Part shown: positions 1 through 64,000 of the stretch, piece after piece
Layout: the number at the start of each line of letters is the position of its first letter
Numbering within the stretch: the first letter of the stretch is position 1
IMG/VR virus record: IMGVR_UViG_2687453454_000003
Coordinates: 1 to 64,000 of that record
Source: a virus
Lineage: Duplodnaviria > Heunggongvirae > Uroviricota > Caudoviricetes
Strand: one strand, 5' to 3'
Length of the DNA stretch: 64,000 bases
The notes under the pieces: generated by a model
Told to the model about the DNA's origin: nothing
What the model saw: the letters and a program-made list of their open reading frames with translations, nothing else
Database searches by the model: none
Position numbers and translations under genes: made by a program

Positions 1-282
1 CTACCTTTGCCTCTTGCCGCCATTTAACCGGAAGGCGTTACCGTTCGGTTGCGCTATCCCCATGCGGTGTTGCGTTTCGGTAACAGCTTTATGCAGGTCG
101 CCAAATTCCTCAACCTTCACGGGCGGGCGCTTCACGTTCTCCAGACACGTTTCACGGCGGCGCTTTATCCATTCCCGATCATCGTCCTCGGTGCATAACA
201 GCATGACTTCCATCCATCGTGCGGCAGCTCTCCGGTATAGCCCTTTTGACTCCAGCTCTTCAGCTTTCCTGTCCCTTATCAT
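1..282 (-). CDS. small phage regulatory-type protein, C-terminal end cut by window edge
   Basis: ORF track; motif EELESKGLYRRAA.W near its N-terminus is almost identical to a motif in ORF 56321..56815; adjacent to iteron cluster and AlpA gene. Confidence 0.35.
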   Translation of the reverse strand: MIRDRKAEELESKGLYRRAAARWMEVMLLCTEDDDREWIKRRRETCLENVKRPPVKVEEFGDLHKAVTETQHRMGIAQPNGNAFRLNGGKRQR

Positions 283-317
283 TTCTGCCTCTCAGATTAT
301 ATAGATAAGCAAAAAGG

Positions 318-440
318 TGTTGGTTCAGTTGGTTCAGTTGGTTCAATTTGTAAAGAGTATTGTTTTTAAAAGAATTATTCGCAAAAAGTGAACCAACTCA
401 CCCCATTTTTGAACCAACAAAAAGAGGCCGTGAACCAACA
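318..440. repeat. iteron cluster A: 3 tandem TTGGTTCAG (320-346) plus 3 spaced GAACCAAC (about 389-439)
   Basis: Direct reading of sequence; inverted copy of cluster at 7826..7942. Confidence 0.6.
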
Positions 441-513
441 CGCCGTTTAAAAACCGCTAATTATGAGGGACATCCACCAGCACAGGGCTTGTCTAGTGCT
501 GGTTAGGTGCTGC

Positions 514-732
514 TCACCGCGCACGGAGCGGCGCTGGTTTGCTCCAGCGATATGCGGGGCTGGTCATCATTTCGCGGTACCGCCTGGCTATTACAGGGCC
601 CTCTGCCAGCTGGCGCCTTAATTCCCGCAGTTCTGCCGGGCTGAGCTGGTGGCCGCCATGCTCCAGCTTGGCAATGGTCAGCAGCTCGATTTCTCGTGGT
701 GTCATGGATTCCCCTCTGATGGTGATCGGCAT
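514..732 (-). CDS. hypothetical protein (72 aa)
   Basis: ORF track only; no recognisable motif. Confidence 0.3.
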   Translation of the reverse strand: MPITIRGESMTPREIELLTIAKLEHGGHQLSPAELRELRRQLAEGPVIARRYREMMTSPAYRWSKPAPLRAR

Positions 733-956
733 TATATTGCTAGCCAGGGTGATTCTTCACTGGCCAGAGCCGTTGTGCGTGAAGTCTATGCGTGAACTCC
801 ATATGCTATGTGTTAAGTTACAGCTCAAAATGTCCTGTTCCGGTGGTAACTTTTTGGTAAACAGCGTTTTGGTGGATACCAACATGGATACCTCGCTTTT
901 GGATACCACCCAAAGCCAGATTGTCACTATGCTTAATCTAAAGCAGAGGAGCCTCT

Positions 957-1142
957 ATGCGCCTTATCAAATTAAGCGAAGTCATGCTCAGAACGGGCTT
1001 CAAGAAAACGGCAATCTACTCATGGGTTAAGACGGGCACGTTTCCACAGCCAGTTAAAATTGGTAGATCAGCTAGATGGTCGCTTGAGGAGGTTGAAGCT
1101 TGGATCCAGAACAAACTTGATTCGCGGGCTGGCAACCAATGA
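957..1142 (+). CDS. alpA: AlpA-family phage transcriptional regulator / excisionase-like DNA-binding protein
   Basis: 61 aa; LSEV..RTG.....Y..V..G.FP.PVKIG.R...W...EV..WI pattern typical of AlpA/Vis HTH proteins; paralog of 15197..15394. Confidence 0.7.
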   Translation: MRLIKLSEVMLRTGFKKTAIYSWVKTGTFPQPVKIGRSARWSLEEVEAWIQNKLDSRAGNQ

Positions 1143-1775
1143 TTAGCTTTAATATCGAGTGGTGGATAGTCCATGGACAAGCTGATGGGCGCACTCGACG
1201 AAAACGATGCGCCAGGCGGACTGTGTCGCTCATAAACCGGGAGTTGGCCAGAGGACTTAGTTGTCCTTTGCAATTCTGCAGGTTCGCACGTGAAAGTAGC
1301 CAAAACCCTGCGAACCTGAGTGCAAACCTGCAACTGCGAACCACTGAGGTGGCCTCTCATAGCTGGTGGTCATACTGGATATTAATCAGGCCTGCCACAA
1401 CCATAACAATCCATAACAGACGCATCGCACCAACAATTACTAATAGGTCCGCTCGCAACACTAATTTTGACTAAGCCTGAACGCAATGCTCAGAAAGAAC
1501 GAAGAATGGAATGAATCGTACCATCATGTTGCTCCATGATTTTTACGTTCAAGACAGTTGCTTAATCTCGCCTCGCAATTCAGCCCCCTTGCCGTTATCG
1601 AGAAGTCTTTCTCCTTACGGTTAATGCTATCGGTCTTCATATTACCAGCAGCATACGCCATCCGATTATTTCGATGCTACGCGCGCGTACTTGTCGCAAA
1701 ATACCAGGCAAAGGCCAGATTCAGAACGTCGTGATAACCACCAGTACAACATGAGAGGTCATGTAACGCGATTTA

Positions 1776-2156
1776 TCACACCAGATACATGTGATTGGTG
1801 TACCCGCATAAAACATCGTCATAGCGCGTCCTGTGCGCATATACGCCGATAATCAACACATCACCACCACTCTGTCTCATGTAGAGAACAGTTTTATGGT
1901 ATCCCCCCGCCATCGTGTGCATACTGGTCGGACGTAGTTGCAAAATTTTTTGCAACTGATACCCCTCGCGCGCGTACTTGTCTCGAAATTGGTGTTTTGC
2001 TGTGGCAGTGATATCAGAAAAATCTTCCTGTTTCACATAAAGCGGATATGCGCGTACTGTAACGGCCCCATCAACGGGGATCGGATTTGAAATCCCGACC
2101 CAAGCTATGTACCAAATGCCATGTCTTGGATATATGATGATTGCCATTCTAAACAA
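1776..2156 (-). CDS. hypothetical protein
   Basis: ORF track only; overlaps the start of the opposing membrane-protein ORF. Confidence 0.25.
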   Translation of the reverse strand: MFRMAIIIYPRHGIWYIAWVGISNPIPVDGAVTVRAYPLYVKQEDFSDITATAKHQFRDKYAREGYQLQKILQLRPTSMHTMAGGYHKTVLYMRQSGGDVLIIGVYAHRTRYDDVLCGYTNHMYLV

Positions 2157-2175
2157 AGCTAAAGGGAGGGTTGGT

Positions 2176-2526
2176 GTGAATGCTCAGGCTGTCATCATGG
2201 TTTTCCTTGGTCTGATTGTCGCAAAACTATATCCAGACTGGTGGAAAGGGGCATTAGCAACTGTCGCCATCTATTTGCTTTTATCCGTCGTTAAGCGATC
2301 GTTCGTTAAGACCGTAAATCAAGCAAAACGTTTCTCATTTAAGAATTTAATAAACTATATTACTGGGCTTATTTTTTGCCTTTCAATTTTGATCGCCTCA
2401 GCTTTTTTGCCCGTATCAATAGCTAATTTTTTTGGCGCACCATATGAGGTAGGTTATCTATTCTCTGTTTTTTGTCTTGTTCTTTCCCTTCTTTACCTAT
2501 GGATGAGAGCAAAGAACAAAAATTAG
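2176..2526 (+). CDS. small multi-pass membrane protein
   Basis: GTG start at 2176 preceded by AAGGGAGGG Shine-Dalgarno; hydrophobic stretches consistent with 3-4 TM helices; lies directly after the gp16-like gene. Confidence 0.4.
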   Translation: MNAQAVIMVFLGLIVAKLYPDWWKGALATVAIYLLLSVVKRSFVKTVNQAKRFSFKNLINYITGLIFCLSILIASAFLPVSIANFFGAPYEVGYLFSVFCLVLSLLYLWMRAKNKN

Positions 2527-2544
2527 CCATCCATGGCTAACCAG

Positions 2545-4649
2545 TTATTGAGCTTCTTTTTGTGATGCCTGTGCGACTCTGGTGAGCGATTGTGTGACCG
2601 TACTGATCGCTCTGTCATATGCTGTGCTACCTTTTGGCGTATTTGCCAGACGTAACAAGGCATTTCGTATAACAGGGCTTTCGTATGCCTTCGCTGCTCC
2701 GCCTACGGCACCAGCAGCAGGAACAACAAACGCAGCCGTTTTTAGCATCCCCGCTAATACTGCTGCGTTTATGATGCCACCACCAACTAACAATCCATAA
2801 AGCTGCTGACCATTTAAGTTTTGAACGTTCGCTTTTGCCGCGTGTCTTGTATCGTTGAGGTATTTAATAACGCCGTCCAGTTCCTTTCCATGTACGCCTT
2901 TAAAGAAAGTTGCTGATTGCTTCCTGTTCCGGTGTAACGCATTAATAAACTTCTCAACACTGATATTTCCAGACGGATCAGTCGCCTTATCTACAGCATT
3001 CTGAACTATGGCTGCTCGTGCGTTTTGCCTACCATTGTCATCCAGAAGCCTGTAAAGCTGAGAACGTTCTGATGGGCTTTGGCTAAAAACGAGTTTTGTT
3101 ACATCCTCAGGCGTGGCCTTGCCGCTGGCTATTGCCTTTTGAACGCGCGTTCTTCCCATCATGTCATTGAATTTAGACCATGAGCGATCAACCCTTGCCA
3201 TATTAATGGCTTCGTCTGCTCCAAGATTTTTGGCTACGGCTTTTTTCATATCCGCCGTATATGCCTTGTAGATAATATCGCTGGCTTTCTGGAGCGTATC
3301 TTTATCAACAGTGTCAGATGACGCCATAAATCGCTTTCGAAGATCGGTTCTGTTTTCCCTCGCCAGACGCAGGTCATTTGGTCCGCTGGTGATATCGTCT
3401 TTAAATTGCTGCAAGACTTTTACCGCGGCTCTATCCTGAGATTTGCCCGGGCGGCTTAACACGGCAATCTGATTGTCGATAGCTTTTACCGTGTTTGAGA
3501 GATCGACAGGGGTATCCCCCATAGCGTCAATTATGCGGTTATATCGCTTTCCTGCTGCCTCAATGAATTTTTGTTGCCCTTTAGTCGCAGATTCATAAAG
3601 CTGTTTATCAGAAATGCCACCCAGACCATCGCTAAATGTTCTGACTAAATTTTCTCGTGCTTGTTGTTGATTCAGCCGATTCTTACCGGTTCCAAAAAAA
3701 GAACTCTTTCGCCTAATGTCTGAGCCTGACTCTGCATAAAGGTTTTATCTTTCAGCATGTCACTGGTCATTAACGGCAGATTTCTTTCCGATGCAAAGTC
3801 GACAGCAGCCTTTGCTTCAGGCGACATATCACCACGAACAGCCCTCGAAACCGCACTCGCTGTATTTTCCAGCCCCTTACCAATACCACCAATGCCAGCA
3901 GAAATTACCGTTTGTAACGGATCAATATCTTCTCCACCAGCAAGGCTGGTGGCTCCCTGTAGTGCTAAATCTGTAGCTGCTGATTTTCCTATGGCACCAA
4001 GCACCGTTCCAGCCCTGCCCACTGGTGTAAACGCCAACGCATTAGCAAGAAACGAAGTCAGGTCTTGCGGTGATAAACCCGGCTTGTTCAGGGCATAATC
4101 ACCTGATGGCAGAGAAACGATAGTATTCCCCTTCTCATCCTGCCTTAATGTCGCCCCCATTCCCTGAAGAATCTTTTCCTGAGACGCGTCAGAGCCGAAA
4201 AGTTGAGACCATCCAGCCTTTAGGGCATCCATGCTTAGTGAGTTCAATTCTGGGGCAGAGGTGACATTTTGCAGTCTCTCCATCTCTGGAGTCATTCGGC
4301 TTTCGCCTGTTATAGCATCGCGCATCGCAGCCCCAAGACTGGCTCCCTGTTCTGCTGAACGCTCAAGCCCCTCTCTTTGCTGAGTAGCTAACTTTGCATA
4401 CCCTGACGCAAGAGAATTATCAGATGATGTATGTTGAATATTTTGAGTTGCTGATTGGGATCGGTCTATTTCATTCGTTGATGGTAGTGGATAGGCAGCA
4501 TAAAAAGCCTGCTTAGCCTGCTCTACACTTTCTCCGGCTTGCGGGGCAACGACTTCATTGAAGTATTGCTCCTGAGCCTGCGCTTTTTGTTCTGGTGCTA
4601 ACGCCTGATACTGTGGAGAGGCGATAACATCTTTCCATGCTTTAGCCAT
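2545..4649 (-). pseudogene. P22 gp16-like ejection protein, reading frame broken at an A7/T7 run (3694-3700)
   Basis: Two 325-aa ORFs (2545..3522, 3672..4649); the downstream frame stays open and protein-like upstream through the run (..RRKSSFFGTGKNRLNQQQ..), so one indel joins them into about 700 aa. Confidence 0.5.
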
Positions 4650-6070
4650 TAATCACCCCATAGTGAAGAAAAGTTACTGCTGGCTGCTGGCTGTGATACC
4701 TGCTCAGATTGCGGCAATGTCTGCGACGAAGAAGAAGTTCCTCTGTCAACTGCTGAAATAACCCGCAAAGCATCATAAGCTCGACCAGAAGCAGCTTTCA
4801 GCGAATTGAACTGGTTTTCCATCTTCCGGCGCTTGGTATCAATGGTTTTTGTGGAGTCGCCAGGCTGAGGGAAATACATTTGATAATATTTTGACATTTC
4901 AGCAGGTGCGATAGCTGCCCCTGTTTCCTGACGGAGTATTGCCATTATTGCGTCATTAGCATTAACAACGTATTGCTGCTCTGTTGGGCTGAGCGTTAAG
5001 TTAGCCAGCGTCCCATTACCCAAAGCATTATTAATGATCGCCACTCGCTGTGGGCTAAGCTGGTCTTTCAGTGTATCTATTGAATCAAGAGCATCCCTAA
5101 CCCTGTATGCAAATCCAGCAGCTTTTTTAGCCCCTTCTGGCGACTTTTCCATGATCTTTTGGGCTGTTGGCAAAGCTATTGGACGAAACCCATCTCCAGA
5201 TATTGGCTGGTTTAGTTTTCCCTGCTCTTCACTTCCGTCTGTGTAGTATTTTGTGACAGTGCCATCATCGTTTTCTCTAACACTCATTAATTTTTTGGCG
5301 TTTGTATTAATTCCAGCCGCTGCCGCAAATGCCGCCGCCCCCTCTGGATCCGCCTTTAACATTTGAGCGTACTGATTGTAATTCTGCATTGCTGCTGTTG
5401 GTGCATATGCTGACGTTAACGCATTTGCTCGGCTAATATCCTGCCCTCTCGCCTGAAGTGCTTCGCCAGCCTGATTGCTGCGGATTGTCTCTGCCAACTT
5501 GCCACGCTCAATATCCCGACCTTCCATTTGATCTTTGATATCGAAATACTTCTCATGACCGAGAGAAAACAGTGCCATACTACCAGCAAGCCGCTGGAAT
5601 CCCTGTGGATCATTAACATGCATTTCGGCAACAGACTCAGGAGAAATTCCCAAGCGACGCATTTCATCTTCGTTATCTGCTATGAATTTTCCAAATGCCC
5701 CAGTTCCGAGCGAAGATGCGATTTGAGCACTAGTCGCAAGATGACCAATAGAATTTCTCTGGTCGTCATCAATAAAGCCCATCCCTTTCTGAACGCTTTC
5801 AAATTCTTCTGGATACTCAGAAATAAGACTGCGCATTTTGTTTCTGTCTCCAGACTCAAAAGCCCCGGCATATGCTTTCTGAAACTCTGCTTTACGCTGT
5901 TGTTGACGTGCCTGCTGATTAATCTCAGCAACGCCTCTTAGCCCCTGTAGCGCCATTAAACCTACGTTTGGGTGCTGCTGATACTGCACAGGCTGAGGAA
6001 CGGAAGAACGAGGAGCATTATCATTTTGCGGTGCCATGCTAGGCAGCCCGCCAAGTTGCCATGTCGCCAT
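4649..6070 (-). CDS. P22 gp20-like ejection protein
   Basis: 473 aa (P22 gp20 is about 471 aa) and position between gp7-like and gp16-like genes; assignment from recollection. Confidence 0.5.
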   Translation of the reverse strand: MATWQLGGLPSMAPQNDNAPRSSVPQPVQYQQHPNVGLMALQGLRGVAEINQQARQQQRKAEFQKAYAGAFESGDRNKMRSLISEYPEEFESVQKGMGFIDDDQRNSIGHLATSAQIASSLGTGAFGKFIADNEDEMRRLGISPESVAEMHVNDPQGFQRLAGSMALFSLGHEKYFDIKDQMEGRDIERGKLAETIRSNQAGEALQARGQDISRANALTSAYAPTAAMQNYNQYAQMLKADPEGAAAFAAAAGINTNAKKLMSVRENDDGTVTKYYTDGSEEQGKLNQPISGDGFRPIALPTAQKIMEKSPEGAKKAAGFAYRVRDALDSIDTLKDQLSPQRVAIINNALGNGTLANLTLSPTEQQYVVNANDAIMAILRQETGAAIAPAEMSKYYQMYFPQPGDSTKTIDTKRRKMENQFNSLKAASGRAYDALRVISAVDRGTSSSSQTLPQSEQVSQPAASSNFSSLWGD

Positions 6071-6747
6071 TAGAATCCAAGCCCCCCAACAAGACCAATA
6101 AGCCCACCACCAATAGCCCCGGCGACATTACCTATACCCGGAACAACGGAACCAAGTTGCGCACCCGCTAAAGCGCCTGATGCCGCCCCACCAATACCAC
6201 GCGCAAGACTGGATGGCTGCTGCGCCTGACCTGCACGAATAGCGCCAAGCCCCTGCAAGAGTTGCCCGGTATTATTGGCGTAGTTTTGCCCTGCTGTTGC
6301 CTGCCCTGATGCCGCATTCATCCCGACATTTAGCAGGTTTCCATAATTTTGCATTTGCCCACTGAGCCAATTGTTATAAAGCATGGGCGCAATGGAAGAT
6401 AACTGGTTACTGGTAGCTGTTGAGCCAAGCCCCCCGGTAGCTTCTGCTGAGACAAGGTTCTGATAACGGGCCTGATCTGCCTGTGTTTTATATAAACCAG
6501 AACCAAAGAAATCATTCGCGGCTTTATTCTGCCCTTCCAGAGTCATCAGTCCTTGCAGTTGTTGTAAAGCAGGCAATCCGACTTCTGCATACGGCTTGAG
6601 ATTATTCATCACCGTATTCCACTGCTCGCGCTGCAAATCAATTGCCTGCTGCTGGGCCTTCGCCTGAGCTTTAGAGGCACCACCATCACCGCCTTTTTCG
6701 TATACGGCACGATTGAGATGTTTATGAGCTATATGGGTAATTAACAT
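6070..6747 (-). CDS. P22 gp7-like ejection protein
   Basis: 225 aa (P22 gp7 is about 229 aa); Gln/Ala/Gly-rich with glycine-rich hydrophobic C-terminus; gene order 14-7-20-16 as in P22. Confidence 0.5.
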   Translation of the reverse strand: MLITHIAHKHLNRAVYEKGGDGGASKAQAKAQQQAIDLQREQWNTVMNNLKPYAEVGLPALQQLQGLMTLEGQNKAANDFFGSGLYKTQADQARYQNLVSAEATGGLGSTATSNQLSSIAPMLYNNWLSGQMQNYGNLLNVGMNAASGQATAGQNYANNTGQLLQGLGAIRAGQAQQPSSLARGIGGAASGALAGAQLGSVVPGIGNVAGAIGGGLIGLVGGLGF

Positions 6748-7202
6748 TCGCTGAATTCCTTATATTGTTGCCGAGTTAACTGATAAAGCGTTACGCCGAC
6801 GGGTTTACCACATCTGATATAAGCATCATCAAGGTGACCAACACGGGTAGCGCCAAGCAAACGGATAATTGCCCGTCCATATTTCGTGGTGTCAGGAACC
6901 ATAGTGATGCTGTTAAGGAATGGTGAGTTTTCGAGAAGCCATTTGCAGAATAATCGATGCCCTTGCAGTGCATATTCACCACGGAATCCGGGGTCGTACA
7001 CCGCATGGCATTCAACAACGCTATGCCAGAAGTTACGCACTTCATGAACGCCAGCCAGCACTAATCCTTCGTAGATGCCGAGATATACCGCATCAGGCTT
7101 GATGTAGTACGTGTGCCCCGGCTCAACAATATTTTCGGTATTGCCTGGCTCGTTAAGAAAGGCCTGTAATCGCACAGGGTTATCAATAAATTTTAGTTCC
7201 AT
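6741..7202 (-). CDS. P22 gp14-like protein
   Basis: 153 aa ORF heading the ejection cassette; assignment by position. Confidence 0.4.
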   Translation of the reverse strand: MELKFIDNPVRLQAFLNEPGNTENIVEPGHTYYIKPDAVYLGIYEGLVLAGVHEVRNFWHSVVECHAVYDPGFRGEYALQGHRLFCKWLLENSPFLNSITMVPDTTKYGRAIIRLLGATRVGHLDDAYIRCGKPVGVTLYQLTRQQYKEFSEC

Positions 7203-7218
7203 GCGATGCCATCCATTT

Positions 7219-7380
7219 TCACATACAGCCTGCCAGCGCCTTATCTATTAACCCTCGTGCAATTTCATGCAGAGTTGGCGCTACTCCAATTCCTGATTTT
7301 TTACGCTGCTCTTCCTGAATTTTCTTTATCGCTTCCATTTGCTTCTCACTTATCAATACTGGCTTTACTGAAATAGCCAT
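7219..7380 (-). CDS. small protein (53 aa), possible small regulator
   Basis: Translates to MAISVKPVLISEKQMEAIKKIQEEQRKKSGIGVAPTLHEIARGLIDKALAGCM; AAGGGGG Shine-Dalgarno; LexA-box-like site just upstream; below the 60-aa track cutoff. Confidence 0.35.
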   Translation of the reverse strand: MAISVKPVLISEKQMEAIKKIQEEQRKKSGIGVAPTLHEIARGLIDKALAGCM

Positions 7381-7395
7381 AACGCCCCCTTATAA

Positions 7396-7411
7396 CTGTA
7401 TAAAACAACAG
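7396..7411. promoter_or_regulatory. LexA (SOS) box-like palindrome CTGT-ATAAAACA-ACAG
   Basis: Matches CTGT-N8-ACAG with AT-rich spacer, 16 nt upstream of the ATG at 7380. Confidence 0.4.
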
Positions 7412-7825
7412 TTATTATAGTTTCACAAATCGCAATATTCATCATCGTAATTGCAGAATATGAAACAAATAGCACAAAAAAATGCCACCGCTCAGTAGCT
7501 GGTGGCGTCGTTCTGTGTGTCAGGTTTTGACAGGTTTTTTATGGACTCTAAAAACTATATTTATGGTGTCGCATTACTCTTCACGGCAGGCGCTTTTCAG
7601 TTCTGCCCTTGCTTCTGGCTCCATTGGTAATTTGATTCGCGATCAGCTATGCGGATGGTTTGCTGAACAGGCATAACAACTTCTCAGAGGCTGTTTTTTG
7701 AACTACGAAAATTTCGTAGTGCTCACTTTCAAAAACGTCACGCCCTTGTACACAGGATTTTACGAAAGTCTCGTAAAACACTCTCTGATGCCAGCCAGGT
7801 GTTGTGCGCATCAATTCAGTCACAT

Positions 7826-7942
7826 TGTGTTGGTTCAAAATACCGTGTTGTTGGTTCAGTGTTGGTTCAATAAAAAGAATAAAATCCTTATAAAACAATA
7901 CCCTTTACAAATTGAACCAACTGAACCAACTGAACCAACACC
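7826..7942. repeat. iteron cluster B (putative origin): 3 spaced TTGGTTCA (7829-7870) plus 3 tandem GAACCAAC (7914-7940)
   Basis: Direct reading; immediately downstream of the primase gene, as P4 ori is downstream of alpha. Confidence 0.6.
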
Positions 7943-7964
7943 TTTTCTACGCACATGAAGAAGC

Positions 7965-10724
7965 TCATTCTTCAGATGAGTTATAATCTCCTGGCTGGTA
8001 ATTGAGTACATAAACGTTTATTTGTCGTCCCTGAATACGTGGTGATTTTCTTTGGTATCCACGACCGCTGTTTGGTGGGGTTAGCATCCCGGCTTTTTTC
8101 AACACTTCAGCAAACTGTTTTGCGTTGAAACCACATGCGATCTCCTTTTCAAATGTGGCCGGGAATGTGTAGAAAATCATTGGGCTTTCGTCATGTTCTC
8201 CACGCTGACGGTATCCGGCTAAATCTTTGATGGGCAAATCTGCCGGGCTGTATGGAAATGGTGCAAAACGGCTAAGCCCATAGGCATTAAGAAATGCCTC
8301 CGTTTGTTCAATAATCTGCTGATGTTCTTTGTTACCTGTGCCGAACTCGCGCAACCATGCGTTATAGCTGTGCTGTATCGCATCACGGCATGTCTGAGCA
8401 TCCCAGCCTGTTACAACCTCGCCTAACAGCAATGCGGCCTCCAGAATGGCAAATCGCGCGGCTACACGGTGAACCTGCTCACCATAATCGGATGGGATCA
8501 GGTTTCTCCATCTGCTTTCGCAATCACGAACGGTTTTAATAGCCTGTTGCTGGTGGTCTGCCAGCCATTTAATCCACTCACGCCCGGCTGCGCCGTGGTG
8601 ATGCTGGTAAGCGTCTTTCAGTGCGTCTGCGTGCTGTTTTCCGTTCTGGTAATCGTGAAAGCGTACTGCTTTACTCAACGGAATATTCAGCAGTCGCACC
8701 AGTTGCCCGGCTTTGGTTTTTCGCCCGGAAGTAGCGATAAATGTTTCTAAATCCATTTCTCCGGTGCTGATTGCCACTGTACGCCAGCGTTTTAGATCCC
8801 GGTTTCCACCATCTTTAGCGCCTTGCAGTTTCCCTACACCGTTAAATAACGCATAGGCAGACTGTGAAACGCTGACAGGATCAGCGCCCTGACCAACTTC
8901 ATCAAGCGGCATTAGTCCGTCATTGTGGGCGGCGGCCTCATTTGCCAGCCCCAGCGCGGTTCCGTACCACGTCAGCCGCAGTAAATCAGGGTTGCCGTAT
9001 AAGCTGCTCGCCACGTTTGCCGTGGTGGTCTTACCTGCGCTCGACTGCTCATAGAAATGAATGCCGAACCCGTCAGCGCCCACCAGCCCAATCAATGGCG
9101 CTGCCAGTGCTGCGCCGATCCCGGTCATCATTGAATAGTTACCAAAGGCCAGACGCGCCACGTTATCACGCCAGCTTTTCGCGCTCCCTGAGACGGTATA
9201 TCCGGCTGCGGCTGAGCTTCTCCCGCTGAACAGCACAGGATTTTCAGGTGTTCCGATGATTTCCCCATCAGGCATGATGTACGCTCCGCATTGCCATCCA
9301 GTGGCATGAGCAACACGCCACAATTCACGAGAGCCACTGCGTTGTAGCCAGTCTGCCAGTATTGCTCTGAGGCTGCTTTTGGTCGTGACATTTACCCCAC
9401 CAGCTTTAAGTGTGCGCCATCCTTCACGTTCACCAATATCAGCCAGTGGAATGGCAGCGGTTGTCGGCGTTTCAGAACCAAACGACAGCCAGCGAAGAAT
9501 GAGATACTGGTCTTTATCGTCTCTGCCAGTACCGATAACGCTTAACGGAGAACATAACCAGCTTTCGTTATTGATGATTTCTCCACTCTGGCTGTCAGCT
9601 CTCGGAGATACCCAATAAATACCATCCTCGCGGCTTTCTATTCTTGGTTTCAGTGGGTCGGTATCCATAACCTTAAAATCGCTTCCCTCAATGGTCTGTG
9701 GCTCCTGTTTCACGCCATTACCCTGTGGTTGGTACATTGACTTATTGAACGCTTCTGTGGCGCATTTAATGCCGTGTTTTTGGTGGTAATCATTCCAGTC
9801 TGCTTTGTGATCTGTCGGGGGTAATGCCACCCATCCAGAAACAGATAAAGCTGCTTTTTCTGCTGCTATTCTCCCCGTGTTTTGTCTTCCTTCGCTGTGG
9901 TCGTTATCCGCAGCAATGATGATTTGTGCTGAAGGAAATTTATCCCGCAGTACCTGGGCGACATATAACAGGTTCCCGGCATCAATCGCCGCCACTGTCA
10001 GCGCCTCTGGACGAATTAAATGGGCAGATAATGCCGTTGCCAGCCCTTCTGCGATTAAGATGCTCTGTGTTGTTTCTGGCGCGTTTATGGCGTGATATGC
10101 CCCCCGCTTTGCTGAACCTGTCAGGAGTCTTTTTTCACCATGTGATGTAATAGTCTGTGCTGCTGTGACTGCGCCGGATTTATCCACCAGCGCCAGCAAC
10201 AGAGATCCATCGGGCAACACGGGGAATGTAAAATCACCTACCCCTTTCGCAACCAGATAATCAGATTTGCCGTTTACAGCCTTTCTGCGCATGTCATCAA
10301 ACTGACGGGAAAACGTATCCCGTCTTTGTTGTTCGTCCTTCTCTGCCCTTTTCAGGCGCTCCTGTTCGCGTCGCTGGCGCTCGGTTTCCAGTTGTTCCCG
10401 TTTCTGGCTGGTGGCTTCTGGTGTTTCCGTTGTCCGGTAATCAATACCCAGAACATCAGCGGCAAGAAGCGCCGCCTCTGTTGTGTCGCAGTTATTTACG
10501 CGTTTAATTAAATCCAGCCCATCACCAGCGCCGCACTGATTACAGATGAAGCTACCGCGCCCGTTGTCATCGAACCGGAATCGATCTTTGCCCCCACATG
10601 CAGGGCAGGGAGCATGACGGCGCGGAGAGTCAGGGACATTTATGTTCAGGCAGCCCAGCACATGAGGCCAGTTGTTTTCAGACGCACTGATAACCTGACG
10701 GATAAGATCAATGTTTCGCATCAC
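7965..10724 (-). CDS. P4 alpha-like primase-helicase
   Basis: 919 aa; N-terminal zinc-binding CPACGG..FRFDD...FICNQCG; Walker A-like SSAGKTT and Walker B-like LMPLDEVGQ. Confidence 0.85.
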   Translation of the reverse strand: MMRNIDLIRQVISASENNWPHVLGCLNINVPDSPRRHAPCPACGGKDRFRFDDNGRGSFICNQCGAGDGLDLIKRVNNCDTTEAALLAADVLGIDYRTTETPEATSQKREQLETERQRREQERLKRAEKDEQQRRDTFSRQFDDMRRKAVNGKSDYLVAKGVGDFTFPVLPDGSLLLALVDKSGAVTAAQTITSHGEKRLLTGSAKRGAYHAINAPETTQSILIAEGLATALSAHLIRPEALTVAAIDAGNLLYVAQVLRDKFPSAQIIIAADNDHSEGRQNTGRIAAEKAALSVSGWVALPPTDHKADWNDYHQKHGIKCATEAFNKSMYQPQGNGVKQEPQTIEGSDFKVMDTDPLKPRIESREDGIYWVSPRADSQSGEIINNESWLCSPLSVIGTGRDDKDQYLILRWLSFGSETPTTAAIPLADIGEREGWRTLKAGGVNVTTKSSLRAILADWLQRSGSRELWRVAHATGWQCGAYIMPDGEIIGTPENPVLFSGRSSAAAGYTVSGSAKSWRDNVARLAFGNYSMMTGIGAALAAPLIGLVGADGFGIHFYEQSSAGKTTTANVASSLYGNPDLLRLTWYGTALGLANEAAAHNDGLMPLDEVGQGADPVSVSQSAYALFNGVGKLQGAKDGGNRDLKRWRTVAISTGEMDLETFIATSGRKTKAGQLVRLLNIPLSKAVRFHDYQNGKQHADALKDAYQHHHGAAGREWIKWLADHQQQAIKTVRDCESRWRNLIPSDYGEQVHRVAARFAILEAALLLGEVVTGWDAQTCRDAIQHSYNAWLREFGTGNKEHQQIIEQTEAFLNAYGLSRFAPFPYSPADLPIKDLAGYRQRGEHDESPMIFYTFPATFEKEIACGFNAKQFAEVLKKAGMLTPPNSGRGYQRKSPRIQGRQINVYVLNYQPGDYNSSEE

Positions 10725-11079
10725 CGTACCCCATGTGGTCTATAGCGTTTGCGATATGGCTAACCAGCATCTGCCACTTGGTTATTCCGTAATCAGTCAG
10801 CATGCCATCATTGTTTAGCCACATATCAAATTCAGCGGTTGTCGCAAGTTTCCACTTATCGCCGTGGACAGTCCTCATTGCTGGGTACATGAATGCGCAA
10901 ATCAGATCACAAACATCTGACGGCTTCAGAGATGTAGTAATGGTGCGTCCCTCTGGCGTCTGAATTGCCATTTTCTCTTCACCAGTAGAATGAAGGTTAT
11001 GAATCCACACAGCACCAGCAATCTTTGCCACCTGCTCTCCGATTGCGGAGCTAAGCGCCATTTCTGCATTTTCACGCAT
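10708..11079 (-). CDS. hypothetical protein
   Basis: ORF track; part of a tightly packed minus-strand operon upstream of the primase. Confidence 0.4.
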   Translation of the reverse strand: MRENAEMALSSAIGEQVAKIAGAVWIHNLHSTGEEKMAIQTPEGRTITTSLKPSDVCDLICAFMYPAMRTVHGDKWKLATTAEFDMWLNNDGMLTDYGITKWQMLVSHIANAIDHMGYGDAKH

Positions 11080-11413
11080 GAGAACCTCCCGCTACAGTTG
11101 CGCCCATGTCATTAACCATGCTTTGCCATATCTCACGCCCGACGTCAGTCAATCCGTCCTTAGTGACGCAACGCTCAAGAAGCTCGATCCCCACGGTTTC
11201 CCACTGCGGGTAGAACACTTTCATGGCTGCCAGTGTGTAGCTATCGATCAGGCTGCGAACGCCTTTTACTCCATTAACGATTTCCACACGTACGGCCTCG
11301 CCGTCCGCATCAACCATGAAATAGTCCCCGCCGCTGGTGGAGGTAATGTGGTTATACAGTGCCGACGCATACTTATTTGCCAGCGCATTCAGTCGGAAAT
11401 TTTTAGTAATCAT
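11072..11413 (-). CDS. hypothetical protein
   Basis: ORF track; operon context. Confidence 0.4.
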   Translation of the reverse strand: MITKNFRLNALANKYASALYNHITSTSGGDYFMVDADGEAVRVEIVNGVKGVRSLIDSYTLAAMKVFYPQWETVGIELLERCVTKDGLTDVGREIWQSMVNDMGATVAGGSHA

Positions 11414-11423
11414 GGCTCCATCC

Positions 11424-12026
11424 TCAGTGCGTCACTGGTTCCGCTGGCATGCCGTTTTCATTCAGTTCAGCTATAAAGCTGTTGTGAAGTTCAGCAAGCG
11501 TTTCACGACCAAATGGAGTCAGTGCTCCTTGTTCCACATCCATCATGGCTCTGTAGAAAATGATGGCGCGTTCTGTGCCAGACTCGATGCCAAAACGTTC
11601 TATCATCGCTCCCTCAATGTTGTTTGCCATAGCGAGGCGCTCTGCTACTGGATACAGCGGCATGGCGACGATGCCGTTGGAATAAACAGCCACTTCGGAA
11701 GGATTGCCAGTATCATCAATGATGCTGACAGTGCCGTTTTCCTCTCTCATTTCCAGCATGAATACTGTTGCGATCAGCCATCTCCACATAATGACGTTAT
11801 GCTGTGATGTGTAATCGAAATATCCCTGGTTGCCGCCATCGGCAATAGCGAGATGTATTGACATACCTTCATCTGGTTTATCGTCATAATCCCCGGCATC
11901 CAGACGATTTACGGCATCAATATATGAGACGGCCTCAACGCGTTCTGTCATGCCATCGTTGCTGCGGTACATGATGTTTACGCCGTCAGGCGTTGCTTCT
12001 GTATGGAAAGTTAAGAAATTATTCAT
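11424..12026 (-). CDS. hypothetical protein (start trimmed to internal Met)
   Basis: ORF 11424..12131; internal start MNNFLTFHTE avoids overlap with the upstream gene. Confidence 0.35.
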   Translation of the reverse strand: MNNFLTFHTEATPDGVNIMYRSNDGMTERVEAVSYIDAVNRLDAGDYDDKPDEGMSIHLAIADGGNQGYFDYTSQHNVIMWRWLIATVFMLEMREENGTVSIIDDTGNPSEVAVYSNGIVAMPLYPVAERLAMANNIEGAMIERFGIESGTERAIIFYRAMMDVEQGALTPFGRETLAELHNSFIAELNENGMPAEPVTH

Positions 12027-12240
12027 GTTTCGCCTCGCCTGAATGATTCTGTAACTCATATTTGCCCAACAATTCGTCCGCTTCCTGAATAGCTTCTGGT
12101 ACGCCATTGAGCAGTGACATAACCGCGCCAATCATTAACTTGTCTCTGTTGCTGGGGCTGGCCCCTTCAAGCCAGAACCCTAAAACAGTCTGAACCTGTT
12201 CGATGCGACATTGCGCTTCAATGAGCTGGATGTTGGTCAT
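12019..12240 (-). CDS. hypothetical small protein
   Basis: ORF track. Confidence 0.35.
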   Translation of the reverse strand: MTNIQLIEAQCRIEQVQTVLGFWLEGASPSNRDKLMIGAVMSLLNGVPEAIQEADELLGKYELQNHSGEAKHE

Positions 12241-12500
12241 TTCGCACTCTCCACATCGATTAAACCGATATCTATCAGGGAGGTAACTTTTTGTAGCCAG
12301 CTATTGATTACTGTCGCCTGTTCCCCGCCCACCGAGGGAACAATCTCATTCATCACATGAACCAGACCTGTGCGCGCTCTGGTAAGCCGTTCAGTCGCGC
12401 AATCTGCGGGAGTGAATGTGTCTGGATATGGCTCTTCACGCCCCAGCAATGATTCAATTTCCAGCTCACACGGATGACGATAAATTAAGTTGATATTCAT
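12237..12500 (-). CDS. hypothetical small protein
   Basis: ORF track; start/stop overlaps with neighbours. Confidence 0.4.
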   Translation of the reverse strand: MNINLIYRHPCELEIESLLGREEPYPDTFTPADCATERLTRARTGLVHVMNEIVPSVGGEQATVINSWLQKVTSLIDIGLIDVESAK

Positions 12501-12691
12501 TTTTCACCCCCAAGAATTACCAGCTCGGCACGGGCATCGTTAACCAAAGATGAGCACGCTTTAATCGCATCCACGACATCAGTAGCGTCCATTTCTTCAG
12601 CCGAAAGACTGACAGCAACCAGGACAGCCGCTGCTTGCTCGATTAATTGAAGTGCGGACGTAAGGCGAGGGGTATTAATTGAGTTATTCAT
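12497..12691 (-). CDS. hypothetical small protein
   Basis: ORF 12497..12748 trimmed to internal Met. Confidence 0.35.
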   Translation of the reverse strand: MNNSINTPRLTSALQLIEQAAAVLVAVSLSAEEMDATDVVDAIKACSSLVNDARAELVILGGEK

Positions 12692-12902
12692 TGGTTGCCC
12701 CCGTTTTTCCTGGCATTTCGCCACCTTCCAGCAGGAAATGAACGTCACGAACGGCGAGATCCAATATCGCGAGTAACGCCTTCAGTCTTTCGTCTCGTGA
12801 GGGAGAGTTGCTCACCAGAATGTCGTTAATCACTTCTGTCAGTGTGATGATCTGGCTTGTGCGTTCGAGGGGATCCATATGCACATCGTAGGTTTTAATC
12901 AT
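12684..12902 (-). CDS. hypothetical small protein (72 aa)
   Basis: C-terminal part of the 355-aa six-frame ORF; ATG at 12902 overlaps the stop of the upstream 64-aa gene. Confidence 0.35.
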   Translation of the reverse strand: MIKTYDVHMDPLERTSQIITLTEVINDILVSNSPSRDERLKALLAILDLAVRDVHFLLEGGEMPGKTGATNE

Positions 12903-13089
12903 GTGCCACCTCCATGCGGATACGACCAGCAAAAAAGCAGATGTGATCGCGCACCAGAGAACGGCGAGCATCGCGTTCAGACTCGGCAGCAATATGATGA
13001 ATTTTGGCGGTAATTGTCGGGCAATCGCGGCGAACTGCGGCGATAATCCAGATAAATTGCGGTTTTTGGGTAGGGGTAGTAGCCAGCAT
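12895..13089 (-). CDS. hypothetical small protein (64 aa)
   Basis: ATG at 13089 preceded by AGGAGG (13097-13102) with 7-nt spacing. Confidence 0.4.
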   Translation of the reverse strand: MLATTPTQKPQFIWIIAAVRRDCPTITAKIHHIAAESERDARRSLVRDHICFFAGRIRMEVAHD

Positions 13090-13291
13090 GTGGCAGCCTC
13101 CTTGTACTGGGAGTTCTTCCCACCACCGGAGCTGCGAAACTCGCTGGTGGTGGACTGAACAGAGTTCGCAGTACCGGCGTACAAGGAAACCGGCCAGCCT
13201 TTCGGCTGCCCTGTCCAGCCCACCATAATTTTGCAAGCGACGCGGATTATAACCGCATCACTGAAAAAAGTGTGAGTCTGGCTAACGGCAC

Positions 13292-13313
13292 AAAAAAAGA
13301 CGCTCGGCGCGTC
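13292..13313 (-). terminator. intrinsic terminator-like hairpin GACGC-GCCGA-GCGTC followed by T7
   Basis: Minus-strand stem-loop followed by seven U; sits in the leader upstream of the small-gene operon. Confidence 0.4.
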
Positions 13314-13744
13314 ATGTGTCGCCTCGTACATTTCCGGGCTGCGAAACCCGGCACCCGTTTTATGAGGTGCCTTATAACCATAAACCGTGTTGCCGCATAA
13401 CGGCAAGCTCTTTTTTATGGACTCCGAAAACTCACTATTGGAAGCACCAGATGCACAATACATCGCGCTCATTTCGTTAACGTCGCGCGTGTGGACGAAG
13501 GTTTTTGTGGAGTCACTACGCGAGCAGAGAAAGCCATCTACGACCAGAAATTCTCTGGCGCAGCCGCCGACCTTCTCAACGCTAACACCATCGACCGTAA
13601 TTTCTGACATAGTTAAGGCATCCGCTCCCACCACCAGAAAATGATAAACTTTGCTTGTATCTGCTGTATTAATGCCAGACTTTGCTGTCATATTGCTGGA
13701 TTTTGGCGACATACCAGCCAGTGAAAATATCTTCTTCTGGACGG

Positions 13745-13927
13745 TTAGCATTTGTTAACCTCCGCGAACTCCTTCATGAAGCGCGCCAGCGGTTGTACGC
13801 ATGGCGATTGATACCCGTCGCGATAAAACGTCACTCGGTTGTGAGACACGCTTTCGACAGTAACGAGTGCTCCGTGGGCATCCTTGTAGCGTTTTTGAGG
13901 TTGTGGTGTTCCTGTCGGCTTAAACAT
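13745..13927 (-). CDS. hypothetical small protein
   Basis: ORF 13745..14014 trimmed to Met at 13927, which overlaps the stop of the antirepressor gene. Confidence 0.3.
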   Translation of the reverse strand: MFKPTGTPQPQKRYKDAHGALVTVESVSHNRVTFYRDGYQSPCVQPLARFMKEFAEVNKC

Positions 13928-14753
13928 GGACCACCTCCAGACGCTTAGCGAGCCAGCGTTGCGACAGGCGGGTGAGTTCTCCTTTGCGCTGCTCATATTC
14001 CATGCCCATATCAATTAACGTGATATTGGTGCTTTCGAGATATGAGAGGTGCTCAAGTTGTTCTGCGTTCATATGGTCGCGAGGTTCGCCAGAATAGCCA
14101 TTTATCCGCGCCCACTGCTTAGCAGTTAGCCCACCAAGAACGATACGAGAAATCATATTGCTCTCGTTTGTGTAGTGGTGTTGCTGCGTCGTTTTCCCCT
14201 GCTCGGCACGGGCCATATTCAGCGCATCGCACATTGGCTTAAAGTTGTTTGCGGCACTGATACGGGCTTTTAGCTGGCGACGATAGCGGGCGGCGATTTC
14301 AGGAACGCTACGCTGTAATTCTTCCTCGCACTGGATGAAATAACGGCGGATAGCGCGACCCTGATCATTGCGTTCGATCATTGCCAGTTCTTTCGCCATT
14401 CCGACACTTAACAGATAGTCTTTGCCGGGTCTGCCAGACTGCTTAATCTTTCTGTAAGCCGCGCCATTCGGGCTTTTCCCCAAATTTGGGGAAATAGTTT
14501 TATGGACTGAGTAATCGTGCCCAATGGTGAAGTCATATTCAGAGATGCGATCAGTGATCCATGTAGAGAAGTCTTTTCCCACGCCCAACGCTTTGTGTAA
14601 CGCTTTTGCGCTAACAATATTGGTTTCACGCCCACCGATATGACCAGGAATAACCGGGACAATTGCGGCAAATTCATTACCGTTAATTGTGCTCAGAGAG
14701 GCGTTCAGATGAGGGGCGGCCTCAGAAATTAATCTGCTTTTTTCGATGTTCAT
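13920..14753 (-). CDS. phage antirepressor (Rha/AntA-type N-terminal domain)
   Basis: 277 aa; KALHKALGVGKDFSTWITDRISEYDFTIGHDY matches the DNA-binding domain pattern of Rha/Ant antirepressors. Confidence 0.6.
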   Translation of the reverse strand: MNIEKSRLISEAAPHLNASLSTINGNEFAAIVPVIPGHIGGRETNIVSAKALHKALGVGKDFSTWITDRISEYDFTIGHDYSVHKTISPNLGKSPNGAAYRKIKQSGRPGKDYLLSVGMAKELAMIERNDQGRAIRRYFIQCEEELQRSVPEIAARYRRQLKARISAANNFKPMCDALNMARAEQGKTTQQHHYTNESNMISRIVLGGLTAKQWARINGYSGEPRDHMNAEQLEHLSYLESTNITLIDMGMEYEQRKGELTRLSQRWLAKRLEVVHV

Positions 14754-14765
14754 TTTCAGTCTCCG

Positions 14766-15197
14766 TTAAGCGGCGTTAAACGCGTCCGGGTAGAGTTTCA
14801 GAATGTCGGCAATTTCCTGCTGAGAAAGTCCGTTGTGATCATTTATGTTCGCAAGATGGTTAATATGAGTGATCACTTTCAGAACATCACCACGGCAGGA
14901 GAAACGGTAGCGAAGGTGTGTTCCGATACCATCAGGATTCTTTTCGTCGATACGCTCCAGAGTGATTCCAAGCTGGCGTTCTAACTCTGTTGCATAGTTA
15001 CGACCAGAAGACAGACGGCAGTAGCGAAGAATGTCATTTTCTGTCCATCCCTCTATACCAGTACGCAGCATATAGACTCTGGCACGATGCTTTTTCGGTG
15101 TGCGCTTTGGTGCTTGAAGGGATTTTGTAAGGGGCGTAACATCAGATACGCGAATATCTGAATTAGCCGCCTGTAATGGGCGGTTTTTCTTATTCAT
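14766..15197 (-). CDS. hypothetical protein (143 aa)
   Basis: ORF track; immediately downstream of alpA. Confidence 0.4.
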   Translation of the reverse strand: MNKKNRPLQAANSDIRVSDVTPLTKSLQAPKRTPKKHRARVYMLRTGIEGWTENDILRYCRLSSGRNYATELERQLGITLERIDEKNPDGIGTHLRYRFSCRGDVLKVITHINHLANINDHNGLSQQEIADILKLYPDAFNAA

Positions 15198-15394
15198 TAC
15201 GCTACCTCGCCACGCGACTCAGCGATGCGCTGATTAATCCATTCTTCAATTTCACTTTCAATAAACGCAATTGATCGGCTTCCAATCTTTACAGATTGAG
15301 GGAATCGCTGTTCTTTGATGAGCCGATAAATCCACGCTTTGCTGTAACCAGTACGGCGTTGAACCTCAGAAAGACGAATAAATGATTGAGACAT
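15197..15394 (-). CDS. alpA: AlpA-family phage transcriptional regulator
   Basis: 65 aa; LSEV.RRTGYSK.WIYRLIK...FP..VKIG.RS..F...E...WI pattern. Confidence 0.7.
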   Translation of the reverse strand: MSQSFIRLSEVQRRTGYSKAWIYRLIKEQRFPQSVKIGSRSIAFIESEIEEWINQRIAESRGEVA

Positions 15395-15512
15395 GTTTAC
15401 TCCTATATTCTGTCATCTTCTTTAATGGACATCAGTAGACAGAAAGGAGATTAAACAAACCGGTGAATGGGTGATAGCGGATAAAAATAAAATATTTTTT
15501 TGAGAAGATTAT

Positions 15513-15547
15513 CCGCTTTGAAATACACAGTAGCGTATTCAAAGCGG
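15513..15547 (-). terminator. 10-bp perfect inverted repeat CCGCTTTGAA-N15-TTCAAAGCGG (terminator of the cargo gene or operator of alpA)
   Basis: Direct reading; lies between the stop of 15592..16473 and the alpA start. Confidence 0.3.
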
Positions 15548-15591
15548 AAATCGCGAAATTTACTTAAAACGTTTATGTAGGATTTTGCTTG

Positions 15592-16473
15592 CTATAAATC
15601 TCTACTCATTAAATCAGATATTTTTATCAAGCTCATTTCTCTGTCTTTGTTTACATAAAGCTGAAGCAAGCGGGTGTATCTCTCGCTTATAGATTCAAGT
15701 GCAAAAGGCTTTATTGATTCCTTAATAGCCTGCGTATCTTTCGGATCATCACTAAAAACCAAGGCAGAAATCATCGGATTGCTCACTTCCTTACCTGACT
15801 TCTCACCCCAAATCAGCAGATCAACAATAGGTATCACTCTATTAGATATCAACTTCTGAAGGGTCTTTAATCCAATCCTTTTCTGAGCGACATGCTCTCT
15901 CTCTGGTACTTTTAACTCTTTTCGCCATAGAGGTAGAAGGTGAGTCAGGCTGGTAATAATTTCGTCATCAGTGGCGTCATCTAAATCTATAGAAACGAGT
16001 ATGATGTTAGGGGAACAATTACTTAGGTTTCCAGTAACACTCGCAAGCATAGCGTTTGCCTTGAGGTAGCAATCCTCTTCGTCTCTTTTAAAAAAGCCTT
16101 GATCTATCGATGAGAAAGAGTACATGGCCAGCTCTGAAAATGTTACTGGACTAACCCCCATAGCTGAAGATAATGAGGGAAGATCATCGTACTCATTTCT
16201 TAATGATGGGGCTTCATCATTTACTTTGCGAATAAATTCTTCGACCTCTTCCTCTTCTTCATTGAGAATGGTTAGGTTAGGATCGCCCGAAAAAATCCTT
16301 TCATATTTTATATCGTACTCTTCTTTGAATATAGCAGTGTCATCTTTTGCATGACGCAATAAAAAATCGCGCCACTCTAATTCTTGAATCAAGTCCGGCA
16401 AGGTTAAATCATTTAAAAATTCATAATTACTAATATCAAACCATGCTAAATCTTGTTTTTTGGCTCTCACCAT
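15592..16473 (-). CDS. hypothetical protein (293 aa), AT-rich cargo next to integrase
   Basis: ORF track; visibly lower GC than neighbours; acidic stretch EEEEEVEE; no recognisable motif. Confidence 0.5.
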   Translation of the reverse strand: MVRAKKQDLAWFDISNYEFLNDLTLPDLIQELEWRDFLLRHAKDDTAIFKEEYDIKYERIFSGDPNLTILNEEEEEVEEFIRKVNDEAPSLRNEYDDLPSLSSAMGVSPVTFSELAMYSFSSIDQGFFKRDEEDCYLKANAMLASVTGNLSNCSPNIILVSIDLDDATDDEIITSLTHLLPLWRKELKVPEREHVAQKRIGLKTLQKLISNRVIPIVDLLIWGEKSGKEVSNPMISALVFSDDPKDTQAIKESIKPFALESISERYTRLLQLYVNKDREMSLIKISDLMSRDL

Positions 16474-16615
16474 ACGCCACCCCGCGCCCCTAATTCTGAC
16501 GGCTATGCCAGCCCGTAGGGGTGTACGGGTTTTCGGGGATCAGCCTAGACATAGCCTATTCTTTGTTCGTCTACATAAGTCTACTACCATTGCTTAACAC
16601 GGTCTATTCATACAG

Positions 16616-17830
16616 TTAAGCTCGTTTCCCAAACGAACCATGAACAACGTTCTCCTCCTTCTCCAGCGCATCCATATAGTCGGCATACCATTGAAGCATC
16701 TCCCGCCTTCCATCCAGATATTGCGCATGGTTGTATGTGCCACGAATTGAGTTCTTATCAACGTGAGCGAGCTGCGTTTCTATCCACGCGGTGTTATAGC
16801 CCTGCTCATGCAAAATCGTGCTCATAGTGTGCCGGAACCCATGACCAGTTACACGTCCAGCGTAGCCAATGCGCTTAAACACTTGGTTTATGCTGGCCTC
16901 ACTCATTGTTTTCCTTGGATCATTGCGCCCGGGAAACATAAGAGGGTAATTGCCTGTTATTTCTCTAATCTTCCCAATAAGCGAAAGAGCCTGATCAGAC
17001 AATGGCACAATATGAGGCCGCCGCATTTTCATACGTGAAGCGGGTATCTCCCAGATAGCCTTGTTGAAATCAATTTCATCCCATAATGCGCCACGTAGTT
17101 CGCCAGTCCGCAAGCCGGTGATAATCAGTAGACGAGCCGCCATAACAACCAATGCGCTTCCTGAGTAACTGGACAATGCCTTGAAAAAATCAGGTAATTC
17201 TTTAGCTGTAAGGAAAGGGTAATGATTAGATTCATGGCCTTGCATCGCGCTAGTAAGGTCTGGTGCAGGGTTATACTCTGCGCGACCAGTGACTATTGCA
17301 TAGCGGAAAACTTCCCCGCACCGCTGCCTCACTTTTTTGGCTTTTTCTGTAGCACCGCGCCCCTCGATGCGCCGCAGCACATTCAGAAGTTCAAGTGGTT
17401 TGATTTCGGCGATTGGTTTTTTGCCAATGTAAGGGAACACATCTTTGTTGAAGGCTTCGAGGATGTCTGAAGCATAACCAGCAGACCATTTTTTTAATTT
17501 GCTGCTGTGCCACTCAAGGGCAATATCTTTGAAGGTGTTGTTTAACTGCGTTTCCCGGGCAATCTTTTCCTCTCGTTTCGCTTCCATCGGATCGATACCA
17601 CCAGCGATACCTCTTTTCGCATCTTCACGTTTTGCCCGAGCATCGGCTAGAGTAACCTCAGGATACACACCTAGTGCCAATAGCTTCTCTTTACCAGCTA
17701 CACGATATTTAAGTCGCCAGTATTTACCTCCATTAGGTTTTACCAAGAGATACAAACCGCCACCATCGGCCAGCTTGTAAGCCTTCTCTTTTGGCTTGGC
17801 TGTGTCTATTTGACGGGCATTGAGTTTCAC
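16616..17830 (-). CDS. int: tyrosine integrase, P4 family
   Basis: 404 aa; N-terminal arm-binding pattern (AKPKEKAYKLADGGGLYLLVKP.G.KYWRLKYR) and C-terminal catalytic region with GHGFRHT and YNHAQYLD.RR. Confidence 0.9.
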   Translation of the reverse strand: MKLNARQIDTAKPKEKAYKLADGGGLYLLVKPNGGKYWRLKYRVAGKEKLLALGVYPEVTLADARAKREDAKRGIAGGIDPMEAKREEKIARETQLNNTFKDIALEWHSSKLKKWSAGYASDILEAFNKDVFPYIGKKPIAEIKPLELLNVLRRIEGRGATEKAKKVRQRCGEVFRYAIVTGRAEYNPAPDLTSAMQGHESNHYPFLTAKELPDFFKALSSYSGSALVVMAARLLIITGLRTGELRGALWDEIDFNKAIWEIPASRMKMRRPHIVPLSDQALSLIGKIREITGNYPLMFPGRNDPRKTMSEASINQVFKRIGYAGRVTGHGFRHTMSTILHEQGYNTAWIETQLAHVDKNSIRGTYNHAQYLDGRREMLQWYADYMDALEKEENVVHGSFGKRA

Positions 17831-17902
17831 TTGGGGGTACCTCCACTAAACCGAACAGCAAATACCCCCATAAGTACCCCCATCTGACCGTAGATTTTGA
17901 GG

Positions 17903-17978
17903 GACTTTAGTAGACGTCAAAAGACGAACGGGGCTTTAATACACGGATTATAAGGGGTTTTGAAAGACTTTAGTAGAC
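17903..17978. promoter_or_regulatory. two direct GACTTTAGTAGAC repeats (17903-17915, 17966-17978), putative integrase arm-type sites
   Basis: Direct reading; lie between int and the att core; inverted GTCTAC copies at 16569-16588 on the other side of int. Confidence 0.3.
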
Positions 17979-18000
17979 TTGGGGAGATGTTTGAATGGTG

Positions 18001-18048
18001 CCGATAATAGGAGTCGAACCTACGACCTTCGCATTACGAATTATAAGA
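18001..18048 (-). other. 46-bp att core: 3' portion (positions 31-76) of tRNA-Thr(CGU), not a complete tRNA
   Basis: Minus strand reads ATTCGTAATGCGAAGGTCGTAGGTTCGACTCCTATTATCGGCACCA: anticodon loop with CGT, T-arm GTAGG/TTCGACT/CCTAT, acceptor 3' strand and CCA; flanking sequence cannot form the 5' half. Confidence 0.7.
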
Positions 18049-18464
18049 ATCCGCTTCTAATTCAAAGCATTACCCCATCAACACTGCGCTCACACGCCCC
18101 ACCACATCAAAACATGTAAAGCCTTGCAAGCCATTGTGAGGCCTTATGTGTCTCAGTTTTGTCCCACCTTGTATTATGACTTGCATAGCCACTGAAGATA
18201 AACGTGACGACAAACAGCGCAGCAGTCTTCTTTTCTTTCACACTTTCCCCAATCAGCATACATACCTTCTACCATAACTGTAGTGAATGTCTGTTATGAG
18301 CGAGGGGCGGAAGTTCGGAATGCATACTTACTTCGATGTGTGTTAAGCAATGGGGGCAGGTCGGCAATTTATTGTAAAAGCGATAACACTAACAGCATTA
18401 GTGAAGAGGCTAAAGATTTGTTTAGAACCCGCCCCCTTAAGAGGCGGTATTCTTGGCAAACATT

Positions 18465-21400
18465 TTATTTACTGTTTATCAATTGCAATAATGGGATCTC
18501 AGCTACATCACTAGGAATATAGGGGTCATCTTCTTTTAAATTAACCCCAATACAATCAACATCATTTAACCCAATTTCCCAAGCCCACCTAACATCTAAC
18601 GTACTCATTTCTATCCCTAAACTATCTCTTTGTGGATGCTCAGGAACAATATTTTTTAACATCGCATCACATCCAAGATAGAATTTTCCACAGGCCTGAT
18701 ACGCAGCAAGAAATCTTTCTAAATTGACGTTACTATCAGGAGTCATCGTATTAATTCTACTGATCATTGTCATTCTTTTAGTTAATGGCGTTGTCATCAT
18801 ATTTTCAGATATCAGCACTCTATAATGATTTGGGTTTTTAACTGAAATACCCTTGACAATACAAACCCGTAATCTGGCTTTACTATCTACCAAGCCTACT
18901 GATGATATAAGATCTTTAAAAATATCCTCACCTATATTGGGGTGTTTAAATAATAGATATAACCCTGGATAACACGATTTTAATTGAGCGAAGCCTACTC
19001 CTTGCCAGCGTGTTCTATCCCATAGACGAGGCTTGATTAGACTTTGTATTGAATAATCTTTATGCGTTATATTTTCGGAATTAAGTTCCTCTTCAGGCAT
19101 TATTCCTTTACCAGGTGTTGGAACATTTACATCCTCGATCTCCAACACTTTCGGAAATTCACTATCCCAGGGTTTATCTCTTAAAAGAGGGTAAGTTTTC
19201 TTTTCAGCACTGGTGGAATAAATTTTCTTAATTTGTTGATCAATATCATTTCCAAGAACATTTTCAATAGCTTTGATACAGGCACCGAAACTAATTGCTC
19301 TGTCAAATGCAGCATCTTCGAATATCATTCTTTCAATGTATTCTGTATTTTTTGTAAAAAATAACTCAGGGAGAAGATCAAATACTATTTTCTTGAATTC
19401 ATTAGTAATTTTTTGTTGAGCATCGACTCTAAATGAACTTGTTTCAAAACCATTGCAATTTATAGTAAGGTTTAGTTTTCCATTATTGCTATTTATTTCA
19501 TGTGATAAGGAGAAGTCATCTTCATCATCTGCTATTACTTCAATAATTAAAAATGCTTCTTTCAGATGGATGTTATCAATCGTACAAGTTGCAAAAGCAC
19601 TCTCTAAAAGCGCTAAGATACTAGTTGAAAACTCTATAAATGGTGACCGATTCGGAAAGTTAATTTCTATAGTGCATCCAAAAATAAAAGATGTATATAT
19701 TCCTCGTTTATCATAGTTATCTTTTATTCCTTTACTATTGAATCCAGCATCAAAGTCACGTATTTCTTGCAAGAAATCATTATGATCTTTATCGGCAGTA
19801 ACTTCATACTCATGTTCAAAATTTTCAATATAACCTAAAGCATATTTAAGACATCCAGATGATACAAAAAGACCTAATCTATCGAGTTCATCGGGAATAT
19901 TACTCTGTCGATTTATTCCATTTAGGTCAGTGTTCAAAATGAGTTGACTTATGTAAAAATCAACTTGCTGATTTTCTTTATCGCCGAACGAACTTTCACT
20001 GATATTTTGGTTAATTATTAAAAACAGTTCATACCATAAAAGAGCATGTGCTAATTTCCCTAGTTTTATTTCTGCCAGGCATAAACTATAATAAATCTCA
20101 GCCTGCTTTAATGATATCTCATCATACTTCCAGTAGTTATCTGTAATCAAAGAAGCGGATAGAAGCAAGCATGAACGTGAACTCCATAGCAACCCAATGG
20201 ATTCGTAAGCATAAGCAATAGCTTTTAATGCTAATATAAATTTATCTCGTGATTCCTCTTTATAGAGTGGTATAAATGATTTTCCTAAATACTTGATTGC
20301 CTGATAAGGGTGACCATTTTGAATCCTCTTTATACCTCTTCGTAGATTTAATAATGCCCCTTTAACTTCACCACCTCTAACAGCAGATTGCTCAGTCATA
20401 TAGTCTAATAAATTTTCATATGCATCTACCTCGAAAAAAATGTCATCCAGTTCGTTCAAAAGTTGGAAGTTCTTCTCAAAGGAATAGCCTATTAAATTCC
20501 CACTATTTTTAAAAATTTCATGTAACTCTTCAAATACAACCGAAGCATCTTCTACATCTGAAAACGTTGTCAATTTATAAATAGCTTTGTGAGTTCTCGC
20601 TGTGAGTGCATTACTGGGACGTGATTCATCGTCAGCTATCTCATCTAGTTTAGCAAGCATGTTACGTTCAATATTCTCAATATCGATTGTAGATGTTGCG
20701 TTGTTAAGTCTAATATAACTTTTATGAACGGTTACTAAATTTAAAACTTTCTCCCATTTTGAGGAATTAGTTGATGATGCAATACTTTCATATGCAAATT
20801 GAAGATTTTCTTCAAAGAGATTAAAATCTTCCATCCAAAAATGAGACTTCCAGGCATATTGATAATACGCATCTAGCAATTGTTGATTAGTCCCGAATTT
20901 CTTTGATATTTTTATAGCTCTTTCAAATAGACCTTGTGTTTCAATTAGTGGTTTCTCAAGTTCAGCGCTTAACTCTGCAATTTCTAAAAAAATATCCACC
21001 TGTTCATATGAAATTTCAGCAGGGTTTATTTTCTCTCTAATATACTCGGTTAACTCTTCATATTTTTTATGCTTTTTATAATCATTTTCTCCAAAAATAA
21101 CTTCTCTTTTATATTGCGTTGGAACTGACAATGAATCAATGGCCAATTGCTCAAAATTATTTTTGTAAATTTGATCTAATAGCCAATTAATATCTAATAT
21201 ACGAACATCTATTCCAGTTTTTGTTTTTAGTGTATCCTCAACCTCTGAACGAATATTGGACTTTGCAGACTGGTTCGTTACGCAAAATACTTTAGCATAC
21301 CCACGTTCTGTTTCTTTTATCTTAAGTACATCTTCATGGCATTTTTTCTTCCAGTCTTTACGTGTACTTACCGCAAAGGCCCAGCGTTCTCTATTTGATG

Positions 21401-21716
21401 CTTCATTAACGCCTTCGAACCAAAGAAGCTTATTCTGTTCTGAAACAGGGAATGTTTGTGTGTCAGTTTTACCATCCCCCCCTGCTACAGGGCCAGTTTG
21501 TTCAAGGAGATTAGGGCAAATTATTTTTTCACATATTTTTTTTGCAAAATCTTCGAATTGTAGTTCTTGATTTCTTGTATTTAGCGTAGAGAGGAAGTGT
21601 TCCAGTACAACTCTGTCTAAAGTACCAGTCTCTCTGATTGTTGAATCAGAAAATTTTTCAGGGCGACGGCGCCTTAGAAATTCTTTAGATGAAAATTTGG
21701 TTTTCTGTACATTCAT
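18465..21716 (-). CDS. large orphan protein (1083 aa), AT-rich; possible N-terminal Mrr-like nuclease motif plus long helical region
   Basis: Single uninterrupted ORF with low GC; GGDGKTD...EQNK near residue 80 loosely resembles the Mrr catalytic motif (D...QxK); no Walker A found. Confidence 0.6.
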   Translation of the reverse strand: MNVQKTKFSSKEFLRRRRPEKFSDSTIRETGTLDRVVLEHFLSTLNTRNQELQFEDFAKKICEKIICPNLLEQTGPVAGGDGKTDTQTFPVSEQNKLLWFEGVNEASNRERWAFAVSTRKDWKKKCHEDVLKIKETERGYAKVFCVTNQSAKSNIRSEVEDTLKTKTGIDVRILDINWLLDQIYKNNFEQLAIDSLSVPTQYKREVIFGENDYKKHKKYEELTEYIREKINPAEISYEQVDIFLEIAELSAELEKPLIETQGLFERAIKISKKFGTNQQLLDAYYQYAWKSHFWMEDFNLFEENLQFAYESIASSTNSSKWEKVLNLVTVHKSYIRLNNATSTIDIENIERNMLAKLDEIADDESRPSNALTARTHKAIYKLTTFSDVEDASVVFEELHEIFKNSGNLIGYSFEKNFQLLNELDDIFFEVDAYENLLDYMTEQSAVRGGEVKGALLNLRRGIKRIQNGHPYQAIKYLGKSFIPLYKEESRDKFILALKAIAYAYESIGLLWSSRSCLLLSASLITDNYWKYDEISLKQAEIYYSLCLAEIKLGKLAHALLWYELFLIINQNISESSFGDKENQQVDFYISQLILNTDLNGINRQSNIPDELDRLGLFVSSGCLKYALGYIENFEHEYEVTADKDHNDFLQEIRDFDAGFNSKGIKDNYDKRGIYTSFIFGCTIEINFPNRSPFIEFSTSILALLESAFATCTIDNIHLKEAFLIIEVIADDEDDFSLSHEINSNNGKLNLTINCNGFETSSFRVDAQQKITNEFKKIVFDLLPELFFTKNTEYIERMIFEDAAFDRAISFGACIKAIENVLGNDIDQQIKKIYSTSAEKKTYPLLRDKPWDSEFPKVLEIEDVNVPTPGKGIMPEEELNSENITHKDYSIQSLIKPRLWDRTRWQGVGFAQLKSCYPGLYLLFKHPNIGEDIFKDLISSVGLVDSKARLRVCIVKGISVKNPNHYRVLISENMMTTPLTKRMTMISRINTMTPDSNVNLERFLAAYQACGKFYLGCDAMLKNIVPEHPQRDSLGIEMSTLDVRWAWEIGLNDVDCIGVNLKEDDPYIPSDVAEIPLLQLINSK

Positions 21717-21778
21717 GATTTTGACGCTCCTCTTGCTATCGACAATAAACCTTTGTATGCATCAACTAGATTTATTGT

Positions 21779-22030
21779 TCATACTGCCTTTTTTTGAAGA
21801 AAAAATTGCGGAAGTCTATTTCTAGACAAGCTATCTATGTATTCACTATACCACTGCATCATCTGTTGTCTCCCTTCCAAATACTGTGCATGATTGTAAG
21901 CCCCGAGAATAGCGTTCTTATCCACATGTGCAAGTTGTGTTTCGAAACATGCAGAGTTGAATCCTTCTTCGTGCAGAATGGTACTCATTGTGTGACGAAA
22001 ACCATGCCCCGTCAGCCTTCCTTTTTATCC
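21779..22030 (-). pseudogene. C-terminal remnant of a P4-family integrase
   Basis: Translation GRLTGHGFRHTMSTILHEEGF..LAHVDKNAILGAYNHAQYLEGRQQMMQWY aligns with the last 80 residues of the 404-aa integrase; no N-terminal part upstream. Confidence 0.6.
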
Positions 22031-22348
22031 TAATAGCTCAATTACCTGATTAATGCTTTCCTTTGAGATCGGCTTAGTACGATCATCACGTCCAATGAAT
22101 ACTATCGGATAGATGCACCTAATCTTATAACATCGTGTTTTCTATGTCCGTTCCTGGCACATAGCAGTCCTAGAGACAGTGGCGTAAAGTCATGGAGGAT
22201 CGGTGGGAGGAGGCGCTAATCCTTTCATACAAAAATATGTAAAATCAATAACGGCTGTAAATCATTCAATACTCGCACTATCGGAAGTTCACCAGCCAGC
22301 CGCAGCACGTTATTGCATACAACGTGTATGCGGCGTATCTCAAAACGA

Positions 22349-22933
22349 TTACTCCATTACAGGGACAGCAGGCCACTCAATATCCGGTGCTACTGATGTA
22401 TCAACACGGTTCAGCAATACCCGATACTTTTTCCAGGCTGCCAGCAACGAGATTTCTTCCTCCGTTGCGATTTCCAGATCTACAGCATCCTGAAGTGGCG
22501 CAATATGCTCACTGGCTACCTGCATCAGGCTGTTTTTTGTTTCTTCCGCCTCCCGGATCCGGAACAGTTTTTCTGCTTCTGCATCTTTCACCCAGGCTGT
22601 GCCGTTCCACTTCTGAAACTCCCCTTCCGGCGATAACCAGGTAACATTTTCCGGTAACGGACCGAGTTCAGAAATAAATAACTCGTCTCCTGACGCTACG
22701 TCATAAACCGTTTTACCCCGATGGTCTTCAACGAGATGCCACGATGCCTCATCACTGTTGAAAACAGCCACAAAGCCAGCAGGAATATCTGGTGGTGCAA
22801 TATCGGTACTGTTTGCTGGCAGACCTGTATGAGGCGGAATATATGCATCACCTTCACCAATAAATTCATTAGTTCCGGCCAGCAGATTATAAATTGTTAT
22901 GGTCCGTGGTTGTTCACTCATTCTGAATGCCAT
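22349..22933 (-). CDS. tfa: tail fiber assembly protein
   Basis: 194 aa (lambda Tfa is 194 aa); directly downstream of the side tail fiber gene. Confidence 0.85.
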
Positions 22934-25900
22934 TATGCAAGCCTCACAATATAGTTAAATGCGATGTTTTTGACGGTGTTTTCCGCGTTACCAGCAGCGT
23001 TAACGGTGATGGTGTGTCCATGCGAACCAATCGCAACGGAGTGCGTATGAGCACCAATACCGACAGTATGTGCATGTGCGCCTGCGCTTGCAGCAGTGCC
23101 GGACAGCGAGTGGGTATGAGCACCATCTGATGATGTCTTCCCTGCATTACGAGTCTGGCCACTACCGCTTGTTGTGCTCATAATCCCCGCGCTTAGATTT
23201 GAAATCGCGGTATAACCATTAGGGAAAATGCTCGTGTTCGTGCCACCAAATGCACCGGAACTCTTGTGTTGGTGCGCACCGGCACTATTTGCTGTCCCGC
23301 TAATACTATGGGTATGCGCACCAGTGTTATTCGTGGATTTAGTGCCGTAATCAAACGATGATGTGGTTTTCGTACCCAAATCCGTACTGGATACGCTGGC
23401 GCTGTGGGTGTGCGATTTAATGCCGTCCTGTTCCTGAGACAATACGGCACGACCACTGGCGGGCTTGCCCTTAATCGTCCAGCCACGCATATCAGGGATC
23501 ACGCCTGACGGATAAGCGGCCGCAAGTTTCGGGTAAGCAGATTTGTCAAAAGTCTGCCCCTGCATCAGGGCATAACCAGACGGAACGGTATCTGATGGCC
23601 ACGGGATTGGTGCGCCGACTGGGTAGCTTTCTGGTGGAAGATTTTTCGAGGTATAAACTTCTGCCCAGTCTTCCTCAAAACCATAACCGTCTCTTGAAGA
23701 ACGGTAGAACAGACCACCATTTCTGTAATGCGCCTTCATCTGCAGGGTCCGGCAACTTCCGACTCCGGTATAGAAGTTAACCAGAATATAGCTGTCGCCA
23801 GAGCGGGTGACATTGTAAGCGCCTGATTCGGCATTCCAGGGAACGCCACCATCCGCATCGGCATATGTATCCGTTGCCCTTCTGGCAAAAGCAGCCACAT
23901 GCGCGGCGGTTAAAGTGATATCAGTAGAACCATCAAATGGAACACCGGATATTTTTCTTGCAGTCTGAAGTTTTGTAGCAGTTGCAGCATTACCAGTAGT
24001 GTTCTGATTACCCGTAGTGTTTACACCTGGAAGGTTAATATTTGCAGAACCGTCGAAAACAACTCCACCGATAGATCTTGCCGTCTGCAATTTCGTGGCT
24101 GTACTTGCATTACCATTCAATGAACCAGTTAATCCACCTGTAACAGACAACGGACCTGAAACTGTTCCTCCGGTTGTTGGCAGTGCTCCAATATCTGATG
24201 GTGTAGGTTTCTGATGTGTGCTATACATCGTATAAACAACACCATCGGTAACGCTGGAAGGCTTACTCGCTGAATATGTTGGCGATGTATAAACAGAAAC
24301 TGTCGCATTTGCAGTACAATCCCAATGGATATTTACACGAGTCGCATAATTGCCAATCTCAACGTAAATATCATATGTATCGCCGGATGTGTTGATCCAG
24401 GCGAAATTCGTTAATCCGACGGCTGTACGCTTCCACAAAGCCCCGGTAATTCCTTTGGGGTTTCCATTGCCTGCTCGTAGAACCAGTTCTGAAATGCCTG
24501 CCTGATGTGGGGAACCGACGTTGTAACCAGCGCCACCAATCAATGCGATGTAAACGATGGAACTCGCTTGTGGCATGGTAACCGTAGCCAGTTTGAACCA
24601 CCCAGCCCCGCCAGAGAAAGACATCGTTACTGAATTTAAAGTACCAATATCTTTCGGCGTTAATGTTATATCCGCAGTCAGTGCTTTTCCGTTAACTTTT
24701 CGGTTAGATGGCACCCTGCTATTCGCATTGTCATTGGCTGCTTTAACTGCTTTTGGCGTTGCGGCCAGCGATTCACTGGTGCTATCAACAGCACTGCTAA
24801 GTTTCACAACACCTTTAGTTGTAAGGCTTGCGTCTTCCATCGCAACTGCACCGGCAATCTCTTCAGCACGATCAGCAGCAGCTTCCGCACGGGTCGCAGC
24901 GGATTCAGCAGCAGTTTTGCTCTGAGATGCTGCCGTCGCACTGCCTGCCGCCTCTGTTGCTTTCGTGGATGCCGTCGTGGCGCTGCCCTTCGCTGCTGAC
25001 GCCTGTCTGGTCGCCTCATCTTTTGAAGCAGACGCAGATGATGCCGATGACGCTGCCGAACTGGCGGACGATGCGGCTGCCGTTTTTGAGGATTCTGCAC
25101 GGGTTTCCGACGCTTTCGCATTCGTTTCGGATGTCTTCGCTGCGGAAGCAGACCTCGCTGCTGCGCTGGTCTGTTCAGTGGCTTCGCCAGCCTTCGTTGT
25201 GGCTGTTGAAGCAGACGATGCGGCACTTTCTGCCGATTTTCCGGCGGCGGTGGCACTGGCTGAGGCCTGCCCGGCACTTGTTGACGCTGCACTGGCAGAT
25301 AATGCAGCCGCTGTTTTTGAGCCTGCCGCAGCTGAGGCGCTCTGTCCCGCTGCCGTTTCAGAAGACCTGGCGTTCGTCTCGGACGTTTTTGCCGCCTTCG
25401 CAGAATTTGCTGCCGCCGTTGCCGAGGAAGCGGCACTACTGGCGCTCGAGGCTGCGCTCGTTTCTGATGATTTCGCTGCCTCTTTTGAGGCCGCCGCATC
25501 CCGGGCTGAGGTGGCAGCTTCTGACGCTTTCGTGGTCGCGGTGGATGCAGAAGTGGCTGCAGATTGTTGTGACGCTGCAGCATTCGTTTCTGACGTTTTC
25601 GCCGCACCAGCACTGGTAGCCGCCGCGCTTTTTGAGGACTCTGCAGCGGCAGCACTTTTTGATGCTTCAGTAGCCTTTGTTGATGCCGTTCCTGCGCTGG
25701 AAGACGCTGACTGAGCCGACGTCGCGGCCTGCCCGGCTGATGTGCTGGCTGCACGTGCTGAGCCTGCAGCATCAGCCGCATGGGTTGCCGCCTCACGGGC
25801 TGATGTGCCGGCATCGCTGGCTGACTTCTTCGCGGCTGCCGTGTTCTGTGCCACCGCGGACGCGTTACGCTCCACCTCTTCCACCATCAGTTCAAAACGG

Positions 25901-26217
25901 CGCAGTGCCTCAGGACGGGCATCATCCTCCGTCATGGCACCGAGAAAATCATTCAGCGTACCGGGTCGGGAATCTTCATACACGGTGATGGTCCCGGCAT
26001 GTGACGGCGGGAATCCTTCCACCAACAGAATAACGCTGTACTGACCGTACTCAACGTCCATGCTGTAACGCCCGGCTTCATCCGGATTTTCTGAGGCCAG
26101 CGTGTTTACCACCACCGTGGTGCTGTTACGTTTTGCTTTCAGCTGGATTGTGCAGTTCTGTACCGGTTTTCCTGTGCCGTCTTTCAGTACACCTGAAATC
26201 TTTACTGCCATATTCAC
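22933..26217 (-). CDS. stf: side tail fiber protein
   Basis: 1094 aa; long Ala/Ser/Thr-rich repeat region with recurring AAKTSETNA; position after lom. Confidence 0.85.
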
Positions 26218-26275
26218 CCCACAAAAAAGCCCGCCTGAACCGGCGGGCTGTCATAACACTGTGTTACCTGGCTAA

Positions 26276-26875
26276 TCAGAATTTATAACCGACCCCCATG
26301 ATGAAACCGTCAGTGCGCCAGTCGCCACTGCCGGAGCCTTCATAAGCAATATCAATGGCCACGGATTCGGTCGGGTTAAACTGCACGCCAGCTCCCCACG
26401 CCAGAGACGTGTTGCTGTGGCGACCGTCATCACTTCCGGTCAGCACGTCGTGCGTTTTCCCCTTGTTGTCAGTTACGCGGAGATAATCCCCGGAGAAAGT
26501 CGACACACGGCTGTAAGCCACACCCGCCATCGCATACGCGCTGAACCATTCATTCACGCGCACAGACGGCCCCGCCATCACGCTGAACCAGCGGTTACGA
26601 ACGGAATCTTCATGCCAGCGGGTATCGCTGTAACGGGTAAGCTGGCGATTCTTGTCTCCTGCATAGCTGAATGACGTCACCATCCCCAGTGTGTCCGTAA
26701 ACTCATAACGGTATTTCACGTTAATCCCGTTCAGATCATCACTGCCGGGGACGTTCGTCGAGGCATGAAGATACCCCGCGCTCAGCGTGGACTGATGTTC
26801 AGACGCCCATGCAGGCGCACCGGATACGGCCAGACAAATGGCTGCGGACAAAATTGCTGCACAAACTTTACGCAT
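26276..26875 (-). CDS. lom: Lom/Ail-family outer membrane protein
   Basis: 199 aa with signal peptide and C-terminal GVGYKF; lambda position between J and stf. Confidence 0.85.
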
Positions 26876-26945
26876 AATTACCTCTCGCTTTTCTGCAATA
26901 AAAAAGGCGTCATTCCTGACGCCCTTTATTGGGGTTATAAATATT

Positions 26946-29900
26946 TCAACGAATACTGATGCCGGAAGCGGCTTTTTTGGTCACAATCACCGTACAGTCG
27001 GTGATATTGCCTGCCCCCTGATTGCCTTTCTGGAAAATCTTAAACTCCAGAGTGACGCTTCCCCTGCCACTCGGCATATCAATAACTGCACTGTAACTAC
27101 CGGGAATGGCCCCTTTAGTTTCTCTGGATGCGATTAATACGCCGTTTTTGCGAACTTCAAAACCATAACCCGTGTATCTTGTACCTCCCGGGTTATTACC
27201 ACTTCCCGGATCGCTATACGCTATTCCGTTAAAGATAATGGGCGGAATAATGATTTGACGGTCAAAGTTATGATCATCGCTGATGGTGACTGTAACCGTC
27301 CCGTTTGGTGTTTCCGTATTACCCCACGTACCAGCCTGTTTCGGGAATGATTTGGATACAGCTTTAACGAAGTCACCTCTGACCTGAGTCGCCTCCAGCA
27401 TGCCCTTAATCGTACAGTTTTCATTTACCGTGACATTGTTGAGCGTCCCGGCGTTCGCATTCACACTGCCACTGATATCCGCATTTTTAGCGGTCAGCTT
27501 TCCGTCCGGTGTCAGGGAAAATGCCGGCGGATTTCCACCGCTGGTAATGGTGGGAGCCGTCAGGCGTTTCAGGAACACGTCATTCATGAATATCTGATCA
27601 CCCTGACCAACAAACATCGGTTTTGTGTTGCCATTTGCAGGATTAATCATCGCAATCCTGTCCGCCGCCAGCAGCACCTGACTCTGCATGCCGTCAGGGG
27701 TGTTCTCAATACCGGCACCGATACCCGCAATATAAAGGCGTCCGTCCTGCATCTGCTGCAGCTTCACTGCCCACATGCTGTTCAGGTTATTATTTGTATC
27801 AACCTGAACCTTCTGTATCTGCTGGATCGCTGCACTCTGGTCTTCCAGTTTCTTATTGACGGTCTGTGTTATTTCATTGCTGACATCCGTTATGGACGTC
27901 CTGATTTCAGTCAGGTCAGGCGCAAGCTGACCGTTATCAATCTGCGTCCACAGCTCCTGAGCCAGATGGGTTTTCCCTATCTCGCCTTTGAAAAAATCCA
28001 GATAGCCTGATGCATCATCACTCGGCTGACCGACAGCCTCCACGAATGCCGATTTGCCAACGGTGTTCACACTGCGAACGTAAAAATAATAATCATGGCC
28101 CGGTTTGATATTGATACTGGCGGCTATCCAGTACAGTGCCGTACCAAGATAACGCGCGCTGGTTTCAACCTGCCTGATATCCGCAATCCGTTTTTCCGAG
28201 AACCAGAACTCAAACTGTACCGTCGGGTCATAAACCGCAAGATGCGGCGTGGCGGTTATCTGAAAATAGCCCGGCGTCAGCTCAATCCGCGACGGCGCTG
28301 CCGGTGCGGCAATCCGGAACGATACCGACGCCGGATCGCCCTGCTGCCCCCACGCATTTACTGCCCGGACTGTCAGCCTGTAGTTCCCCAGAGCCAGTTG
28401 TGTGAAGCGGTAAGTGGTTTCCGTCGTCCGGGCCGTGCTGACCAGCCGCTCACTGCCGTCATCCGCTGCCACGGTCAGGCGAAGCAGGAAGCTCACGCCC
28501 TTCACCACCTTCGGCGTGTCCCAGCGCGCCAGCACCTGATATTCCCCGCTGTCTGCGGTGACTTCGGCGGTCAGGTGCTGCACCGCTGGCGGCGTGACAC
28601 CATTCACCGTGCCGCTCTGGTCGCCGTCAAAGTGCGCCCCGTTATCCACGATGGCTTCTTTTTCCGGTACATGCTGCACGGCAGTGATGGCATACGTGCC
28701 GTCATCGTTCTCACGGATACTCACACAGCGGAACAGGCGCTGGCGCAGCGTCGGCAGCTTCAGCCCCCACACACTGTATTCTGCAACGCCGTCAGGAACC
28801 CGGTTCACTTTCACCTTAAGTCCGTCGGTGACGGACTGAACCTCCACGCTGACCGGATTACCACTTCCGTCAACCAGGCTTATCAGCGTGGTACCGGAGG
28901 ATGGCAGCGTGATTTCACGGTCGAGCGTCAGCGTCCGGGTCTGGCTGTTCACCGCCAGCACGCGACCACCGGTGCTGATACCGGCATAGTCATCATCGCA
29001 GATTTCAATGACATCGCCCGGTACATGGCGAAGCCCTTCAGCACCCACGCTGAAATCCACGGTCTGCGTCTCCAGCAGTTCCGTTTTAATCAGCCACAGC
29101 CCGGCGCGGTGTGCCTGCCCCCGGCTGGTACAGCCAAAGGCATCCATCTTCGTGACATTACGACCGTAACGGGCAATGGCCTGCGTATCTTCAACAAGCT
29201 CTGTCGCCGTCTCCCAGCCGTTGTCCGGGTCAATCCAGTTCACCTCAACGGCATTATGGCGGTCCTTCAGGGCGCTGAAGCTGTAGCGGAACGGCGCGCC
29301 ATCATCCGGCATCACCACATTACTGCGGTTATAGGTCCACACCTTATCCGACGGTCGGTCCTGCACGAACGTCAGCGTCTGCCCGTTCCATACCGGCATA
29401 CAGCGCATCGCCGAGCAGAAATCACTGAGCACATCCCACGCCTTGCGCTGTGTGGTCAGGTACGCATTACAGGTGATGCGCGGCTCCGTGCCGCCAAAGC
29501 CGTCCGGCACTGACTGGTCGCAGTACTGGCCGATGACATACAGCGCCCATTTGTCCACATCCGCCGCACCAAGACGTTTCCCCATGCCGTAGCGTGGATG
29601 GGTCAGCATATCCCACAGACACCAGGCCATGTTATTGCTGTATGCTGGCTTAAACGTTCCGTCCCAGATACCGCTGTATTGCCGCGTCTGCGGGTTATAG
29701 TTCGACGGCACCTGCAGAATACGCCCGCGCAGATGATAATTACGGCTCACCTGCTGGCTGCCGAACTGCTCCGAATCCACCTGTACGCCGACCAGTGCCG
29801 TGTTCGGGTAGCACTGTTTCACATCGATGATTTCGGTGTATGACGACCAGAGCGTTTTGTTCTGCAGCTGGTCTGTGGTGCTGTCCGGCGTCATCCTGCG

Positions 29901-30443
29901 CATCCGGATATTGAACGGGCGCGGCGGCAGGTTACCCACCACCACCGAGGCCAGATACTGTGAGGTGGTTTTGCCTTTAATGGTGATGTCTTTTTCCGTC
30001 ACCCAGCCACCATTACGCTGTATCTGAACCAGCAGGCGGACTTCCGACGGATTCCGGTCTCCCTTTGAGGTGGTTTCCACCAGTGCCTGCACACCGAAGG
30101 TAAAGCGCAGACGGTCGATGTTTGCCGACGTGATGGTCCGGGTAATCGGCGTGTCGTACTTCACTTCCGTACCCAGCACCGTCTCGGAGCCGGAGGATTC
30201 AAATCCCTCCGGCGGTGTCTGCTCCTGCTCACCGGCCCGGAACACCACCGTGACGCCGGATATATTGGTATTCCCCTCACTGTCCAGCACCGGCGTACTG
30301 TTCAGCAGCACGCTTTTTAATCCATCCACCGGACCTTCAACCGGCCCTTCGCTGATGGCATCGATCACACTCAGCAGCTGCGTGGACTTCAGGTTGTCCT
30401 TCGCTTCGCGCGGGGTATGCCCCTTACTGCTGCCTTTACCCAT
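26946..30443 (-). CDS. tail tip host-specificity protein (lambda J-like)
   Basis: 1165 aa; size and position after I. Confidence 0.9.
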
Positions 30444-30503
30444 TCGTCATGCTCCATAAACGATAAAACCGCCCGGAGGCGGTTTCACATAAAACATTTT
30501 GCA

Positions 30504-31145
30504 TCAGCGACCAATCACCACAACCTGACCACCATCCCCTTCGTCTGCCGTGCTGATCTCCTGAGAAACCACGCGTGACCCCACGCGCATTTCACCGTAC
30601 AGAACCGGCAGAACATTGCCCTGGGCAACCATGTTATCCAGTGAAGAAAAATAGGTATTCTGTTTGCCGTTATCCGTTGTCTGTGCGCGGGGGGTTTTGG
30701 GTTTAGGGGCCAGCATCTGTGCAACACCGCCAAGCGTCATACTGGCACCGAGAGAAAACAGCAGATTACTCGCCATAATTCCTACCCCCGGCATCCATAT
30801 AGCAACCGCCATAACAGCCGCCCCAAGCACCACCTGAAACACACCGCCACTTTTAGCTCCCGCCAGACGCGGCACGATGTGGATCACGGCACCATTTGCC
30901 AGCGGCTCATTAAGACGGGCAGATAATTCATTTTCGCCTGCATCACGCCCGGCAATGCGCACCTGATACCAGCCCTCATTCAGTTTCTGACGAAACACCG
31001 GGAGCTGTGTGGCCAGTGCCCGGATGGCTTCAGCCCCCGTTTTCACACGAAGGTCGATACGGCGACCAAATCGTTGCAAATCCCCGTAAAGGCAGATGCG
31101 TGCCATGCCCGGTGACGCCAGAGGGAGTGTGTGCGTCGCTGCCAT
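30504..31145 (-). CDS. tail assembly protein I-like
   Basis: 213 aa; position between K and J. Confidence 0.8.
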   Translation of the reverse strand: MAATHTLPLASPGMARICLYGDLQRFGRRIDLRVKTGAEAIRALATQLPVFRQKLNEGWYQVRIAGRDAGENELSARLNEPLANGAVIHIVPRLAGAKSGGVFQVVLGAAVMAVAIWMPGVGIMASNLLFSLGASMTLGGVAQMLAPKPKTPRAQTTDNGKQNTYFSSLDNMVAQGNVLPVLYGEMRVGSRVVSQEISTADEGDGGQVVVIGR

Positions 31146-31786
31146 TTGTCGGTATACCTCTCTCGTTTACTCAGTTGTTCAGGAATATGGTGCAGCAGCT
31201 CGCCGTCGCCACAGTAAATGGCGGCATGATTCGGCACCGATGAACCAAAACAGCACAGCAGCACGTCGCCAGGCTGCGCCTCTGTCAGTGGGACACGGTA
31301 AAAACCCGTTGCCTCCATATTGTCAAGATAGAGATTCTGGCCGTGACGCCACCAGTCATCCCCGCGATGAAAATCCGGCATCTCAATTCCCGCCAGATGG
31401 TAAGCGTCCCGGAACAGCGTGTAACAGTCCGTCACCCCGTGCTCAAAGCGCCGCCCGGTAAGATGTGGCACACAGCGGAATTTATGAATCGCCCCCCGGC
31501 AGACCAGCCACCACGGCAAATCACTCTGCACCTGCAGCCGCCGGTCGGCCTCACTCAGCCAGGGCAGACCACCGGGGTGGCTGTGGACCAGTGCCACAAT
31601 CTCACCCTGCATCTCTGCCTGCAGCCAGTCTTCCGGCGACATACGGAAATACGCCTCCGGCTCACCGGAGATATTCACGCAGGGAAAATATCTTTCCCCC
31701 TCCGGTGTTCTCACCACGAAGCCGCACGACTCCGCTGGCGCACATCGCCGGGCGTGCGCCAGAATCGCTGATTCTGTCTGTGTCAT
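31043..31786 (-). CDS. tail assembly protein K-like (JAMM/MPN plus NlpC/P60)
   Basis: 247 aa; HSHP..........SE.D JAMM motif; position after L. Confidence 0.8.
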   Translation of the reverse strand: MTQTESAILAHARRCAPAESCGFVVRTPEGERYFPCVNISGEPEAYFRMSPEDWLQAEMQGEIVALVHSHPGGLPWLSEADRRLQVQSDLPWWLVCRGAIHKFRCVPHLTGRRFEHGVTDCYTLFRDAYHLAGIEMPDFHRGDDWWRHGQNLYLDNMEATGFYRVPLTEAQPGDVLLCCFGSSVPNHAAIYCGDGELLHHIPEQLSKRERYTDKWQRRTHSLWRHRAWHASAFTGICNDLVAVSTFV

Positions 31787-31791
31787 GGGAT

Positions 31792-32490
31792 TTACTGCGA
31801 AAGTTTGTTAATGGAAAGGAAGCCGCCAAAGTTGCCGACGTTATTGCGGAACTTACAGCCGCTCAGGCATTTGCTGCATTTATCCTTCGTGATATCGGAC
31901 GTCGGCTGGTCATATTCATCCGCGACAGCCGGACCGTGATAACCGCACTCATCACCGCGATAGGTCCAGGTGCAGGTGTTGGCCAGCATGATACGTCCCG
32001 GAAAAACAGCGCCATCCGTTTCCGTCGGCGTGGACAGTACAAAAGAAGCACTGACCGCACTCAGTTCACTGCACTGCTCGATGCGCCAGCGGCTGATCAC
32101 CTCCTGCTCCGGGTCGGCATCACTGTTTCCGTTGACGAAGTTCACCGCATCCAGAAAACGGGCGTAAACCTTACGCCGGACCACCGTTCCGCCGACCAGA
32201 CTCTGCAGATCTTCCGCCATACCGGTGACCATGCCGTGCAGGTTAGAAACCGTCAGTGTCGGACGGGCAGCACTGCCCTTGCCGTTCAGTTCAAATCCTG
32301 TCCCCTGAATGGGGTATGCCTGATACTGCCGCCCCTGCCAGGTGACCGGCTCACCTTTTTCGTTCTGCTCATTACAGAAAAAATAACGTTCACCACCGAC
32401 CTCTGTCAGATCGATTTCCCAGAGCACCACCTGGGCTGACTGAGTGAGGCGTGTCGTCTCATGATGTGTTTCCTGTGGAATATCCTGCAT
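31792..32490 (-). CDS. minor tail protein L-like
   Basis: 232 aa (lambda L is 232 aa); position. Confidence 0.85.
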   Translation of the reverse strand: MQDIPQETHHETTRLTQSAQVVLWEIDLTEVGGERYFFCNEQNEKGEPVTWQGRQYQAYPIQGTGFELNGKGSAARPTLTVSNLHGMVTGMAEDLQSLVGGTVVRRKVYARFLDAVNFVNGNSDADPEQEVISRWRIEQCSELSAVSASFVLSTPTETDGAVFPGRIMLANTCTWTYRGDECGYHGPAVADEYDQPTSDITKDKCSKCLSGCKFRNNVGNFGGFLSINKLSQ

Positions 32491-32499
32491 CAGAGCCTC

Positions 32500-32829
32500 C
32501 TATGCCACGACCTGTTCAAAATCTGCCGTTATGGTTACCCACAGCGCCCCCACGCTTGCCGACCATTTACGACAAACCACCCTGATCGGCTTCCAGTCAT
32601 AAGGTGGCGTCCACTGAAATGCGCGGACGCCACCGTGCCGTTCCAGAAAGGCTTTTAAAGATGGGTGTTCACATTTACGAACACGTATCGTCACGCTGTA
32701 AATCGACAACTGGTTATTCAGTCCCGCCGCACGACGCTGTTCATAACCATCGCCCAGCTTCACTGTCACCACTTTCGGCTCTGATACCACATTCATATCC
32801 GGGCGCACTTTCCAGTGAAACGTCTCCAT
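32500..32829 (-). CDS. minor tail protein M-like
   Basis: 109 aa (lambda M is 109 aa); position. Confidence 0.85.
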   Translation of the reverse strand: METFHWKVRPDMNVVSEPKVVTVKLGDGYEQRRAAGLNNQLSIYSVTIRVRKCEHPSLKAFLERHGGVRAFQWTPPYDWKPIRVVCRKWSASVGALWVTITADFEQVVA

Positions 32830-35800
32830 TACCGATATGCTCCACTTAACCGACCACCATCACGGGCCTGCTGTTGCATAAAGTCCGCTGCCGCTTTTTT
32901 CCCGAGGTCATAAACCACCTTCAGGGCAGCCGGACCTATCTGCCCGTTCGTGCCATCGTTATTGATCTCGATGTTGTACTGCGGGGCAAACATCGCCATA
33001 CCTGAACCACCAATATCCGCCACAACCCCCAGCTTACCGTCAGCACCACGACGCAGTGGCAGAATGGCTTCAGGTCCCGCTTCCCCCATCACACCCGCGC
33101 CTTTTGCAAAAGCAAAAAACGTCGGACGGTTAACCACCGTGCCACTGTAACGACTCAAATCAGCAGACTGATAAATCCCCCCATTGGCATTCAGGGAAAG
33201 GCTGCTGAGATCAAATCCCAGTACACTGCCAATCCCTTTTATCGATTTCATCATGGTTGCCTGCGCCAGGATTTTCGCCATATCTGACAGCACAGAAGAG
33301 GTGAAGGATTTGAAATTGAGTTTGCCGGTAGTGACAAAAGTTGCCAGGCCATTTCCCATGTTGCTGAAGGCTGACGAGAACACCTGTTCTGCTGTTCCTG
33401 CCGTATTATCTGCATCCACGGTAAAATCCTGAAATGCACGCAGGACTCCGTTTTTCCAGTTACCCTGCACAACTTCAAGCTGTTGCCAGTAACGGCGATT
33501 CTCATTCAGTTGTCGGTTCAGGCTCTCCGTCAGCGCCTGCTCGGCCTTTCTGTAGTCATCCGTGTTATATGTTCCTTTCTGCTCACTATCCCGCCTCAAC
33601 TGCTCCAGCTGTTGCTGGTATTTCTGGCGAAGACTCAGTTGTACCTGATATCGCTGCCGCTGCTGATCACCCATACCCACCGTGGCGATATCCAGGTCAT
33701 GTTGCTGACGCTGAGCGCGCTCTTCTTCAGCCAGTTGACTGGTCAGCTGAATTGTTTTTTTCTTCAGCTCGTTGAGTGCCGTCTGTTTCTGAAGCTCCTG
33801 CTGTTTTACATCCAGCAGCGTCAGTGCCTGAATCAGTTCATCTTTACGGGCCAGCACACTCTTTTCATCTGCCGTCAGTTTTTTCCCGTCCAGGTCGCTG
33901 ATGCGCTGCTGCAGAGCCAGAAGCTGTTTATGCGCTTCTGTCATCCTTTCCGTGGCAATGCCTGCTGACTGTCTGGCAGCAGCAATCTGTCCTTCCACCT
34001 GTGCCTGTTGCTGACTGTACTGCAGCAATAACCGGGTGGCCTCATCATTACGGGTTTCGCGTGTTTTTTTCTTACCGGATGCCAGGGCTTTCTCGTAACG
34101 TTCATTTTCACGTTGTATCGCCGCATCCCTGACAGCCTGATCGGCGTACTGCATGGCATTAATACGCGCAATTTCACGCTGATGTCGTGCAGCTTCCGTT
34201 TCATTCATCCGGTTCAGTGCAGCATTTTCAGCATTACGGCGTTTCTGTTGCTCCTGATAATTCCGCTCTGCCTGCTCTTTTGCATCCTGCAAATCCTTCT
34301 GGCGTTTTTTCTCCTGAAGCTCGTTAAGACGCTGCTGATCGTATTCAACCTGAGAAGATGATGCCGTCCAGGGGAGTCTTTTCGCCCGCGACACTTTCTC
34401 CTGTAAAGCGGCAATCTGTTCATCCAGCGAGTCTTCACGACCAATATTCATGGCCGCATCCCAGAAACGACTCCATAAATCAGACAGATACTTCAGCGTA
34501 CTGCCCAGCGCATTGAGGTTATTATCAATATCCGCAGTACGCCGACCGGTTTCCTCTGCCAGTGCAGACATGGCTATCCGTGCAGCATCACTGGACCGTC
34601 CCTGATCCCCAAGGACACGTATCTGCTCAAGCTGAGTGGCAGTAAGAAAATGCAGCTCATTGTCCAGAGCCTTCGCGGCATTTACAGGATCATCCTTCAG
34701 CCGCTTAAACTGATTTATGGTATCGCTGACCGACTGGCCAACAGATCGCTCCATCTGTGCGGCAGCTCTCGCCACCATACCGATATCGTTTCCACGAAAT
34801 GCACCACTCCCCACCACCTGAGCCAGCGCACCGGCTGCAGCATGTTGCGTGATACCATTCCCGGAAATAGCACGACTGAGCGTCCACAGCTGCCCGGCAG
34901 TGACTCCGGCATAATGCCCCGTCAGCGACAGCTGGCGGTTAAATTCTTCCCCCTCCTTCTGACCGTCATACCAGGCTTTACCCAGACCATAGACAGCCGC
35001 GGCAATACCGCCAATAACCCCGCCAAGCATCATGCCTTTCGGTGACATCAGTGTGTCTATCCACCCGGCACGGTTAGCCAGCGTTATTCCGGATCCCCTC
35101 AGCGCACCTAAATTTCCGCGGGCCAGTTCACCTATCAGAACGCCTATCTCCTGACGGGCCGCTGCACTTTTCAGACCCAGCGAATGCGTGGCTTTTCCTG
35201 CCTGCTCCATTTTGCGGATATACACTTCTGCAGCACTGCTTACCCCCAGCTGGGCAGCCTTAGCACGAAGCAACTCAGAAGAAGAAAGATTCTGGCGGGT
35301 TGCCTGCTCTTTAAGCTGACGGATAAACGCCACTTTCTGTCGGGTAGCCTCTTCCTCAGCCTGTGTAAGAACACGGGTTTTCGCCGTAACCTCAGAAATC
35401 AGCGCCAGATAATCCTGCTGACCAATCCCGCCACTGCTTCTGGCCTGTCGGATCTGCTGCTGAATACGCTGTAATTCCTGCAGCCCCGCACTGGCCTGTT
35501 TCACACTGTCAATCTGACGATAAAACGCAGCAGCCGCTTTATCCTGAGCCTCCGCCAGAGCCATGGCCTGCGCCTGTTCCTCGCGCATTTTCTGGCTCAG
35601 CGCCTCCATGCGCTGGCGGGTTTTCTCCACCTCGCGGGCCATGCGTTCATGAGCCTGTGCGTTCTTCTCCACTGTCTGCGCATGGACGGATGCGGCTGTT
35701 GCAGCCGAAGACGCCGCCTGCGTTGTCTGCCGGGCGGCCTGAGTCTGACGCTCCATAAAACGCTGCATACGGGCAGAAGACCGTTCTGCATCGCTGGCTG

Positions 35801-35924
35801 CACCATTCAGAAGGTTTTTGATACGGGGAATTTCATTTTTAAACTCTGCCGCATCAATCCCCAAATCAATGACCAGGTTGGCTATCTGGTCCATAACGCA
35901 CACCTCCGGAAATACCTTCCCCAA
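32829..35924 (-). CDS. tail length tape measure protein (lambda H-like)
   Basis: 1031 aa, coiled-coil-rich N-terminal two thirds; position between G/T and M. Confidence 0.85.
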   Translation of the reverse strand: MGKVFPEVCVMDQIANLVIDLGIDAAEFKNEIPRIKNLLNGAASDAERSSARMQRFMERQTQAARQTTQAASSAATAASVHAQTVEKNAQAHERMAREVEKTRQRMEALSQKMREEQAQAMALAEAQDKAAAAFYRQIDSVKQASAGLQELQRIQQQIRQARSSGGIGQQDYLALISEVTAKTRVLTQAEEEATRQKVAFIRQLKEQATRQNLSSSELLRAKAAQLGVSSAAEVYIRKMEQAGKATHSLGLKSAAARQEIGVLIGELARGNLGALRGSGITLANRAGWIDTLMSPKGMMLGGVIGGIAAAVYGLGKAWYDGQKEGEEFNRQLSLTGHYAGVTAGQLWTLSRAISGNGITQHAAAGALAQVVGSGAFRGNDIGMVARAAAQMERSVGQSVSDTINQFKRLKDDPVNAAKALDNELHFLTATQLEQIRVLGDQGRSSDAARIAMSALAEETGRRTADIDNNLNALGSTLKYLSDLWSRFWDAAMNIGREDSLDEQIAALQEKVSRAKRLPWTASSSQVEYDQQRLNELQEKKRQKDLQDAKEQAERNYQEQQKRRNAENAALNRMNETEAARHQREIARINAMQYADQAVRDAAIQRENERYEKALASGKKKTRETRNDEATRLLLQYSQQQAQVEGQIAAARQSAGIATERMTEAHKQLLALQQRISDLDGKKLTADEKSVLARKDELIQALTLLDVKQQELQKQTALNELKKKTIQLTSQLAEEERAQRQQHDLDIATVGMGDQQRQRYQVQLSLRQKYQQQLEQLRRDSEQKGTYNTDDYRKAEQALTESLNRQLNENRRYWQQLEVVQGNWKNGVLRAFQDFTVDADNTAGTAEQVFSSAFSNMGNGLATFVTTGKLNFKSFTSSVLSDMAKILAQATMMKSIKGIGSVLGFDLSSLSLNANGGIYQSADLSRYSGTVVNRPTFFAFAKGAGVMGEAGPEAILPLRRGADGKLGVVADIGGSGMAMFAPQYNIEINNDGTNGQIGPAALKVVYDLGKKAAADFMQQQARDGGRLSGAYR

Positions 35925-36195
35925 GATGCATCAGTTCTTCGTCCGTTCGCTCCGGTATCCCGTTCTCTTCCGGTAAAAGGCTGAAATCAGCCACCGCAGC
36001 ATCACTGCTGCCGGACACCATTCTCACGATCAATGCCTTCAGCGAGGCAAACTGCGCATCCATCCACACATCACTGAAGCTCTGCATCCGGAAATAATCG
36101 CCCCACTCACCAAGCTCAGTGGCCGACATTTCCGACAGCATCCGCCGCCAGTCTGCCCGCCGGAACTCCCGGGCAAGCCGCATGACAAACTGCAT
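35866..36195 (-). CDS. tail assembly protein T-like (expected as G-T fusion by -1 frameshift)
   Basis: 109-aa ORF directly after G in a shifted frame, as lambda G/GT. Confidence 0.6.
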   Translation of the reverse strand: MQFVMRLAREFRRADWRRMLSEMSATELGEWGDYFRMQSFSDVWMDAQFASLKALIVRMVSGSSDAAVADFSLLPEENGIPERTDEELMHLGEGISGGVRYGPDSQPGH

Positions 36196-36203
36196 TTCCC
36201 GCG

Positions 36204-36632
36204 TCAGGACTTTTCCGGCGTCAGCACCTCATGCTCCAAATCCCCGGCATTATCAATGGCCCCCATACCGCTCAGCGACAGAACCATCTCCGCCCCCGCA
36301 CCCAGGGCATCATACGACCATGTTGTAATAACGGATGCGTAAAGCGTCTCAACATCCTGAGACTGTTCCGCATTCCACAGTGAGCGGGAAACCAGCCAGG
36401 CATTGATATCCATCCCCATCCGCAGAAAAGCAATCTGTCGTTCAGCCTCCGGCAGTTCTCCCTCTTCGGCATCAAACTTTGCCGTTCGCTGCTGAACAAA
36501 CGCCAGATATTCAATTCTCTGCAGCCCGGACAGCTCACTGAGCACCACGGACTGCTTTTCATAATTAAACGTGCCCTGTTTCAGAAACATCATGTTCTCC
36601 ACCTGCAAAAAAGCCCCGGATAACCGGGGCAA
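36204..36632 (-). CDS. tail assembly chaperone G-like
   Basis: 142 aa (lambda G is 140 aa); position between V and T. Confidence 0.7.
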   Translation of the reverse strand: MPRLSGAFLQVENMMFLKQGTFNYEKQSVVLSELSGLQRIEYLAFVQQRTAKFDAEEGELPEAERQIAFLRMGMDINAWLVSRSLWNAEQSQDVETLYASVITTWSYDALGAGAEMVLSLSGMGAIDNAGDLEHEVLTPEKS

Positions 36633-36650
36633 ATGATGAGTATCGTCCTG

Positions 36651-37400
36651 TTAACCTGCGGCGCTGACAGCCACCGCAGCCACTGCCACAAAATCGCCGT
36701 CAGAAGTCATGCCCACAATGCTGACACTGCCCTGCTTCACGCCTTTCACCGTGGCCACAAGCCCGTTCAGGGTCACCGTGGCAGTCTGTGGATCTGTCGA
36801 ATGCACACTGATCGCTTTGTCACTGGCTCCGTCAGGTTTTACTGTAAAGGTCAGCGTGGTGGTTGCTCCCACTTTTACACTGGCAGATGCCGGTGCCACC
36901 GTCAGCCCGGTAACGCTCACGGTTTCAGTGCCTTCCTCTGCCAGATACGGACGCCCCACACCGCTGATTTTCACTGTGCGGGTCATCACGTCTTTTGAGG
37001 CAATGGTTTTACCCAGTGAGCTCAGCCAGCCACGGAAAACATCAACAGTGCCGTTGGGATATTTGATACGAAACGCGCAGACTTCACCGGAGTCGAACAA
37101 CTGAACCAGTTTTTTCTGCCCGCTGTCACCCGGACGCCAGGCCAGCGTCGCCGAAGTATCACCGACGGATTTCTGCCCCTGGGTTGTCGTTTTCCAGTCT
37201 GCATCTTCATCATCGAGATAAGTGTCATCTTCTGCATCAGCGGTCATTTCGCCAGGTTGCAGATCCTTCACCATCGCAAGACGCAGCCAGTCAGTGTCCG
37301 ATAAAGGGTTCGCAAACGCATCGCCCTTGCCGGTGTACATCCAGAACGTCGTTCCCGCACCTTTCGTTTTTGCCAGTGGATTTGGTGTGGTCATTGCCAC
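36651..37400 (-). CDS. major tail protein V-like with C-terminal Ig-like domain
   Basis: 249 aa (lambda V is 246 aa); Thr/Val-rich C-terminal segment typical of Big_2 domains. Confidence 0.8.
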   Translation of the reverse strand: MAMTTPNPLAKTKGAGTTFWMYTGKGDAFANPLSDTDWLRLAMVKDLQPGEMTADAEDDTYLDDEDADWKTTTQGQKSVGDTSATLAWRPGDSGQKKLVQLFDSGEVCAFRIKYPNGTVDVFRGWLSSLGKTIASKDVMTRTVKISGVGRPYLAEEGTETVSVTGLTVAPASASVKVGATTTLTFTVKPDGASDKAISVHSTDPQTATVTLNGLVATVKGVKQGSVSIVGMTSDGDFVAVAAVAVSAAG

Positions 37401-37405
37401 CTCCT

Positions 37406-37819
37406 TTAATTCGTGTACGTGATCTGGTACGTGATTTCCGCCATCGCCCAGGTGGCCATCTCATTATCACGTTGATAGTTAAAACCGAGTGGGATCAGGG
37501 TGTCGATGAGTCCGGAAAGTGCCGGTATATCATTCAGAGCCGGGAAAATGGTGCTCTCCATCCACATATCCAGCTCTGAATCCGGTGCCTGTGCCCGGAT
37601 GAAGACAGCAATATGCAGAACAGCCTGCCAGTCATCTTCATCCGTCATTTTTCCGGTGTACTGAGCATCACTCAGCCACACCGCCACGGCAGGCAGTTCC
37701 TGCGCATCAATAAATGCCGGAAGCCCGTCAAAAAACGTGGCGCTGTCTCCACACTGTTCCCGAAGGCGTGCCAGTACGGCCTGGCGGATTTGTGTATGTC
37801 GGTTCATCGGGTCAGCCAT
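37406..37819 (-). CDS. tail terminator protein U-like
   Basis: 137 aa; position between Z and V. Confidence 0.75.
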   Translation of the reverse strand: MADPMNRHTQIRQAVLARLREQCGDSATFFDGLPAFIDAQELPAVAVWLSDAQYTGKMTDEDDWQAVLHIAVFIRAQAPDSELDMWMESTIFPALNDIPALSGLIDTLIPLGFNYQRDNEMATWAMAEITYQITYTN

Positions 37820-38382
37820 AACCTCAGTTGTTGTTTCAGTGCATACCCCAGCTGTTTCGGCATTTCCGCAGCAATAATGCGGTCGCGGGCATCTTCAAAT
37901 GCCTGTGTCAGCGGTCCGGACAGCGGGACTTTCACCACATCAATGGGGTAACGATTTTTGCCATCAATACGCCGCATCACATGCCAGCGACCATTCGCCA
38001 GTTGCTGAATAAACGCATCCCGGAAAAGATATTTACCCACCTTCAGCACACTGCCACGGTACTGCAGTTTTCCACCACGCCGGGCCAGTCTGACCCGGGC
38101 TGTCCCCAGCTTAATAGCGGGCAGATTGCCCCGGTTAACGCGGATCCTGGCCGTCATTTTTCCTGACGGACTGGCTTTAAACACCCGGACACGCTGACGT
38201 ACCAGTTTCAGGGTGATCCCTTTCACCTGGTTATCTCCCGCAACGGTATTCCCGGCAACCTGCCGGGTGGCGACCGAGACCGCTTTCTGTGCCACACGGT
38301 TTATCGCCCATGCGCTGGCCTGTGGCACCATACGGGTATCAAGGCTGTTCAGATTACGGATGGCATTCTCAAGCCCCTTCAT
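37804..38382 (-). CDS. tail completion protein Z-like
   Basis: 192 aa (lambda Z is 192 aa); position. Confidence 0.7.
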   Translation of the reverse strand: MKGLENAIRNLNSLDTRMVPQASAWAINRVAQKAVSVATRQVAGNTVAGDNQVKGITLKLVRQRVRVFKASPSGKMTARIRVNRGNLPAIKLGTARVRLARRGGKLQYRGSVLKVGKYLFRDAFIQQLANGRWHVMRRIDGKNRYPIDVVKVPLSGPLTQAFEDARDRIIAAEMPKQLGYALKQQLRLWLTR

Positions 38383-38393
38383 CCCACACCTCT

Positions 38394-38669
38394 TTACTCA
38401 ATAAAGATCATTGGCTTACCGTTAAAACGTTCATGCCGTGTGACCGTCCATTGTTGTCCGTCATAAACAACGCGATCCCCGCGCCGTGGGCGGTATCCCG
38501 AAGAAAACACCACCAGAGAGACCGCAGGTCCGGACAGAGCATTCAGCTCTGCCAGTGTTTCTCCCGGGATCACAGTCATATCGGCATCATTAATCGAGGC
38601 TGTCTTTCCCATCTTTCTGACCGTGATCGCATCCATACGCGCTGCCAGCCGGGAAAAGGGATCAGACAT
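38394..38669 (-). CDS. head-tail joining protein (FII-like)
   Basis: 91 aa; RRGD...W.V.R pattern recalls lambda FII; position upstream of Z. Confidence 0.5.
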   Translation of the reverse strand: MSDPFSRLAARMDAITVRKMGKTASINDADMTVIPGETLAELNALSGPAVSLVVFSSGYRPRRGDRVVYDGQQWTVTRHERFNGKPMIFIE

Positions 38670-39030
38670 TGAGTTTTACCGGCACTTCTTCTGCACTGGT
38701 TCCGGCATCTGCCCAGACAACCCCGACCAGCGGATCAGAGCCGCTGTTAGTCAGCTGAACTTTTCCGGACTTCAGATAAACCTTCTTACCCGTTTTCATG
38801 TCATCCGTTTTCAGCTTAGGCAGCATAAACACACCTTCGGTCATGCCGTCGCCTGTTTCACCCTGTGGAATATCGGTCAGCGCCACCGCAAAAACATCAC
38901 CCACCTGCACCAGATCTCCGCTGCTGATGGCTGCACTGGCAACAATCGCCACCGTTTTTCCTTCTTCTACAAAATTCTTTGCCATAACTGTCTCCGCACA
39001 GCCCCGTTCAGGGGCTGATTTCAGGTACAA
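38662..39030 (-). CDS. head-associated protein (122 aa), function unclear
   Basis: ORF track; lies between capsid and FII-like genes. Confidence 0.4.
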   Translation of the reverse strand: MYLKSAPERGCAETVMAKNFVEEGKTVAIVASAAISSGDLVQVGDVFAVALTDIPQGETGDGMTEGVFMLPKLKTDDMKTGKKVYLKSGKVQLTNSGSDPLVGVVWADAGTSAEEVPVKLNV

Positions 39031-39071
39031 AAAAAGCCCTTACGGGCCATCAGAGTTGTTGTCTGCGACGT

Positions 39072-41030
39072 TTACGCCGTACATTTCACCAGACCGCGGT
39101 GATCAACTGGCGCGACACCGGCGTCAATACGCACTTTCGTTGTCACGCCATCCACACTGAAGCCCTCCATCTGATCAATATATGGCGTATCCACACCGTT
39201 GAGATAAGCCACTTCAATCGTATCGGAGCCTTTTGACGCAGCCAGGTAGAAGGTGGTCTGGCTGTTATCATCAAGACGAGGCTCTGCAATAACGGTCGCA
39301 AAATCTTTCACCGGGTTAATAATACCGGCGTTAATGTCAGCCCCCTTGACACTTGAGGAGCGAATGACCTGGTTAGCAACAGACTCCATCGCCGTCGGTA
39401 CCAGTACGAACGCAGGACGAATATTCAGATGACGCTCCCCCTCTTTCTGAACGCGCATCAACTGGCGGGCTTTATCCAGCGATGCCACGTCCATTGCAGC
39501 GCTCTCCAGTACGTTTGCATGTTTCGCTTTATCGAACAGACTTACATTATCTGTGGAGATTTTCGGGTTAGACGTCAGAATGGCATAAACCAGATCGGCA
39601 ATAGTGGATTTCGCCGCACGGCCCAGTTTCATCGGGACATCGGTCAGCATATTCAGATCATCATTGATAATGGCCTGACGGGTGATACTGAACAGCTCGC
39701 CATAGGTCGCCAGTGCAATAGTGGCCTGTTTATCTCCGGTGGTGACGTATTTATATTCCACCCCTTCACGCACCTGACGCAGAGCACTGAAGCCACCCAT
39801 ACCCACACGATGGGCAATTTTAAAATCAGACAACTGACCTTTCCGCGTCCACTGTTCATAGGTTTCAGGGGCATCTTCCCAGCCCTGCAGAATGGCTTTG
39901 TTCGCAACATCCAGCAGAATATTACCGAAGTCAGACGTACTGTGTGTGAACGCCGCACCGACCATCTGCATCGGGTTATAACTGGAAACCCCAATACCCC
40001 GTTCAGTCAGTGACATACGGGCATATTCACGCAGGGTCATCCCGTTGTAGACATTATCACGTTCGGTTTTTTCAAATCCGGCACGCGCCATCAGCGCCTG
40101 GCGGATCCCGTCCCCCACAAAATTACCGTTACCGGCATAAATATGAGCCGGGGTATTTTTATTGGATGGCGTGGACTCGCGCCCCATCTCGTTCAACAGC
40201 TTTTCGCGGGCCTGCTCCAGCGAACATTCAGGATCGGCAAAACACTGAGCCTGCAGCGTCTGATAACGCCCGCCAAACATGGCAAACAGATCATTAATAC
40301 CGTTTACACGCGCTTTTTGCTCTGCCAGTACCTGCGCACGGATGCTGTTTTCATCCACCACGGGTGCTGCTGCCTGCACTGGCGTCCGGGAGGCTTCAGG
40401 TTCATTATCCTGTACGCGTGGAGCACTGTTGCGTGGCGGAGTAATCATGTTTCGAATGGATTCCGGCATCTTTTTAAATTCCTCTGTACGTTTTGACTGA
40501 ATACATGCCATTGCCTTAACGGCTGGCGTTACCTGATCAGCAAATCCATGTGCCAGACATTCGGCACCGGACATCCAGGTCTCATCCGCCAGCATGGCAG
40601 CAATTTCATCGGTGGTTTTCCCGGTTTTCTGTGCATAAGCGGGTAACAGAACCGCCTCAACTTTATCGAGCAGGTCGGCATAGGTGCGCATGTCCTCCGC
40701 ATCACCGCCCGTAAAGCCAAATGGTTTATGAATCATCATGAAGGTGTTTTCCGGCATAATGACCGGGTTTCCCACCATCGCAATGACCGACGCCATTGAC
40801 GCCGCCACACCGTCGACATAAACGGTAATGGACGCACCATGTGTTTTCAGCGCATTAAAAATGGCGATGCCTTCAAAGACATCGCCACCCGGTGAATTAA
40901 TATGGAGATTAATGTGGGTGATATCGCCCAGTGCATTCAGATCACTGATAAACTGCTTCGCTGTAACACCCCAGAAACCAATCTCGTCATAAATATAAAT
41001 ATCCGCGTCACTCTGGTGACCAGCCTGCAT
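39072..41030 (-). CDS. prohead protease (ClpP/S49-like) fused to major capsid protein
   Basis: N-terminal YIYDEIGFWGV...INSPGGDVFEGIAIFNAL protease pattern followed by about 400 aa capsid-like region; start trimmed to Met after the portal stop. Confidence 0.7.
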   Translation of the reverse strand: MQAGHQSDADIYIYDEIGFWGVTAKQFISDLNALGDITHINLHINSPGGDVFEGIAIFNALKTHGASITVYVDGVAASMASVIAMVGNPVIMPENTFMMIHKPFGFTGGDAEDMRTYADLLDKVEAVLLPAYAQKTGKTTDEIAAMLADETWMSGAECLAHGFADQVTPAVKAMACIQSKRTEEFKKMPESIRNMITPPRNSAPRVQDNEPEASRTPVQAAAPVVDENSIRAQVLAEQKARVNGINDLFAMFGGRYQTLQAQCFADPECSLEQAREKLLNEMGRESTPSNKNTPAHIYAGNGNFVGDGIRQALMARAGFEKTERDNVYNGMTLREYARMSLTERGIGVSSYNPMQMVGAAFTHSTSDFGNILLDVANKAILQGWEDAPETYEQWTRKGQLSDFKIAHRVGMGGFSALRQVREGVEYKYVTTGDKQATIALATYGELFSITRQAIINDDLNMLTDVPMKLGRAAKSTIADLVYAILTSNPKISTDNVSLFDKAKHANVLESAAMDVASLDKARQLMRVQKEGERHLNIRPAFVLVPTAMESVANQVIRSSSVKGADINAGIINPVKDFATVIAEPRLDDNSQTTFYLAASKGSDTIEVAYLNGVDTPYIDQMEGFSVDGVTTKVRIDAGVAPVDHRGLVKCTA

Positions 41031-41043
41031 CCTGAACCAGGAA

Positions 41044-42552
41044 TTATTCTTCGGACTGGTCGTCGGTGTGCTGCGGCTCCTGTCGTTTCGTTGCGGCACT
41101 GCTGCCTCCTTTATCACTGGCCGGATCGGTATCAAATACCAGATCCAGTTTGCGGTTTTCATCAATTTCGGCCTTGCGCCGACGTTTGACATCATCCGGA
41201 TTACGACCACCAGCACGTACCCAGTCTGATTCTGTCGCCGCTCCACCACGAATCTGGATTTTCCAGGCCTCAGCCTCCTTAACAGGGTCAATCCACGGCA
41301 TCACCGGTCCGGAATACACCGCGGTATACAGTGAAGAACGGTCAAGATCGCGGGGTAGCCTGATAACACCGGATGCCACAGCCTGTTTCAGCCAGGCACG
41401 ATACATCGGACGGGTGACGGCACCAATAAACCAGTCCTGCAGGATCAGGTAGCCATCAGTGGATTCAACCAGCTCCTGACGCTGGGCGCTGTAAGTGCCG
41501 TTATAGTTGCGCGCTGTACTGGAAAAACTCAGACGACTGCCCGCCGCCACGGCACGCAACTGACCATTACGAAAAGTTTCAAGGTTAGGATTGGGGCGAT
41601 CCGACTTCACCATTCCGATTTCTTCGCCGGGTTTCAGATCATCGTAAATAATGCCTGGCTGAATGGTAAGCTCGCGTTCCTTATCCTTGCTGCCATTACC
41701 ATCCGCTTCATAGCTCTGCCCGTCGCCTTTCCGGATGTACATCCCCAGAGCAGCGGCGATCCTTGCTGCAGTCAGCTCAGAATCTTCATACTCTTTCAGG
41801 GCACTGAGGCGGATCAGCACACCGGACAATAAAGACGTCCCGCGCATCTGGTGCAGACGGCGAACAAATTTAAGATGCAGCATTCGCTCTGCATCCACTT
41901 CTTTGGTTTCCATCTGCCGTCCGGATACGGGACGGCTTTTATACACCAGATATTTTTCGGGACGCCCCCAGTCATCAACAAACACGCCCTGATTCAGCCT
42001 GTTGCTCTCATCACTGGTCATGGGAATAAAGTCCGGCTCGAGCGCCTCCAGCCAGAAATGAACACCGGCAGAAGGCGTCAGGCTGTTTATGCGCCCGGAA
42101 ACCATCTGGGCAAACACCTCACCATCGCGCAGCCAGGTACGCAGCATCAGACGTTCCAGCATCGGACGGGTAAACTGCCCGGTGACTTCCGGGCTGACAG
42201 ACCATTCACTCCATCGGGTGCGAATCTCCGCAGCCAGATCACGGGCAATGGCCCCATTGCGTAATACCGGATGTGGCTCGACAATAATCCCGTTTTTCCC
42301 CACCACCCGTTCTTCCAGCTTGTCAAATACACCAATGACCAGATCGTGGTTGTTATCAAGGTAACGGGCCTGCTCACGTAACGACACGGCCCCGTACTGG
42401 CTTAACTGGTCGGCAGTTCGGTTTTCCCGCCGGGCTTTGTGTGTCCGCGTCGTTTTTACGGCCTCATAAGCCTGGATCACCGCCCGGGAACGCAGCCTTG
42501 CCGCTTTCCATCCTGGTGAAAAAACGCCAATCACATCATCAAGAATTGCCAT
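41044..42552 (-). CDS. portal protein (lambda B-like)
   Basis: About 500 aa from MAILDDV; position between W-like and protease-capsid genes. Confidence 0.8.
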   Translation of the reverse strand: MAILDDVIGVFSPGWKAARLRSRAVIQAYEAVKTTRTHKARRENRTADQLSQYGAVSLREQARYLDNNHDLVIGVFDKLEERVVGKNGIIVEPHPVLRNGAIARDLAAEIRTRWSEWSVSPEVTGQFTRPMLERLMLRTWLRDGEVFAQMVSGRINSLTPSAGVHFWLEALEPDFIPMTSDESNRLNQGVFVDDWGRPEKYLVYKSRPVSGRQMETKEVDAERMLHLKFVRRLHQMRGTSLLSGVLIRLSALKEYEDSELTAARIAAALGMYIRKGDGQSYEADGNGSKDKERELTIQPGIIYDDLKPGEEIGMVKSDRPNPNLETFRNGQLRAVAAGSRLSFSSTARNYNGTYSAQRQELVESTDGYLILQDWFIGAVTRPMYRAWLKQAVASGVIRLPRDLDRSSLYTAVYSGPVMPWIDPVKEAEAWKIQIRGGAATESDWVRAGGRNPDDVKRRRKAEIDENRKLDLVFDTDPASDKGGSSAATKRQEPQHTDDQSEE

Positions 42553-42770
42553 CAGAACCTCGCCAGCCGGTACCCGGGATGCCCCCGTCGTCGTGTAATC
42601 AGAGCCGCAAGGCGGCGCTCCCACTCCTGCCGTCCCTGCCGGATCTCAGATAAGTTTTCCATGGTCATCTGCTGACCATTAAAGGTGACGGATTTTCCGT
42701 CCAGCACCGCCATTTCAGCTTCCGTATAACGCTGAATCATGGCTTCGATATCATTCTGGTTCATAACCAT
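42552..42770 (-). CDS. head-tail joining protein W-like
   Basis: 72 aa (lambda W is 68 aa), RRRG near C-terminus; between terminase and portal. Confidence 0.55.
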   Translation of the reverse strand: MVMNQNDIEAMIQRYTEAEMAVLDGKSVTFNGQQMTMENLSEIRQGRQEWERRLAALITRRRGHPGYRLARF

Positions 42771-44863
42771 CCTCCGGAAGTCAGCCAGGGGTTAACATCG
42801 TCAGTTACTGTTTTCTTCCGTTTTTGTTTTTTAACAGGCGTGGATACCGGTTCCGGTGTGGGTGACGGTTCGGTACTGTCCGGGACACACTCCAGCCAGG
42901 TTTCCCGGCTCGCCCACTCCGGTGCATCCGGCCAGCGGATCTTTTCGTATCCATGCAGAATGACCAGAGCCTCGGCATACACCATCAGGTCAAAAGCTTC
43001 GTTGGCACCGCGACCCGGCTTACTCCATTTCCCGTCACTGCTCCGCTCTTCATACGTCAGTTCGTCGTAAAACCAGCTCCCCAGCCAGTCAGGGAAATGC
43101 ACATAGCCGGGACCTGGCGAGTCACGCCATAACGCGTTATTCACCCGGTCTTTCAGGGCATCCGTCTGAAGAAGCCAGAGCGGCACATCACCTGCGGCCT
43201 GCGCCCGTCGGCCCGTTCGTCCGGTGTTATCAGGGAATGTACGGGTGATCAGTTTTGCGCGCCGGATGCTGTCGCCCTTAAACAGGTAAATACGTTTACC
43301 AAGGCCATCACGACGGCAACGACGCCAGAATTTATAGGCATTATCAGTGACCCCGTCTTCACCGCCGGAGTCCACCGCCATTGCCATCAGTCGCATTTGT
43401 TGAGAAGGATCGGAGGCCAGCGGCCAGCTTTTATGAAAAACATCCGTCAGCAGGACATCCCAGTCTTCCGGATAGCTGGCCGGATCAATTCGCTGGCTCT
43501 CCCCGTCGCTGTCACCGCGCAATGACTGCGTGATGTTGTAACGTTCAATAATCCAGCGTTCGCCACGGCTGCCATAGCCCGTTACCTGAACCACAAAACG
43601 GCGATGACGTCCCGCCTGCACATCCACTGTCGCCACAAGGAAATTAACGCCATCCGGCACACTGCGGGAAGGAACTGGCTCTGCCCGCTGCTCAAGCAGT
43701 TCACTTTTTCGTTGCTCCATGCTGGCGCGGGGAAGATAAGGTAATCCCCAGTCGGTATTGATAACCGTCTTGAGTGTTTCTTCACTTCCGGTTGTCTCGT
43801 ATTCCTGTTCTGCAGTAAGCAGTTTGTAAACGAGTTGCGAGAGTGTCTGGTAAGCAGCTGCCGGACCCTCCATCCAGAATGACGCAATACGTGAGCGTCG
43901 GGGATCACCATAACGACTACCATCCGCATTGATGGATTCACCATCCCGCAACCAGACCCCACGTCCGTTCAGCTCACGTTTTTGTTCAGGCATAATCCGT
44001 CCTGAACAGGAAGGACACTGAATATAAGCCGCCTCACTTGCCAGCACGGGATCGGCAATATCACGGAAACCAGCAACCACATCGCCGCAGGGCTGAAAAT
44101 ACTCACCACAGTGTGGACAGGGCCAGTACCAGCGACGGCGATCGCCACGGTTATAGAGCGACAGTATCCCCGTGGTTGGTGGAGCCTCATGCGGTGAAGT
44201 CCGTCGCCATTTCACATCCTTCACATCCCTGCCGGGGGAACTCTCCACCAGCGTCATACCACTGGACATAAATGTTGTGGTACGTTTTGAGGCAAGAGAG
44301 AAAGCATCCCCCTCGCCATCAATATCTTCCGGAAAACGGTCATAATCCGTCAGCGCGACGCATTTATAATCTGATGAGGACATGATATTGACTGACGGCC
44401 AGCCGATTTTCAGGTAGTTACCAGCAAGGAATGTTCTGTCATAAACGTTGTTGTCATTTTTGTTCGGACTCAGGCGACTGACCACTTCCGGGCTGACGCG
44501 AAACGTTCTGGCAAGTCGTTTTTTGGAGTGTTCGCGGGCTTTTTCCTCCGTCATCTGAATGATCAGCATATCCGCAGGATCGCAAATCACGTTGTAAATC
44601 ACCCAGCCGTCAATCAGGCCGATAGTCTTGCCGGTTCGTGCCGGGCCAACAAATATCACTGCGTCGTATTCACGCGAGGCCAGGCAGTTCATCGGCTCAA
44701 TAACATACGGTGCCACCAGCGGATCCCACGGGACTGAGTTCCCGGCCCCCATGGGCACCCGCATATATTGAGCAACGGCATCAGCAACCTGCATTCGTCT
44801 CGGTGCGCGAAGGATATAACCTGAATCGGTTCGTGCTGCCTTTGCGGTTTCCTGATTCAGCAT
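42761..44863 (-). CDS. terminase large subunit
   Basis: 700 aa; position and size (lambda A is 641 aa); Walker A candidate FVGPARTGKT. Confidence 0.9.
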   Translation of the reverse strand: MLNQETAKAARTDSGYILRAPRRMQVADAVAQYMRVPMGAGNSVPWDPLVAPYVIEPMNCLASREYDAVIFVGPARTGKTIGLIDGWVIYNVICDPADMLIIQMTEEKAREHSKKRLARTFRVSPEVVSRLSPNKNDNNVYDRTFLAGNYLKIGWPSVNIMSSSDYKCVALTDYDRFPEDIDGEGDAFSLASKRTTTFMSSGMTLVESSPGRDVKDVKWRRTSPHEAPPTTGILSLYNRGDRRRWYWPCPHCGEYFQPCGDVVAGFRDIADPVLASEAAYIQCPSCSGRIMPEQKRELNGRGVWLRDGESINADGSRYGDPRRSRIASFWMEGPAAAYQTLSQLVYKLLTAEQEYETTGSEETLKTVINTDWGLPYLPRASMEQRKSELLEQRAEPVPSRSVPDGVNFLVATVDVQAGRHRRFVVQVTGYGSRGERWIIERYNITQSLRGDSDGESQRIDPASYPEDWDVLLTDVFHKSWPLASDPSQQMRLMAMAVDSGGEDGVTDNAYKFWRRCRRDGLGKRIYLFKGDSIRRAKLITRTFPDNTGRTGRRAQAAGDVPLWLLQTDALKDRVNNALWRDSPGPGYVHFPDWLGSWFYDELTYEERSSDGKWSKPGRGANEAFDLMVYAEALVILHGYEKIRWPDAPEWASRETWLECVPDSTEPSPTPEPVSTPVKKQKRKKTVTDDVNPWLTSGGWL

Positions 44864-45357
44864 TACTCCTCCTGCTGTAATTCCTCCTCATCATCCGCAC
44901 CTGCTTCGGTCACCCGCAGGGCTATCTGATCGCGCAGATCATCAATAATGGACTGAACACGGCTCACAGCGGCAGGCTGCAGACCGCAGTCACGTTCCAG
45001 AATATCCGGTAATGTCTCCAGCACCTGCACGACCGCTTTTGCCCAGATGGCAAACTCCCGTCTGACATCACTGGCCGGAATGAGTTGCGCCGTTTCCTGT
45101 TCGAACTTAAGACGCTCACGTTCAGACTGATACCAGGCTTTGCGCTCATGCGCGTCCATTTCGCCTTCTGCAACCGGCGGTGGTAATGCCAGAAATGCCG
45201 ACACAATATCAACCACCCGATAAAGCTTGAGGTTGCTTTCATGCCCCCCTGCAACGGGTAGATTTTGCAGCCTTGCCGCAGCAGTCTGGCGATGTACACC
45301 TGACAGTGCCGCCAGTTGACTGATATTCAGCGTCAGATTTTTCAACTCTCGATCCAT
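44863..45357 (-). CDS. terminase small subunit (HTH-containing)
   Basis: 164 aa with N-terminal HTH-like LNISQLAALSGVHRQTAAARL; immediately upstream of terL. Confidence 0.6.
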   Translation of the reverse strand: MDRELKNLTLNISQLAALSGVHRQTAAARLQNLPVAGGHESNLKLYRVVDIVSAFLALPPPVAEGEMDAHERKAWYQSERERLKFEQETAQLIPASDVRREFAIWAKAVVQVLETLPDILERDCGLQPAAVSRVQSIIDDLRDQIALRVTEAGADDEEELQQEE

Positions 45358-45714
45358 ACCCGCTCCAGAATGTTTTAAACATGCATCTTGCGAACAACTT
45401 TAGGCAAACGGTGTTAGTGATGAACAAAAAACAATCAAAATCGACACCATAAAAATAAAAACACTGTAATATCAATCCATTAAAGTATTGGTGATGACGA
45501 ATGAAATTTCAAAAACTAGCCTTTTTCCGCGACGCTCCCGCCCCGTGGCAGGCCACCCCACCGGGAGGACCCGTCAGCCTGACAGCCATGACGAACGTCT
45601 GATACAGCGCCTTGCATGAATGGCATCGGGATAATCCAGAAAGGAATAGCATCGTGCCCACAAGAATCTGTGTGAGTATCCTGTTTCTTCCACCCCCGCA
45701 CAGGACTGGCGAGC

Positions 45715-45891
45715 ATGAGCGACAAACCCGCGAACCATAAACGCGGTAAAAACCCGGTGTGCATCGTTTTTGATTATTCCCGCACACTCTCGCAGAAGGA
45801 GTTCCCCGTCGGGCTACGGTCTCTGTTAATACGGGAATACGGCGACGATACAGCGCATGATGTGTCAGGCTTGAATACCTTTATCCGTTAA
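45715..45891 (+). CDS. small hypothetical protein (58 aa) in the cos region
   Basis: Protein-like composition (MSDKPANHKRGKNPVCIVFDYSRTL..); followed by hairpins; just below the track cutoff. Confidence 0.25.
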   Translation: MSDKPANHKRGKNPVCIVFDYSRTLSQKEFPVGLRSLLIREYGDDTAHDVSGLNTFIR

Positions 45892-45939
45892 AAGGGATAT
45901 CAGTTAAGCTATCCCGTGTAGGGTATAAGCCATTATCAA

Positions 45940-45965
45940 AGCCACTCTGTAGGGAGTGGCTTTTG
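45940..45965 (+). terminator. hairpin GCCACTC-tgtagg-GAGTGGC followed by TTTTG
   Basis: Direct reading; downstream of the small plus-strand ORF. Confidence 0.3.
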
Positions 45966-46172
45966 TAATGGCAATAAAAAGCCCCGCGAATGCGAGGCTA
46001 AATCCTGGTATTTGTAATGACTGGCTCTTATCTCAACGCAGCCCCTTACCGCGCGCAAGATGCTCAATATCAAGCATCAGCAATGAGATGTTTAATCTGG
46101 ATTCACTCCAGAAGTGATCACCATCCTGTCTACAGAGCCAGATGTGAAGGATGATGAGTAAAATTATCGCTA

Positions 46173-46652
46173 TCATCGAAGGCATTGCGTCCTGATGTAT
46201 TCCTGAAGCGTTCTCAGTGCTGTTTGGTCGCGGATAATTCCGTCCCGGATACCGAGAACGTTTCGTCCAGCAACTGGAGAGAGTTCGACGGTGGCATCAT
46301 TGCCCATGCCGGAGGCGCTGGAGGTTTCGGCTGAGGATGGCACAGGGCATTTTCCTTTGACGAACACCCGACCACCATTATCAAGCTTGCGCCGAAGAGC
46401 ATCATTTTCAGCTTTCGCATCAGCTAACTCCTTCGTGTATTTAGCATCGAGTGCATCAGCAGAACGCTGGCGCTGCTGCATGTCAGTAATGGTGGCGGTC
46501 GCCTGCTTCAGCTCACTGACTTTTTTATCTCGCTGTTCTTTGTAGGCGATGGCGTTATCACGGTAATGATTGACCGCCCACGACAGGCAGACGATGATGC
46601 AGATAACCAGAGCGGAGATAATCGCGGTTACTCTGCTCATTGTTGCCCCCAC
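46173..46652 (-). CDS. i-spanin (Rz-like)
   Basis: 159 aa, N-terminal TM helix, coiled-coil middle; downstream of endolysin. Confidence 0.75.
46214..46420 (-). CDS. o-spanin lipoprotein (Rz1-like) embedded in Rz in another frame
   Basis: 68 aa; lipobox MVVGCSS and Pro-rich [16 protein letters not shown]; entirely inside the Rz ORF. Confidence 0.6.
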
Positions 46653-47134
46653 AAACAGACTTCACGCTCAATCTCACGACGAGTCATCAGGCCTTTCCAT
46701 TGCTTACCGCCAGCATATGTCCAGCGACGTAGCTGATCACATGCGCCTTTGATATCGCCCTGGTTTATTTTGCGAAGAAGCGTCGATGTTCTGAAATTGC
46801 CAGCACCCACGTTGTAGACGAACGAGTACAGAGCGCCGCGCGTTGTTTCCGGTATATCGACTTTGATGTACGGGTTAATTTGTCTGGCAACCGTGGCAAG
46901 GTCTTTATTCAGGAGGGCTTTGCATTCTGCTTCGGTATACGTTTTACCGAGCATGATGTCTTTTCCGGTGTGTCCGTGACATACAGTCCATACGCCAACG
47001 ATATCTTTGTATGGTATGTAGCTGACACCTTCCAGGCCATCGTCACCACTTGGGCCAGTGATTAACACTGATGCTATAGCAATTGCTCCGCCACCAATAG
47101 CAGCAGCAACTGCTTTTCGTAATGATGGAGGCAT
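46637..47134 (-). CDS. SAR endolysin (T4-type lysozyme, phage 21 R-like)
   Basis: 165 aa; Gly/Ala-rich N-terminal signal-anchor-release segment [16 protein letters not shown] followed by lysozyme domain. Confidence 0.85.
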
Positions 47135-47412
47135 TATTCACCTCTCGCAGCCTTGCGCTTATCTTCTTTAATCTTGAAATAAAGGTTTGTCAGGTACGTC
47201 AGCAGGCCAAATACCAGACTACCCAGCACACCTATTGCCGCCCACTGTGAGGGCGTGACTTTATCGAGCAACTGTAAAAACCAGTACCCGGCACTACCTG
47301 CTGAGGTGCCATAGGCGACACCCGTTGTTAACTTATCCATGGATTTCATAACCCCACCTCGCAGATGCGGGTGCTGTGTAATGGAAATAAAAAGGCCACC
47401 TGACGTGGCCAC
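47134..47412 (-). CDS. holin (phage 21 S-like pinholin; true start may be an internal Met)
   Basis: Two TM segments and charged C-terminus; MKSMDK internal start resembles the S21 dual-start motif. Confidence 0.7.
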
Positions 47413-47416
47413 CAGA

Positions 47417-48469
47417 TTATTTCCCCACCAGCTCGTTTATCTCTTTCACTGTCTGATTAAACCGCTCTGACTCAAGCTCAACACCTAAGGCCCGACGCCC
47501 CAGCGCCATTGCTGCTTTTATTGTGGAACCGGATCCCATAAAAAAATCAGCAACCAGATCACCTGGTCGACTACTGGCATTGATTATTTGCCTGAGCATA
47601 TCCGCCGGTTTCTCACACGGATGTTTACCCGGGTAGAACTGAACGGGTTTATGCATCCAGACATCGGTATAAGGCACGGAGACTGATACGGAGAAATAGC
47701 GCCGGAGAGATTTAAACTCATCCAGCAATTCAGAATATTTACGATTCAGTGAATCATAAGATGCCACCAGCTGGTGGTGCGGTTGTTCCAGTTGTTGTTC
47801 CTGAAACTTCTCTGCCGCTATACGGGAAAACAGTGCCTGTAACTTCCGATAGTCAGCCTCATTCGGCAACTGCCACTGACTGGCACCAAACCAGTGGGAA
47901 ACCATATTTTTCTTACCTGTGGCTTTGGCAATTTGTTTTGCCGTTATACCCAGTTCGGCACGAGCATCCCTGAAATACGATATCAGCGGTGCCATTATGT
48001 GCTGTTTGAGTTCCCTTTCTTTTGCTGCATAGCCGTCACTTTTGCCGCGATATGGCCCCTGGTAATGTTCAGCAAACAGAACTCGCTCTGTGGCAGGAAA
48101 ATATGCACGCAGACTTTCTTTATTACACCCATTCCAACGTCCGGACGGCTTCGCCCAGATGATATGGTTAAGCACGTTGAAACGTTCACGCATCATGATC
48201 TCAATATCAGATGCCAGGCGATGCCCACAGAACAGGTAAAGGCTTCCGGCAGGTTTTAACACCCGCCAGAACTGGGCCAGACAGTGGTCCAGCCACTTAA
48301 GGTAATCTTCGTCCCCTTTCCACTGATTGTCCCAGCCGTTGGGTTTCACCTTGAAGTACGGCGGATCGGTAACAATCAGGTCAATGGAATCATCAGGCAG
48401 GGACTGAATAAAATGCAGGCAATCAGCGTTGATTAAATCAACACTGTTTATTTTTACAGTATTTTTCAT
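47417..48469 (-). CDS. DNA N6-adenine/N4-cytosine methyltransferase, orphan
   Basis: 350 aa; motif IVTDPPY; no adjacent restriction endonuclease. Confidence 0.8.
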
Positions 48470-48618
48470 GGATCAGTAAGCGTAACTCTGGTAGGCTCAC
48501 TCTGCTTTTGCGCTAAAGCAGTGGGCCGTGGTTCGCTTGTGACCAGTAAGCATGAGCGAATGGCTGGCAGGTGCTACCAACACCCGCCAGCCGCCCATTT
48601 TCACAAATTAAAAGTCCT

Positions 48619-48837
48619 TCATTGCTGAAGGCGTCTGTAACAGCCGAACTGGTAATCTGCCAGCCCCGCCATAACCAACTGGGTCAGTATTAACTGACAG
48701 CGTTCGCGTGAAAGATATGTGTTTTGTGCAATCTCCCCGACTGTTGCCGGTTCGATGCTTAATTCATTAAAAACAACTTTCGCCGTTTCTGTCATATCTT
48801 GCTGTTTTAGCATGTCTTTTTTCCTTCTGGTTAACAT
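48619..48837 (-). CDS. hypothetical protein (72 aa)
   Basis: ORF track. Confidence 0.35.
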   Translation of the reverse strand: MLTRRKKDMLKQQDMTETAKVVFNELSIEPATVGEIAQNTYLSRERCQLILTQLVMAGLADYQFGCYRRLQQ

Positions 48838-49103
48838 GACATACCAATAACTCTTGTCTAAAAAGCCAGCAAGATAAAAAGTCAGTATTCACGACCACCA
48901 GCGTGTTTACTGTACTGCACCAAGTTTACAGGTACAAAAAAACCGCTCAGCGGCGGGTTTAAGTTGTGTGGCGAAGTAACCACTCTTAACACGATACAAT
49001 ACTTTTTGCGTACGCGTTAAGATTTTTTTATAATTACTTACCTTTCTCACACCAAATGTAAAAGCAATATTTTTTGATAATCCTGTTGTTTAAAGGGAAT
49101 AGC

Positions 49104-52100
49104 ATGAAATCAATTGTACACTTATCCGACTTACACTTATCAGACTCAAAAAAATATGGTTTTCACTGGAAGAAAGCCAAAGAACTGGTCACAGTATTAG
49201 TTAATGATATACATTCATTAAGTAAAGAAAACAACCTCCAGATAGATGCCATTTTTTTTACTGGGGATTTAACGTTTTCTGGAACCAAAGAGCAATTTCA
49301 ACTATTTGATGAACATTTCCTCTCTCCACTTATTCAAAAGCTGAACATCAGTAAAAAAAACATTTTTATAACCCCAGGCAATCATGATGTGGACAGAAGT
49401 AAAGTTCATCCACTTGAAAAACAACTGCGAACTGGTTCGGACGAAAATTTCATATCATCATACTTTGATATGATAAATAATGGAGAGTATTCATGGGAAC
49501 GTCTCTACGAGTACTGTGAATATAATAAAACAATATTAGATCATCATTCTGATGTTGAACAATCTGGACGCATGATTACATGCTTTAAAGTAACAAACAA
49601 ATTATACGTCGTTAGCGTAAATAGCGCATGGTTAGCTATGGATGATAATGATATTGGTAACTTACGAATTACCCAAAAGCAAATTGATTTTATCAATCGT
49701 GCCAAAATACCTTCTGATGCAAAAATAATATTATTATGCCATCATCCTTTAGATTGGTTGAATAAGAATGATCGTGACATTTTTTCAACATTTATTGAAA
49801 AAAAAGTTTCAATGTTCTTTTTTGGTCATATGCATGATTTTAAACAAAAACTAGAATCTAGTTTTTGTGAAAACATCACCCTCTTTTTGCAAGCAGGAAC
49901 TTTGGATACTAGTGAAAATGTATCAGGCTATTCATTAATAAATTTTAATAGTTCAAATGTCATATCAGACGGAAGAATTTTTTATAGAAAATATAATAAA
50001 GAAAAAACATGCTATGAACCATGGGAAGAAAGAGGAAATGGTGGTGTTTTTGATTTCACCACTGAGAAAACTCTAACTTTTGACTCTGAAAAATTTGCAA
50101 CATTATCTAATGAGATTCTAGAGAAAACTGATAAGGATTTATTAATTAACATTGGAATCTCTGATGAAAAGAAAAAAAGTCTAAGAACCCTATTTACTGA
50201 ACCAAATTTCCTTGAATTTGCTCTTGGAGCCATGCCTTCTATGGAGATTAAGTCCACACAAGAATTACTAGAAGGACGAAACAACCTTGTGATTGTAGGA
50301 AACCATAGCTCAGGTAAAACATCTCTTTTAAAATACTTATTCATTAAGAGTCTAGAAAAACAGGCCAGCAAAGACTTCAGTAACTTTGCATTTTTCTTAG
50401 ATTTAAATGCAATTGAATTAAATAGCTTAAATACAATTGTAAGCGCATTATGTACACAATATTTCAATGCAGATTCGACCACATCTTTTGAAGAAAAAAT
50501 TAAAAAAATGTTACATGAGGGAAGATGTGTTATATATATTGATAATCTGGACAATATAAATACAAAAGAACAATGTGTAATTTCTGATTTTTTTATAAAA
50601 TTCAAAGAATGTAGATTTATCGTAACTGCTGGCTATAATAATTCAGATCTGGTAGTTAAAATATTATCAGATGAAAGCAAAGCTAAATTTCATGCAATTG
50701 CTATAGGTTCATTACGCAGATCTAATGTTCGCGATATTGTATCAAGATGGCACGACACAACATCACAAAATATAATATATAAAGAAATCACGCGAACAAT
50801 CAACAATTCGCAACTTCCTCATAATTATTTTACATACTCAATGCTTTTAGCTATTTATGAAGTTGATCATGACGTTAAAGGAATATTAAGTGAGTCTGAT
50901 ATTATAGAAAACTTCATAGAAATTTTGCTTCGTAAACATTTTATGGATACTCCGCCTAATAAGCCACAATTTAAAGAACTTCGACATTTTCTTGGATATT
51001 TAGGATTTACATTATTCAAAAACAAATGTAATTTTATTTCAAATAATGAACTTCTGCAGACTGCAATAATTTTCAATAGAGATACCATGCATGATTATCA
51101 AGTAGAAGACTATATAAAACCATTAAAAGAATGTGGAATATTGAAAGAAGAGCTATGTAATGTGATTTTCTCGCAGCCTTGCTTTTTATACTATTCCATC
51201 GCTTATTTCATGAAGCATAACGAAGAGCTAAAGAAAGAAATTTTATCCGATAATAATTACCTACATCTACATAAAGTTATTGAATACTATTCATCGCAGA
51301 ACTCATCTAGTCTTGATTTATTATACTTACTTAAAAAGAAGACTAATGCAATCAAATCTTCTTTATCTGAACGAATGCTCGAAGATAAGGGAATAAATAT
51401 TGAAGATATAAAGATTGAAGACTCTAATACTTTCTCTATTTTAGATATGGTATCAACCCAAGATGATTTCGAAAAAAAGATAGAATCACTCCGTGCAGAT
51501 AGAGAAAAAGATGACGCGCGACTAGATGAATTATCACCTTTATCTGATAAAGATAAAAAAGCTAATATATCAAATGTTAGAGCTGAAGGTAATAATAATC
51601 TGTTACATGATCTTATTAACACTTTATCTCTTTATGCAAGGGTATTCCGTAGTACTGAATTATCTATGGAAAGAGAAAATATATTAAATATATTTAATGA
51701 CCTTGTAAAGGGTTATGTTTTTTACATGAAAGCGTCACTAGTACTAATGGATGATTCATTTGTTCTTCCAGTAATACTCCCTGCATTAGAAAAGAAAATG
51801 CAAGAGGATAAATTAACCGATAACGAAAGGCAACGAGTTTTTGAAATGTTTAAACTAGTATTGTCTTTAGTTCGCTCAATGATCCCAAATAACATACAGT
51901 TTATTATGAGCAATGACTTAAGCTCGAAAAAACCACGTATTGCAAACATTATTACTGAATCAAAAGACTCAAATAGCAATCCTGTAGAAAAGGCTATTTT
52001 AACTTTCACCTTAATGGATATTAAAGATGAAATGGTTATACAATTAGCTAACGATTTAGCAAAGATACAAAACAAAGTTGTTCAAGAATCTCTTTTCTTC

Positions 52101-52256
52101 AAGATTAATCAAATTATAACAAGTAACTATGATTTAAAAAGAACTGAAGAAGAAGCATTGAAAGAGTTAGCAAAAAACATTGGCATTAAAAGAAAATTAA
52201 TTCTCACACCCAAGATTAGTGATGCCTTTAATACGTTAAACCGCATAGGACATTAA
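49104..52256 (+). CDS. metallophosphoesterase / P-loop NTPase fusion protein (1050 aa), AT-rich moron
   Basis: ATG at 49104 after AAGGGA; calcineurin-like motifs LSDLHL, FTGDLTF, GNHD, CHHP, GHMH; Walker A GNHSSGKTSLL near residue 400; Walker B VIYIDNLDN; about 500 aa helical C-terminus. Confidence 0.7.
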   Translation: MKSIVHLSDLHLSDSKKYGFHWKKAKELVTVLVNDIHSLSKENNLQIDAIFFTGDLTFSGTKEQFQLFDEHFLSPLIQKLNISKKNIFITPGNHDVDRSKVHPLEKQLRTGSDENFISSYFDMINNGEYSWERLYEYCEYNKTILDHHSDVEQSGRMITCFKVTNKLYVVSVNSAWLAMDDNDIGNLRITQKQIDFINRAKIPSDAKIILLCHHPLDWLNKNDRDIFSTFIEKKVSMFFFGHMHDFKQKLESSFCENITLFLQAGTLDTSENVSGYSLINFNSSNVISDGRIFYRKYNKEKTCYEPWEERGNGGVFDFTTEKTLTFDSEKFATLSNEILEKTDKDLLINIGISDEKKKSLRTLFTEPNFLEFALGAMPSMEIKSTQELLEGRNNLVIVGNHSSGKTSLLKYLFIKSLEKQASKDFSNFAFFLDLNAIELNSLNTIVSALCTQYFNADSTTSFEEKIKKMLHEGRCVIYIDNLDNINTKEQCVISDFFIKFKECRFIVTAGYNNSDLVVKILSDESKAKFHAIAIGSLRRSNVRDIVSRWHDTTSQNIIYKEITRTINNSQLPHNYFTYSMLLAIYEVDHDVKGILSESDIIENFIEILLRKHFMDTPPNKPQFKELRHFLGYLGFTLFKNKCNFISNNELLQTAIIFNRDTMHDYQVEDYIKPLKECGILKEELCNVIFSQPCFLYYSIAYFMKHNEELKKEILSDNNYLHLHKVIEYYSSQNSSSLDLLYLLKKKTNAIKSSLSERMLEDKGINIEDIKIEDSNTFSILDMVSTQDDFEKKIESLRADREKDDARLDELSPLSDKDKKANISNVRAEGNNNLLHDLINTLSLYARVFRSTELSMERENILNIFNDLVKGYVFYMKASLVLMDDSFVLPVILPALEKKMQEDKLTDNERQRVFEMFKLVLSLVRSMIPNNIQFIMSNDLSSKKPRIANIITESKDSNSNPVEKAILTFTLMDIKDEMVIQLANDLAKIQNKVVQESLFFKINQIITSNYDLKRTEEEALKELAKNIGIKRKLILTPKISDAFNTLNRIGH

Positions 52257-52273
52257 AATGCCACTTTTTTGAT

Positions 52274-52293
52274 ATAATTAAAAACCACCCGTA
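52274..52293 (+). terminator. hairpin ACCACCC-gtaaca-GGGTGGT after the phosphoesterase-NTPase gene
   Basis: 7-bp stem directly after the stop codon; weak U-tract. Confidence 0.35.
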
Positions 52294-52359
52294 ACAGGGT
52301 GGTTCTCTACCTCTGCTGCAATATATCTCAAATAATTAAAACGAGCAGGAATTTACCTA

Positions 52360-52539
52360 TCAAAAAACTTGACTACCGGAATTCGAATTTAAAACCCCAT
52401 TAGTATTTTTAGGTTTTGTCATTTTCAAATTAGCTTTCATACTACATGCCATAAAATATTGGGTAAGAAAAATGGTATTTAAATGATTCCAAGAAGTAGT
52501 TTTATCATAAAAATAATTAATTCTTTGTTTCTTATTCAT
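52360..52539 (-). CDS. small hypothetical protein (59 aa) in the AT-rich island
   Basis: ATG at 52539 preceded by AAGGAG with 5-nt spacing; convergent with the large gene. Confidence 0.3.
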   Translation of the reverse strand: MNKKQRINYFYDKTTSWNHLNTIFLTQYFMACSMKANLKMTKPKNTNGVLNSNSGSQVF

Positions 52540-52771
52540 GCACACTCCTTAGTAAAATATAGAAATAAAAGACAAATCACTTATAAATGTCATGTTAAAA
52601 AAAATTCTCATCATGATTATTGATGAGTGATTTTATATTATCAAAAAATTATATTATTAACAACTCTTGTTTATTACTCAACCAATACCAAAATCATTAG
52701 CCACGCATATATATTTTCAAACATATAAAAACAACACACAATATAAAATCCAGCCACAAAAACTCGCACTT

Positions 52772-53131
52772 CTATTTTATGAAATAAAAACACCCTTCAA
52801 TAAAACCTAAAGCAGTTTGCAATTCCTTTCTAATCGTACCGTCCGAACATTTTCGCCTCTTCGCAATAGTTCTAAGCGAAATACCAATAACAAAATGAGC
52901 TATAATTAGCTCATATTCCTCTGGTTTATACTTACACAGGCGGGCAACACAGCCGTCTATCATGATGCCTTCATCATCATCACACTGAAGGCGTATTTTT
53001 TTACCATGAGGTAAAAGCCCCTTAAAGCCTGCTGCTATCGGCTGCCAGTCCACACCACTGTTATCTGCTGCAGCCCATGCTCCCCAGCGGTCCAAAACTT
53101 CATACATATCACGCATCAACTTTCTCCACAA
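52772..53131 (-). CDS. late-gene antiterminator Q-like protein
   Basis: 119 aa; C-terminal HTH-like GISLRTIAKRRKCSDGTIRKEL; position upstream of late region; family from recollection. Confidence 0.45.
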   Translation of the reverse strand: MWRKLMRDMYEVLDRWGAWAAADNSGVDWQPIAAGFKGLLPHGKKIRLQCDDDEGIMIDGCVARLCKYKPEEYELIIAHFVIGISLRTIAKRRKCSDGTIRKELQTALGFIEGCFYFIK

Positions 53132-53133
53132 AA

Positions 53134-54129
53134 TCAGGCCAGCACACCAATTGCCAGTGCACGATCGATAAAACGAAATATCAGCTCCAGCTGGGAGCCA
53201 TACTTCTCTTCAAATGCCACGGTATCCGCATGCAGCTCGTCGTGATGCTTTCTGCACAAAGGCAACACAAAGAGGTCATGCGCTTTTGTACCCATTCCCC
53301 CCTGACCGTGGCCTATCAGGTGGTGGGGATCATCAGCGGGCTTTCCACAACATGCACACGGCTGTGTCTTAACCCAGCGCGTGTACTTCTCATTAACCCA
53401 GCGGCGACGTTTTGGGCGTAACATAAAAGACTCCGGCGACTCCGGATCCACTTTCAGCGCCAGCACCTTTTTTGCCTTATCCTGGATGATGCTGGTGGCA
53501 GGAACCGAAGGCACAAGGTCACTTTCCCGGGTGACAGACGGCACAACAGGCTTTGGTAATCTCAGTGCCTTACGGGCTGCACTTTCCGGTAAGGCATCCG
53601 CTAGGTCATTACGAATCAGCCACCAGCACAGTTCCGGCATTGTCACAACGTGACTATCATCAAAACCGAGATCCCGACGCACAACAGACAACACCCAGCG
53701 GGCACAGTTATCCGTTGCCATTGATTCCAGCCGTTCCGTGAACTGATCGCGCAGCTGGTTATCACAGTGCCAGCACAGACGGATTGCGCCCGGAGCGTGT
53801 CGCATTGTGGTCATGTTCTCGCTGTGCCAGTCGGAATGAGGCCACTGGCAGCCTTTTTCACGAAGTAACCAGCTTTCAAGACATTTCACGCCACCAGCAC
53901 GACGGATCACTGCCTCATTGCGGAACACGGCCCGAACAGCAGGATCATCCGCCAGCGGTTGTGATGCCGCGGGAACGGCACCACTGGCGAAAGATGAATA
54001 ACGTTCCGGCTCAGGCTCCAGCAGTACACGCCCCTGCATAAACAGGGGCATCAGCTCTGAACCTGGTCTGAACAATACGATCCCCATACGCGGGGCAATT
54101 TCAGGAGTCAGTAGTGCTCTCACGGTCAC
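53134..54129 (-). CDS. DUF968-like protein with C-terminal HNH-like Cys/His cluster
   Basis: 331 aa; C-terminal CACCGKPADDPHHLIGHGQ...CRKHHDELH. Confidence 0.55.
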   Translation of the reverse strand: MTVRALLTPEIAPRMGIVLFRPGSELMPLFMQGRVLLEPEPERYSSFASGAVPAASQPLADDPAVRAVFRNEAVIRRAGGVKCLESWLLREKGCQWPHSDWHSENMTTMRHAPGAIRLCWHCDNQLRDQFTERLESMATDNCARWVLSVVRRDLGFDDSHVVTMPELCWWLIRNDLADALPESAARKALRLPKPVVPSVTRESDLVPSVPATSIIQDKAKKVLALKVDPESPESFMLRPKRRRWVNEKYTRWVKTQPCACCGKPADDPHHLIGHGQGGMGTKAHDLFVLPLCRKHHDELHADTVAFEEKYGSQLELIFRFIDRALAIGVLA

Positions 54130-54130
54130 C

Positions 54131-54940
54131 TCAATGAACGGTATCGAGCAGCTTTAACAGCTCAGTGAATCGGGATTCGAAGAAATGCGGCTGCGTCTCG
54201 CGCGGATTTGCAGGACTGGTGATGTTCTTGCCGAACATGCAGCCTTTCGCCGTCAGCGACCAGAATTTTTTGATGTTGTTAATCGCTGTACGGCTGTATC
54301 GTTCGCGCTGTTCGACGATCCCCAGCTTCGCCATCTGGTGATATGCCTGATTAGCCGTCAGGCGGATACCATACTGCTTCAGCAGTGCACTCAGTGACAG
54401 CGTGGGGCGGCTTGAGCCATCAGGCGCGTCAGCAGGAGCATCAATGGCATAACGCGGTGCCAGATTCGGTAAGCCAACAGCCTCCTGGAGTTTCTGACAG
54501 GCCCCAAGCACAGATGAGTTAGACAGATTTAACTCCCGGCGCATAAAGTCCAGCAGAATCACGCCAGCCTGCATCTTGTCAGCAGCCTGTCCGGATAACT
54601 TTTCCGGCGCGCTGGTTACCATATCGAAAGTACGGATCACCTTCAGATGGAATGACGGGCTGATCCACATTGCATAGGCATACACCAGTTCCTTACAGAC
54701 ATACGTTCCCCGTTCATTTCCCCCATGAATCACACTCACCGGGTCAACACCCAAATTCTGGGTGTTGATTAATTCATGAACAAGATCAATAGTTTGTTGG
54801 CTGGAAAGAAACTTTCCTGGCTCCTTGGTTCTGGCATTTGCACCAGATGCTACTGCTGCGCGATGCAGATCGTTCAGGCTGTAACGCTCATAAGCATCAC
54901 GACGAACTTCAATACCATCAATGACCATCAGATTATTCAT
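54131..54940 (-). CDS. KilA-N domain protein
   Basis: N-terminal pattern VRRDAYERYSLNDLHRA...VIHGGNERGTYVCKELVYAYAMWISP. Confidence 0.7.
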   Translation of the reverse strand: MNNLMVIDGIEVRRDAYERYSLNDLHRAAVASGANARTKEPGKFLSSQQTIDLVHELINTQNLGVDPVSVIHGGNERGTYVCKELVYAYAMWISPSFHLKVIRTFDMVTSAPEKLSGQAADKMQAGVILLDFMRRELNLSNSSVLGACQKLQEAVGLPNLAPRYAIDAPADAPDGSSRPTLSLSALLKQYGIRLTANQAYHQMAKLGIVEQRERYSRTAINNIKKFWSLTAKGCMFGKNITSPANPRETQPHFFESRFTELLKLLDTVH

Positions 54941-54959
54941 ACTTCGTTTCTCCTCTTAA

Positions 54960-55348
54960 TCAGGCAGCTGCACCCGCCGTTTTCTCGTACTTACTGATAG
55001 TGATCTCGACCTTTCCTTCCGGGATAACCGGTCCCCACTCCACCAGCATTCTTTTCACCTGACTGTCGTCTTCCCACACCCCGCGTGGGTCAGGGCGTCA
55101 AACAGCGCCTTGTTATAGTTGTCCAGATCGCGGATCCTGTTATCCGGAGGAAACAACACGATCTCCACTGAAGCAGGTGCCGACGTTGGTTTCGGCAGAC
55201 GACGTAACTGCTCAACTATTGCTGCGCACGCCGCGCTCTGGAATTTTCGCCCCGCCGCGCTTATCAGGCTCTTACCAGCAAACGCCCCTTTGTTGGGGTG
55301 TCGCCAGTACGTGTTCACGCTGGGCGGAAAAGGCAGGATCAGCTTCAT
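54960..55348 (-). pseudogene. rusA: RusA-family Holliday junction resolvase with apparent 1-nt indel in a C/G run (55079-55082)
   Basis: ORF ends ..DALTHAGCGKTTVR; the other frame continues VWEDDSQVKRMLVEWGPVIPEGKVEITISKYE.. to a stop at 54960. Confidence 0.65.
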
Positions 55349-55671
55349 ACTTTCAGGCCCCTCTCATGTAACCAGTGGGTTGCACGCAGCCTTGCGTTTT
55401 CCTCACCGGCAAGCAGTGAGCGGATAATCCCGACCGCCTCGCTGTCGTCGTCCTTCACCGCGGTATGAAGCGTGATGCCCCGGGCCACGCCACGCTTTAT
55501 CGTGATGACGCCTTTTTTCTCCAGTGCGCGAAGATGCTCCACCGCTGCATTCACTGAACGGTATCCCAGCATGGTTGCCACCTCCTGATTGGTTGGCGGG
55601 AAGCCACGTTCTTTCTGATAAGAAATCAGCATATCCAGCACCTGCTGCTGGCATTGAGTTAACGTCGTCAT
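55345..55671 (-). CDS. LexA N-terminal DNA-binding-domain-like protein
   Basis: 108 aa; LTQCQQQVLDMLISYQKERGFPPTNQEVATMLGYRSVNAAVEHLRALEKKGVI parallels the LexA wHTH. Confidence 0.5.
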   Translation of the reverse strand: MTTLTQCQQQVLDMLISYQKERGFPPTNQEVATMLGYRSVNAAVEHLRALEKKGVITIKRGVARGITLHTAVKDDDSEAVGIIRSLLAGEENARLRATHWLHERGLKV

Positions 55672-56321
55672 GCCGCCATCTCCCTGACCAGTTTTTCTGC
55701 CTGCTGGCGAACCTGCGCCAGAAAGGCCTCACCACATGCCTCAAGTTCATAGCGCCCGATGTAGCTGATTGCCGGTCCCTTCCAGGTCTTGTCGAAAACA
55801 GCAATAGCACCAGCGAAGAAAGCGCCTGTCGGCACCTGCTTCTCATCCTTCGGGATAAACCAGGCAGGCAGTTCAAAACCAATACGCCCGCGAATAAAAG
55901 CAATATGATCTGCATCTTCCGGCCACCACACTTCGCTGGTGGCAGCTTTGATCAGGAAAACATAGCGCCCGCCTTTATCACGCATGGCACTGGCATGCTT
56001 CATGATGTAACGCATGCCGGTGATGTATTGCCCCTCATGCTGACTGGCGCGGCTGTATGGGGGATTACCAAAGGCAGCACCTTTAAGCTCCGCAAGGCGT
56101 TCTGACCAGTCATGCGCCAGCGCGTTGTCTTCCGCCGTGTAATACGCAGCACATTTGGCGTTATCACCGTCAGTAAACAGATCCAGAACAAACGGGCCAA
56201 ACAGAGTGTTAATTCCCCAGAAAATGTTGTCCGGCGTGCGCCACTGATCGCCCACTTCCTTCAGTTCATGGGCTGGTTTGTTCCGCAGTTCCGCCAGCGC
56301 CTGGCAATATTTATTACTCAT
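55668..56321 (-). CDS. phage N6-adenine DNA methyltransferase (Dam-like), orphan
   Basis: Motif FGNPPYS; start trimmed to MSNKYCQ overlapping the upstream stop. Confidence 0.75.
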   Translation of the reverse strand: MSNKYCQALAELRNKPAHELKEVGDQWRTPDNIFWGINTLFGPFVLDLFTDGDNAKCAAYYTAEDNALAHDWSERLAELKGAAFGNPPYSRASQHEGQYITGMRYIMKHASAMRDKGGRYVFLIKAATSEVWWPEDADHIAFIRGRIGFELPAWFIPKDEKQVPTGAFFAGAIAVFDKTWKGPAISYIGRYELEACGEAFLAQVRQQAEKLVREMAA

Positions 56322-56815
56322 TAAGCCCCCACGTAATTCCCTGAGAGATACCACTCTTCACCTGATGCAGCCCGCTTACTGCTTTTCCGTAAACACCGTT
56401 CACGACGCGCCAGAAAATTGTTTCGTTCTGGCTGGGAGTGGCTTTCACGGAATGCCGCCATCCACACCGTTGCAGCACGACGGTATAAGCCCCTGGACTC
56501 CAGTTCTTCCGCCTGGCGGGTCAGGCACAAAATCACCCGCGGGTCGTTAGTGCCGACATAGAAATTGCGCACAGGTCTGGTTTCACGAACTGGTTGTGGT
56601 TCCGGATCCTGCGCTCTCTCAGTCAGGCGCGGGAAATGTCTGTGTGTATCTCCTTCACAACGGTGAGCCACACGCCCACTCTGACGTAACTTGCTTGCTG
56701 ACTGCAGAACGCGCTGCCGTGAGTAACCTGCAAAAGCATCCGCAATGTCTCCGGAAGTACAGCCCGGATGGGCTTCAATGAATTTCTGAACGTCATTCAA
56801 AAGACTCATGATCAC
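56321..56815 (-). CDS. hypothetical regulatory-type protein sharing a motif with ORF 1..282
   Basis: 164 aa; EELESRGLYRRAATVWMAA. Confidence 0.4.
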   Translation of the reverse strand: MIMSLLNDVQKFIEAHPGCTSGDIADAFAGYSRQRVLQSASKLRQSGRVAHRCEGDTHRHFPRLTERAQDPEPQPVRETRPVRNFYVGTNDPRVILCLTRQAEELESRGLYRRAATVWMAAFRESHSQPERNNFLARRERCLRKSSKRAASGEEWYLSGNYVGA

Positions 56816-57753
56816 CCCCTGAATCCTGCCGGGATCTGGCTGTAGTCCACGTTGTCGTAACTGGCTTTGAAGTACGGGTCTTCACGTTTTTCTGTGTGCG
56901 TGCTGACGGACGGCGATAAGCGCAGGGAAAGCTCATCCCATTTTTCCCGCAACTTCGACGGGCTGAGCACGTTACGGCACCAGAACGGATCGCGGCTGAC
57001 GCGGCTGTACATCTCGCAGATTTGTTTGTGAGTACGACCATCCTGCACACACATCAGGCGAATTTCGTTTGCCCAGGCTGTCCAGTTCGGTTCTTTGGGA
57101 CGAACCACCTCGCCGTCACATTCGGCGGCCTGCTCGTACAGGGCAATGATTTTTTTCCAGAGCCACTGTGCGCAGGTCAAATCATCCTGCGTTCCCCACT
57201 GGCGCTTTTTAGGGCTGAATACAACCGCATCAGGATGGCGAGTTAAAAAATCCTGTTCAGCCGTCTGCGTGTCCGGTTGCGAAGCGTCCGGACGAGAAGG
57301 TTTTTTATCTGACGGATCATGTTTTGATTTTACTGACGGATCCCCGCCAGATTCTGACGGGTGAAAACCCGCTTTTTTGCCAGATTTCGACGCATCAAAT
57401 TTTGACGTGTCAGATTTTGATACGTCAGATTTTGACGGGTCAGAATCTGACAGTTGAGAAAATGCCGCTGCCTGAAGCTTCGCAACGTTAAGCTGATAAA
57501 CATTCGACGCATTGCGGTTACCCTGGCGACGCGCCTTACGCGTTAACCAGCCTTCTGCTTCCAGCCGTGCGATAGCCGTTCTGACGGTACTCATCCCCGC
57601 GCCAATCTGACGGGCAATAGTTTCAATTGATGGCCAGCACACACCTTCGTCATTACTGAAATCAGCCAGGCGGGCCATAATTGCCACGCTGGATAATTTC
57701 ATGCCTGACGCAGCGCAACCATCCCATACATAGCCGGTTAATTTAGTGCTCAT
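56812..57753 (-). CDS. replication initiation protein (lambda O-like role) with origin iterons inside the coding sequence
   Basis: 313 aa; N-terminal wHTH-like region; central SDSDPSKSDVSKSDTSKFDASKS encoded by the DNA iterons. Confidence 0.6.
   Translation of the reverse strand: MSTKLTGYVWDGCAASGMKLSSVAIMARLADFSNDEGVCWPSIETIARQIGAGMSTVRTAIARLEAEGWLTRKARRQGNRNASNVYQLNVAKLQAAAFSQLSDSDPSKSDVSKSDTSKFDASKSGKKAGFHPSESGGDPSVKSKHDPSDKKPSRPDASQPDTQTAEQDFLTRHPDAVVFSPKKRQWGTQDDLTCAQWLWKKIIALYEQAAECDGEVVRPKEPNWTAWANEIRLMCVQDGRTHKQICEMYSRVSRDPFWCRNVLSPSKLREKWDELSLRLSPSVSTHTEKREDPYFKASYDNVDYSQIPAGFRG
57380..57455. repeat. 4-5 iterons of about 15 bp (TCAGATTTTGACG-like), putative replication origin
   Basis: Direct reading: cagatttcgacgcatc / aaattttgacgtgtcag / attttgatacgtcag / attttgacgggtcag / aatctgacag. 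Confidence 0.45.
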
Positions 57754-58101
57754 GACCGACCTCTATTTCCCTGAATTTACGACGAAACTGTTCGAGCGGG
57801 CTGAAGCACTCATGCTCATAGCCTTCACGGAGGTAGATAACCCGTTGTGTTTCCGGCTCCCAACGAATGACTCTGACGGGCACTCCGTAGTGATCTTTGA
57901 ACCAGCGGTTAACTTATCGCAAAGGACTGTCTCCTTCTGCCGGTTGAAATCCCCCACAGCCCACTCAGCAAAGCTGTGGGTTACAATTTCCCTGTCACCT
58001 GGTACATTTACTGCATAGCAATACTCCACCTTCGCTTTTCCACCCGGTACAGGAAGCGCAATCAGTTGCGAGCGACGGTAGTGTGTTGTTAAACTGTTCA
58101 T
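57743..58101 (-). CDS. hypothetical early protein, apparent 1-nt frameshift near 57907-57913
   Basis: N-terminal 70 residues in the ORF-track frame; C-terminal 50 residues protein-like only in the adjacent frame (..[46 protein letters not shown]..). Confidence 0.3.
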
Positions 58102-58655
58102 GCGTTAGTTTCTCCACAACCAGAAGCAATCGACGCCACGACGCCCGGAGCTGCACACTCGCGGGCGTCATTACTTTCTGAAACGCAAAAAATTTTGTAG
58201 ACAAGTGCTGCATGCTCCTGCAGCTTCGAAATTGAGAGGTACAGCTCGTCGTTAATTGCTGTCTTCTCATGCGGTTCCACTACACCGTCTTCGATTGCCG
58301 AACGAATCTGTTTTGAATAACTGCCGATCTGTTCAATGACTTCCAGTAAACGCTGGTTAATATCGGCATTGTCCACATCCTCGACGTCAGGAAGAGACAC
58401 AAAGACGCCATTTGCAGACTGCGCCACAGCGTCGGCAATGAAGTGAGTGCCACCAGCACGTTGTAAAATCATTGCCCATCCCAGCGGGAAAATCTGATCG
58501 CCATCGGCACGAAGGCGGTTAAATAATGCGTTCTCTGTTACATCCAGCCACTCAGCAGCTTCAGCGTAACCCCCCGGCAACGCCGCGATAGTTTTTCTGA
58601 CAGCTTTCACGTACCACTCAGGCTGTTTTTCCACTTTCCAGTGATGATTACCCAC
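58098..58655 (-). CDS. CII-position regulatory protein (YdaT-like)
   Basis: 185 aa directly downstream of the Cro-like gene; family from recollection. Confidence 0.4.
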
Positions 58656-58908
58656 GGCTTACCTCCTGTTCCTGTGGTTTAAACCCATTCTGGTTTTGGC
58701 TAGATTGAAAACGTGCCGGATAAAGAATCTGCATTTCGCTGATTTCACCCTTAAAAAAATTGGCCAGACGTTCTGCAAGATCGATAGATGGAATTTGTTC
58801 CAGTCTTTCAATACGACTCAGCGTCGCTGGATTGACCTGAACGCCAGCAGCAACATGCTGCAAAGTAAATCCGTGCGCCTTACGCACATTCCGTAATGGT
58901 GATTGCAT
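58648..58908 (-). CDS. Cro-like HTH regulator
   Basis: 86 aa; HTH LQHVAAGVQVNPATLSRIER; divergent from the CI-like repressor. Confidence 0.6.
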   Translation of the reverse strand: MQSPLRNVRKAHGFTLQHVAAGVQVNPATLSRIERLEQIPSIDLAERLANFFKGEISEMQILYPARFQSSQNQNGFKPQEQEVSRG

Positions 58909-59005
58909 ATAACCTCCACATATTGCGTGATGAGCATATTATTTCACGCAAATATTTTGCGCAAGTTGATTTGCTTAACGCGCAATAAAGAAATGTAATA
59001 AACGC
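58909..59005. promoter_or_regulatory. divergent promoter/operator region between cro-like and cI-like genes
   Basis: Repeated half-sites TTGCGTGA / TCACGCAA (58924-58950), TTGCGCAA (58956-58963), CGCGCAA (58980-58986). Confidence 0.5.
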
Positions 59006-59698
59006 ATGAACATAGGAAACCGAGTCAGACAACTTCGCCAGGCGAAGAACATGAAAATCGCCGATCTCGCTGAAGCAATAGGAGTGGATGCGGCGAATAT
59101 CTCACGCCTGGAAACAGGTAAGCAGAAACAATTCACTGAACAAGCCCTGAGTAATATTGCCAGGAGCTTAGGTGTTGATATTGCTGATCTCTTTACCTCA
59201 GACGTCAAAAGTAATACTGTATGTAAAAACAGTATTAGTGAGGATGTTGCGCAGGTGAAGGATGTATTCCGTATTGAAATGCTGGATGTCAGTGCCAGTG
59301 CGGGAAATGGCCTTATCCAGGGCGGTGATGTCATTGATGTGATTCATGCCATTGAATACAGAACTGATAATGCTGTATCGATGTTTGGCGGACGGCCAGC
59401 CAATCACATTAAAGTTATCAACGTTCGTGGGGACAGTATGTGTCCAACCATTGAGCCAGGAGATCTCATCTTCGTTGATGTCAGTATCAATCAGTTTGAT
59501 GGAGATGGTATCTATGTATTTGGTTTTGATGATAAAATTTATGTCAAACGACTGCAAATGATACCTGACAAACTACTGGTGATTTCTGATAACCAGATTT
59601 ACCGTGAATGGGGAATTACCAGCGAAAATGAACACCGGTTTATGGTCTTTGGAAAGGTCTTAATCAGCCAGTCACAAACCCTTAAGCGACACAATTAA
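59006..59698 (+). CDS. CI-like repressor (HTH plus S24 LexA-like peptidase domain)
   Basis: 230 aa; N-terminal HTH NRVRQLRQAKNMKIADLAEAIGV; C-terminal VRGDSMCPTIEPGDLIFVD ... KR catalytic Ser/Lys pattern. Confidence 0.85.
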   Translation: MNIGNRVRQLRQAKNMKIADLAEAIGVDAANISRLETGKQKQFTEQALSNIARSLGVDIADLFTSDVKSNTVCKNSISEDVAQVKDVFRIEMLDVSASAGNGLIQGGDVIDVIHAIEYRTDNAVSMFGGRPANHIKVINVRGDSMCPTIEPGDLIFVDVSINQFDGDGIYVFGFDDKIYVKRLQMIPDKLLVISDNQIYREWGITSENEHRFMVFGKVLISQSQTLKRHN

Positions 59699-60400
59699 CC
59701 CTTACCTCCTCATCAATTAGCCACCCAAAGGTGGCTTTTCATCACCCTTTAAATTGCATACCTCGCAACAAAAACACTTGCATAATGCGCAACTTCATTT
59801 TATCTTTCTTTCCAGACAAACAAACAAGGTACTAACAAAATTTGGTTGTAACACGGCGTATGGCACATGCGTCGTTAGCGGTCTGGGGACGTTAAAGGGG
59901 ACAATCCACTCCTTGCTCGGGCAAACAAACCAGGTAGCCGGAATGTGCAAGTCAATGATGATGCTGATAAGACGCCTAACCAGCGTGGCGATTCGGTTTG
60001 ACGCCTGGGAAGAGACCAGGGTGCAACGATGAGGGCATTTATGGAGCCGCGACAAAGTGTGGTGCCGTAACTGGCTAAGTGCTCTCAGCGTTGTGGTAAT
60101 CCGCGAAATGGCGCGGCGGTAAGTATGGCGGGGTTACTCTTTCCCCGTTGAGGACACCGGATTGTCAGGTTGACCATACGCCTGAGTGACAACCCCACCA
60201 CAACAGCCACTGCTTTGGCGGTACCAGCTTGTATCCTTGCTTCCGGCTGGTACCGTCCTTTTTACAAAACAGAGAAGAGCATCACCGGACGACGGGCTCA
60301 TAACCCAATCCATCCGGGCGGCTGCCACCGCAGGTGTTCTTCTCTGTTTTGTGGAGAAACCAACCGACTTTGCAGGGTCGATATGATGAGGAGCAGCAAA

Positions 60401-60763
60401 ATGGCTAGCGAACGCAGTACTGATGTGCAGGCATTTATCGGGGAGCTGGACGGCGGCGTATTTGAAACCAAAATCGGCGCAGTTCTCAGTGAAGTCGCTT
60501 CCGGTGTGATGAACACGAAAACCAAAGGGAAGGTCTCACTCAACCTGGAAATCGAACCATTTGATGAGAACCGTGTGAAAATCAAACACAAACTCTCATA
60601 TGTTCGCCCGACTAACCGCGGGAAAATTTCCGAAGAAGACACCACCGAAACGCCGATGTATGTCAATCGCGGTGGTCGCCTGACTATTCTGCAGGAAGAC
60701 CAGGGACAATTACTGACTCTTGCCGGTGAACCTGACGGAAAACTCCGCGCAGCAGGTCATTAA
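60401..60763 (+). CDS. hypothetical early-left protein (120 aa; resembles CPS-53 YfdP by recollection)
   Basis: ATG at 60401 preceded by GAGGAG; the longer six-frame ORF from 60170 runs through a hairpin-rich leader. Confidence 0.5.
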   Translation: MASERSTDVQAFIGELDGGVFETKIGAVLSEVASGVMNTKTKGKVSLNLEIEPFDENRVKIKHKLSYVRPTNRGKISEEDTTETPMYVNRGGRLTILQEDQGQLLTLAGEPDGKLRAAGH

Positions 60764-60827
60764 TACGTTATTAATAAACTGATTATTTATCTCATCACTG
60801 AATATCTTTATATAGTGAGGACTTATT

Positions 60828-61652
60828 ATGTCTCAGAACTTAGACGCAACCGCAATTAATCAAATCCATGCCCTTATTTCTGCTCAGGGTGTTAATGAAA
60901 TTATCAGTAAGATTGGTGCCGATGCTGTGGCATTGCCTGAGAATTTCCGCATTCATGATCTGGAAAAATTTAATTTAAATCGCTTCCGTTTCCGTGGTGC
61001 GCTTTCCACTGCCAGCATCGATGACTTTACCCGTTATTCTAAAGATCTTGCAGATGAAGGCACCCGCTGCTTTATCGATGCTGATAATATGCGTGCCGTC
61101 AGTGTGCTTAACCTGGGTACTATTGATGAACCAGGTCACGCAGATAACACCGCCACTCTCAAACTGAAAAAGACAGCACCGTTCTCTGCACTGTTGTCTG
61201 TTAACGGCGAGCGTAACTCCCAGAAGTCTCTGGCAGAATGGATTGAAGACTGGGCCGACTACCTTGTGGGCTTTGATGCTAATGGTGATGCCATTCAGGC
61301 AACAAAAGCGGCTGCGGCGGTCCGTAAAATCACGATTGAAGCAAACCAGACCGCTGATTTTGAAGATAATGACTTCAGCGGCAAACGCTCCCTGATGGAG
61401 TCTGTCGAAGCGAAGACCAAAGACATTATGCCAGTGGCATTTGAGTTTAAATGCGTTCCGTTTGAAGGTCTGAAAGAACGTCCGTTTAAATTACGCCTCA
61501 GCATTATCACTGGCGATCGTCCGGTACTGGTTCTGCGCATTATTCAGCTGGAAGCGGTGCAGGAAGATATGGCTAACGAATTTCGTGATCTGCTTGTTGA
61601 GAAATTCAAGGACAGCAAAGTAGAAACCTTTATTGGGACTTTCACCGCCTGA
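60828..61652 (+). CDS. DUF2303-type protein (274 aa; resembles CPS-53 YfdQ by recollection)
   Basis: ORF track; size and operon neighbours. Confidence 0.55.
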
Positions 61653-61779
61653 TTTCATTACTGCAAATGCCCCTGCGGGGGCATTTATGGAAATGTAATT
61701 GACTCAATAATCGCCGGACGGTGAGGGCTTCCTTTTACCCGAATTCAGCGCGGTGCAGCGCATATACGTGGAGAACAAA

Positions 61780-62316
61780 ATGTCATTTATTAAAACTTTT
61801 TCCGGGAAGCATTTTTATTATGACAGGATAAATAAAGACGACATCGATATTAACGATATCGCAGTTTCCCTTTCAAATATCTGTCGCTTTGCCGGTCATC
61901 TTTCGCACTTCTACAGCGTCGCCCAACATGCGGTTCTTTGCAGCCAGCTGGTGCCGCAGGAATTTGCTTTTGAAGCGTTAATGCATGATGCAACAGAAGC
62001 GTATTGCCAGGACATTCCCGCACCACTGAAACGCCTTCTTCCTGACTATAAACAAATGGAAGAAAAAATAGACGCCGTAATCCGTGAGAAATACGGGTTA
62101 CCCCCAGTTATGAGTACGCCCGTGAAATATGCCGATCTCATCATGCTGGCAACCGAACGCCGCGATCTCGGGCTTGATGATGGCTCTTTCTGGCCTGTAC
62201 TGGAAGGTATCCCGGCAACAGAGATGTTCAACGTGATTCCACTGGCACCGGGCCATGCCTACGGGATGTTTATGGAACGCTTTAACGAGTTATCGGAGTT
62301 ACGCAAATGCGCATGA
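61780..62316 (+). CDS. HD-domain phosphohydrolase
   Basis: ATG at 61780 after GGAGAA; motif H..........HD...E (..SVAQHAVLC...MHDATEAY). Confidence 0.65.
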   Translation: MSFIKTFSGKHFYYDRINKDDIDINDIAVSLSNICRFAGHLSHFYSVAQHAVLCSQLVPQEFAFEALMHDATEAYCQDIPAPLKRLLPDYKQMEEKIDAVIREKYGLPPVMSTPVKYADLIMLATERRDLGLDDGSFWPVLEGIPATEMFNVIPLAPGHAYGMFMERFNELSELRKCA

Positions 62317-62669
62317 ATGTTTTCGAAATGGAAGGGTTTCTTCGTGGGAGATGTGTACCGCGAGATCTGAAAGTAAATGAAACAGATGCTGAATACCTGG
62401 TACGTAAATTCGATGCGCTTGAAGCTAAATGTGCAGCACAGGAAAACAAAGTAATACCAGTGTCAACTGAACTGCCACCAGCAAATGAAAGTGTTTTGTT
62501 ATTCGATGCTAACGGAGAAGGCTGGCTAATTGGCTGGCGTTCTCTCTGGTACACCTGGGGACAAAAAGAAACCGGAGAATGGCAGTGGACATTTCAGGTC
62601 GGGGACCTTGAAAACGTCAATATCACTCCCTGGGCAGTAATGCCAAAAGCACCGGAGGCTGGAGCATAA
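62307..62669 (+). CDS. hypothetical protein (120 aa)
   Basis: ORF track; operon continuity. Confidence 0.5.
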   Translation: MRMNVFEMEGFLRGRCVPRDLKVNETDAEYLVRKFDALEAKCAAQENKVIPVSTELPPANESVLLFDANGEGWLIGWRSLWYTWGQKETGEWQWTFQVGDLENVNITPWAVMPKAPEAGA

Positions 62670-62974
62670 TGACCACTTTTACCGACAAAGAACTGATTAA
62701 AGAAATTAAAGAGCGTATCAGCAGCCTTGACGTGCGAGACGATATTGAGCGCCGTGCTTATGAAATCGCACTCCTATCTCTAGAAGTAGAACCAGATGAA
62801 CGCGAAGCTTATGAATTATTCATGGAAAAGCGTTTCGGTGACTTAGTAGATCGTCGGAGAGCAAAAAACGGCGATAACGAATACATGGCATGGGATATGA
62901 CTCTCGGTTGGATCGTCTGGCAGCAACGAGCTGGTATCCATTTTTCAACAATGTCACAGCAAGAGGTGAAATAA
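62669..62974 (+). CDS. hypothetical protein (101 aa)
   Basis: ORF track; start overlaps previous stop. Confidence 0.5.
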   Translation: MTTFTDKELIKEIKERISSLDVRDDIERRAYEIALLSLEVEPDEREAYELFMEKRFGDLVDRRRAKNGDNEYMAWDMTLGWIVWQQRAGIHFSTMSQQEVK

Positions 62975-63324
62975 TGGAGCCATACAGCCTCACACTCGAT
63001 GAGGCCTGTCATTTTCTCAAGATATCCAGACCGACTGCCATTAACTGGATACGCACAGGGCGTCTTCAGGCAACACGCAAAGATCCCACTAAGAATAAAT
63101 CTCCTTACCTCACAACACGACAAGCCTGCATTGCGGCTCTTCAGTCTCCGCTGCATACTGTCCAGGTGAGCGCGGGTGATGGCATAACAGAGGAAAGAAA
63201 ATGTCACTCTTCCGCAGAGGTGAAATATGGTACGCCAGTTTCACATTGCCGAACGGTAAAAGATTTAAACAGTCTCTTGGAACAAAGGACAAAAGGCAGG
63301 CGACAGAACTCCATGACAAGCTAA
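62974..63324 (+). CDS. xis: excisionase (P22 Xis-like), overlapping the integrase start
   Basis: ATG at 62974 after AAGAGGTG; 116 aa; HTH-like [26 protein letters not shown]. Confidence 0.55.
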
Positions 63325-64000
63325 AGGCTGAAGCATGGCGGGTCAGCAAACTTGGTGAAATACCTGATATAACGTTCGAGGAAGCGTGTGTCAGGTGGCT
63401 TGAAGAGAAAGCACATAAAAAATCACTGGACGATGACAAAAGCCGGATCGGATTCTGGCTTCAACATTTCGCAGGAATGCAACTAAGAGACATTACTGAA
63501 TCAAAAATTTATTCAGCAATGCAGAAAATGACGAACCGGCGTCATGAGGAAAACTGGAAACTTAGGGCAGAAGCATGCAGAAAAAAAGGGAAACCTGTTC
63601 CAGAATACACGCCAAAACCAGCGTCCGTTGCAACGAAGGCTACGCATCTTTCATTTATAAAGGCCCTACTAAGAGCCGCAGAGCGTGAATGGAAAATGCT
63701 GGATAAGGCACCAATTATTAAAGTGCCTCAACCAAAGAATAAACGGATCCGCTGGCTGGAGCCCCATGAAGCACAAAGGCTGATTGATGAATGTCCGGAG
63801 CCATTAAAGTCTGTTGTTGAATTTGCACTGGCAACAGGCTTAAGACGCTCGAACATCATCAACCTTGAATGGCAACAAATAGATATGCAGCGCCGGGTGG
63901 CATGGATAAATCCGGAAGAGAGTAAATCAAACCGCGCAATCGGCGTTGCGCTGAATGATACTGCATGTCGCGTTTTGAAAAAACAAATCGGGAATCATCA
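63201..64000 (+). CDS. int: tyrosine integrase, P22 type, 3' end beyond window
   Basis: Own translation from ATG 63201: [41 protein letters not shown].., matching the P22-type integrase N-terminus as I recall it; not in ORF track because no stop in window. Confidence 0.85.

Follow-up and report, generated by a model that had tools for sequence, protein, structure and literature searches.

The 64-kb window, as the whole stretch of DNA analysed is called here, carries an island in which two clusters of 9-bp iterons lie on either side of a gene module. A perC-family regulator gene (1..282, minus strand) reads away from the first cluster, unit A (319..439), the distal one. Between the clusters lie two oppositely oriented groups of genes. 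The plus-strand block (719..2526) comprises a hypothetical gene (719-1030), alpA_1 (957-1142; described in PMC11773190), an ORF (1139-1474) and a further hypothetical gene (2107-2526). The minus-strand accessory module (2545..7380) comprises a gp16-like gene that is frameshifted in the window (2545-4649), P22-like gp20 (4649-6070), gp7 (6070-6747) and gp14/DUF2824 (6741-7202) genes, and a small ORF (7219-7380). The second cluster, the proximal unit B (7829..7939), occupies the canonical position of an origin in phage-inducible chromosomal islands (PICIs), next to a gene for a 919-aa primase-helicase (7965..10724, minus strand) that is a pri-rep fusion according to Pfam and is assigned to DNA primase in PHROG.

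The element is an EcCIMP1-family PICI. It shares 98.4-99.0% nucleotide identity with EcCIMP1 over window positions 1-2101, 5910-15388 and 16640-18041 and contains the gene set of the family (int, alpA, antirepressor, ash, primase, DNA-transfer proteins, alpA_1 and perC). The protein accessions of PerC and AlpA_1 are identical in both islands, PerC being EcCIMP1_025 (WP_000617443.1). EcCIMP1 is a published PICI of E. coli that is mobilised by a P22-like phage, and its publication reports neither iterons nor an origin (Pick, Stadel & Raivio 2025, PMC11773190). Its sequence contains the two matching origin units, 8.4 kb apart, and the islands agree in gene order and in the geometry of the split origin. 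The island in the window differs from EcCIMP1 in carrying other gp20/gp16-like genes and another variable region, and in adjoining further prophage DNA.

The exact 9-mer GTTGGTTCA occurs 12 times on the two strands of the window, against 0.63 ± 0.80 expected from shuffled sequence, where the largest count was 3 and 12 or more copies were reached in none of 100 shuffles. All 12 copies fall inside the two clusters (319-439 and 7829-7939) and none elsewhere in the window. In unit A three tandem copies on the plus strand at 319, 328 and 337 (319-345) are followed by a spacer (346-388) and by three minus-strand copies, TGAACCAAC in the plus-strand reading, at 389, 410 and 431. Unit B begins with three spaced plus-strand copies at 7829, 7850 and 7861, continues with a spacer (7870-7912) and ends with three tandem minus-strand copies at 7913, 7922 and 7931 (7913-7939). 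Each unit is thus built of a tandem set and a spaced set of three iterons in opposite orientation, with a 43-bp spacer of about 80% A+T between them (79% in A and 81% in B; the island as a whole has 53.6%), and one unit is the mirror image of the other. A repeat search finds inverted arms of 65 nt that are 92% complementary (312-376 and 7882-7946). When A is aligned, with gaps, to the reverse complement of B, the six iterons all stay in register, but the DNA between them has diverged.

A preliminary description had seen two iteron arrays of one specificity in inverted orientation, and had staked this on a reverse-complement relation reaching beyond the short repeated unit. The excess of exact 9-mers and the mirror-image layout bear it out, and the relation extends over an exact core (312-355 and 7903-7946) and all six aligned iterons. 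Two details need amending: the exact core is 44 nt and not 45 bp, the string quoted for it being itself 40 nt with a first A that is unmatched in B, and the shared plan of three tandem and three spaced iterons stands except in the spacing of the latter, which is 21/21 nt in A and 21/11 nt in B.

On its tandem side unit A looks towards perC, with 36 nt to the start codon of that gene, and the tandem side of unit B lies 25 nt from the stop codon of the primase-helicase gene. About 30 nt past the last spaced iteron of unit B there is a CTGGCTGG motif (7791..7798, minus strand, in the primase-strand reading), which is conserved at this position in relatives. PICI origins have been described as a single unit beside rep, directly 3' of that gene, in which two opposite iteron sets enclose an AT-rich region (Fillol-Salom et al. 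2018, PMC6092414; Qiao et al. 2022, PMC9371898). Unit B fits this description in every sequence-level respect. Unit A does not lie next to rep but about 7.5 kb from the primase-helicase gene, and the window thus departs from the canonical PICI and SaPI arrangement (see also Ubeda et al. 2007) in having two complete mirror units, the second of which is 7.4 kb from rep beyond the accessory module.

The primase-helicase is composed, in Pfam order, of a Zn-ribbon, a Toprim primase and a DUF927 AAA+ helicase, followed by a presumed C-terminal DNA-binding domain. Its primase domain (aa 8-362) is 33% identical to the alpha protein of P4 (E = 2e-41), with no alignment outside these residues. The helicase part matches PDB 8tch, a 'Pathogenicity island protein', and DUF927 has been tied to SaPIbov1 Rep (PMC7581432). 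Judged by its domains the replicase is P4-like in one half only, the helicase being of the DUF927 or SaPI-Rep type. In canonical PICIs and SaPIs the iterons are read by the C-terminal winged-helix domain of Rep, a self-loading AAA+ helicase. For the protein in the window the DUF927 domain and the 8tch match support this helicase class.

The iterons of the family comprise eight different words, and within each element both halves of the origin share one word. All 27 of 27 primases of the TGAACCAAC type carry QRKS-PRI at aa 891-897 (QRKSPRI in the window, encoded at 8034..8054, minus strand), whereas those of the GAGACAAC type carry QGRV--RE; the two groups are about 80% identical overall and 98-100% identical in much of the helicase core. 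Only five columns in 919 aa are group-specific, four of them at 892-897. An AlphaFold model of the C-terminal domain (mean pLDDT 72) has a beta-alpha-alpha-beta-beta order with the motif in the strand/hairpin part, and the closest structure in the PDB, a winged-helix oriT-binding protein, matches it weakly (E = 0.19). The co-variation makes the primase-helicase the likely reader of the iterons, through a six-residue C-terminal motif, but with the motif encoded about 100 bp from unit B, physical linkage could account for part of the association. Loci split by kilobases all have one iteron word, the sole exception (L041) being split by 0.44 kb, so that co-variation cannot be judged for distal units.

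The arrangement can be determined in 39 relatives that represent GTDB species and carry the TGAACCAAC iteron in their proximal unit. In 16 of these the origin is compact, and the two units follow the primase-helicase gene side by side. It is split in 11, with the units 0.16-8.8 kb apart around unrelated cargo, and in the other 12 no second unit is found within at least 9 kb. IMG/VR adds a further 37 compact and two split loci. Homologues of unit B follow the primase gene in about 60 relatives. Homologues of unit A form the second ('type 2') half of the compact double origin in two loci (L035 and L049) and the distal unit in ten split loci, and in 14 of 14 aligned loci A pairs with the reverse complement of B, the tandem sides pointing outward. 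Across genera the pairwise identity of A units is 88-89% in iteron columns, 62% in other unit columns and 35% in the flanks, and the corresponding values for B units are 95, 56 and 42%. The features that mark A and those that mark B are each kept from genus to genus, so that A did not arise as a recent copy of B.

Taken together, the non-random iterons, their PICI-origin layout, the compact relatives, the conservation of the A iterons and the tracking of iteron words by a Rep motif favour the view that A and B are two complete mirror-image PICI origin units split by an accessory module, and that A probably still functions in Rep binding and most likely serves as a second initiation site. The suggestion that A could be a second cis-replication region is hence the best-supported reading, A being homologous to the half that directly abuts B in relatives. 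It is proposed that Rep, a Toprim primase joined to a self-loading DUF927 AAA+ helicase, would read the iterons through its C-terminal domain, assemble on both sides of the AT-rich spacer, melt it and prime synthesis, as has been described for PICI Rep proteins; Rep binding, melting and firing at A are inferred. In the common layout of the family the abutting units form a palindromic double origin of about 280 bp directly after the rep gene. In the lineage of the window, and repeatedly in others, the accessory module sits between the two units, in the window with genes for P22-type ejection proteins, alpA_1 and others, so that B remains at rep and A lies 7.4 kb away, directly upstream of perC. 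The split is probably a tolerated product of modular recombination and not an adaptation, and the second unit is probably not essential, because 12 of the 39 determinable relatives have none within at least 9 kb.

The satellite phage P4 offers a parallel to the divided origin and differs from it in several respects. In its GenBank annotation crr lies just downstream of the alpha gene, and ori about 4.5 kb off on the other side of alpha. The comparison of unit B with the P4 ori made in the preliminary description is thus apt for its position just downstream of the primase gene but not for the analogy, crr being what P4 has there. In P4 as in the island, a single iteron recurs at two cis sites separated by kilobases, of which one closely follows the gene for the primase-helicase, and the two elements share a homologous N-terminal Zn-ribbon/Toprim domain, a host range and a satellite lifestyle. 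The helicase of P4 alpha, however, is of the D5/SF3 type and not DUF927, a pair of direct 120-bp repeats makes up crr and ori contains additional type-2 repeats, in contrast to the near-identical mirror-image units of the window, and alpha lies between ori and crr whereas both units in the window are downstream of rep. P4 crr is essential, while many relatives of the island have one unit only. Iteron plasmids also have initiator-binding repeats outside the primary origin, acting via looping or handcuffing (R6K gamma with the alpha and beta origins, P1 incA, F incC), which may serve as a model for communication between A and B, but these arrays are partial, without a complete origin unit, and their initiators are of the RepA/pi type and not helicases.

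A somewhat unlikely alternative is that the primase-helicase binds unit A without firing there and that A is an auxiliary site acting at a distance. It could be an enhancer or loop partner of B (compare P4 crr and R6K gamma), a titrating or handcuffing site (compare plasmid inc loci), or an operator coupling the promoters of perC and alpA_1 to Rep occupancy. This would suit the two iteron sites of P4 and the mirror orientation kept in all split loci, as well as the adjacency of perC to an origin unit in most relatives. Furthermore, the second half of many compact double origins is of 'type 1', whose GC-rich spacer would hardly melt, and an adjacent second half of this kind, lacking a melting region, may be an auxiliary binding array only. 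In the window the tandem iterons of A end close to the perC start codon and are followed after 18 nt by a perfect TATAAT on the perC strand, though with no usable -35, and a consensus promoter scan is negative at A. Every distal unit, moreover, retains the AT-rich spacer and the full two-sided layout, which a pure binding array would not need, and 12 relatives have no second unit within 9 kb, unlike P4 with its essential crr.

An unlikely extension of the split-origin reading is that Rep assemblies bound to A and B touch across the accessory module and loop out the 7.4-kb cargo, in which case one Rep-dependent switch would set initiation, expression of perC and alpA_1 and the copy number of the virion-protein genes, and the units would double as recombination borders for swaps of cargo and replicase cassettes.

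Unit A could also be a functionless leftover, the second half of an ancestral double origin or of the origin of another island, carried along with perC after modular recombination and so far undecayed, which is considered quite improbable. E. coli islands with a DUF5906 replicase and their own CTGTACCA-type iterons do retain an intact TGAACCAAC A-type unit upstream of perC, and no cognate primase for it is detectable in their genomes; a remnant island also retains an intact A-type unit, and an orphan unit in another locus (L204) has lost one tandem iteron. Intact iterons accordingly do not prove use, since orphan A-type units persist beside a non-cognate replicase. The single-unit relatives point the same way, as do split and compact states that are interleaved on the primase tree and imply frequent rearrangement. 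Conversely, the excess of identity in the A iterons over their flanks across genera and the retained 21/21 and 9/9 spacing and spacer motif would be difficult to account for if selection were absent, and the separate conservation of A-type and B-type features shows that A is no recent copy of B.

That the inverted repeats bound a flipping or transposing 7.4-kb cassette is very improbable, for although 65-nt inverted arms around a gene module have the right geometry, the units abut in relatives with nothing between them, none of the 655 E. coli genomes that match a synthetic query for the inverted junction covers it in a single piece, and Pfam and PHROG find no invertase, transposase or integrase in the module and no recombinase between or beside the repeats. 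These results reject both a Hin/Gin/Cin-type invertible segment or shufflon and a composite transposon or IS-bounded module, the latter also because the outer flanks are unrelated; no direct repeat lies outside the arms. Of the earlier suggestion of a recombined or invertible segment, the invertible part falls and the recombined part survives only loosely, in that modules between and beside the units have been exchanged among islands.

Part of the definition of PICIs and other phage satellites is a 'conserved replication origin organization' beside rep. The split double origin is no new class of element, the PICI type being already known, but the comparisons show that the origin of this lineage is usually a mirror-image double unit, whose halves can lie kilobases from each other, separated by the entire accessory region with its helper-matched DNA-delivery proteins, toxins and defence genes. 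In satellite annotation a lone iteron array far from rep may thus be half an origin. The arrangement bears on how satellites swap cargo and replicases, and raises the generality of two-origin or looped layouts like P4 ori/crr among them, while the six-residue candidate specificity motif is a concrete target for mutation. Among PICIs of the Enterobacterales the lineage is a widespread one, occurring in no fewer than 362 of 5426 complete E. coli genomes.

The 9-mer GTTGGTTCA has 12 exact copies in the 64 kb of the window, where 0.63 would be expected, and all 12 lie within two iteron clusters. Cluster A (319-439) is composed of three tandem iterons, a 43-nt spacer (79% A+T) and three opposite-strand iterons 21 nt apart, and cluster B (7829-7939) of three spaced iterons (21 and 11 nt), a 43-nt spacer (81% A+T) and three tandem opposite-strand iterons. 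The two are mirror images, as the preliminary description had proposed, with inverted arms (312-376 and 7882-7946) that are 92% complementary over 65 nt. The arms share an exact inverted core, which is 44 nt long and not 45 bp as had been given, the string quoted for it being 40 nt. Outside this core the iterons of A and B are still in register and the DNA between them has diverged. Neither cluster matches an Rfam family, the Rfam matches being confined to three RNAs (C4, isrK and int-alpA) in the core of the island that occupies the first 18 kb of the window. The sequence CCAGCCAG at 7791-7798, which reads CTGGCTGG on the primase strand, lies about 30 nt past the spaced iterons of B, a position kept in nearly all relatives. 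CTG is a DnaG-type priming signal, and since CTGGCTGG contains two CTG triplets it is a candidate priming site.

In published origins of phage-inducible chromosomal islands (PICIs), oppositely pointing iteron sets flank an AT-rich region directly 3' of rep; the Rep protein, a self-loading AAA+ helicase, reads the iterons through its C-terminal winged helix, and is believed to load one hexamer at either flank of this AT-rich stretch (PMC6092414; PMC9371898; PMC7581432). At the sequence level unit B has every feature of such an origin and unit A every feature except the position, and each cluster thus appears to be one complete PICI-type origin unit. In the way it works the element is like a PICI/SaPI origin, and it belongs among such origins, of which the mirror-image double unit split by cargo is a new variation; the searchable literature, the coverage of which is incomplete, yielded no account of a PICI origin that is double and mirror-image or that has cargo between its halves. 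The likeness to P4 ori/crr is one of analogy only: the primase domain is homologous, but helicase, repeat architecture and gene order all differ, which rules out membership of that family. The earlier comparison of B with a P4 ori just downstream of the primase also falls away, since the alpha gene of P4 is followed by crr and not by ori.

The island occurs in hundreds of E. coli genomes and belongs to the EcCIMP1 family of PICIs. Read along the minus strand, it starts with an integrase, a HTH protein, an antA/B antirepressor, ash and small ORFs, followed by the primase-helicase (919 aa; 7965-10724), unit B, a small ORF and homologues of P22-type gp14, gp7, gp20 and gp16 (7380-2545), a plus-strand block that includes an AlpA-family gene (719-2526), unit A, and lastly a minus-strand perC-family gene (282-1). 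A 2025 paper, which makes no mention of iterons or an origin, describes EcCIMP1 and its mobilisation by the P22-like phage Kapi1 (PMC11773190). The EcCIMP1 core is 98-99% identical to that of the window island, its PerC and AlpA_1 proteins are identical, and it too carries both units, separated by 8.4 kb.

The N-terminal part of the replicase is a Zn-ribbon/Toprim primase domain that is 33% identical to that of P4 alpha, the helicase part (DUF927) matches the solved 'Pathogenicity island protein' 8tch, and the last 80 or so residues form a C-terminal domain. Residues 739-919, modelled with AlphaFold (mean pLDDT 72), contain a beta-alpha-alpha-beta-beta domain, for which a fold search of the PDB hit only a winged-helix oriT-binding protein, a match too weak (E = 0.19) to count as strong evidence. 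The family holds eight iteron words, and both halves of any one element always carry the same word. In a 42-sequence alignment all 27 proteins of the TGAACCAAC type carry GRG[YF]QRKS-PRI at residues 888-897, within the strand/hairpin region of the model, and the four of the GAGACAAC type have QGRV--RE at this motif while being about 80% identical overall and 98-100% identical in much of the helicase core. Only five columns in 919 residues are group-specific, and four of these fall at 892-897. Other words pair with other motif variants, down to a one-base iteron change (GAACCGAC) that pairs with QRKT, an association to which linkage contributes since the motif is only about 100 bp from unit B. 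These correspondences support the primase-helicase as the presumed iteron reader, with that linkage, and the restriction of kb-range distal units to the TGAACCAAC lineage, as caveats.

Repeated words were mapped downstream of the gene in 77 loci encoding primase-helicase relatives, taken from species-representative genomes. In most of them both clusters are adjacent within 300 bp past the stop codon, in the order tandem array, AT-rich spacer, spaced array, short gap with the conserved CTGGCTGG, spaced array, spacer and tandem array. Among the loci with the TGAACCAAC word, 16 have this compact double layout, 11 have the two units 0.16-8.8 kb apart and 12 have a single unit, with no second one seen within at least 9 kb, a count that leaves five loci unassigned; IMG/VR contigs add a further 37 compact and two split cases. 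Distal units in the kb range are confined to the TGAACCAAC lineage. The second halves are of two kinds, type 1 with a GC-rich spacer and type 2 a true inverted copy with an AT-rich spacer, and all displaced units, including A of the window, are type 2. In 14 of 14 aligned loci A aligns to the reverse complement of B, so that the tandem sides point outward and the spaced sides face the cargo. Across genera A-type units keep 21/21 spacing and the motif CTTTACAAATTGAACC, and B-type units 21/11 spacing; by these separate hallmarks A is an old partner of B and not a recent copy. Split and compact loci intermingle on the primase tree, where, for instance, the window has a compact locus (L003) as its sister and a split locus (L012) has a compact one of the same species (L045). 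In Yersinia pekkanenii (L033) a segment that joins the final ~75 primase codons to the double origin is present in three direct copies (7956-8716, 12462-13298 and 13660-14509), one of them 4.5 kb upstream of the primase 3' end.

The contents of the interval vary. In E. coli islands at three integration sites the split is kept and the cargo differs, with for example an Abi protein replacing the alpA_1 block. Elsewhere the interval holds SSB, ProQ/FinO, an SLT transglycosylase and Fic (Rosenbergiella), a baseplate hub and gpV spike (Serratia), a P4 Beta-family protein (Cedecea), tape-measure-like proteins (Pantoea and Leclercia) or, in the shortest splits, a PemK toxin or Tlde1-domain protein. 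The perC gene, which lies outside the unit pair in the window, lies inside it in Lonsdalea, Pantoea and Chimaeribacter. Modular recombination in the gap that separates two self-sufficient units probably produced the split, as a by-product that is tolerated. The post-origin cargo (window 2545-7380; L034, L020, L025, L054 and L019) resembles helper-virion DNA-delivery parts that fit the helper morphotype, namely P22 gp14/7/20/16 in E. coli, the baseplate hub and gpV spike in the Serratia element, and tape-measure-like or SLT proteins in Pantoea, Leclercia and Rosenbergiella, which suggests that proteins for ejection or penetration are supplied by this PICI lineage itself.

The replicase is exchanged as well. 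In sister islands of E. coli at the yicC/dinD site (L083, L204 and L206) the replicase is of the DUF5906 type and has CTGTACCA-type iterons of its own, arranged in two clusters about 1 kb apart with two small genes between them. Upstream of perC, these islands and an O111:NM remnant (L205) still have a TGAACCAAC unit, an intact orphan, and no primase cognate to it is detectable in the genomes of the DUF5906 islands. In L083, whose DUF5906-type replicon is unrelated, CTGGCTGG comes after each of the two iteron clusters as well, and the replicase cassette was apparently swapped at the boundary between unit B and CTGGCTGG.

The overall picture in which A is a functional second origin unit is favoured with moderate confidence, and firing at A specifically is putative and less certain. 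Between genera, pairwise identity of A units is 88-89% in the iteron columns, 62% in the other unit columns and 35% in the flanks, and that of B units 95, 56 and 42%, respectively. The orphan units and single-unit relatives suggest that the second unit is probably dispensable for replication. That A is a non-firing auxiliary, looping or operator site is possible but rather unlikely; a consensus sigma-70 scan found no promoter in 1-1200, which includes unit A, or in 7200-8100. Given the orphans and the single-unit relatives, a set of intact iterons is not in itself proof that a unit is still in use, and the reading of A as a relic, set beside the conserved iteron columns, is less probable again. 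An invertible or mobile cassette bounded by the inverted repeats, as the preliminary description had considered, is most improbable: the search for inversions in related genomes that bears on it, run over 5426 complete E. coli genomes with a junction built from window 1-376 followed by 7400-7881 in reverse complement, found the post-inversion junction in one piece in 0 of the 655 that match either half, the inverted arms abut in relatives, and Pfam and PHROG detect no recombinase in the module. On these grounds an invertible segment and a transposon or cassette are both rejected.

Several smaller features accompany the origin units. A perfect TATAAT (296-301, reverse strand) lies between unit A and perC on the perC strand, 18 nt past the last tandem iteron; it was spotted by eye, is without a recognisable -35, and is a candidate promoter of perC that would depend on Rep or an activator. 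Other genera conserve TTATATAT after their A-type units. A terminator-like hairpin with a T-run (7484-7499, minus strand) lies between unit B and the small ORF heading the ejection-gene operon, and transcription of the replication operon may thus end just past the origin. A 1-nt deletion at about 3701, within an A7G(G) run, breaks the P22 gp16-like ejection/injection gene (2545-4649) into a pair of 325-aa ORFs; in NZ_CP067399 the gene is a single 701-aa CDS. Either the gene is truly a pseudogene here, or the break comes from a sequencing error in the homopolymer. The C4 antisense RNA (13143-13230), isrK (13293-13370) and int-alpA RNA (16488-16555), all on the minus strand with Rfam scores of 81, 69 and 47 bits, adjoin the antA/B genes, and in sister islands also Icd-like genes; they make up a P1-type c4/icd/ant immunity module within a PICI. 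No tRNA gene or tRNA attachment site is present anywhere in the window, and in other strains the thrW tRNA-Thr adjoins the integrase. Directly past the island integrase, the region at about 18400-29000 (via L001, 38465-49001) is more prophage material, with a 3.2-kb hypothetical gene, a degenerate integrase and lambdoid tail-fibre, Lom and gpJ genes.

Follow-up and report, generated by a model that had tools for sequence, protein, structure and literature searches.

The PICI EcCIMP1 of Escherichia coli MP1 is neither excised nor transduced without its P22-like helper, phage Kapi1 (Pick, Stadel & Raivio, ISME J 2025; PMC11773190). In that element, the PICI cycle is switched on by alpA as master activator, which responds to the helper, not to DNA damage itself, and a PerC-family regulator represses LEE (PMC11773190). 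Transduction of EcCIMP1 by Kapi1 is very low (approximately 5e3 per ml), and the Kapi1 titer after induction is not reduced by the island (PMC11773190). The authors named several of its genes 'DNA transfer' or hypothetical and proposed a packaging role for them; the P22 ejection set was not recognized as such in their paper (PMC11773190). The PLEs of Vibrio cholerae (Mathur, Boyd et al., Nature 2026; PMC12987554) encode a tape measure protein, a tail assembly chaperone, and a baseplate hub of their own, which share 20%, 20%, and 41% identity, respectively, with those of phage ICP1. These proteins are physically built into chimeric tails and replace those of the helper in satellite virions (PMC12987554).

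This study analyzed a 64,000-nucleotide stretch of DNA (the window) that contains most of an E. coli phage satellite of approximately 19.7 kb, a PICI of the published EcCIMP1 type integrated at thrW. The thrW site named by the first-pass annotation was correct, because window positions 17996–18041 (minus strand) are the 3' 46 nt of thrW. The int-proximal end of the island is marked there by the att core GATAATAGGA at 18003–18012, which agrees with the core published for EcCIMP1 (PMC11773190); the other end is marked by a second copy of the core, which lies 1,708 bp before the window begins. An unrelated lambda-like prophage begins past the island's att site, at approximately 22.3 kb. Profile searches identified a P4-type tyrosine integrase gene (16616–17830, minus strand), followed downstream by alpA (15197–15394, minus strand; PF05930, 8.9e-20) and a PICI primase/replicase gene with zinc ribbon, Toprim, and DUF927 domains (7965–10724, minus strand; Pfam and PHROG), the homologues of which, at 50–81% identity, occur in islands of many Enterobacterales. 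A second, short AlpA-family gene, alpA_1 of EcCIMP1 (984–1142, plus strand; PF05930, 2.3e-9; PMC11773190), and a PerC-family regulator gene (1–282, minus strand; PF06069, 3.7e-30) lie at the other side. The two iteron clusters that had been reported were both recovered. Repeats of GTTGGTTCA / TGAACCAAC lie directly downstream of the primase gene at 7825–7946, and an inverted copy lies at 312–444, where a 65-nt arm (312–376) is 92% complementary to 7882–7946. The PICI origin is the region 3' of the replication gene (PMC6092414), and the cluster at 7825–7946 is the probable replication origin.

The layout of int, alpA, primase/replicase, and then an iteron origin is that of PICIs, and the island lies within their size range of approximately 10–20 kb. 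The element had been called P4/PICI-like. The PICI part of this label stands, and a P4-like satellite was rejected because the Psu, Sid, Delta, and Epsilon families were absent from all island ORFs in Pfam and PHROG scans. The same scans bore out, within the island, the description of a satellite without terminase, portal, coat, or tail genes: they revealed no capsid, terminase, tail, or lysis gene and no TerS, Rpp, or capsid-size gene, and the only virion-related genes were those for ejection proteins.

The island is not new. Window positions 1–2101, 5910–15388, and 16640–18041, corresponding to approximately three quarters of the island, share 98.4–99% DNA identity with EcCIMP1. The two elements have in common the thrW site between proA and the yagU side, the att core, both iteron clusters, and the gene order int, alpA, antA, ash/C4 region, primase, iterons, small gene, gp14, gp7, gp20, gp16, alpA_1, PerC, and PRiA4. 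They differ at 2101–5910, where the window carries another allele block comprising the C-terminal approximately 420 aa of gp20, the whole of gp16, and the gene in the position of P22 sieA. The gp16 homologue has 701 aa without an SLT domain in the window, whereas that of EcCIMP1 has 906 aa with an N-terminal SLT domain, and a protein with four transmembrane segments takes the place of a 232-aa lipoprotein in the sieA slot. Two further features of the window copy are a DUF6387 gene close to int and the gp16 frameshift.

The segment 2545–7380 is one minus-strand operon in which a gene for a 53-aa protein is followed by homologues of P22 gp14, gp7, gp20, and gp16. All four genes had been proposed to be P22 ejection genes, and this assignment was confirmed: the PF11039, PF25688, and PF16928 matches all exceed the curated cut-offs, gp16 is covered by phrog_770, and BLASTP against P22 gp14, gp7, gp20, and gp16 gave significant similarity for the ejection homologues. 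The gp14 homologue (6741–7202; 153 aa; DUF2824; PF11039, 1.5e-61; phrog_651, 1e-66) is 23% identical to P22 gp14 (E 2e-8) and 84% identical to Kapi1 gp55. The gp7 homologue (6070–6747; 225 aa; PF25688 P22_gp7, 1.9e-72; phrog_598) shares 56% identity with P22 gp7 and 57% with its Kapi1 homologue. The gp20 homologue (4649–6070) has 473 aa, compared with 471 aa in P22, and matches PF16928 Inj_translocase over residues 34–213 (3.9e-58) and phrog_917 over its full length (2.5e-112); its identity of 38% to P22 gp20 and 34% to Kapi1 gp20 applies to the N-terminal approximately 210–240 aa only. The gp16 homologue (2545–4649; 701 aa when intact) is, in repaired form, 30% identical to P22 gp16 over 478 aa (E 5e-53), and its nearest phage homologue reaches a mere 66% identity. 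The order and sizes thus resemble those of P22 as had been stated, except that the gp16 frame is not intact. A 1-nt deletion near 3701, mapped against strain XJW9B263, splits gp16 into two ORFs (3672–4649 and 2545–3522), which match positions 3–267 and 325–667 of phrog_770, the N- and C-terminal halves.

The first-pass annotation counted four genes between 2545 and 7380, and a fifth, the 53-aa leader gene (7219–7380, minus strand), also lies there. In 31 loci, a homologue immediately precedes the cargo, and the gene is conserved across the island family irrespective of the cargo behind it, with a dN/dS of 0.03–0.15. No match was found among Pfam or PHROG families. The AF2 model (pLDDT 83) has an extended N-terminus followed by two helices, and the top fold matches, none of them significant, were ribbon-helix-helix proteins (the PutA DNA-binding domain and VapB); the leader protein is possibly a ribbon-helix-helix DNA-binding protein. 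Reading the control region (7381–7499, minus strand) revealed an upstream terminator (7484–7499), two TTTCA-N5-YGCAA sites (7451–7465 and 7421–7435), a -10 TATAAT (7414–7419), and, between the -10 and the start codon, a LexA-box-like palindrome, CTGT-N8-ACAG (7396–7411), which occurs 3 times in the 64 kb compared with 0.7 expected. This architecture is kept upstream of the small gene in the 31 loci, which span many genera. The exact palindrome spacing is kept in four of them (L005, L034, L054, and L059), and most relatives have CTGT-N8-CAGG, one base shorter. At the other end, a terminator-like hairpin (2521–2542) lies 3 nt past the gp16 stop codon, between two convergent genes. The cassette is therefore a self-contained operon comprising a terminator, a conserved promoter, the small gene, gp14-gp7-gp20-gp16, and a terminator.

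What follows this promoter varies among islands. Among 31 related islands found in other Enterobacterales, 26 have a genome-delivery protein behind this small gene and promoter. According to PHROG and Pfam names assigned to one representative per protein cluster, with ORFs called mechanically, the cargo comprises tape measure proteins (11 islands), tape-measure-like/transglycosylase proteins (6), podovirus internal-virion sets including a T7_gp14-family protein (5), P22-type cassettes (2), a baseplate hub (1), and a mosaic (1). Behind the cargo, a TerS-like HTH protein is encoded separately in some relatives. A shared small gene and promoter heading varied genome-delivery cargo across islands seems to be the new aspect of this locus.

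Convergent with gp16 and 18 nt from its stop codon lies an ORF (2137–2526, plus strand) for a 129-aa protein with four hydrophobic segments. A small multi-pass membrane protein in this position fits the slot of P22 sieA, which in P22 follows 14-7-20-16 convergently. The protein showed no similarity to P22 SieA (BLASTP E 0.93) and lacks the FnRYPnEAnnFNK motif of SieA types A–C; no Pfam, PHROG, or PADLOC family matched it, and no phage homologue was found. In the UMNK88 island, the protein encoded in the sieA slot is a true SieA homologue that contains the RYPGEA motif and is 30% identical over 108 aa, and across the islands this slot always holds a gene for a membrane, secreted, or lipoprotein.

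The first-pass annotation offered two explanations for the cassette, one of which was a P22-like prophage that had decayed around its ejection genes. A decayed prophage was rejected, because terminase, portal, scaffold, coat, gp4/10/26, and tailspike genes are absent from the island and its flanks; a true P22-like prophage at argW (L004) has the expected neighbor genes. The spread of the cassette also contradicts this explanation. In strain CP53, the integrated element as a whole forms a clean 17-kb island from thrW to the paoD side, and the backbone and cassette recur at yicC/dinD, a second site, where the integrase is a different one; across these two sites and two integrases, at least four allele combinations exist. 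Islands swap alleles of gp20, gp16, and the sieA-slot gene, and the minimal cassette is gp20 with gp16, since gp14 and gp7 are missing from many islands. The exact cassette proteins were found on 600 to more than 1000 contigs, and the primase and small-gene segment in 358 of 5,426 complete E. coli genomes. When E. coli and Leclercia islands are compared, all four genes show strong purifying selection (dN/dS of 0.067–0.084, at a dS of 1–2).

A functionless cassette left by a P22-like prophage at thrW or by past recombination with a helper is one reading to be weighed. P22 itself integrates at thrW, the 14-7-20-16 set with a gene in the sieA position resembles a single contiguous piece of a P22-like genome, and gp16 is frameshifted in the window and interrupted by IS66 in strain EC26. 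The frameshift allele, however, was found in none of the 310 complete E. coli genomes with the segment, whereas the intact 701-aa sequence occurs exactly on 603 contigs; the deletion may therefore have arisen privately in this copy or be an artifact of sequencing. For the family, inertness is already contradicted by a dN/dS of approximately 0.07 between copies from different genera, by cassette genes intact in hundreds of genomes, by the operon's own terminators and family-wide conserved promoter, by its movement with the island to another site and integrase, by flanks without other P22 genes, and by the 66% identity of the closest phage gp16, and we consider this reading highly improbable.

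The EcCIMP1 authors' proposal, in which the DUF2824 and 'DNA transfer' proteins steer helper packaging or head morphogenesis toward the island, draws on the location of the cassette in the slot where other PICIs hold packaging or interference genes (PMC11773190), on the poorly defined function of gp14/DUF2824 (labelled 'head morphogenesis'), and on the lack of a TerS, Rpp, or capsid-size gene in the island scans. We regard it as improbable: in P22, the role of gp7, gp20, and gp16 is established, since they are ejected and build the DNA conduit and do not belong to the packaging motor (PMC10461980; PMC8402733); many islands lack gp14 and gp7 altogether; related islands hold in this slot tape measure or hub proteins, which have no packaging role; and the TerS-like HTH protein of some relatives is a separate gene. 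A defensive or decoy function is somewhat less doubtful, although still unlikely. In this reading, P22-like phages would be blocked or poisoned in the resident cell by the ejection proteins, by the sieA-slot protein, or by both, either through disturbed assembly of the incoming phage's trans-envelope conduit or through dominant-negative subunits in helper progeny. EcCIMP1 adds superinfection immunity to Kapi1, and no known defense system was found in it (PMC11773190); the PICI region downstream of pri is a recognized immunity hotspot (PMC11364771); and the SieA homologue adjoining gp16 in the UMNK88 island, together with the constant membrane, secreted, or lipoprotein gene in this slot, fits the same idea. 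The unchanged Kapi1 titer and the failure of EcCIMP1 to protect non-lysogens (PMC11773190) argue against a simple dominant-negative or decoy effect, PADLOC models gave no match, and the flanking terminators and apparently activator-dependent promoter of the operon do not suggest constitutive expression. Moreover, the sieA-slot gene alone could confer immunity, which would leave the ejection genes unexplained.

The other explanation of the first-pass annotation, in which helper particles are loaded with ejection proteins made by the satellite, is the better supported of the two and the best inference from comparative evidence and the Vibrio PLE precedent. The cassette would be the cargo operon of an EcCIMP1-like PICI that parasitizes P22-like podoviruses, a reading to which we assign a probability of about 0.5. 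Helper induction would switch on the operon, with AlpA as a possible activator; in these E. coli islands, relief of the LexA-like operator may contribute, although the shorter spacing in most relatives and the response of EcCIMP1 alpA to the helper count against this. Satellite gp20 and gp16, with gp14 and gp7 where present, would then enter helper procapsids, where they would replace or join the helper's own, very different ejection proteins, and island-carrying particles would build a satellite-specified trans-envelope DNA conduit. Unless the gp16 frameshift is a sequencing error, the present copy would need to borrow the helper's gp16. P22 with ejection proteins only 21–26% identical to its own still assembles and injects, which makes loading in trans plausible. 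Between EcCIMP1 and its helper Kapi1, gp20 shares 26% and gp16 24% identity, the same pattern of divergence as between the PLEs and ICP1. The low transduction of EcCIMP1 by Kapi1 may mean that this pair is poorly matched or that the system works differently, and the unreduced Kapi1 titer indicates that competition with helper proteins, if it occurs, does no great harm. The broken gp16 of the window and its interruption in EC26 also count against the proposal, as loss of this gene is tolerated in some lineages. If the proposal is true, the likely pay-off would be independence from the helper's ejection-protein alleles, making diverse P22-like helpers usable. Entry into lysogens with SieA-type exclusion, which targets exactly gp16 and gp20, might also be allowed; P22 mutations that escape SieA exclusion map to gp20 and gp16 (PMC10461980).

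Compared with known systems, the cassette shares with P22 the order, orientation, and similar sizes of 14-7-20-16, significant family membership of all four proteins, and a small convergent gene directly behind gene 16. Unlike in P22, the primase, origin, and small island gene lie upstream; the upstream needle gene (26) and the downstream immI region and tailspike are all absent, protein identity is low (23–56%), and the gene in the sieA position encodes no SieA homologue. With P4, the island shares a P4-type integrase adjoining a tRNA gene, a large primase-helicase, and an AlpA-family regulator, but the Psu, Sid, Delta, and Epsilon homologues of P4 are missing and the island primase is of the Toprim/DUF927 type. 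The Gram-negative PICIs EcCICFT073 and EcCIEDL933 have the same int-alpA-primase-ori layout with an accessory or packaging region downstream of pri; however, they use cos-type lambdoid helpers and Rpp proteins that redirect TerS, whereas no Rpp or capsid gene was found in the present island, and EcCIMP1-type islands form a separate clade. The PLEs belong to an unrelated satellite family with a myovirus helper, in contrast to the podovirus here; they supply tail parts, whereas the island would supply capsid-internal ejection proteins, and no Rta-like inhibitor was identified for it. Similar to the PLEs, nevertheless, the island is a satellite with highly diverged homologues of the helper's genome-delivery parts, and among its relatives this cargo slot holds tape measure proteins and, in one case, a hub.

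The region at window positions 2545-7380 carries five closely packed genes, all on the minus strand. The first gene to be transcribed (7219-7380) encodes a small protein of 53 aa that belongs to no known family. It is followed by genes encoding a 153-aa gp14 homologue (6741-7202; PF11039/DUF2824, 1.5e-61; phrog_651, the family of P22 gene 14), a 225-aa gp7 homologue (6070-6747; PF25688 "P22_gp7," 1.9e-72), and a 473-aa gp20 homologue (4649-6070; PF16928, the P22 injectosome translocase gp20, 3.9e-58), and then by two ORFs of 325 aa each (3672-4649 and 2545-3522) that match the N- and C-terminal halves of phrog_770 ("DNA transfer protein," gp16). Alignment with strain XJW9B263 revealed that a 1-nt deletion near position 3701 divides a single gp16 gene into these two ORFs. 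The first-pass annotation had equated the four genes with P22 14-7-20-16 in order and size, and this was confirmed, except that gp16 is broken in this copy. Comparison with the P22 proteins themselves was significant for gp14 (23% identity, E 2e-8) and for the repaired 701-aa gp16 (30% identity across 478 residues, E 5e-53).

A 61-nt probe spanning the deletion revealed the undeleted gp16 allele in all 310 complete E. coli genomes that were matched, and the intact 701-aa protein was present with its exact sequence on 603 contigs; the frameshift is therefore either private to this copy or an error. The closest gp16 among 50,697 phage records was 66% identical. In EC26, the strain whose genome is closest to the window, the gp16 homologue (L087, 7239-9575) is interrupted by an IS66-family element. 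Counting the frameshift, gp16 thus has two independent lesions among closely related copies.

Upstream of the cassette, in the sense of transcription, lie a Toprim/DUF927 primase gene (7965-10724), a run of small genes, an Ash/AntA region, alpA (15197-15394), a DUF6387 gene, and a P4-type integrase gene (16616-17830); the 3' 46 nt of thrW are at 17996-18041. The 10-nt att core published for EcCIMP1, a PICI of E. coli MP1, occurs at 18003-18012, and a second copy lies 1,708 bp beyond the left end of the window, so the island is approximately 19.7 kb long and the window begins inside it. The GTTGGTTCA iterons follow the primase gene at 7825-7946, and an inverted copy at 312-444 adjoins a PerC-family gene, in agreement with the earlier description of two iteron clusters flanking the cassette. 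The description of the element as having no terminase, portal, coat, or tail genes also holds for the island, within which lysis genes are likewise absent; scans of the island ORFs found no TerS, Rpp, or capsid-size genes either. A P4-like classification of the island was rejected. The segment 283-2560 yielded no meaningful match when compared with phages, and a phage origin for it was not upheld.

The iterons lie on a 65-nt inverted repeat (312-376 and 7882-7946; 92% complementary), the copies of which enclose a 7.5-kb block that contains the small gene and the cargo and extends to alpA_1. PerC comes directly after the primase in relatives belonging to other genera, which suggests that the E. 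coli islands have undergone an insertion or rearrangement of this block. The Ash/AntA region also houses a C4 antisense RNA (13143-13230, 81 bits) and an isrK RNA (13293-13370, 69 bits), together with a weak a1/b1 target motif (13331-13383; 22.5 bits, below gathering). All three are on the minus strand within a 355-aa ORF, named "ash family protein" in RefSeq, just downstream of antA. The arrangement looks like the immI-type antisense control of the antirepressor in P1/P7, and the long ash ORF is therefore likely to be an over-call; in the MP1 annotation, an Icd-like gene and an ash pseudogene stand at this position. The interval between the integrase and DUF6387 genes contains an Rfam int-alpA RNA motif (16488-16555, minus strand; 46.7 bits, above gathering).

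Outside the att site, a 1083-aa ORF (18465-21716, minus strand; 32-39% GC) is followed by an integrase remnant and then by an unrelated lambda/HK97-like prophage (22349 to >64000). The ORF, which has no Pfam match, may be a defense-type gene in the remains of another thrW island. The prophage carries tail fiber and tail fiber assembly genes (22349-26217), a second PerC-domain ORF (56321-56815), a CII-like gene (58098-58655), and a CI-like repressor gene (59006-59698), and the EC26 annotation of the matching prophage lists J, tape measure, G/T, a protease-capsid fusion, portal, and TerL. As a siphovirus, it is not an obvious helper for a P22-type cassette. It also encodes a 1060-aa protein (49074-52256, plus strand; 30% GC) with a metallophosphatase domain followed by NACHT/STAND NTPase domains, which from its domain architecture is a putative antiviral-STAND-like protein borne as a moron; a DNA methylase gene (47417-48469) adjoins it.

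EcCIMP1 is a 19,963-bp PICI at thrW that excises and circularizes only in the presence of the P22-like prophage Kapi1, requires both int and alpA, and is transduced by Kapi1 at low frequency (PMC11773190). The same study stated that phage-like structural genes were absent, reported that EcCIMP1 adds superinfection immunity against Kapi1, and found Kapi1-like prophages in only 2 of 21 carriers (PMC11773190). The MP1 locus has the gene order of the window and is 98.4-99% identical to window positions 1-2101, 5910-15388, and 16640-18041, which identifies the window element as an EcCIMP1-like PICI. The two islands differ in the block 2101-5910, with a breakpoint inside the conserved N-terminal part of gp20, a pattern that homologous exchange with P22-like genomes would produce. 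EcCIMP1 and JA0072, by comparison, have a cassette of gp14, gp7, a different gp20 allele, and a gp16 that is 906 aa long and contains an SLT domain.

The first-pass annotation had offered two accounts of the cassette, namely a P22-like prophage that decayed around its ejection genes or a satellite that loads its own ejection proteins into helper particles. The first account was contradicted by the island context, by a second insertion site, and by dN/dS. In strain CP53, a 17-kb island (int, alpA, primase, small gene, gp20, and gp16) makes up the entire insert between thrW and the paoD side, and in MIN6 and UMNK88, the same backbone with a different integrase lies between yicC and dinD and contains the small gene, gp20, and gp16. 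In contrast, where a true P22-like prophage lies at argW, its cassette comes after genes 4, 10, and 26 and the head genes. Between the E. coli (EcCIMP1-type) and Leclercia islands, dN/dS was 0.067 for gp14, 0.072 for gp7, 0.067 for gp20, and 0.084 for gp16, at a dS of 1-2. The primase and small-gene segment was present in approximately 358 of 5,426 complete E. coli genomes, and 180 of these 358 contained at least 80% of the window's cassette. On this genomic evidence, the cassette is a maintained and mobile part of the island.

The operon begins with a terminator (7484-7499), followed by two TTTCA-N5-YGCAA sites (7451-7465 and 7421-7435), a perfect -10 element (7414-7419) that lacks a good -35, and a CTGT-N8-ACAG palindrome (7396-7411) between the -10 element and the start of the small gene; a hairpin terminator (2521-2542) follows gp16. 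The control region upstream of the small gene is kept in 31 loci from many genera, with canonical LexA-type spacing retained in only some of them. A profile search of PDB sequences returned no match for the 53-aa protein, and its best Foldseek matches were RHH proteins, but with E values >1, so its RHH identity remains a guess. Convergent with gp16 and 18 nt from it, ORF 2137-2526 encodes a 129-aa protein with four hydrophobic segments and occupies exactly the position of sieA in P22. Its identification as SieA was rejected because only position and membrane character agree, with no similarity, motif, or phage homologue. In UMNK88, this sieA slot contains a 204-aa SieA homologue (L083, 4945-5559; 30% identity across 108 aa, with the RYPGEA motif) encoded in the PICI and not in a P22-like prophage, whereas every sieA gene examined in the SieA study lay in P22-like prophages. 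Other variants in the slot are a secreted 145-aa protein and a 232-aa lipoprotein.

Relatives of the primase were taken from one genome per species, which yielded 77 loci; cargo was assigned from one annotated representative per protein cluster, with ORFs called mechanically. The int-alpA-antA-ash-primase backbone was widespread across Enterobacterales. The small gene was present in 31 loci, and in 26 of these, a large protein of the genome-delivery class was encoded within a few hundred bases after it. Eleven loci encode tape measure proteins, recognized by PF20155, PF24622, and many TMP PHROGs. Six encode SLT-domain proteins that are TMP-like or of the "tail injection transglycosylase" kind, and five have internal-virion sets of podovirus type, one of which, in Leclercia L041, includes a T7_gp14-family protein. 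L021 has a baseplate hub (PF22759), Escherichia L005 and Leclercia L034 have a P22-type cassette, and the cargo of one locus is a mosaic. A Pectobacterium island encodes a 1,425-aa fusion of the C-terminal part of gp20 with gp16. In Lonsdalea L015, the tape measure gene has the primase/PerC side on one flank and the c9-PRiA4-h119 end genes, which E. coli also has, on the other; it therefore belongs to the island itself rather than to an adjacent prophage.

A conserved 108-aa gene mostly precedes the tape measure genes; it matched no Pfam family or PDB sequence and only a PHROG of unassigned function, and its assignment as a tail-assembly chaperone was rejected. An HTH protein of approximately 200 aa follows the cargo in some relatives (L067, 19343-19957; L058, 19512-20150; L059, 13044-13649). 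Those of L067 and L058 weakly resemble small terminase subunits (phrog_57; E 1e-8 and 6e-7), and that of L059 belongs to the same cluster as that of L067. The protein is a candidate for an island-encoded packaging specificity factor; the E. coli islands showed no counterpart.

P22 gp7, gp20, and gp16 are carried in the capsid, ejected, and build a trans-envelope conduit (PMC10461980; PMC8402733), and P22 ejection proteins can be replaced, for both assembly and injection, by proteins only 21-26% identical to them. Injection is blocked by SieA, and escape mutations lie in gp16 and gp20 (PMC10461980). Between EcCIMP1 and its own helper, identity is 26% for gp20 and 24% for gp16, and the minimal cargo of an island consists of just gp20 and gp16. 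We propose, with a probability of about 0.5, that helper induction would switch on the operon, that its products would be loaded into helper procapsids, and that island-carrying particles would inject through a satellite-specified conduit. The island would thereby become independent of the helper's ejection alleles and might also enter lysogens guarded by injection-blocking exclusion.

Two observations argue against this procapsid loading: the transduction of EcCIMP1 is very low, and gp16 is inactivated both in the window and, by IS66, in EC26. The cassette might instead serve as a defense or a decoy, which we consider unlikely; PADLOC matched no known defense system in the island, in the sieA-slot proteins, or in the adjoining 1083-aa ORF. 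In the EcCIMP1 study, the products of the cassette are labeled "DNA transfer" or hypothetical proteins, and a packaging role is proposed (PMC11773190), which we regard as improbable. That the cassette is simply inert cargo appears highly improbable beside the dN/dS values of its four genes. Returning to procapsid loading, a broader version of it, which we advance tentatively, is that a widespread Enterobacterales PICI clade possesses a dedicated slot (headed by the conserved promoter and a conserved RHH-like gene of approximately 55 aa) that would always be filled with genome-delivery proteins matched to the helper morphotype. These would be P22 ejection proteins, T7-type internal virion proteins, a tape measure with its partner gene, or a baseplate hub, and the resulting chimeric virions would inject in a satellite-specified manner, free of helper alleles, and bypass SieA-type exclusion in recipient lysogens.

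The window element is a new allelic member of the published EcCIMP1-like kind of PICI and not a new class, and the presence of "DNA transfer"-like genes in such islands is already known. Our keyword search of the literature retrieved no description of satellite-encoded podovirus ejection proteins. Nor did we come across, in the searchable literature, an account of a complete P22 ejection set with a gene at the sieA position in an EcCIMP1-like PICI, allele swapping of EcCIMP1-type cassette genes, or tape measure, hub, or T7-type ejection proteins in the slot of the relatives. EcCIMP1-type islands are common, occurring in approximately 6% of complete E. coli genomes and in many other enterobacteria, and they bear virulence regulators (PerC-like), so whatever controls their host range has a bearing on how genes move among gut bacteria. 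Because the MP1, Kapi1, and EcCIMP1::kan system already exists, the loading idea is directly testable. If correct, it would explain what the "DNA transfer" genes do, a question not settled by the EcCIMP1 study, and would make the sieA-slot genes candidates for the unexplained superinfection immunity.

Satellites remodel helper capsids and redirect packaging. The manipulation of DNA-delivery machinery by a satellite was first shown only in 2026, for the tails of the Vibrio cholerae satellite PLE, the tape measure protein, tail chaperone, and hub of which are 20-41% identical to those of the helper and replace them in satellite virions (PMC12987554). That study, which also remarks on tmp genes in PLE-like elements and cf-PICIs (PMC12987554), and a preprint on Mycolicibacterium satellites are the nearest precedents, and our finding offers a directly testable extension of this very recent idea. 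If EcCIMP1-type islands do place satellite-encoded gp20 and gp16 in P22-like capsids, they would parallel the PLE case among podoviruses; if the clade-wide reading is also true, the PLE principle would extend to PICIs, with the first case of capsid-internal podovirus ejection proteins.

Follow-up and report, generated by a model that had tools for sequence, protein, structure and literature searches.

A candidate LexA operator at the promoter of an ejection-protein operon in an EcCIMP1-type satellite of Escherichia coli

The ejection operon, its island and its promoter

In the 64,000-nt stretch of DNA analysed here (the window), a 4.9-kb operon of tightly packed or overlapping genes lies past a primase gene (7965-10724). 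Its first gene, on the minus strand like the rest of the operon, is a 53-aa ORF (p53; 7219-7380) with no family assignment, preceded by the Shine-Dalgarno sequence AGGGGG, read from the sequence at 7385-7390 on the same strand. Family matches identify the next three products as a DUF2824 protein (phrog_651, head morphogenesis; 6741-7202), a P22 gp7-like ejection protein (6070-6747) and a P22 gp20-like ejection protein (Inj_translocase; 4649-6070), and a PHROG match identifies the last as a gp16-like DNA transfer protein (phrog_770; 2545-4649). An intrinsic terminator on the minus strand (GCCACC...GGTGGC followed by a T-run, 7476-7506) stops transcription arriving from the primase side, and a predicted intrinsic terminator (2521-2542, minus strand) closes the operon. 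The small gene and the ejection genes thus form one terminator-bounded unit, in line with an earlier annotation made from the letters of the window (the sequence-only reading), in which the small gene heads the ejection cassette. The gp16-like gene is split by a 1-nt frameshift into two 325-aa ORFs (3672-4649 and 2545-3522). The frameshift is a 1-nt indel relative to strain EC26, whose own copy is interrupted by an IS66-family element, and the cassette thus seems to be losing its last gene in several strains.

The 53-aa protein gave no match in Pfam, PHROG or PDB sequences, and a tblastn search of 50,697 phage genomes returned nothing; its relatives are confined to the Enterobacterales and carry no family annotation. 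An AlphaFold (AF2) model with a pLDDT of 85 has an extended N-terminus followed by two helices, a coil-helix-helix arrangement that would be compatible with a ribbon-helix-helix monomer. Profile comparison with Arc gave a probability of 0.2%, and the best Foldseek hits of the model, to TCP-domain transcription factors, were not significant (E = 2.6).

The ejection genes noticed in the sequence-only reading are present, but the cassette is owned by a phage-inducible chromosomal island (PICI) of the EcCIMP1 type and not by a phage. Matches of 100% show this region of the window to be chromosomal DNA of E. coli, and the LexA of the host can for this reason be taken to have E. coli specificity; a 75-nt promoter segment occurs in 346 of 5426 complete E. 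coli genomes, NC101 among them. The RefSeq gene set of an identical copy in strain EC26 comprises an integrase, an HTH regulator, an AntA/AntB antirepressor, an Ash-family protein, a TOPRIM/DUF927 primase, the ejection genes and a PerC-family regulator, and Pfam searches of the window itself recover the primase, AntA and Ash domains. According to the EC26 and MP1 annotations, the island has the integrase, AlpA-type regulator, primase and length of about 20 kb that characterise PICIs, and in the same RefSeq annotations it lacks capsid, terminase and lysis genes.

EcCIMP1 itself is a PICI of E. coli MP1 whose excision and transfer by Kapi1, a temperate P22-like phage, follow treatment with mitomycin C, Kapi1 being mitomycin C-inducible (PMC11773190). 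The two islands are elements of the same type: window positions 5910-15388 are 98.4% identical to EcCIMP1 and the integrase end is 98.5% identical, and EcCIMP1 carries the identical 53-aa protein, promoter and LexA-type box described below. They differ in the distal ejection genes (window 2101-5910), which cannot be aligned to EcCIMP1, in the frameshifted gp16-like gene and in the lambdoid prophage that adjoins the island in the window. Helper-dependent excision and transfer are known for EcCIMP1 with Kapi1, and the window variant is likened to it by sequence. The DUF2824 and DNA-transfer genes downstream of the EcCIMP1 primase have been listed as candidate packaging or morphogenesis genes (PMC11773190). 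The ejection cassette of Kapi1 contains the same families in the same order as the island (phrog_651/DUF2824-type, gp7-, gp20- and gp16-type), and the DUF2824 region of the island is about 90% identical to Kapi1 DNA. In Kapi1, however, they are late genes within the structural operon and lack a promoter of their own, a 53-aa leader gene and a LexA box.

Upstream of the 53-aa gene, a perfect -10 hexamer, TATAAT, can be read on the minus strand at 7414-7419, and from its position the transcription start is predicted at about 7406-7409. The -35-like hexamer ATGAAT (7437-7442, minus strand), separated from it by a 17-bp spacer, is weak and agrees with the consensus at only 3 of 6 positions, which is why a consensus promoter scan (default settings, at least 4/6 matches) called no promoter here. 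We nevertheless infer a sigma-70 promoter from the perfect -10 hexamer, from the need for a new start past the terminator and from conservation. Two 15-bp inverted repeats, neither assigned to a strand, accompany it: an operator-like proximal repeat TTGCGATTTGTGAAA (TTKCR-N5-YGMAA; 7421-7435) within the -35/-10 spacer, and a distal repeat TTTCATATTCTGCAA (7451-7465) 30 bp upstream of the first. The CI protein of Kapi1 was considered as a binder of these repeats and rejected: the operator regions of Kapi1 hold P22-type ATTTAAGA..TCTTAAAT sites, and TTKCR-N5-YGMAA is not enriched in the Kapi1 genome (36 sites found against 30 expected).

Several repeats and remnants surround the module. A 65-nt inverted repeat (92% complementary) occurs at 312-376 and 7882-7946 and contains three tandem GTTGGTTCA iterons. 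The copy at 7882-7946 lies directly past the primase gene and is origin-like, the copy at 312-376 lies beside a perC-like gene, and together the two bracket the entire module of 53-aa gene and ejection genes. The interval 7647-7898, between the ori-like iterons and the terminator, begins like the region preceding the PerC-like gene in related islands such as L008 (MIYKEIILIIEPTLNQQ...). The PerC-like ORF itself is absent downstream, and the perC-like gene of the window island sits at its far end (1-282).

A LexA-type box at the promoter and in related islands

The 16-mer CTGTATAAAACAACAG at 7396-7411 is a palindrome of the form CTGT-N8-ACAG with an AT-rich spacer, exactly where the sequence-only reading had recognised an E. 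coli SOS box; the full 20-mer, AACTGTATAAAACAACAGTT, occupies 7394-7413 (a predicted LexA box with no strand assigned) and reads AACTGTTGTTTTATACAGTT on the gene strand. One half is imperfect, CAACAG on the plus strand or CTGTTG on the gene strand. The proposed overlap of box and promoter is likely as well: the -10 hexamer abuts the box on its upstream side and the predicted start falls inside it. The distance from the box to the ATG of the 53-aa gene, given before as 16 nt, is 15 nt, and the site is indeed close upstream of that gene. This arrangement of a box adjoining a conserved TATAAT, 15 nt from the start codon, occurs at a promoter whose -35 hexamer is weak and for which the scan made no call.

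To score the box we used the Berg-von Hippel heterology index (HI) on 20-mers, in which lower values lie nearer to the sites of the reference matrix. The matrix was built from 20 E. coli SOS boxes (PMC3009722, Tables 4 and 7), with the outermost bases of lexA2 and uvrA supplied separately, and its scale, based on these 20 sites, differs from that of Lewis et al. 1994. On this scale AACTGTATAAAACAACAGTT has an HI of 5.25, between recA (5.23) and uvrD (5.29). The reference boxes themselves range from 0.39 to 9.6 (0.7 to 12.8 when left out one at a time), and the island box outscores 12 of the 20 in the leave-one-out comparison. With a strand-symmetrised matrix it is less outstanding, at 7.95, and still within the reference range of 1.97-12.54.

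The 64 kb contain three instances of the bare pattern CTGT-N8-ACAG, where 0.70 are expected, and 4 of 100 shuffles of the window contain at least three. For the bare pattern, then, the earlier estimate of about one chance match in 64 kb is reasonable, but it does not extend to the score of the full 20-mer. A first-order Markov simulation of 19.2 Mb, matched to the window in composition, produced no site with an HI of 5.26 or below, and sites with HI ≤ 8 occurred in it at 0.033 per 64 kb; the box is rarer than base composition predicts, and the chance expectation for such a site is far below one per window. Three sites in the window have HI ≤ 5.3, namely the island box and two others (at 48442 and 59215), both of which lie in the neighbouring lambdoid prophage. 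Apart from the box, no site in the 28.6-kb EcCIMP1 locus has an HI under 12, and the genome of the helper Kapi1 holds no such LexA-like site, its best HI being 14.6. A weaker LexA-like site, CCCTGTATGCAAATCCAGCA (5101-5120, HI 8.4), lies within the gp20-like gene and is also found in the related island L002; the simulation gives about 0.26 sites with HI ≤ 10 per 64 kb.

To place the promoter in a wider context, we compared 148 related loci that came from metagenomes and viral contigs as well as from genomes. Their usual layout is a primase gene, often SSB-like and PerC-like genes, and then the promoter, the 53-aa gene and a variable cargo. When 21 representative orthologous promoters, ranging from Escherichia to Photorhabdus, are aligned, the conserved blocks are both 15-bp repeats, the TATAAT hexamer (kept in nearly all 21) and CTGTAT, the left half of the box, with two variable bases between TATAAT and CTGTAT. 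The 15-bp motif has 478 strand-matches in the -120 to 0 regions, against 80 in the other approximately 1.08 Mb of locus sequence.

The right half of the box is more variable across the family. The E. coli-type islands have the canonical CTG-N10-CAG form, CTGTTGTTTTATACAG, and a second lineage keeps CTGT...ATACAG with another spacer (CTGTATCGTTATACAG). Canonical CTG-N10-CAG boxes (HI 4.5-9) occur further in a small number of islands of Pantoea, Lonsdalea and Photorhabdus, and in Leclercia the box has decayed to TTGT...AGAG (HI 13.5). A large group of Klebsiella/Raoultella type instead has CTGTATAAATATCAGGAGG, a CTG-N9-CAG form with an HI of 12-16 whose CAG is fused to the Shine-Dalgarno sequence and which, judged by its spacing, should not bind LexA. 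This N9 form is found about 25 nt upstream of the small gene in L005-L008, L013, L016 and other loci, and N9 spacing prevails in most of the remaining genera. In most of the distant relatives just the left half is retained, with CTGTAT at a constant distance from the -10 hexamer, and the spacing is one base short.

Cargo classes were assigned to the 148 loci by tblastn. Among islands with P22-type cargo, 22 of 23 unique promoter variants have the CTG-N10-CAG form, while for other identified cargo the unique promoter-plus-cargo combinations number 39 with N9, 4 with N10 and 7 with neither, a contrast that is confounded by relatedness. Within the E. coli clade, polymorphism was counted after anchoring the sequences on a 12-mer upstream of the box, which avoids circularity. 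The 17 unique E. coli-type variants show polymorphism in about 16 of the 52 upstream columns compared with 0 of 16 columns of the box core, for which simple arithmetic from the column counts gives a probability of about 0.003 under a uniform rate. Because the core is invariant in this clade while neighbouring promoter positions vary, the box appears to be under selection.

Probable LexA control and its alternatives

These features, considered together, make it likely that the palindrome is a functional LexA operator of a sigma-70 promoter and that the SOS response turns the ejection operon on. SOS control had been proposed in the sequence-only reading, and the checks on the sequence that were suggested there all favour it. 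In the mechanism we propose, the box would span approximately positions -6 to +14 of the promoter ATGAAT-17-TATAAT, in the post-ori region of the island, and this promoter would drive the 4.9-kb operon encoding the 53-aa protein, the DUF2824 protein and the gp7-, gp20- and gp16-like ejection proteins. LexA bound as a dimer at the box would obstruct RNA polymerase in an undamaged cell. Upon DNA damage, RecA* would cause LexA to cleave itself, which would free the promoter, and the same signal would induce a P22-like helper prophage through cleavage of its own CI, such that the ejection proteins of the satellite would be made while helper virions assemble. The presence of two further conserved operator-like repeats in the promoter, one of them within the -35/-10 spacer, makes it likely that LexA is not the sole control and implies at least one further regulator; LexA is probably one input of a multi-input promoter.

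The conservation of the left half beyond the canonical boxes invites a different explanation, in which the conserved element is TATAAT-NN-CTGTAT, acting as core promoter, initial transcribed sequence or half-site for an island or helper protein, and the palindrome is incidental, with LexA having no regulatory role. CTGTAT indeed keeps its fixed register in the 21 representative promoters whether or not a partner half-site stands at the canonical distance, some 39 unique variants have the CTG-N9-CAG form, and the two operator-like repeats point to other proteins as regulators of this promoter. In the clade of the window, however, the right half, ATACAGT, is separate from the Shine-Dalgarno sequence and lies upstream of it, unfused. 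With the left half fixed, an ATACAG at exactly the right distance would arise by chance in about 1 of 4096 cases, and it has been kept in two lineages whose spacers differ. The N9 15-mer, for its part, does not recur in the related loci within 4 kb to either side, where a repeat would hint at a regulon, and we know of no other E. coli protein that recognises CTGTAT-N4-ATACAG, which counts against an incidental palindrome. We consider this explanation unlikely. Likelier than chance or an RNA structure, though in itself improbable, is the idea that LexA binds but matters little, with an island- or helper-dependent factor acting through the 15-bp repeats and SOS alone being insufficient. It draws on the two conserved repeats, one of them inside the spacer, on the weak -35 hexamer, and on the behaviour of EcCIMP1 alpA, which depends on the helper and is unmoved by mitomycin C in a non-lysogen (PMC11773190). 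Selection, as argued from the absence of polymorphism in the box core of the E. coli clade, speaks against a negligible role for LexA, and a subordinate LexA would refine the preferred reading of LexA control more than it would exclude it.

The palindrome might also act in RNA, as a hairpin of the 5' leader affecting mRNA stability or translation, and the leader can fold into a 6-bp stem with an 8-nt loop. This fold is unexceptional (-8.2 kcal/mol, z = -0.85), given that 39 of 200 shuffles fold equally well or better; a start about 7 nt past the -10 hexamer would fall in the stem, leaving the hairpin incompletely transcribed, and Rfam gives no credible match in 7000-8200. An RNA hairpin is accordingly a very improbable explanation. 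A chance match with no function, for which the 0.7 bare CTGT-N8-ACAG patterns expected per window could be cited, has still less to recommend it and is hardly credible, given a 20-mer score that went unreached in the 19.2 Mb of simulated sequence, a site without equal in the 28.6 kb that surround EcCIMP1 and placed precisely at the promoter, and the conservation of the box within its clade.

Control of the ejection operon by LexA would still leave room for the helper in the rest of the island cycle. EcCIMP1 alpA needs the helper, and mitomycin C in a non-lysogen does not trigger it (PMC11773190). Since alpA answers to the helper and not to DNA damage itself, SOS alone may not suffice for the island cycle. 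If LexA control is real, the island would read DNA damage directly for one operon and read the helper for its master regulator, alpA.

Known parallels and LexA-like sites in the neighbouring prophage

[quoted passage not shown] 2007) and which forms a post-replication packaging and interference module encoding TerS, capsid-size redirection and interference proteins. In both cases a satellite module that follows the replication genes and origin is placed under the host SOS repressor, in the E. coli island by prediction, and damage that induces the helper prophage leads, or would lead, to expression of the module. The position is also comparable, as the box lies at the first promoter past the primase gene and the ori-like iterons. 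The differences are considerable: SaPIs have Gram-positive hosts, another LexA motif and sequences that are not homologous, and in place of homologues of the SaPI TerS, capsid-size or interference genes the E. coli operon has DUF2824 and P22 gp7-, gp20- and gp16-like genes. SaPI control has been shown experimentally, whereas that of the E. coli island is predicted from sequence. Because genes and motif differ, the resemblance is a functional analogy and not membership.

With the canonical SOS operators of E. coli (recA, uvrD, yebG, polB and others) the island box has in common the CTGT-N8-ACAG core, the AT-rich spacer, the HI range and, by prediction, the overlap with a promoter; it differs in lying on a mobile element and not at a DNA-repair gene, and in its one imperfect half-site. 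LexA-repressed genes are also known from prophages, where the summary in PMC8072944 names the Gifsy dinI homologues and antirepressors, and Fels-2 tum. Like these, the ejection genes of the island would be mobile-element genes wired to the LexA of the host and not to a cleavable phage repressor, but the Gifsy and Fels-2 genes trigger or modulate induction, whereas those of the island encode virion ejection proteins. The name LexA has 0 occurrences in the EcCIMP1 paper (PMC11773190), and in the literature searched, LexA and E. coli PICIs are mentioned together solely through citation of the SaPI paper. The operon is probably a LexA-controlled satellite module for which the SaPIs provide a known precedent and whose E. 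coli case is new, and if borne out it would be a Gram-negative counterpart of SaPI operon I. EcCIMP1 offers an experimentally tractable E. coli satellite in this respect, one whose "DNA transfer" genes have so far been described as candidates (PMC11773190).

The same promoter and small gene also precede other kinds of cargo. PHROG matches, made for a few representatives, identify a phrog_418 internal virion protein together with a large lytic internal or tail protein in some islands, and tape-measure proteins (phrog_1107), a lytic tail protein and a baseplate hub (phrog_196) in others; examples are L003:4262-7761, L008:4159-7908 and L010:4153-6369, from loci (L003-L148) that span many Enterobacterales. 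Each cargo type is a protein that accompanies or precedes the DNA during injection, a family-level pattern that draws on these matches and on the tblastn classification of the 148 loci. No description of a shared promoter and small gene with delivery-protein cargo was found in the literature searched. A more tentative proposal, which we regard as possible but far from established, is that the LexA box is a lineage-specific addition to a conserved promoter and 53-aa head that drives helper-type injection proteins. Satellites of this family might thereby bring their own delivery proteins, either equipping satellite particles or sabotaging those of the helper, and the lineage with P22-type cargo might have been tied to SOS. 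An island family that carries helper-type DNA-delivery proteins is relevant to the ways in which satellites make use of virion assembly or disturb it.

The two other low-HI sites of the window belong to the neighbouring lambdoid prophage. One of them, TACTGTATGTAAAAACAGTA (59215-59234, HI 2.3), is a near-consensus LexA box inside the ORF of a cI-like repressor (59006-59698), at a point corresponding to the linker that joins the HTH and S24 domains. The cI of Shigella phage SfII, which is 90.7% identical, has TACTGTATATAAAAACAGTA in this position, a sequence identical to the umuD and sbmC boxes (HI 0.39). A box is thus kept in SfII while flanking codons differ, and possible roles include a roadblock or an internal promoter. 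Just past the cI gene are two TTGCA-N5-CGCAA sites (59754-59768 and 59778-59792) that resemble the island repeats and are probably the left operators of the prophage; the likeness may be coincidental, the motif being degenerate (6 found against 2.5 expected).

The remaining site, CACTGTTTATTTTTACAGTA (48442-48461, HI 5.1), lies over codons 3-9 of a gene (47417-48469, minus strand) that encodes an N6/N4 DNA methylase and is found immediately upstream of the lysis genes of the prophage. The divergent neighbour of this gene (49074-52256) encodes a protein of 1060 aa whose domains, metallophosphoesterase and NACHT/STAND NTPase, form a combination that occurs in anti-phage STAND proteins.

Follow-up and report, generated by a model that had tools for sequence, protein, structure and literature searches.

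C4-type RNAs mature from longer transcripts: RNase P cuts them out and their 3' ends are trimmed, which leaves a stable RNA of about 70-80 nt. In P4, the parts of the immunity region follow one another as the promoter PLE, the seqA leader with the terminator t1, the CI RNA, seqC, the kil gene nested in eta, the Rho-dependent timm, and the genes from epsilon to the alpha primase. Sabbattini et al. reportedly described in 1996 (in Virology) that the retronphage phiR73 and other heteroimmune P4-like elements keep the same scaffold, on which co-varying changes of seqA, CI and seqC are said to define different immunity. The immI region of P1 and P7 carries the c4 antisense RNA, its targets a1/b1 and a2/b2, and then icd and ant. 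In Salmonella, the isrK-orf45(STnc1160)-anrP region belongs to the lambdoid prophage Gifsy-1, where a short leader activates translation of the antirepressor. The P4 mechanism is set out in PMC10111431 (which summarises Sabbattini 1995 and Forti 1999), PMC3632133 and PMC4825925. The immunity factor of P4 is the RNA itself (PMC10111431), and isrK has already been equated with seqA, and C4 with the CI RNA (PMC3632133, PMC4825925, PMC10111431). According to PMC10111431, which cites Forti 1999, the eta ORF runs across the cassette, and translating it overcomes the RNA switch.

We analysed a window of 64,000 nucleotides, and a region on its minus strand is very probably the RNA immunity cassette of a P4-like integrative island inserted at the E. 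coli thrW tRNA-Thr site. An earlier note, made from the sequence, had proposed a P4-like small RNA with repeated targets ahead of a primase operon, and this proposal was upheld: in an Rfam scan, isrK and C4 match the immunity region of P4 just as they do the window, with the same order of parts, and the two regions align from the promoter through the leader, t1, the C4/CI scaffold and the Shine-Dalgarno sequence to the start of kil/icd. The differences between P4 and the window sit at the mutually complementary specificity sites, all six of which differ, with changes that compensate one another in the alignment. On this sequence evidence, the relation between the two regions is one of homology, beyond mere resemblance. 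The cassette is real, functional-looking and ordinary: the type of switch is already known, and the island carries a variant of it that is uncharacterised and has an immunity specificity of its own. This variant cassette is common to many E. coli. All the hairpins and the terminator listed by the earlier note were found on the minus strand, where it had placed them or close by. The upstream part of the cassette comprises the following features.

13377..13406, minus strand: predicted PLE-like constitutive promoter, by homology to P4, with -35 TTGCCG at 13406-13401, an 18-nt spacer and -10 TATGGT at 13382-13377
13406-13390, minus strand: inverted repeat TTGCCG/CGGCAA, overlapping the -35 hexamer
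13293..13370, minus strand: IsrK-like leader RNA, equivalent to the P4 seqA leader (Rfam isrK, RF01394)
13371-13350, minus strand: hairpin GGCACC/GGTGCC
13351-13334, minus strand: hairpin CCGGG-UUUCGCAG-CCCGG
13339..13345, minus strand: b1, UUCGCAG, inside the first GUUUCGCAGC copy, in the loop of leader hairpin 2
13322..13329, minus strand: a1, GUACGAGG, pairing with a' over 8 bp including one G-U
13292..13313, minus strand: Rho-independent terminator, equivalent to P4 t1 (terminator scan)

The TTGCCG-18-TATGGT arrangement aligns with TTGCCT-18-TATAGT of P4 at the same position, and a TATnnT box is found at the equivalent place in the 52 aligned leaders. A simple consensus promoter scan did not report this PLE-like promoter, and its function is thus suggested by the homology with P4. 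The TTGCCG hairpin lies in the predicted promoter DNA, and therefore outside the leader RNA; its overlap with the -35 hexamer had been missed in the earlier note.

The leader matches isrK over the whole model (positions 1-77 of 77, 69.0 bits for a gathering score of 50) at 13370-13293, and consists of hairpin 1 (GGCACC/GGUGCC), hairpin 2 (CGGG/CCCG) and then the intrinsic terminator, whose stem GACGC-GCCGA-GCGUC (13313-13299) is followed by U7 (13298-13292). This terminator is identical to t1 of P4 except for two loop bases (GA for AC), and nearly all related leaders keep it, with compensatory changes. In the structure alignments, which covered 52-58 related cassettes, 94.9% of the leader helix positions are paired, with 134 double-change cells (52 sequences). 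A second Rfam family, c4-a1b1 (RF03163), scores 22.5 bits, below its gathering score of 46.7, as does P4 itself (44.1); the bases of this match fall under the overlapping isrK model.

Downstream of the terminator, after a t1-C4 spacer shorter than that of P4, come the regulator and its second set of targets.

13143..13230, minus strand: C4/CI antisense RNA gene (Rfam C4, RF01695)
13208-13195, minus strand: hairpin CAGCC-GAAA-GGCTG
13179..13187, minus strand: a', UCCUUGUAC, anti-Shine-Dalgarno segment in the 12-nt loop of C4 hairpin 2
13165..13171, minus strand: b', CUGCGAA, in the single-stranded stretch 3' of C4 hairpin 2
13120..13153, minus strand: hairpin presenting b2 (13138-13132) in the 8-nt loop UUUCGCAG
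13153-13146 with 13127-13120, minus strand: outer stem CCACCACC/GGTGGTGG of that hairpin (3' strand GGUGGUGG as RNA), with the inner stem GAG/CUC
13099-13107 (feature entry 13097..13107), minus strand: a2, GUACAAGGA, overlapping the Shine-Dalgarno sequence AAGGAGG at 13103-13097

The C4 match is also full length (model positions 1-87 of 87) and scores 81.1 bits for a gathering score of 45. The Rfam scan suggested by the earlier note thus gave two complete matches above their gathering scores, and compensatory changes were found as well. The RNA folds into a 17-bp terminal stem around hairpin 1 (CAGCC-GAAA-GGCUG) and hairpin 2 (GCCGG-12 nt-CCGGU), with a minimum free energy of -45.8 kcal/mol (z = -4.9 relative to shuffled sequences), and folding of the minus strand, also suggested there, returned the structure of the Rfam model. 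Across 58 sequences, this fold is 97.2% paired, with 16 pairs showing double changes and 217 double-change cells. The antisense RNA gene itself (13230-13143), which lies between the two repeats, had escaped the earlier note. The sequence ACCA (13149-13146), after the 3' strand of the terminal stem, is compatible with a possible RNase P substrate.

The 10-nt repeat GTTTCGCAGC occurs at 13347-13338 and at 13140-13131 on the minus strand, each time in an 8-nt hairpin loop; the earlier note was right about the two copies and their loops but had placed them about 180 nt apart, the actual spacing being 207 nt. The two GUUUCGCAGC copies form the paired target, which goes by seqA/seqC in P4 and by b1/b2 in P1. 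The b' segment CUGCGAA is complementary to both UUCGCAG copies, b1 and b2, at 7 of 7 nt, and a' UCCUUGUAC is complementary to a2 GUACAAGGA at 9 of 9 nt. The second target pair, a1 (13329-13322) and a2 (13107-13099, on the Shine-Dalgarno sequence), was a further omission of that note. In P4, the alignment columns of b' read UUCUCAC and match P4's own targets GUGAGAA, where the window has UUCGCAG; likewise, the a site is GUACAAGG here and UUCACAGG in P4. The composite pattern TTCGCAG-N(4-30)-GTACRAGG was found three times in the window and never in 100 shuffles; two of these matches are the target sites and the third is the complement of C4. No further C4 targets were found in the 64-kb window. 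RNAduplex predictions that paired C4 with the leader and with the region downstream were set aside for their unrealistically long duplexes; as the program ignores intramolecular structure, we relied instead on exact complementarity and on statistics across loci.

The hairpin that presents b2 has a minimum free energy of -20.5 kcal/mol (z = -3.9 relative to shuffles), and its alignment is 91% paired, with 86 double-change cells and compensatory change at 9 of the 11 pairs. Its 5' strand doubles as the 3' strand of the C4 terminal stem, the two structures having alignment columns 91-96 in common. When the alignments were slid as a control for the leader, C4 and b2 hairpin comparisons, the paired fraction was 31-54%. 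The hairpin after C4 lacks in the window the U-rich tract that follows it in P4, as read from the alignment, and a terminator of the P4 t4 type may therefore be missing.

A comparison of about 60 related cassettes showed joint variation of the C4 loops and the two targets. We quantified this specificity on 69 distinct a'/b' combinations drawn from viral contigs: the cognate complement of b' is present on each side in 67%, as opposed to 3-5% of the non-cognate pairings. For b1 taken separately, the cognate 7-mer lies upstream in 67% of the cassettes, versus 5% for non-cognate ones, and b1 is conserved as well as b2 (67% each). A cognate a2 match of at least 7 nt is present in 59% of the cassettes, versus 8% for non-cognate ones. 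The downstream sites have fixed positions, about +34 and +65 after hairpin 2; a2 is mostly found at about 65 nt, and in every case the Shine-Dalgarno AGGA is part of it, and a1 lies about 16 nt after b1. One other cassette type (the L009 type) carries a' UCCUUCAGA and b' ACGCCAA. Swapped cassettes occur in nearly identical islands.

A chance origin of hairpins and repeat, in what would be an ordinary 5' untranslated region, could have been argued from the leader, whose folding z-score relative to shuffles is only -1.8, and from the 10-nt repeat, which within about 300 nt and taken alone is only mildly unlikely. This explanation is already refuted and has practically no chance of being right, in view of two curated Rfam families above their gathering scores, a composite pattern absent from all 100 shuffles, the strong structural covariation and the cognate-specific complementarity.

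The targets lead directly into the first gene and the operon behind it.

12895..13089, minus strand: first regulated gene, 64 aa, Icd/Kil-like (NCBIfam phage_ICD_like, E = 1e-19)
7965..12898, minus strand: downstream operon of small ORFs joined start to stop, with a 919-aa primase-helicase last (10724-7965)

P4 kil matches the same phage_ICD_like model. The 64-aa gene is annotated by PGAP in strain UTME-6, and its substitutions fall on its third codon positions. Its first 150 nt or so are C-rich and G-poor, with a C/G ratio of 1.8-1.9, which is suggestive of a Rho utilisation site; from the published coordinates, timm of P4 maps to the equivalent stretch (PMC3177188). Minus-strand ORFs are contiguous from 13089 to the primase, as in P4 a primase operon lies downstream, and the operon is supported by Pfam matches (Zn_Ribbon_Prim, Toprim_3 and DUF927) and by the PGAP annotation of the identical EC26 locus. 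Upstream, the window has an integrase and alpA, like P4, the latter in an alpA/antA/DUF4222 operon. The primase is of the DUF927 type, unlike that of P4. Another difference is that psu, sid, delta and epsilon were neither annotated in the identical EC26 locus nor found among the Pfam matches of ten island ORFs; the P4-type genes present are only int, alpA, the primase and an 'Ash' match. Judged by its sequence content, the island would thus fall outside the strict definition of a P4-like satellite (psu, delta, sid, epsilon, alpha, alpA and int).

Put together, these parts suggest the following course of events. The homology with the P4 and C4/isrK families, the RNA structures, the complementarity and the joint variation of regulator and targets come from the present analysis; the steps in which the RNA is processed, transcription ends at t1 or through Rho, translation is blocked and eta translation overrides the switch are carried over from the work on P4, P1 and Gifsy-1. 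Transcription would start at the constitutive promoter (13406-13377), and the leader (13370-13293) would show b1 in its hairpin loop, then a1, then the terminator. Transcripts that read through would carry the C4/CI RNA (13230-13143), to be excised as a stable small RNA, whose b' and a' would pair with b1 and a1 of nascent leaders. In P4, such pairing strengthens termination at t1, by which CI regulates itself. The same b' and a' would also pair with b2 and a2 just downstream of C4, and as a2 covers the Shine-Dalgarno sequence of the Icd/Kil-like gene, this gene would remain untranslated. Rho could then terminate transcription in its C-rich start, so that the downstream small genes and the primase-helicase would stay off and the island quiescent. 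Transcripts of the alpA/antA/DUF4222 operon would be translated through the cassette in an eta-like frame, and the switch would be overridden.

The cassette shares with P1 and P7 the RNA family (Rfam C4 is named after c4), the two-part targets on either side of the RNA gene, and a downstream target on the ribosome-binding site of an Icd-like gene. One might suppose that C4 acts purely as in P1 and P7, only blocking the icd ribosome-binding site and leaving downstream transcription to Rho polarity, the leader terminator and b1/a1 being dispensable or at most a buffer for C4. The overlap of a2 with the Shine-Dalgarno sequence, the Icd-like first gene and its C-rich, G-poor start would all fit, and the P1-like phages RCS47, D6 and JL22 are 68-70% identical in DNA to the window over most of the cassette. 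We nevertheless consider this scheme improbable: the near identity of t1 with that of P4 and its compensatory changes in nearly all related leaders argue for a function of t1, and b1 is as well conserved as its downstream partner. Unlike in P1 and P7, the cargo here is a replication operon and not an antirepressor, and the host element is an integrated P4-like island and not a plasmid prophage.

The terminated leader RNA (13370-13292) could alternatively be the main regulator, as in Gifsy-1: acting in trans, it would pair through b1/a1 with the C4 segment of full-length transcripts or with free C4, free the Shine-Dalgarno sequence and turn the operon on. Like Gifsy-1, the window has a full-length isrK-family leader ending in its own intrinsic terminator, a region corresponding to a processed RNA of about 80 nt that is complementary to the leader, and then a gene predicted to be under translational control. 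In the minimum free energy fold of the whole 291-nt transcript, b1/a1 of the leader pair in cis with a'/b' of C4, which mirrors 'structure A' of Gifsy-1. In that prophage, translation of the downstream gene rose about 140-fold when IsrK was provided in trans, and the processed RNA, STnc1160, overlaps 'orf45' (PMC4825925). However, the same parts repress in P4, to which the window is closer as judged by synteny (integrase, alpA, primase operon and kil). Here the context is P4-like, and the genes predicted to be regulated are icd-like and replication genes. Sequence by itself fails to separate activation from repression, and the Gifsy-1 authors themselves note the parallel with P4 and leave the role of STnc1160 open. 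We regard activation by the leader as unlikely to be the main mode of control, if somewhat less so than the pure P1/P7 scheme, and it would fit better as a further layer on top of P4-type repression than as a mechanism that excludes it.

A long ORF runs through the whole cassette.

12684..13751, minus strand: 355-aa ORF across the cassette, counterpart of P4 eta by its Phage_ASH match and its position

Its start codon ATG and the stop codon of the DUF4222 gene upstream overlap, so that the eta-like ORF, starting 123 codons upstream of the cassette, is coupled to that gene and not to alpA, unlike in P4. Residues 124-232 (13382-13056) match Pfam Phage_ASH (PF10554) with 99.2 bits for a cut-off of 26 (E = 2e-28), and this match extends from just upstream of isrK to 33 nt inside icd, enclosing the whole RNA cassette. 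Eta of P4, whose 199-aa ORF we confirmed directly in the P4 sequence, also matches Phage_ASH over its cassette. The last 71 codons (12898-12684) are a separate gene that is in frame by chance. In 75% of the related cassettes, no stop codon interrupts the eta-like frame within the cassette, as opposed to 3-6% for the other two frames, and the first gene is nested in the eta-like frame, as in P4, in 40 of 64 cassettes; in the window, unlike in P4, this frame differs from that of kil/icd. Close relatives end the ORF variably, at 155, 167 or 210-216 aa. As both the frame and the ORF ends differ, the override by eta may work otherwise than in P4, or be absent in some variants.

The region could also be taken to encode chiefly a real 'Ash family' protein, the RNA structures being incidental. 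Besides the E-value of the Phage_ASH match, the PGAP label 'ash family protein' in EC26 and the frequently open frame speak for such a protein. Yet the Pfam match coincides with the entire RNA cassette (13382-13056), within which substitutions are flat over the three codon positions (35/27/29, 9/12/11 and 37/32/30), and in the overlap with icd they fall on third positions of the icd frame. The variable sites change in step with complementary sites far away, which protein coding is unable to explain; translation would have to cross an intrinsic terminator, the end of the ORF varies among relatives, and in P4 the immunity factor is an RNA (PMC10111431). A search with the N-terminal 123 aa as query returned close enterobacterial relatives only, with ORFs ending at various points, and thus no sign of an independent protein family. 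We therefore hold a protein-coding role as the main function of the region to be very improbable.

The earlier note had dismissed this ORF for its implausible composition. The codons of the cassette show no protein-level constraint, but the frame is usually kept open and has a counterpart in P4 eta. Both simple views of Ash were rejected, that of a spurious ORF open by chance on the 75% versus 3-6% of open frames, and that of a conserved protein on the lack of codon periodicity in the cassette. Nor is translation of one long protein across the region, which the note had set against an RNA switch, discriminating, because P4 has both eta across its cassette and the RNA switch.

These observations may be combined in a tentative reading of two parts, to which, taken jointly, we give distinctly less than even confidence. 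Firstly, the Pfam 'Ash' family would not be a protein domain of the usual kind but the conceptual translation of the isrK-C4 cassette, the frame being kept open only so that ribosomes coming from the upstream operon overrun the switch and disable it. Secondly, the b2 hairpin and the C4 terminal stem, both of which covary, would compete for six bases, forming a conserved conformational switch by which the way C4 folds and is processed would be linked to how far its own downstream target is exposed. In a literature search on this module, neither part was found stated in that form.

The biology of such switches is textbook for P4, P1 and Gifsy-1, and the value of the present locus is practical. 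In current annotation, a 355-aa "ash family protein" called by PGAP overlies two small-RNA genes and an intrinsic terminator, and the EC26 record omits the real Icd-like gene. PF10554 serves as the epsilon marker in a census of P4-like satellites; in P4, it maps to the eta/CI cassette, and its matches thus report an RNA immunity module and not a helper derepressor. Finally, a' and b' can be read straight from the DNA as the immunity type, and such typing could predict cross-immunity among the islands and prophages that carry this module.

The minus-strand RNA cassette is a member of the Rfam C4 and isrK families and of the phage P4 immunity system, that is, of an already known system. An Rfam scan of the entire window at gathering thresholds gave four matches, of which two, isrK and the C4 antisense RNA, lie within the cassette, both full-length; the c4-a1b1 model over the leader remained sub-threshold (22.5 bits). 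When the minus strand was read from 12600 to 13900 and motif positions were set by script, all the hairpins listed in the earlier note were found, and its terminator was recovered independently by a terminator scan. The 10-mer GTTTCGCAGC, which the note placed twice in hairpin loops about 180 nt apart, does have two copies, each in an 8-nt loop, but their spacing is 207 nt.

Features of the cassette (motifs located by script)
13406-13390, minus: inverted repeat TTGCCG/CGGCAA
13371-13350, minus: hairpin GGCACC/GGTGCC
13370-13293, minus: isrK match, full-length, 69 bits (gathering score 50)
13351-13334, minus: hairpin CCGGG-UUUCGCAG-CCCGG
13347-13338 and 13140-13131, minus: the two copies of GTTTCGCAGC
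13313-13299, minus: terminator stem GACGC-GCCGA-GCGTC, with U7 at 13298-13292 (script and terminator scan)
13230-13143, minus: C4 antisense RNA match, full-length, 81 bits (gathering score 45)
13208-13195, minus: hairpin CAGCC-GAAA-GGCTG
13153-13146 and 13127-13120, minus: stem arms CCACCACC and GGTGGTGG

The P4 immunity region yields the identical Rfam pair, isrK at 8692-8615 (the seqA leader with t1) and C4 at 8507-8420 (the CI RNA), and the window aligns with P4 from the promoter to the first gene, in agreement with the P4-like arrangement proposed earlier. By alignment, the putative PLE-like promoter reads TTGCCG-18-TATGGT, against TTGCCT-18-TATAGT in P4. Both leader hairpins, the C4 scaffold, and the Shine-Dalgarno sequence (GGAGGCUGCC) with the start of the Icd/Kil-like gene are alignable, and t1 and its flanks are conserved apart from two loop bases. 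The blocks that differ are precisely the sites required to pair, namely the exposed C4 segments a' and b' and their targets upstream (b1/a1) and downstream (b2/a2) of C4. The immunity specificity of the window cassette is not that of P4.

Pairing sites (… marks shared flanking bases left out for brevity)
b1 and b2: window UUCGCAG; P4 GUGAGAA
b': window CUGCGAA; P4 UUCUCAC
a1: window GUACGAGG; P4 UUCACAGG
a2: window GUACAAGG…; P4 UUCACAGG…
a': window …CCUUGUAC; P4 …CCUGUGAA

The TTGCCG/CGGCAA repeat extends over part of the PLE-like promoter, overlapping its -35 hexamer. Read on the plus strand (13390-13416), with GCTCTTTTTT after it, the repeat has the score of an intrinsic terminator; in P4 the corresponding place holds a weaker repeat, TGCC/GGCA. 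A role as an operator, or in stopping antisense transcription, is conceivable.

A pattern for the conserved hairpin 2 that leaves its loop free (GCCGGTNTCCTN6CCGGT) matched 120 loci in IMG/VR, which represent 71 different combinations of loop and tail; the 69 with full flanks were used for pairing statistics. A 7-mer complementary to the cognate b' was found on each side in 67% (non-cognate, 5% upstream and 3% downstream), and a complement of at least 7 nt to the cognate a' in 46% upstream and 59% downstream (non-cognate, 5% and 8%); the true cognate rates are higher, because the denominator also counts chance pattern matches other than C4 genes. Target positions are fixed, b2 lying about 34 nt and a2 about 65 nt after hairpin 2, with the AGGA of the Shine-Dalgarno sequence always inside the a2 site. 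Within the window, no site other than the two cognate ones and the C4 complement on the other strand carries the composite target pattern, which turned up in 0 of 100 shuffles.

C4 alone folds as the Rfam structure (-45.8 kcal/mol, z = -4.9). We tested three structures on alignments of related cassettes against slid controls. The C4 fold was 97.2% paired, with 217 double-change cells among 58 distinct cassettes (controls 33-49%), and the leader helices with the terminator were 94.9% paired, with 134 double-change cells among 52 sequences (controls 34-50%). The third, the b2-presenting hairpin (13120-13153, minus strand; outer stem CCACCACC/GGUGGUGG, inner stem GAG/CUC), was 91% paired, with compensatory change in 9 of 11 pairs (controls 31-54%). 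The covariation and Rfam support on which the earlier note had made its RNA reading depend are both present; homology, structure and complementarity were likewise observed for the window cassette itself. The terminal stem of C4 (13143-13230) and the b2 hairpin share six bases (columns 91-96), the 3' arm of the former being the 5' arm of the latter, so that the two are mutually exclusive. Compensatory changes nevertheless occur in both (about 58 cassettes), which points to a conserved alternative structure of the transcript before processing. In the minimum free energy structure of the whole 291-nt transcript, the leader b1/a1 instead pair in cis with C4 a'/b', as in the "structure A" reported for the isrK locus of Gifsy-1. 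The short leader RNA may activate, as in Gifsy-1, a role that could coexist with repression.

The whole RNA cassette also lies inside a protein profile. A 355-aa ORF (13751-12684, minus strand), whose ATG overlaps the DUF4222 stop codon, matches Pfam Phage_ASH (PF10554, E = 2e-28) at residues 124-232 (13382-13056), a stretch running from just upstream of the isrK match to 33 nt inside icd, the 64-aa Icd/Kil-like gene. P4 is alike in this: its 199-aa ORF (8767-8168), which is eta, is open and matches the full profile at residues 22-146 (8330-8704). According to PMC10111431 (citing Forti 1999), eta starts upstream of PLE, includes CI and ends as kil, and its translation from the late promoter stops termination. 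The eta-like frame stays open between -160 and +130 in 75% of 67 distinct cassettes, against 6% and 3% for the other two frames; in 40 of 64 cassettes the gene that first follows the Shine-Dalgarno sequence lies nested within it. Substitutions by codon position are flat inside the cassette (35/27/29, 9/12/11, 37/32/30), the codons carrying no protein signal; in the part overlapping icd they lie at third positions of the icd frame (e.g. 5/22/8). The N-terminal 123 residues of the 355-aa ORF have homologues in close relatives only, in ORFs ending at 155, 167 or 210-216 aa. In the window the eta-like frame differs from that of icd and continues into a separate 71-codon gene (12898-12684). On our reading, it matters that this frame is translated, but not which amino acids it encodes inside the cassette; synthesis of one long protein through the cassette, held earlier to refute an RNA mechanism, would therefore leave that mechanism standing.

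Annotation treats the cassette as protein, and does so inconsistently: on identical DNA, the RefSeq (PGAP) annotation of E. coli EC26 has a 355-aa "ash family protein" and lacks icd, and that of UTME-6 has an ash pseudogene plus the 64-aa Icd-like gene. Probably a genuine small gene, the 71-codon ORF has an ATGA start that overlaps the icd stop, and its own stop overlaps the next start; it is unannotated in UTME-6 and swallowed by the 355-aa ORF in EC26. PF10554 serves as the epsilon/"Ash" profile in a census of P4-like satellites (PMC8628076), whereas in P4 the epsilon protein matches PF25738 and PF10554 falls on the eta/CI segment instead.

Several complete E. coli genomes carry identical DNA, and related DNA is present in 1121 of 5426 genomes. 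The element adjoins proA and the thrW tRNA-Thr gene, and reads on the minus strand: integrase, DUF6387 gene, alpA, hypothetical gene, AntA/AntB antirepressor, DUF4222 gene, cassette, 64-aa Icd-like gene, six to seven small ORFs and a 919-aa Toprim/DUF927 primase-helicase. None of psu, sid, delta and epsilon is annotated in the island (identical EC26 locus), which is therefore not a complete P4-type satellite. Downstream of the primase (about 81-7380, minus strand), the EC26 annotation shows a DUF2824 gene, P22-like DNA ejection/injection protein genes and an IS66-family element, an unusual cargo for a P4-like island. The remaining Rfam matches, both above gathering score, are int-alpA RNA (16488-16555, minus strand, 46.7 bits), immediately downstream of the integrase gene, and IS009 (22392-22590, minus strand, 222 bits), close to tail-fibre genes of a neighbouring lambdoid prophage.

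The established P4 mechanism, including a P1-type translational block, most likely applies here. A constitutive promoter would produce the leader, mostly stopped at t1, and C4 would be released from read-through transcripts. Its pairing with b1/a1 would reinforce t1 and autoregulate C4, and pairing with b2/a2 would occlude the Shine-Dalgarno sequence of the Icd/Kil-like gene. The start of this gene, the counterpart of P4 timm (X51522, 8365-8209), is C-rich and G-poor (C/G ratio 1.8-1.9); left untranslated, it would permit Rho termination before the primase operon. Transcripts begun upstream and translated through the cassette would escape. We infer C4 processing, termination and override by translation from P4, P1 and Gifsy-1.

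Among the IMG/VR loci, the two determinants of specificity reassort independently of each other: the a' loop UUGAAGG, for instance, is combined with three different b' sequences, and b' AUUCCUA with no fewer than five a' loops. In one IMG/VR contig (L009, 7120-7429), the cassette is 69% identical to the window (13090-13382) and both flanks are 96-99% identical, while a', b' and their matching targets all differ. Near-identical flanks around a divergent cassette show that the module is exchanged whole.
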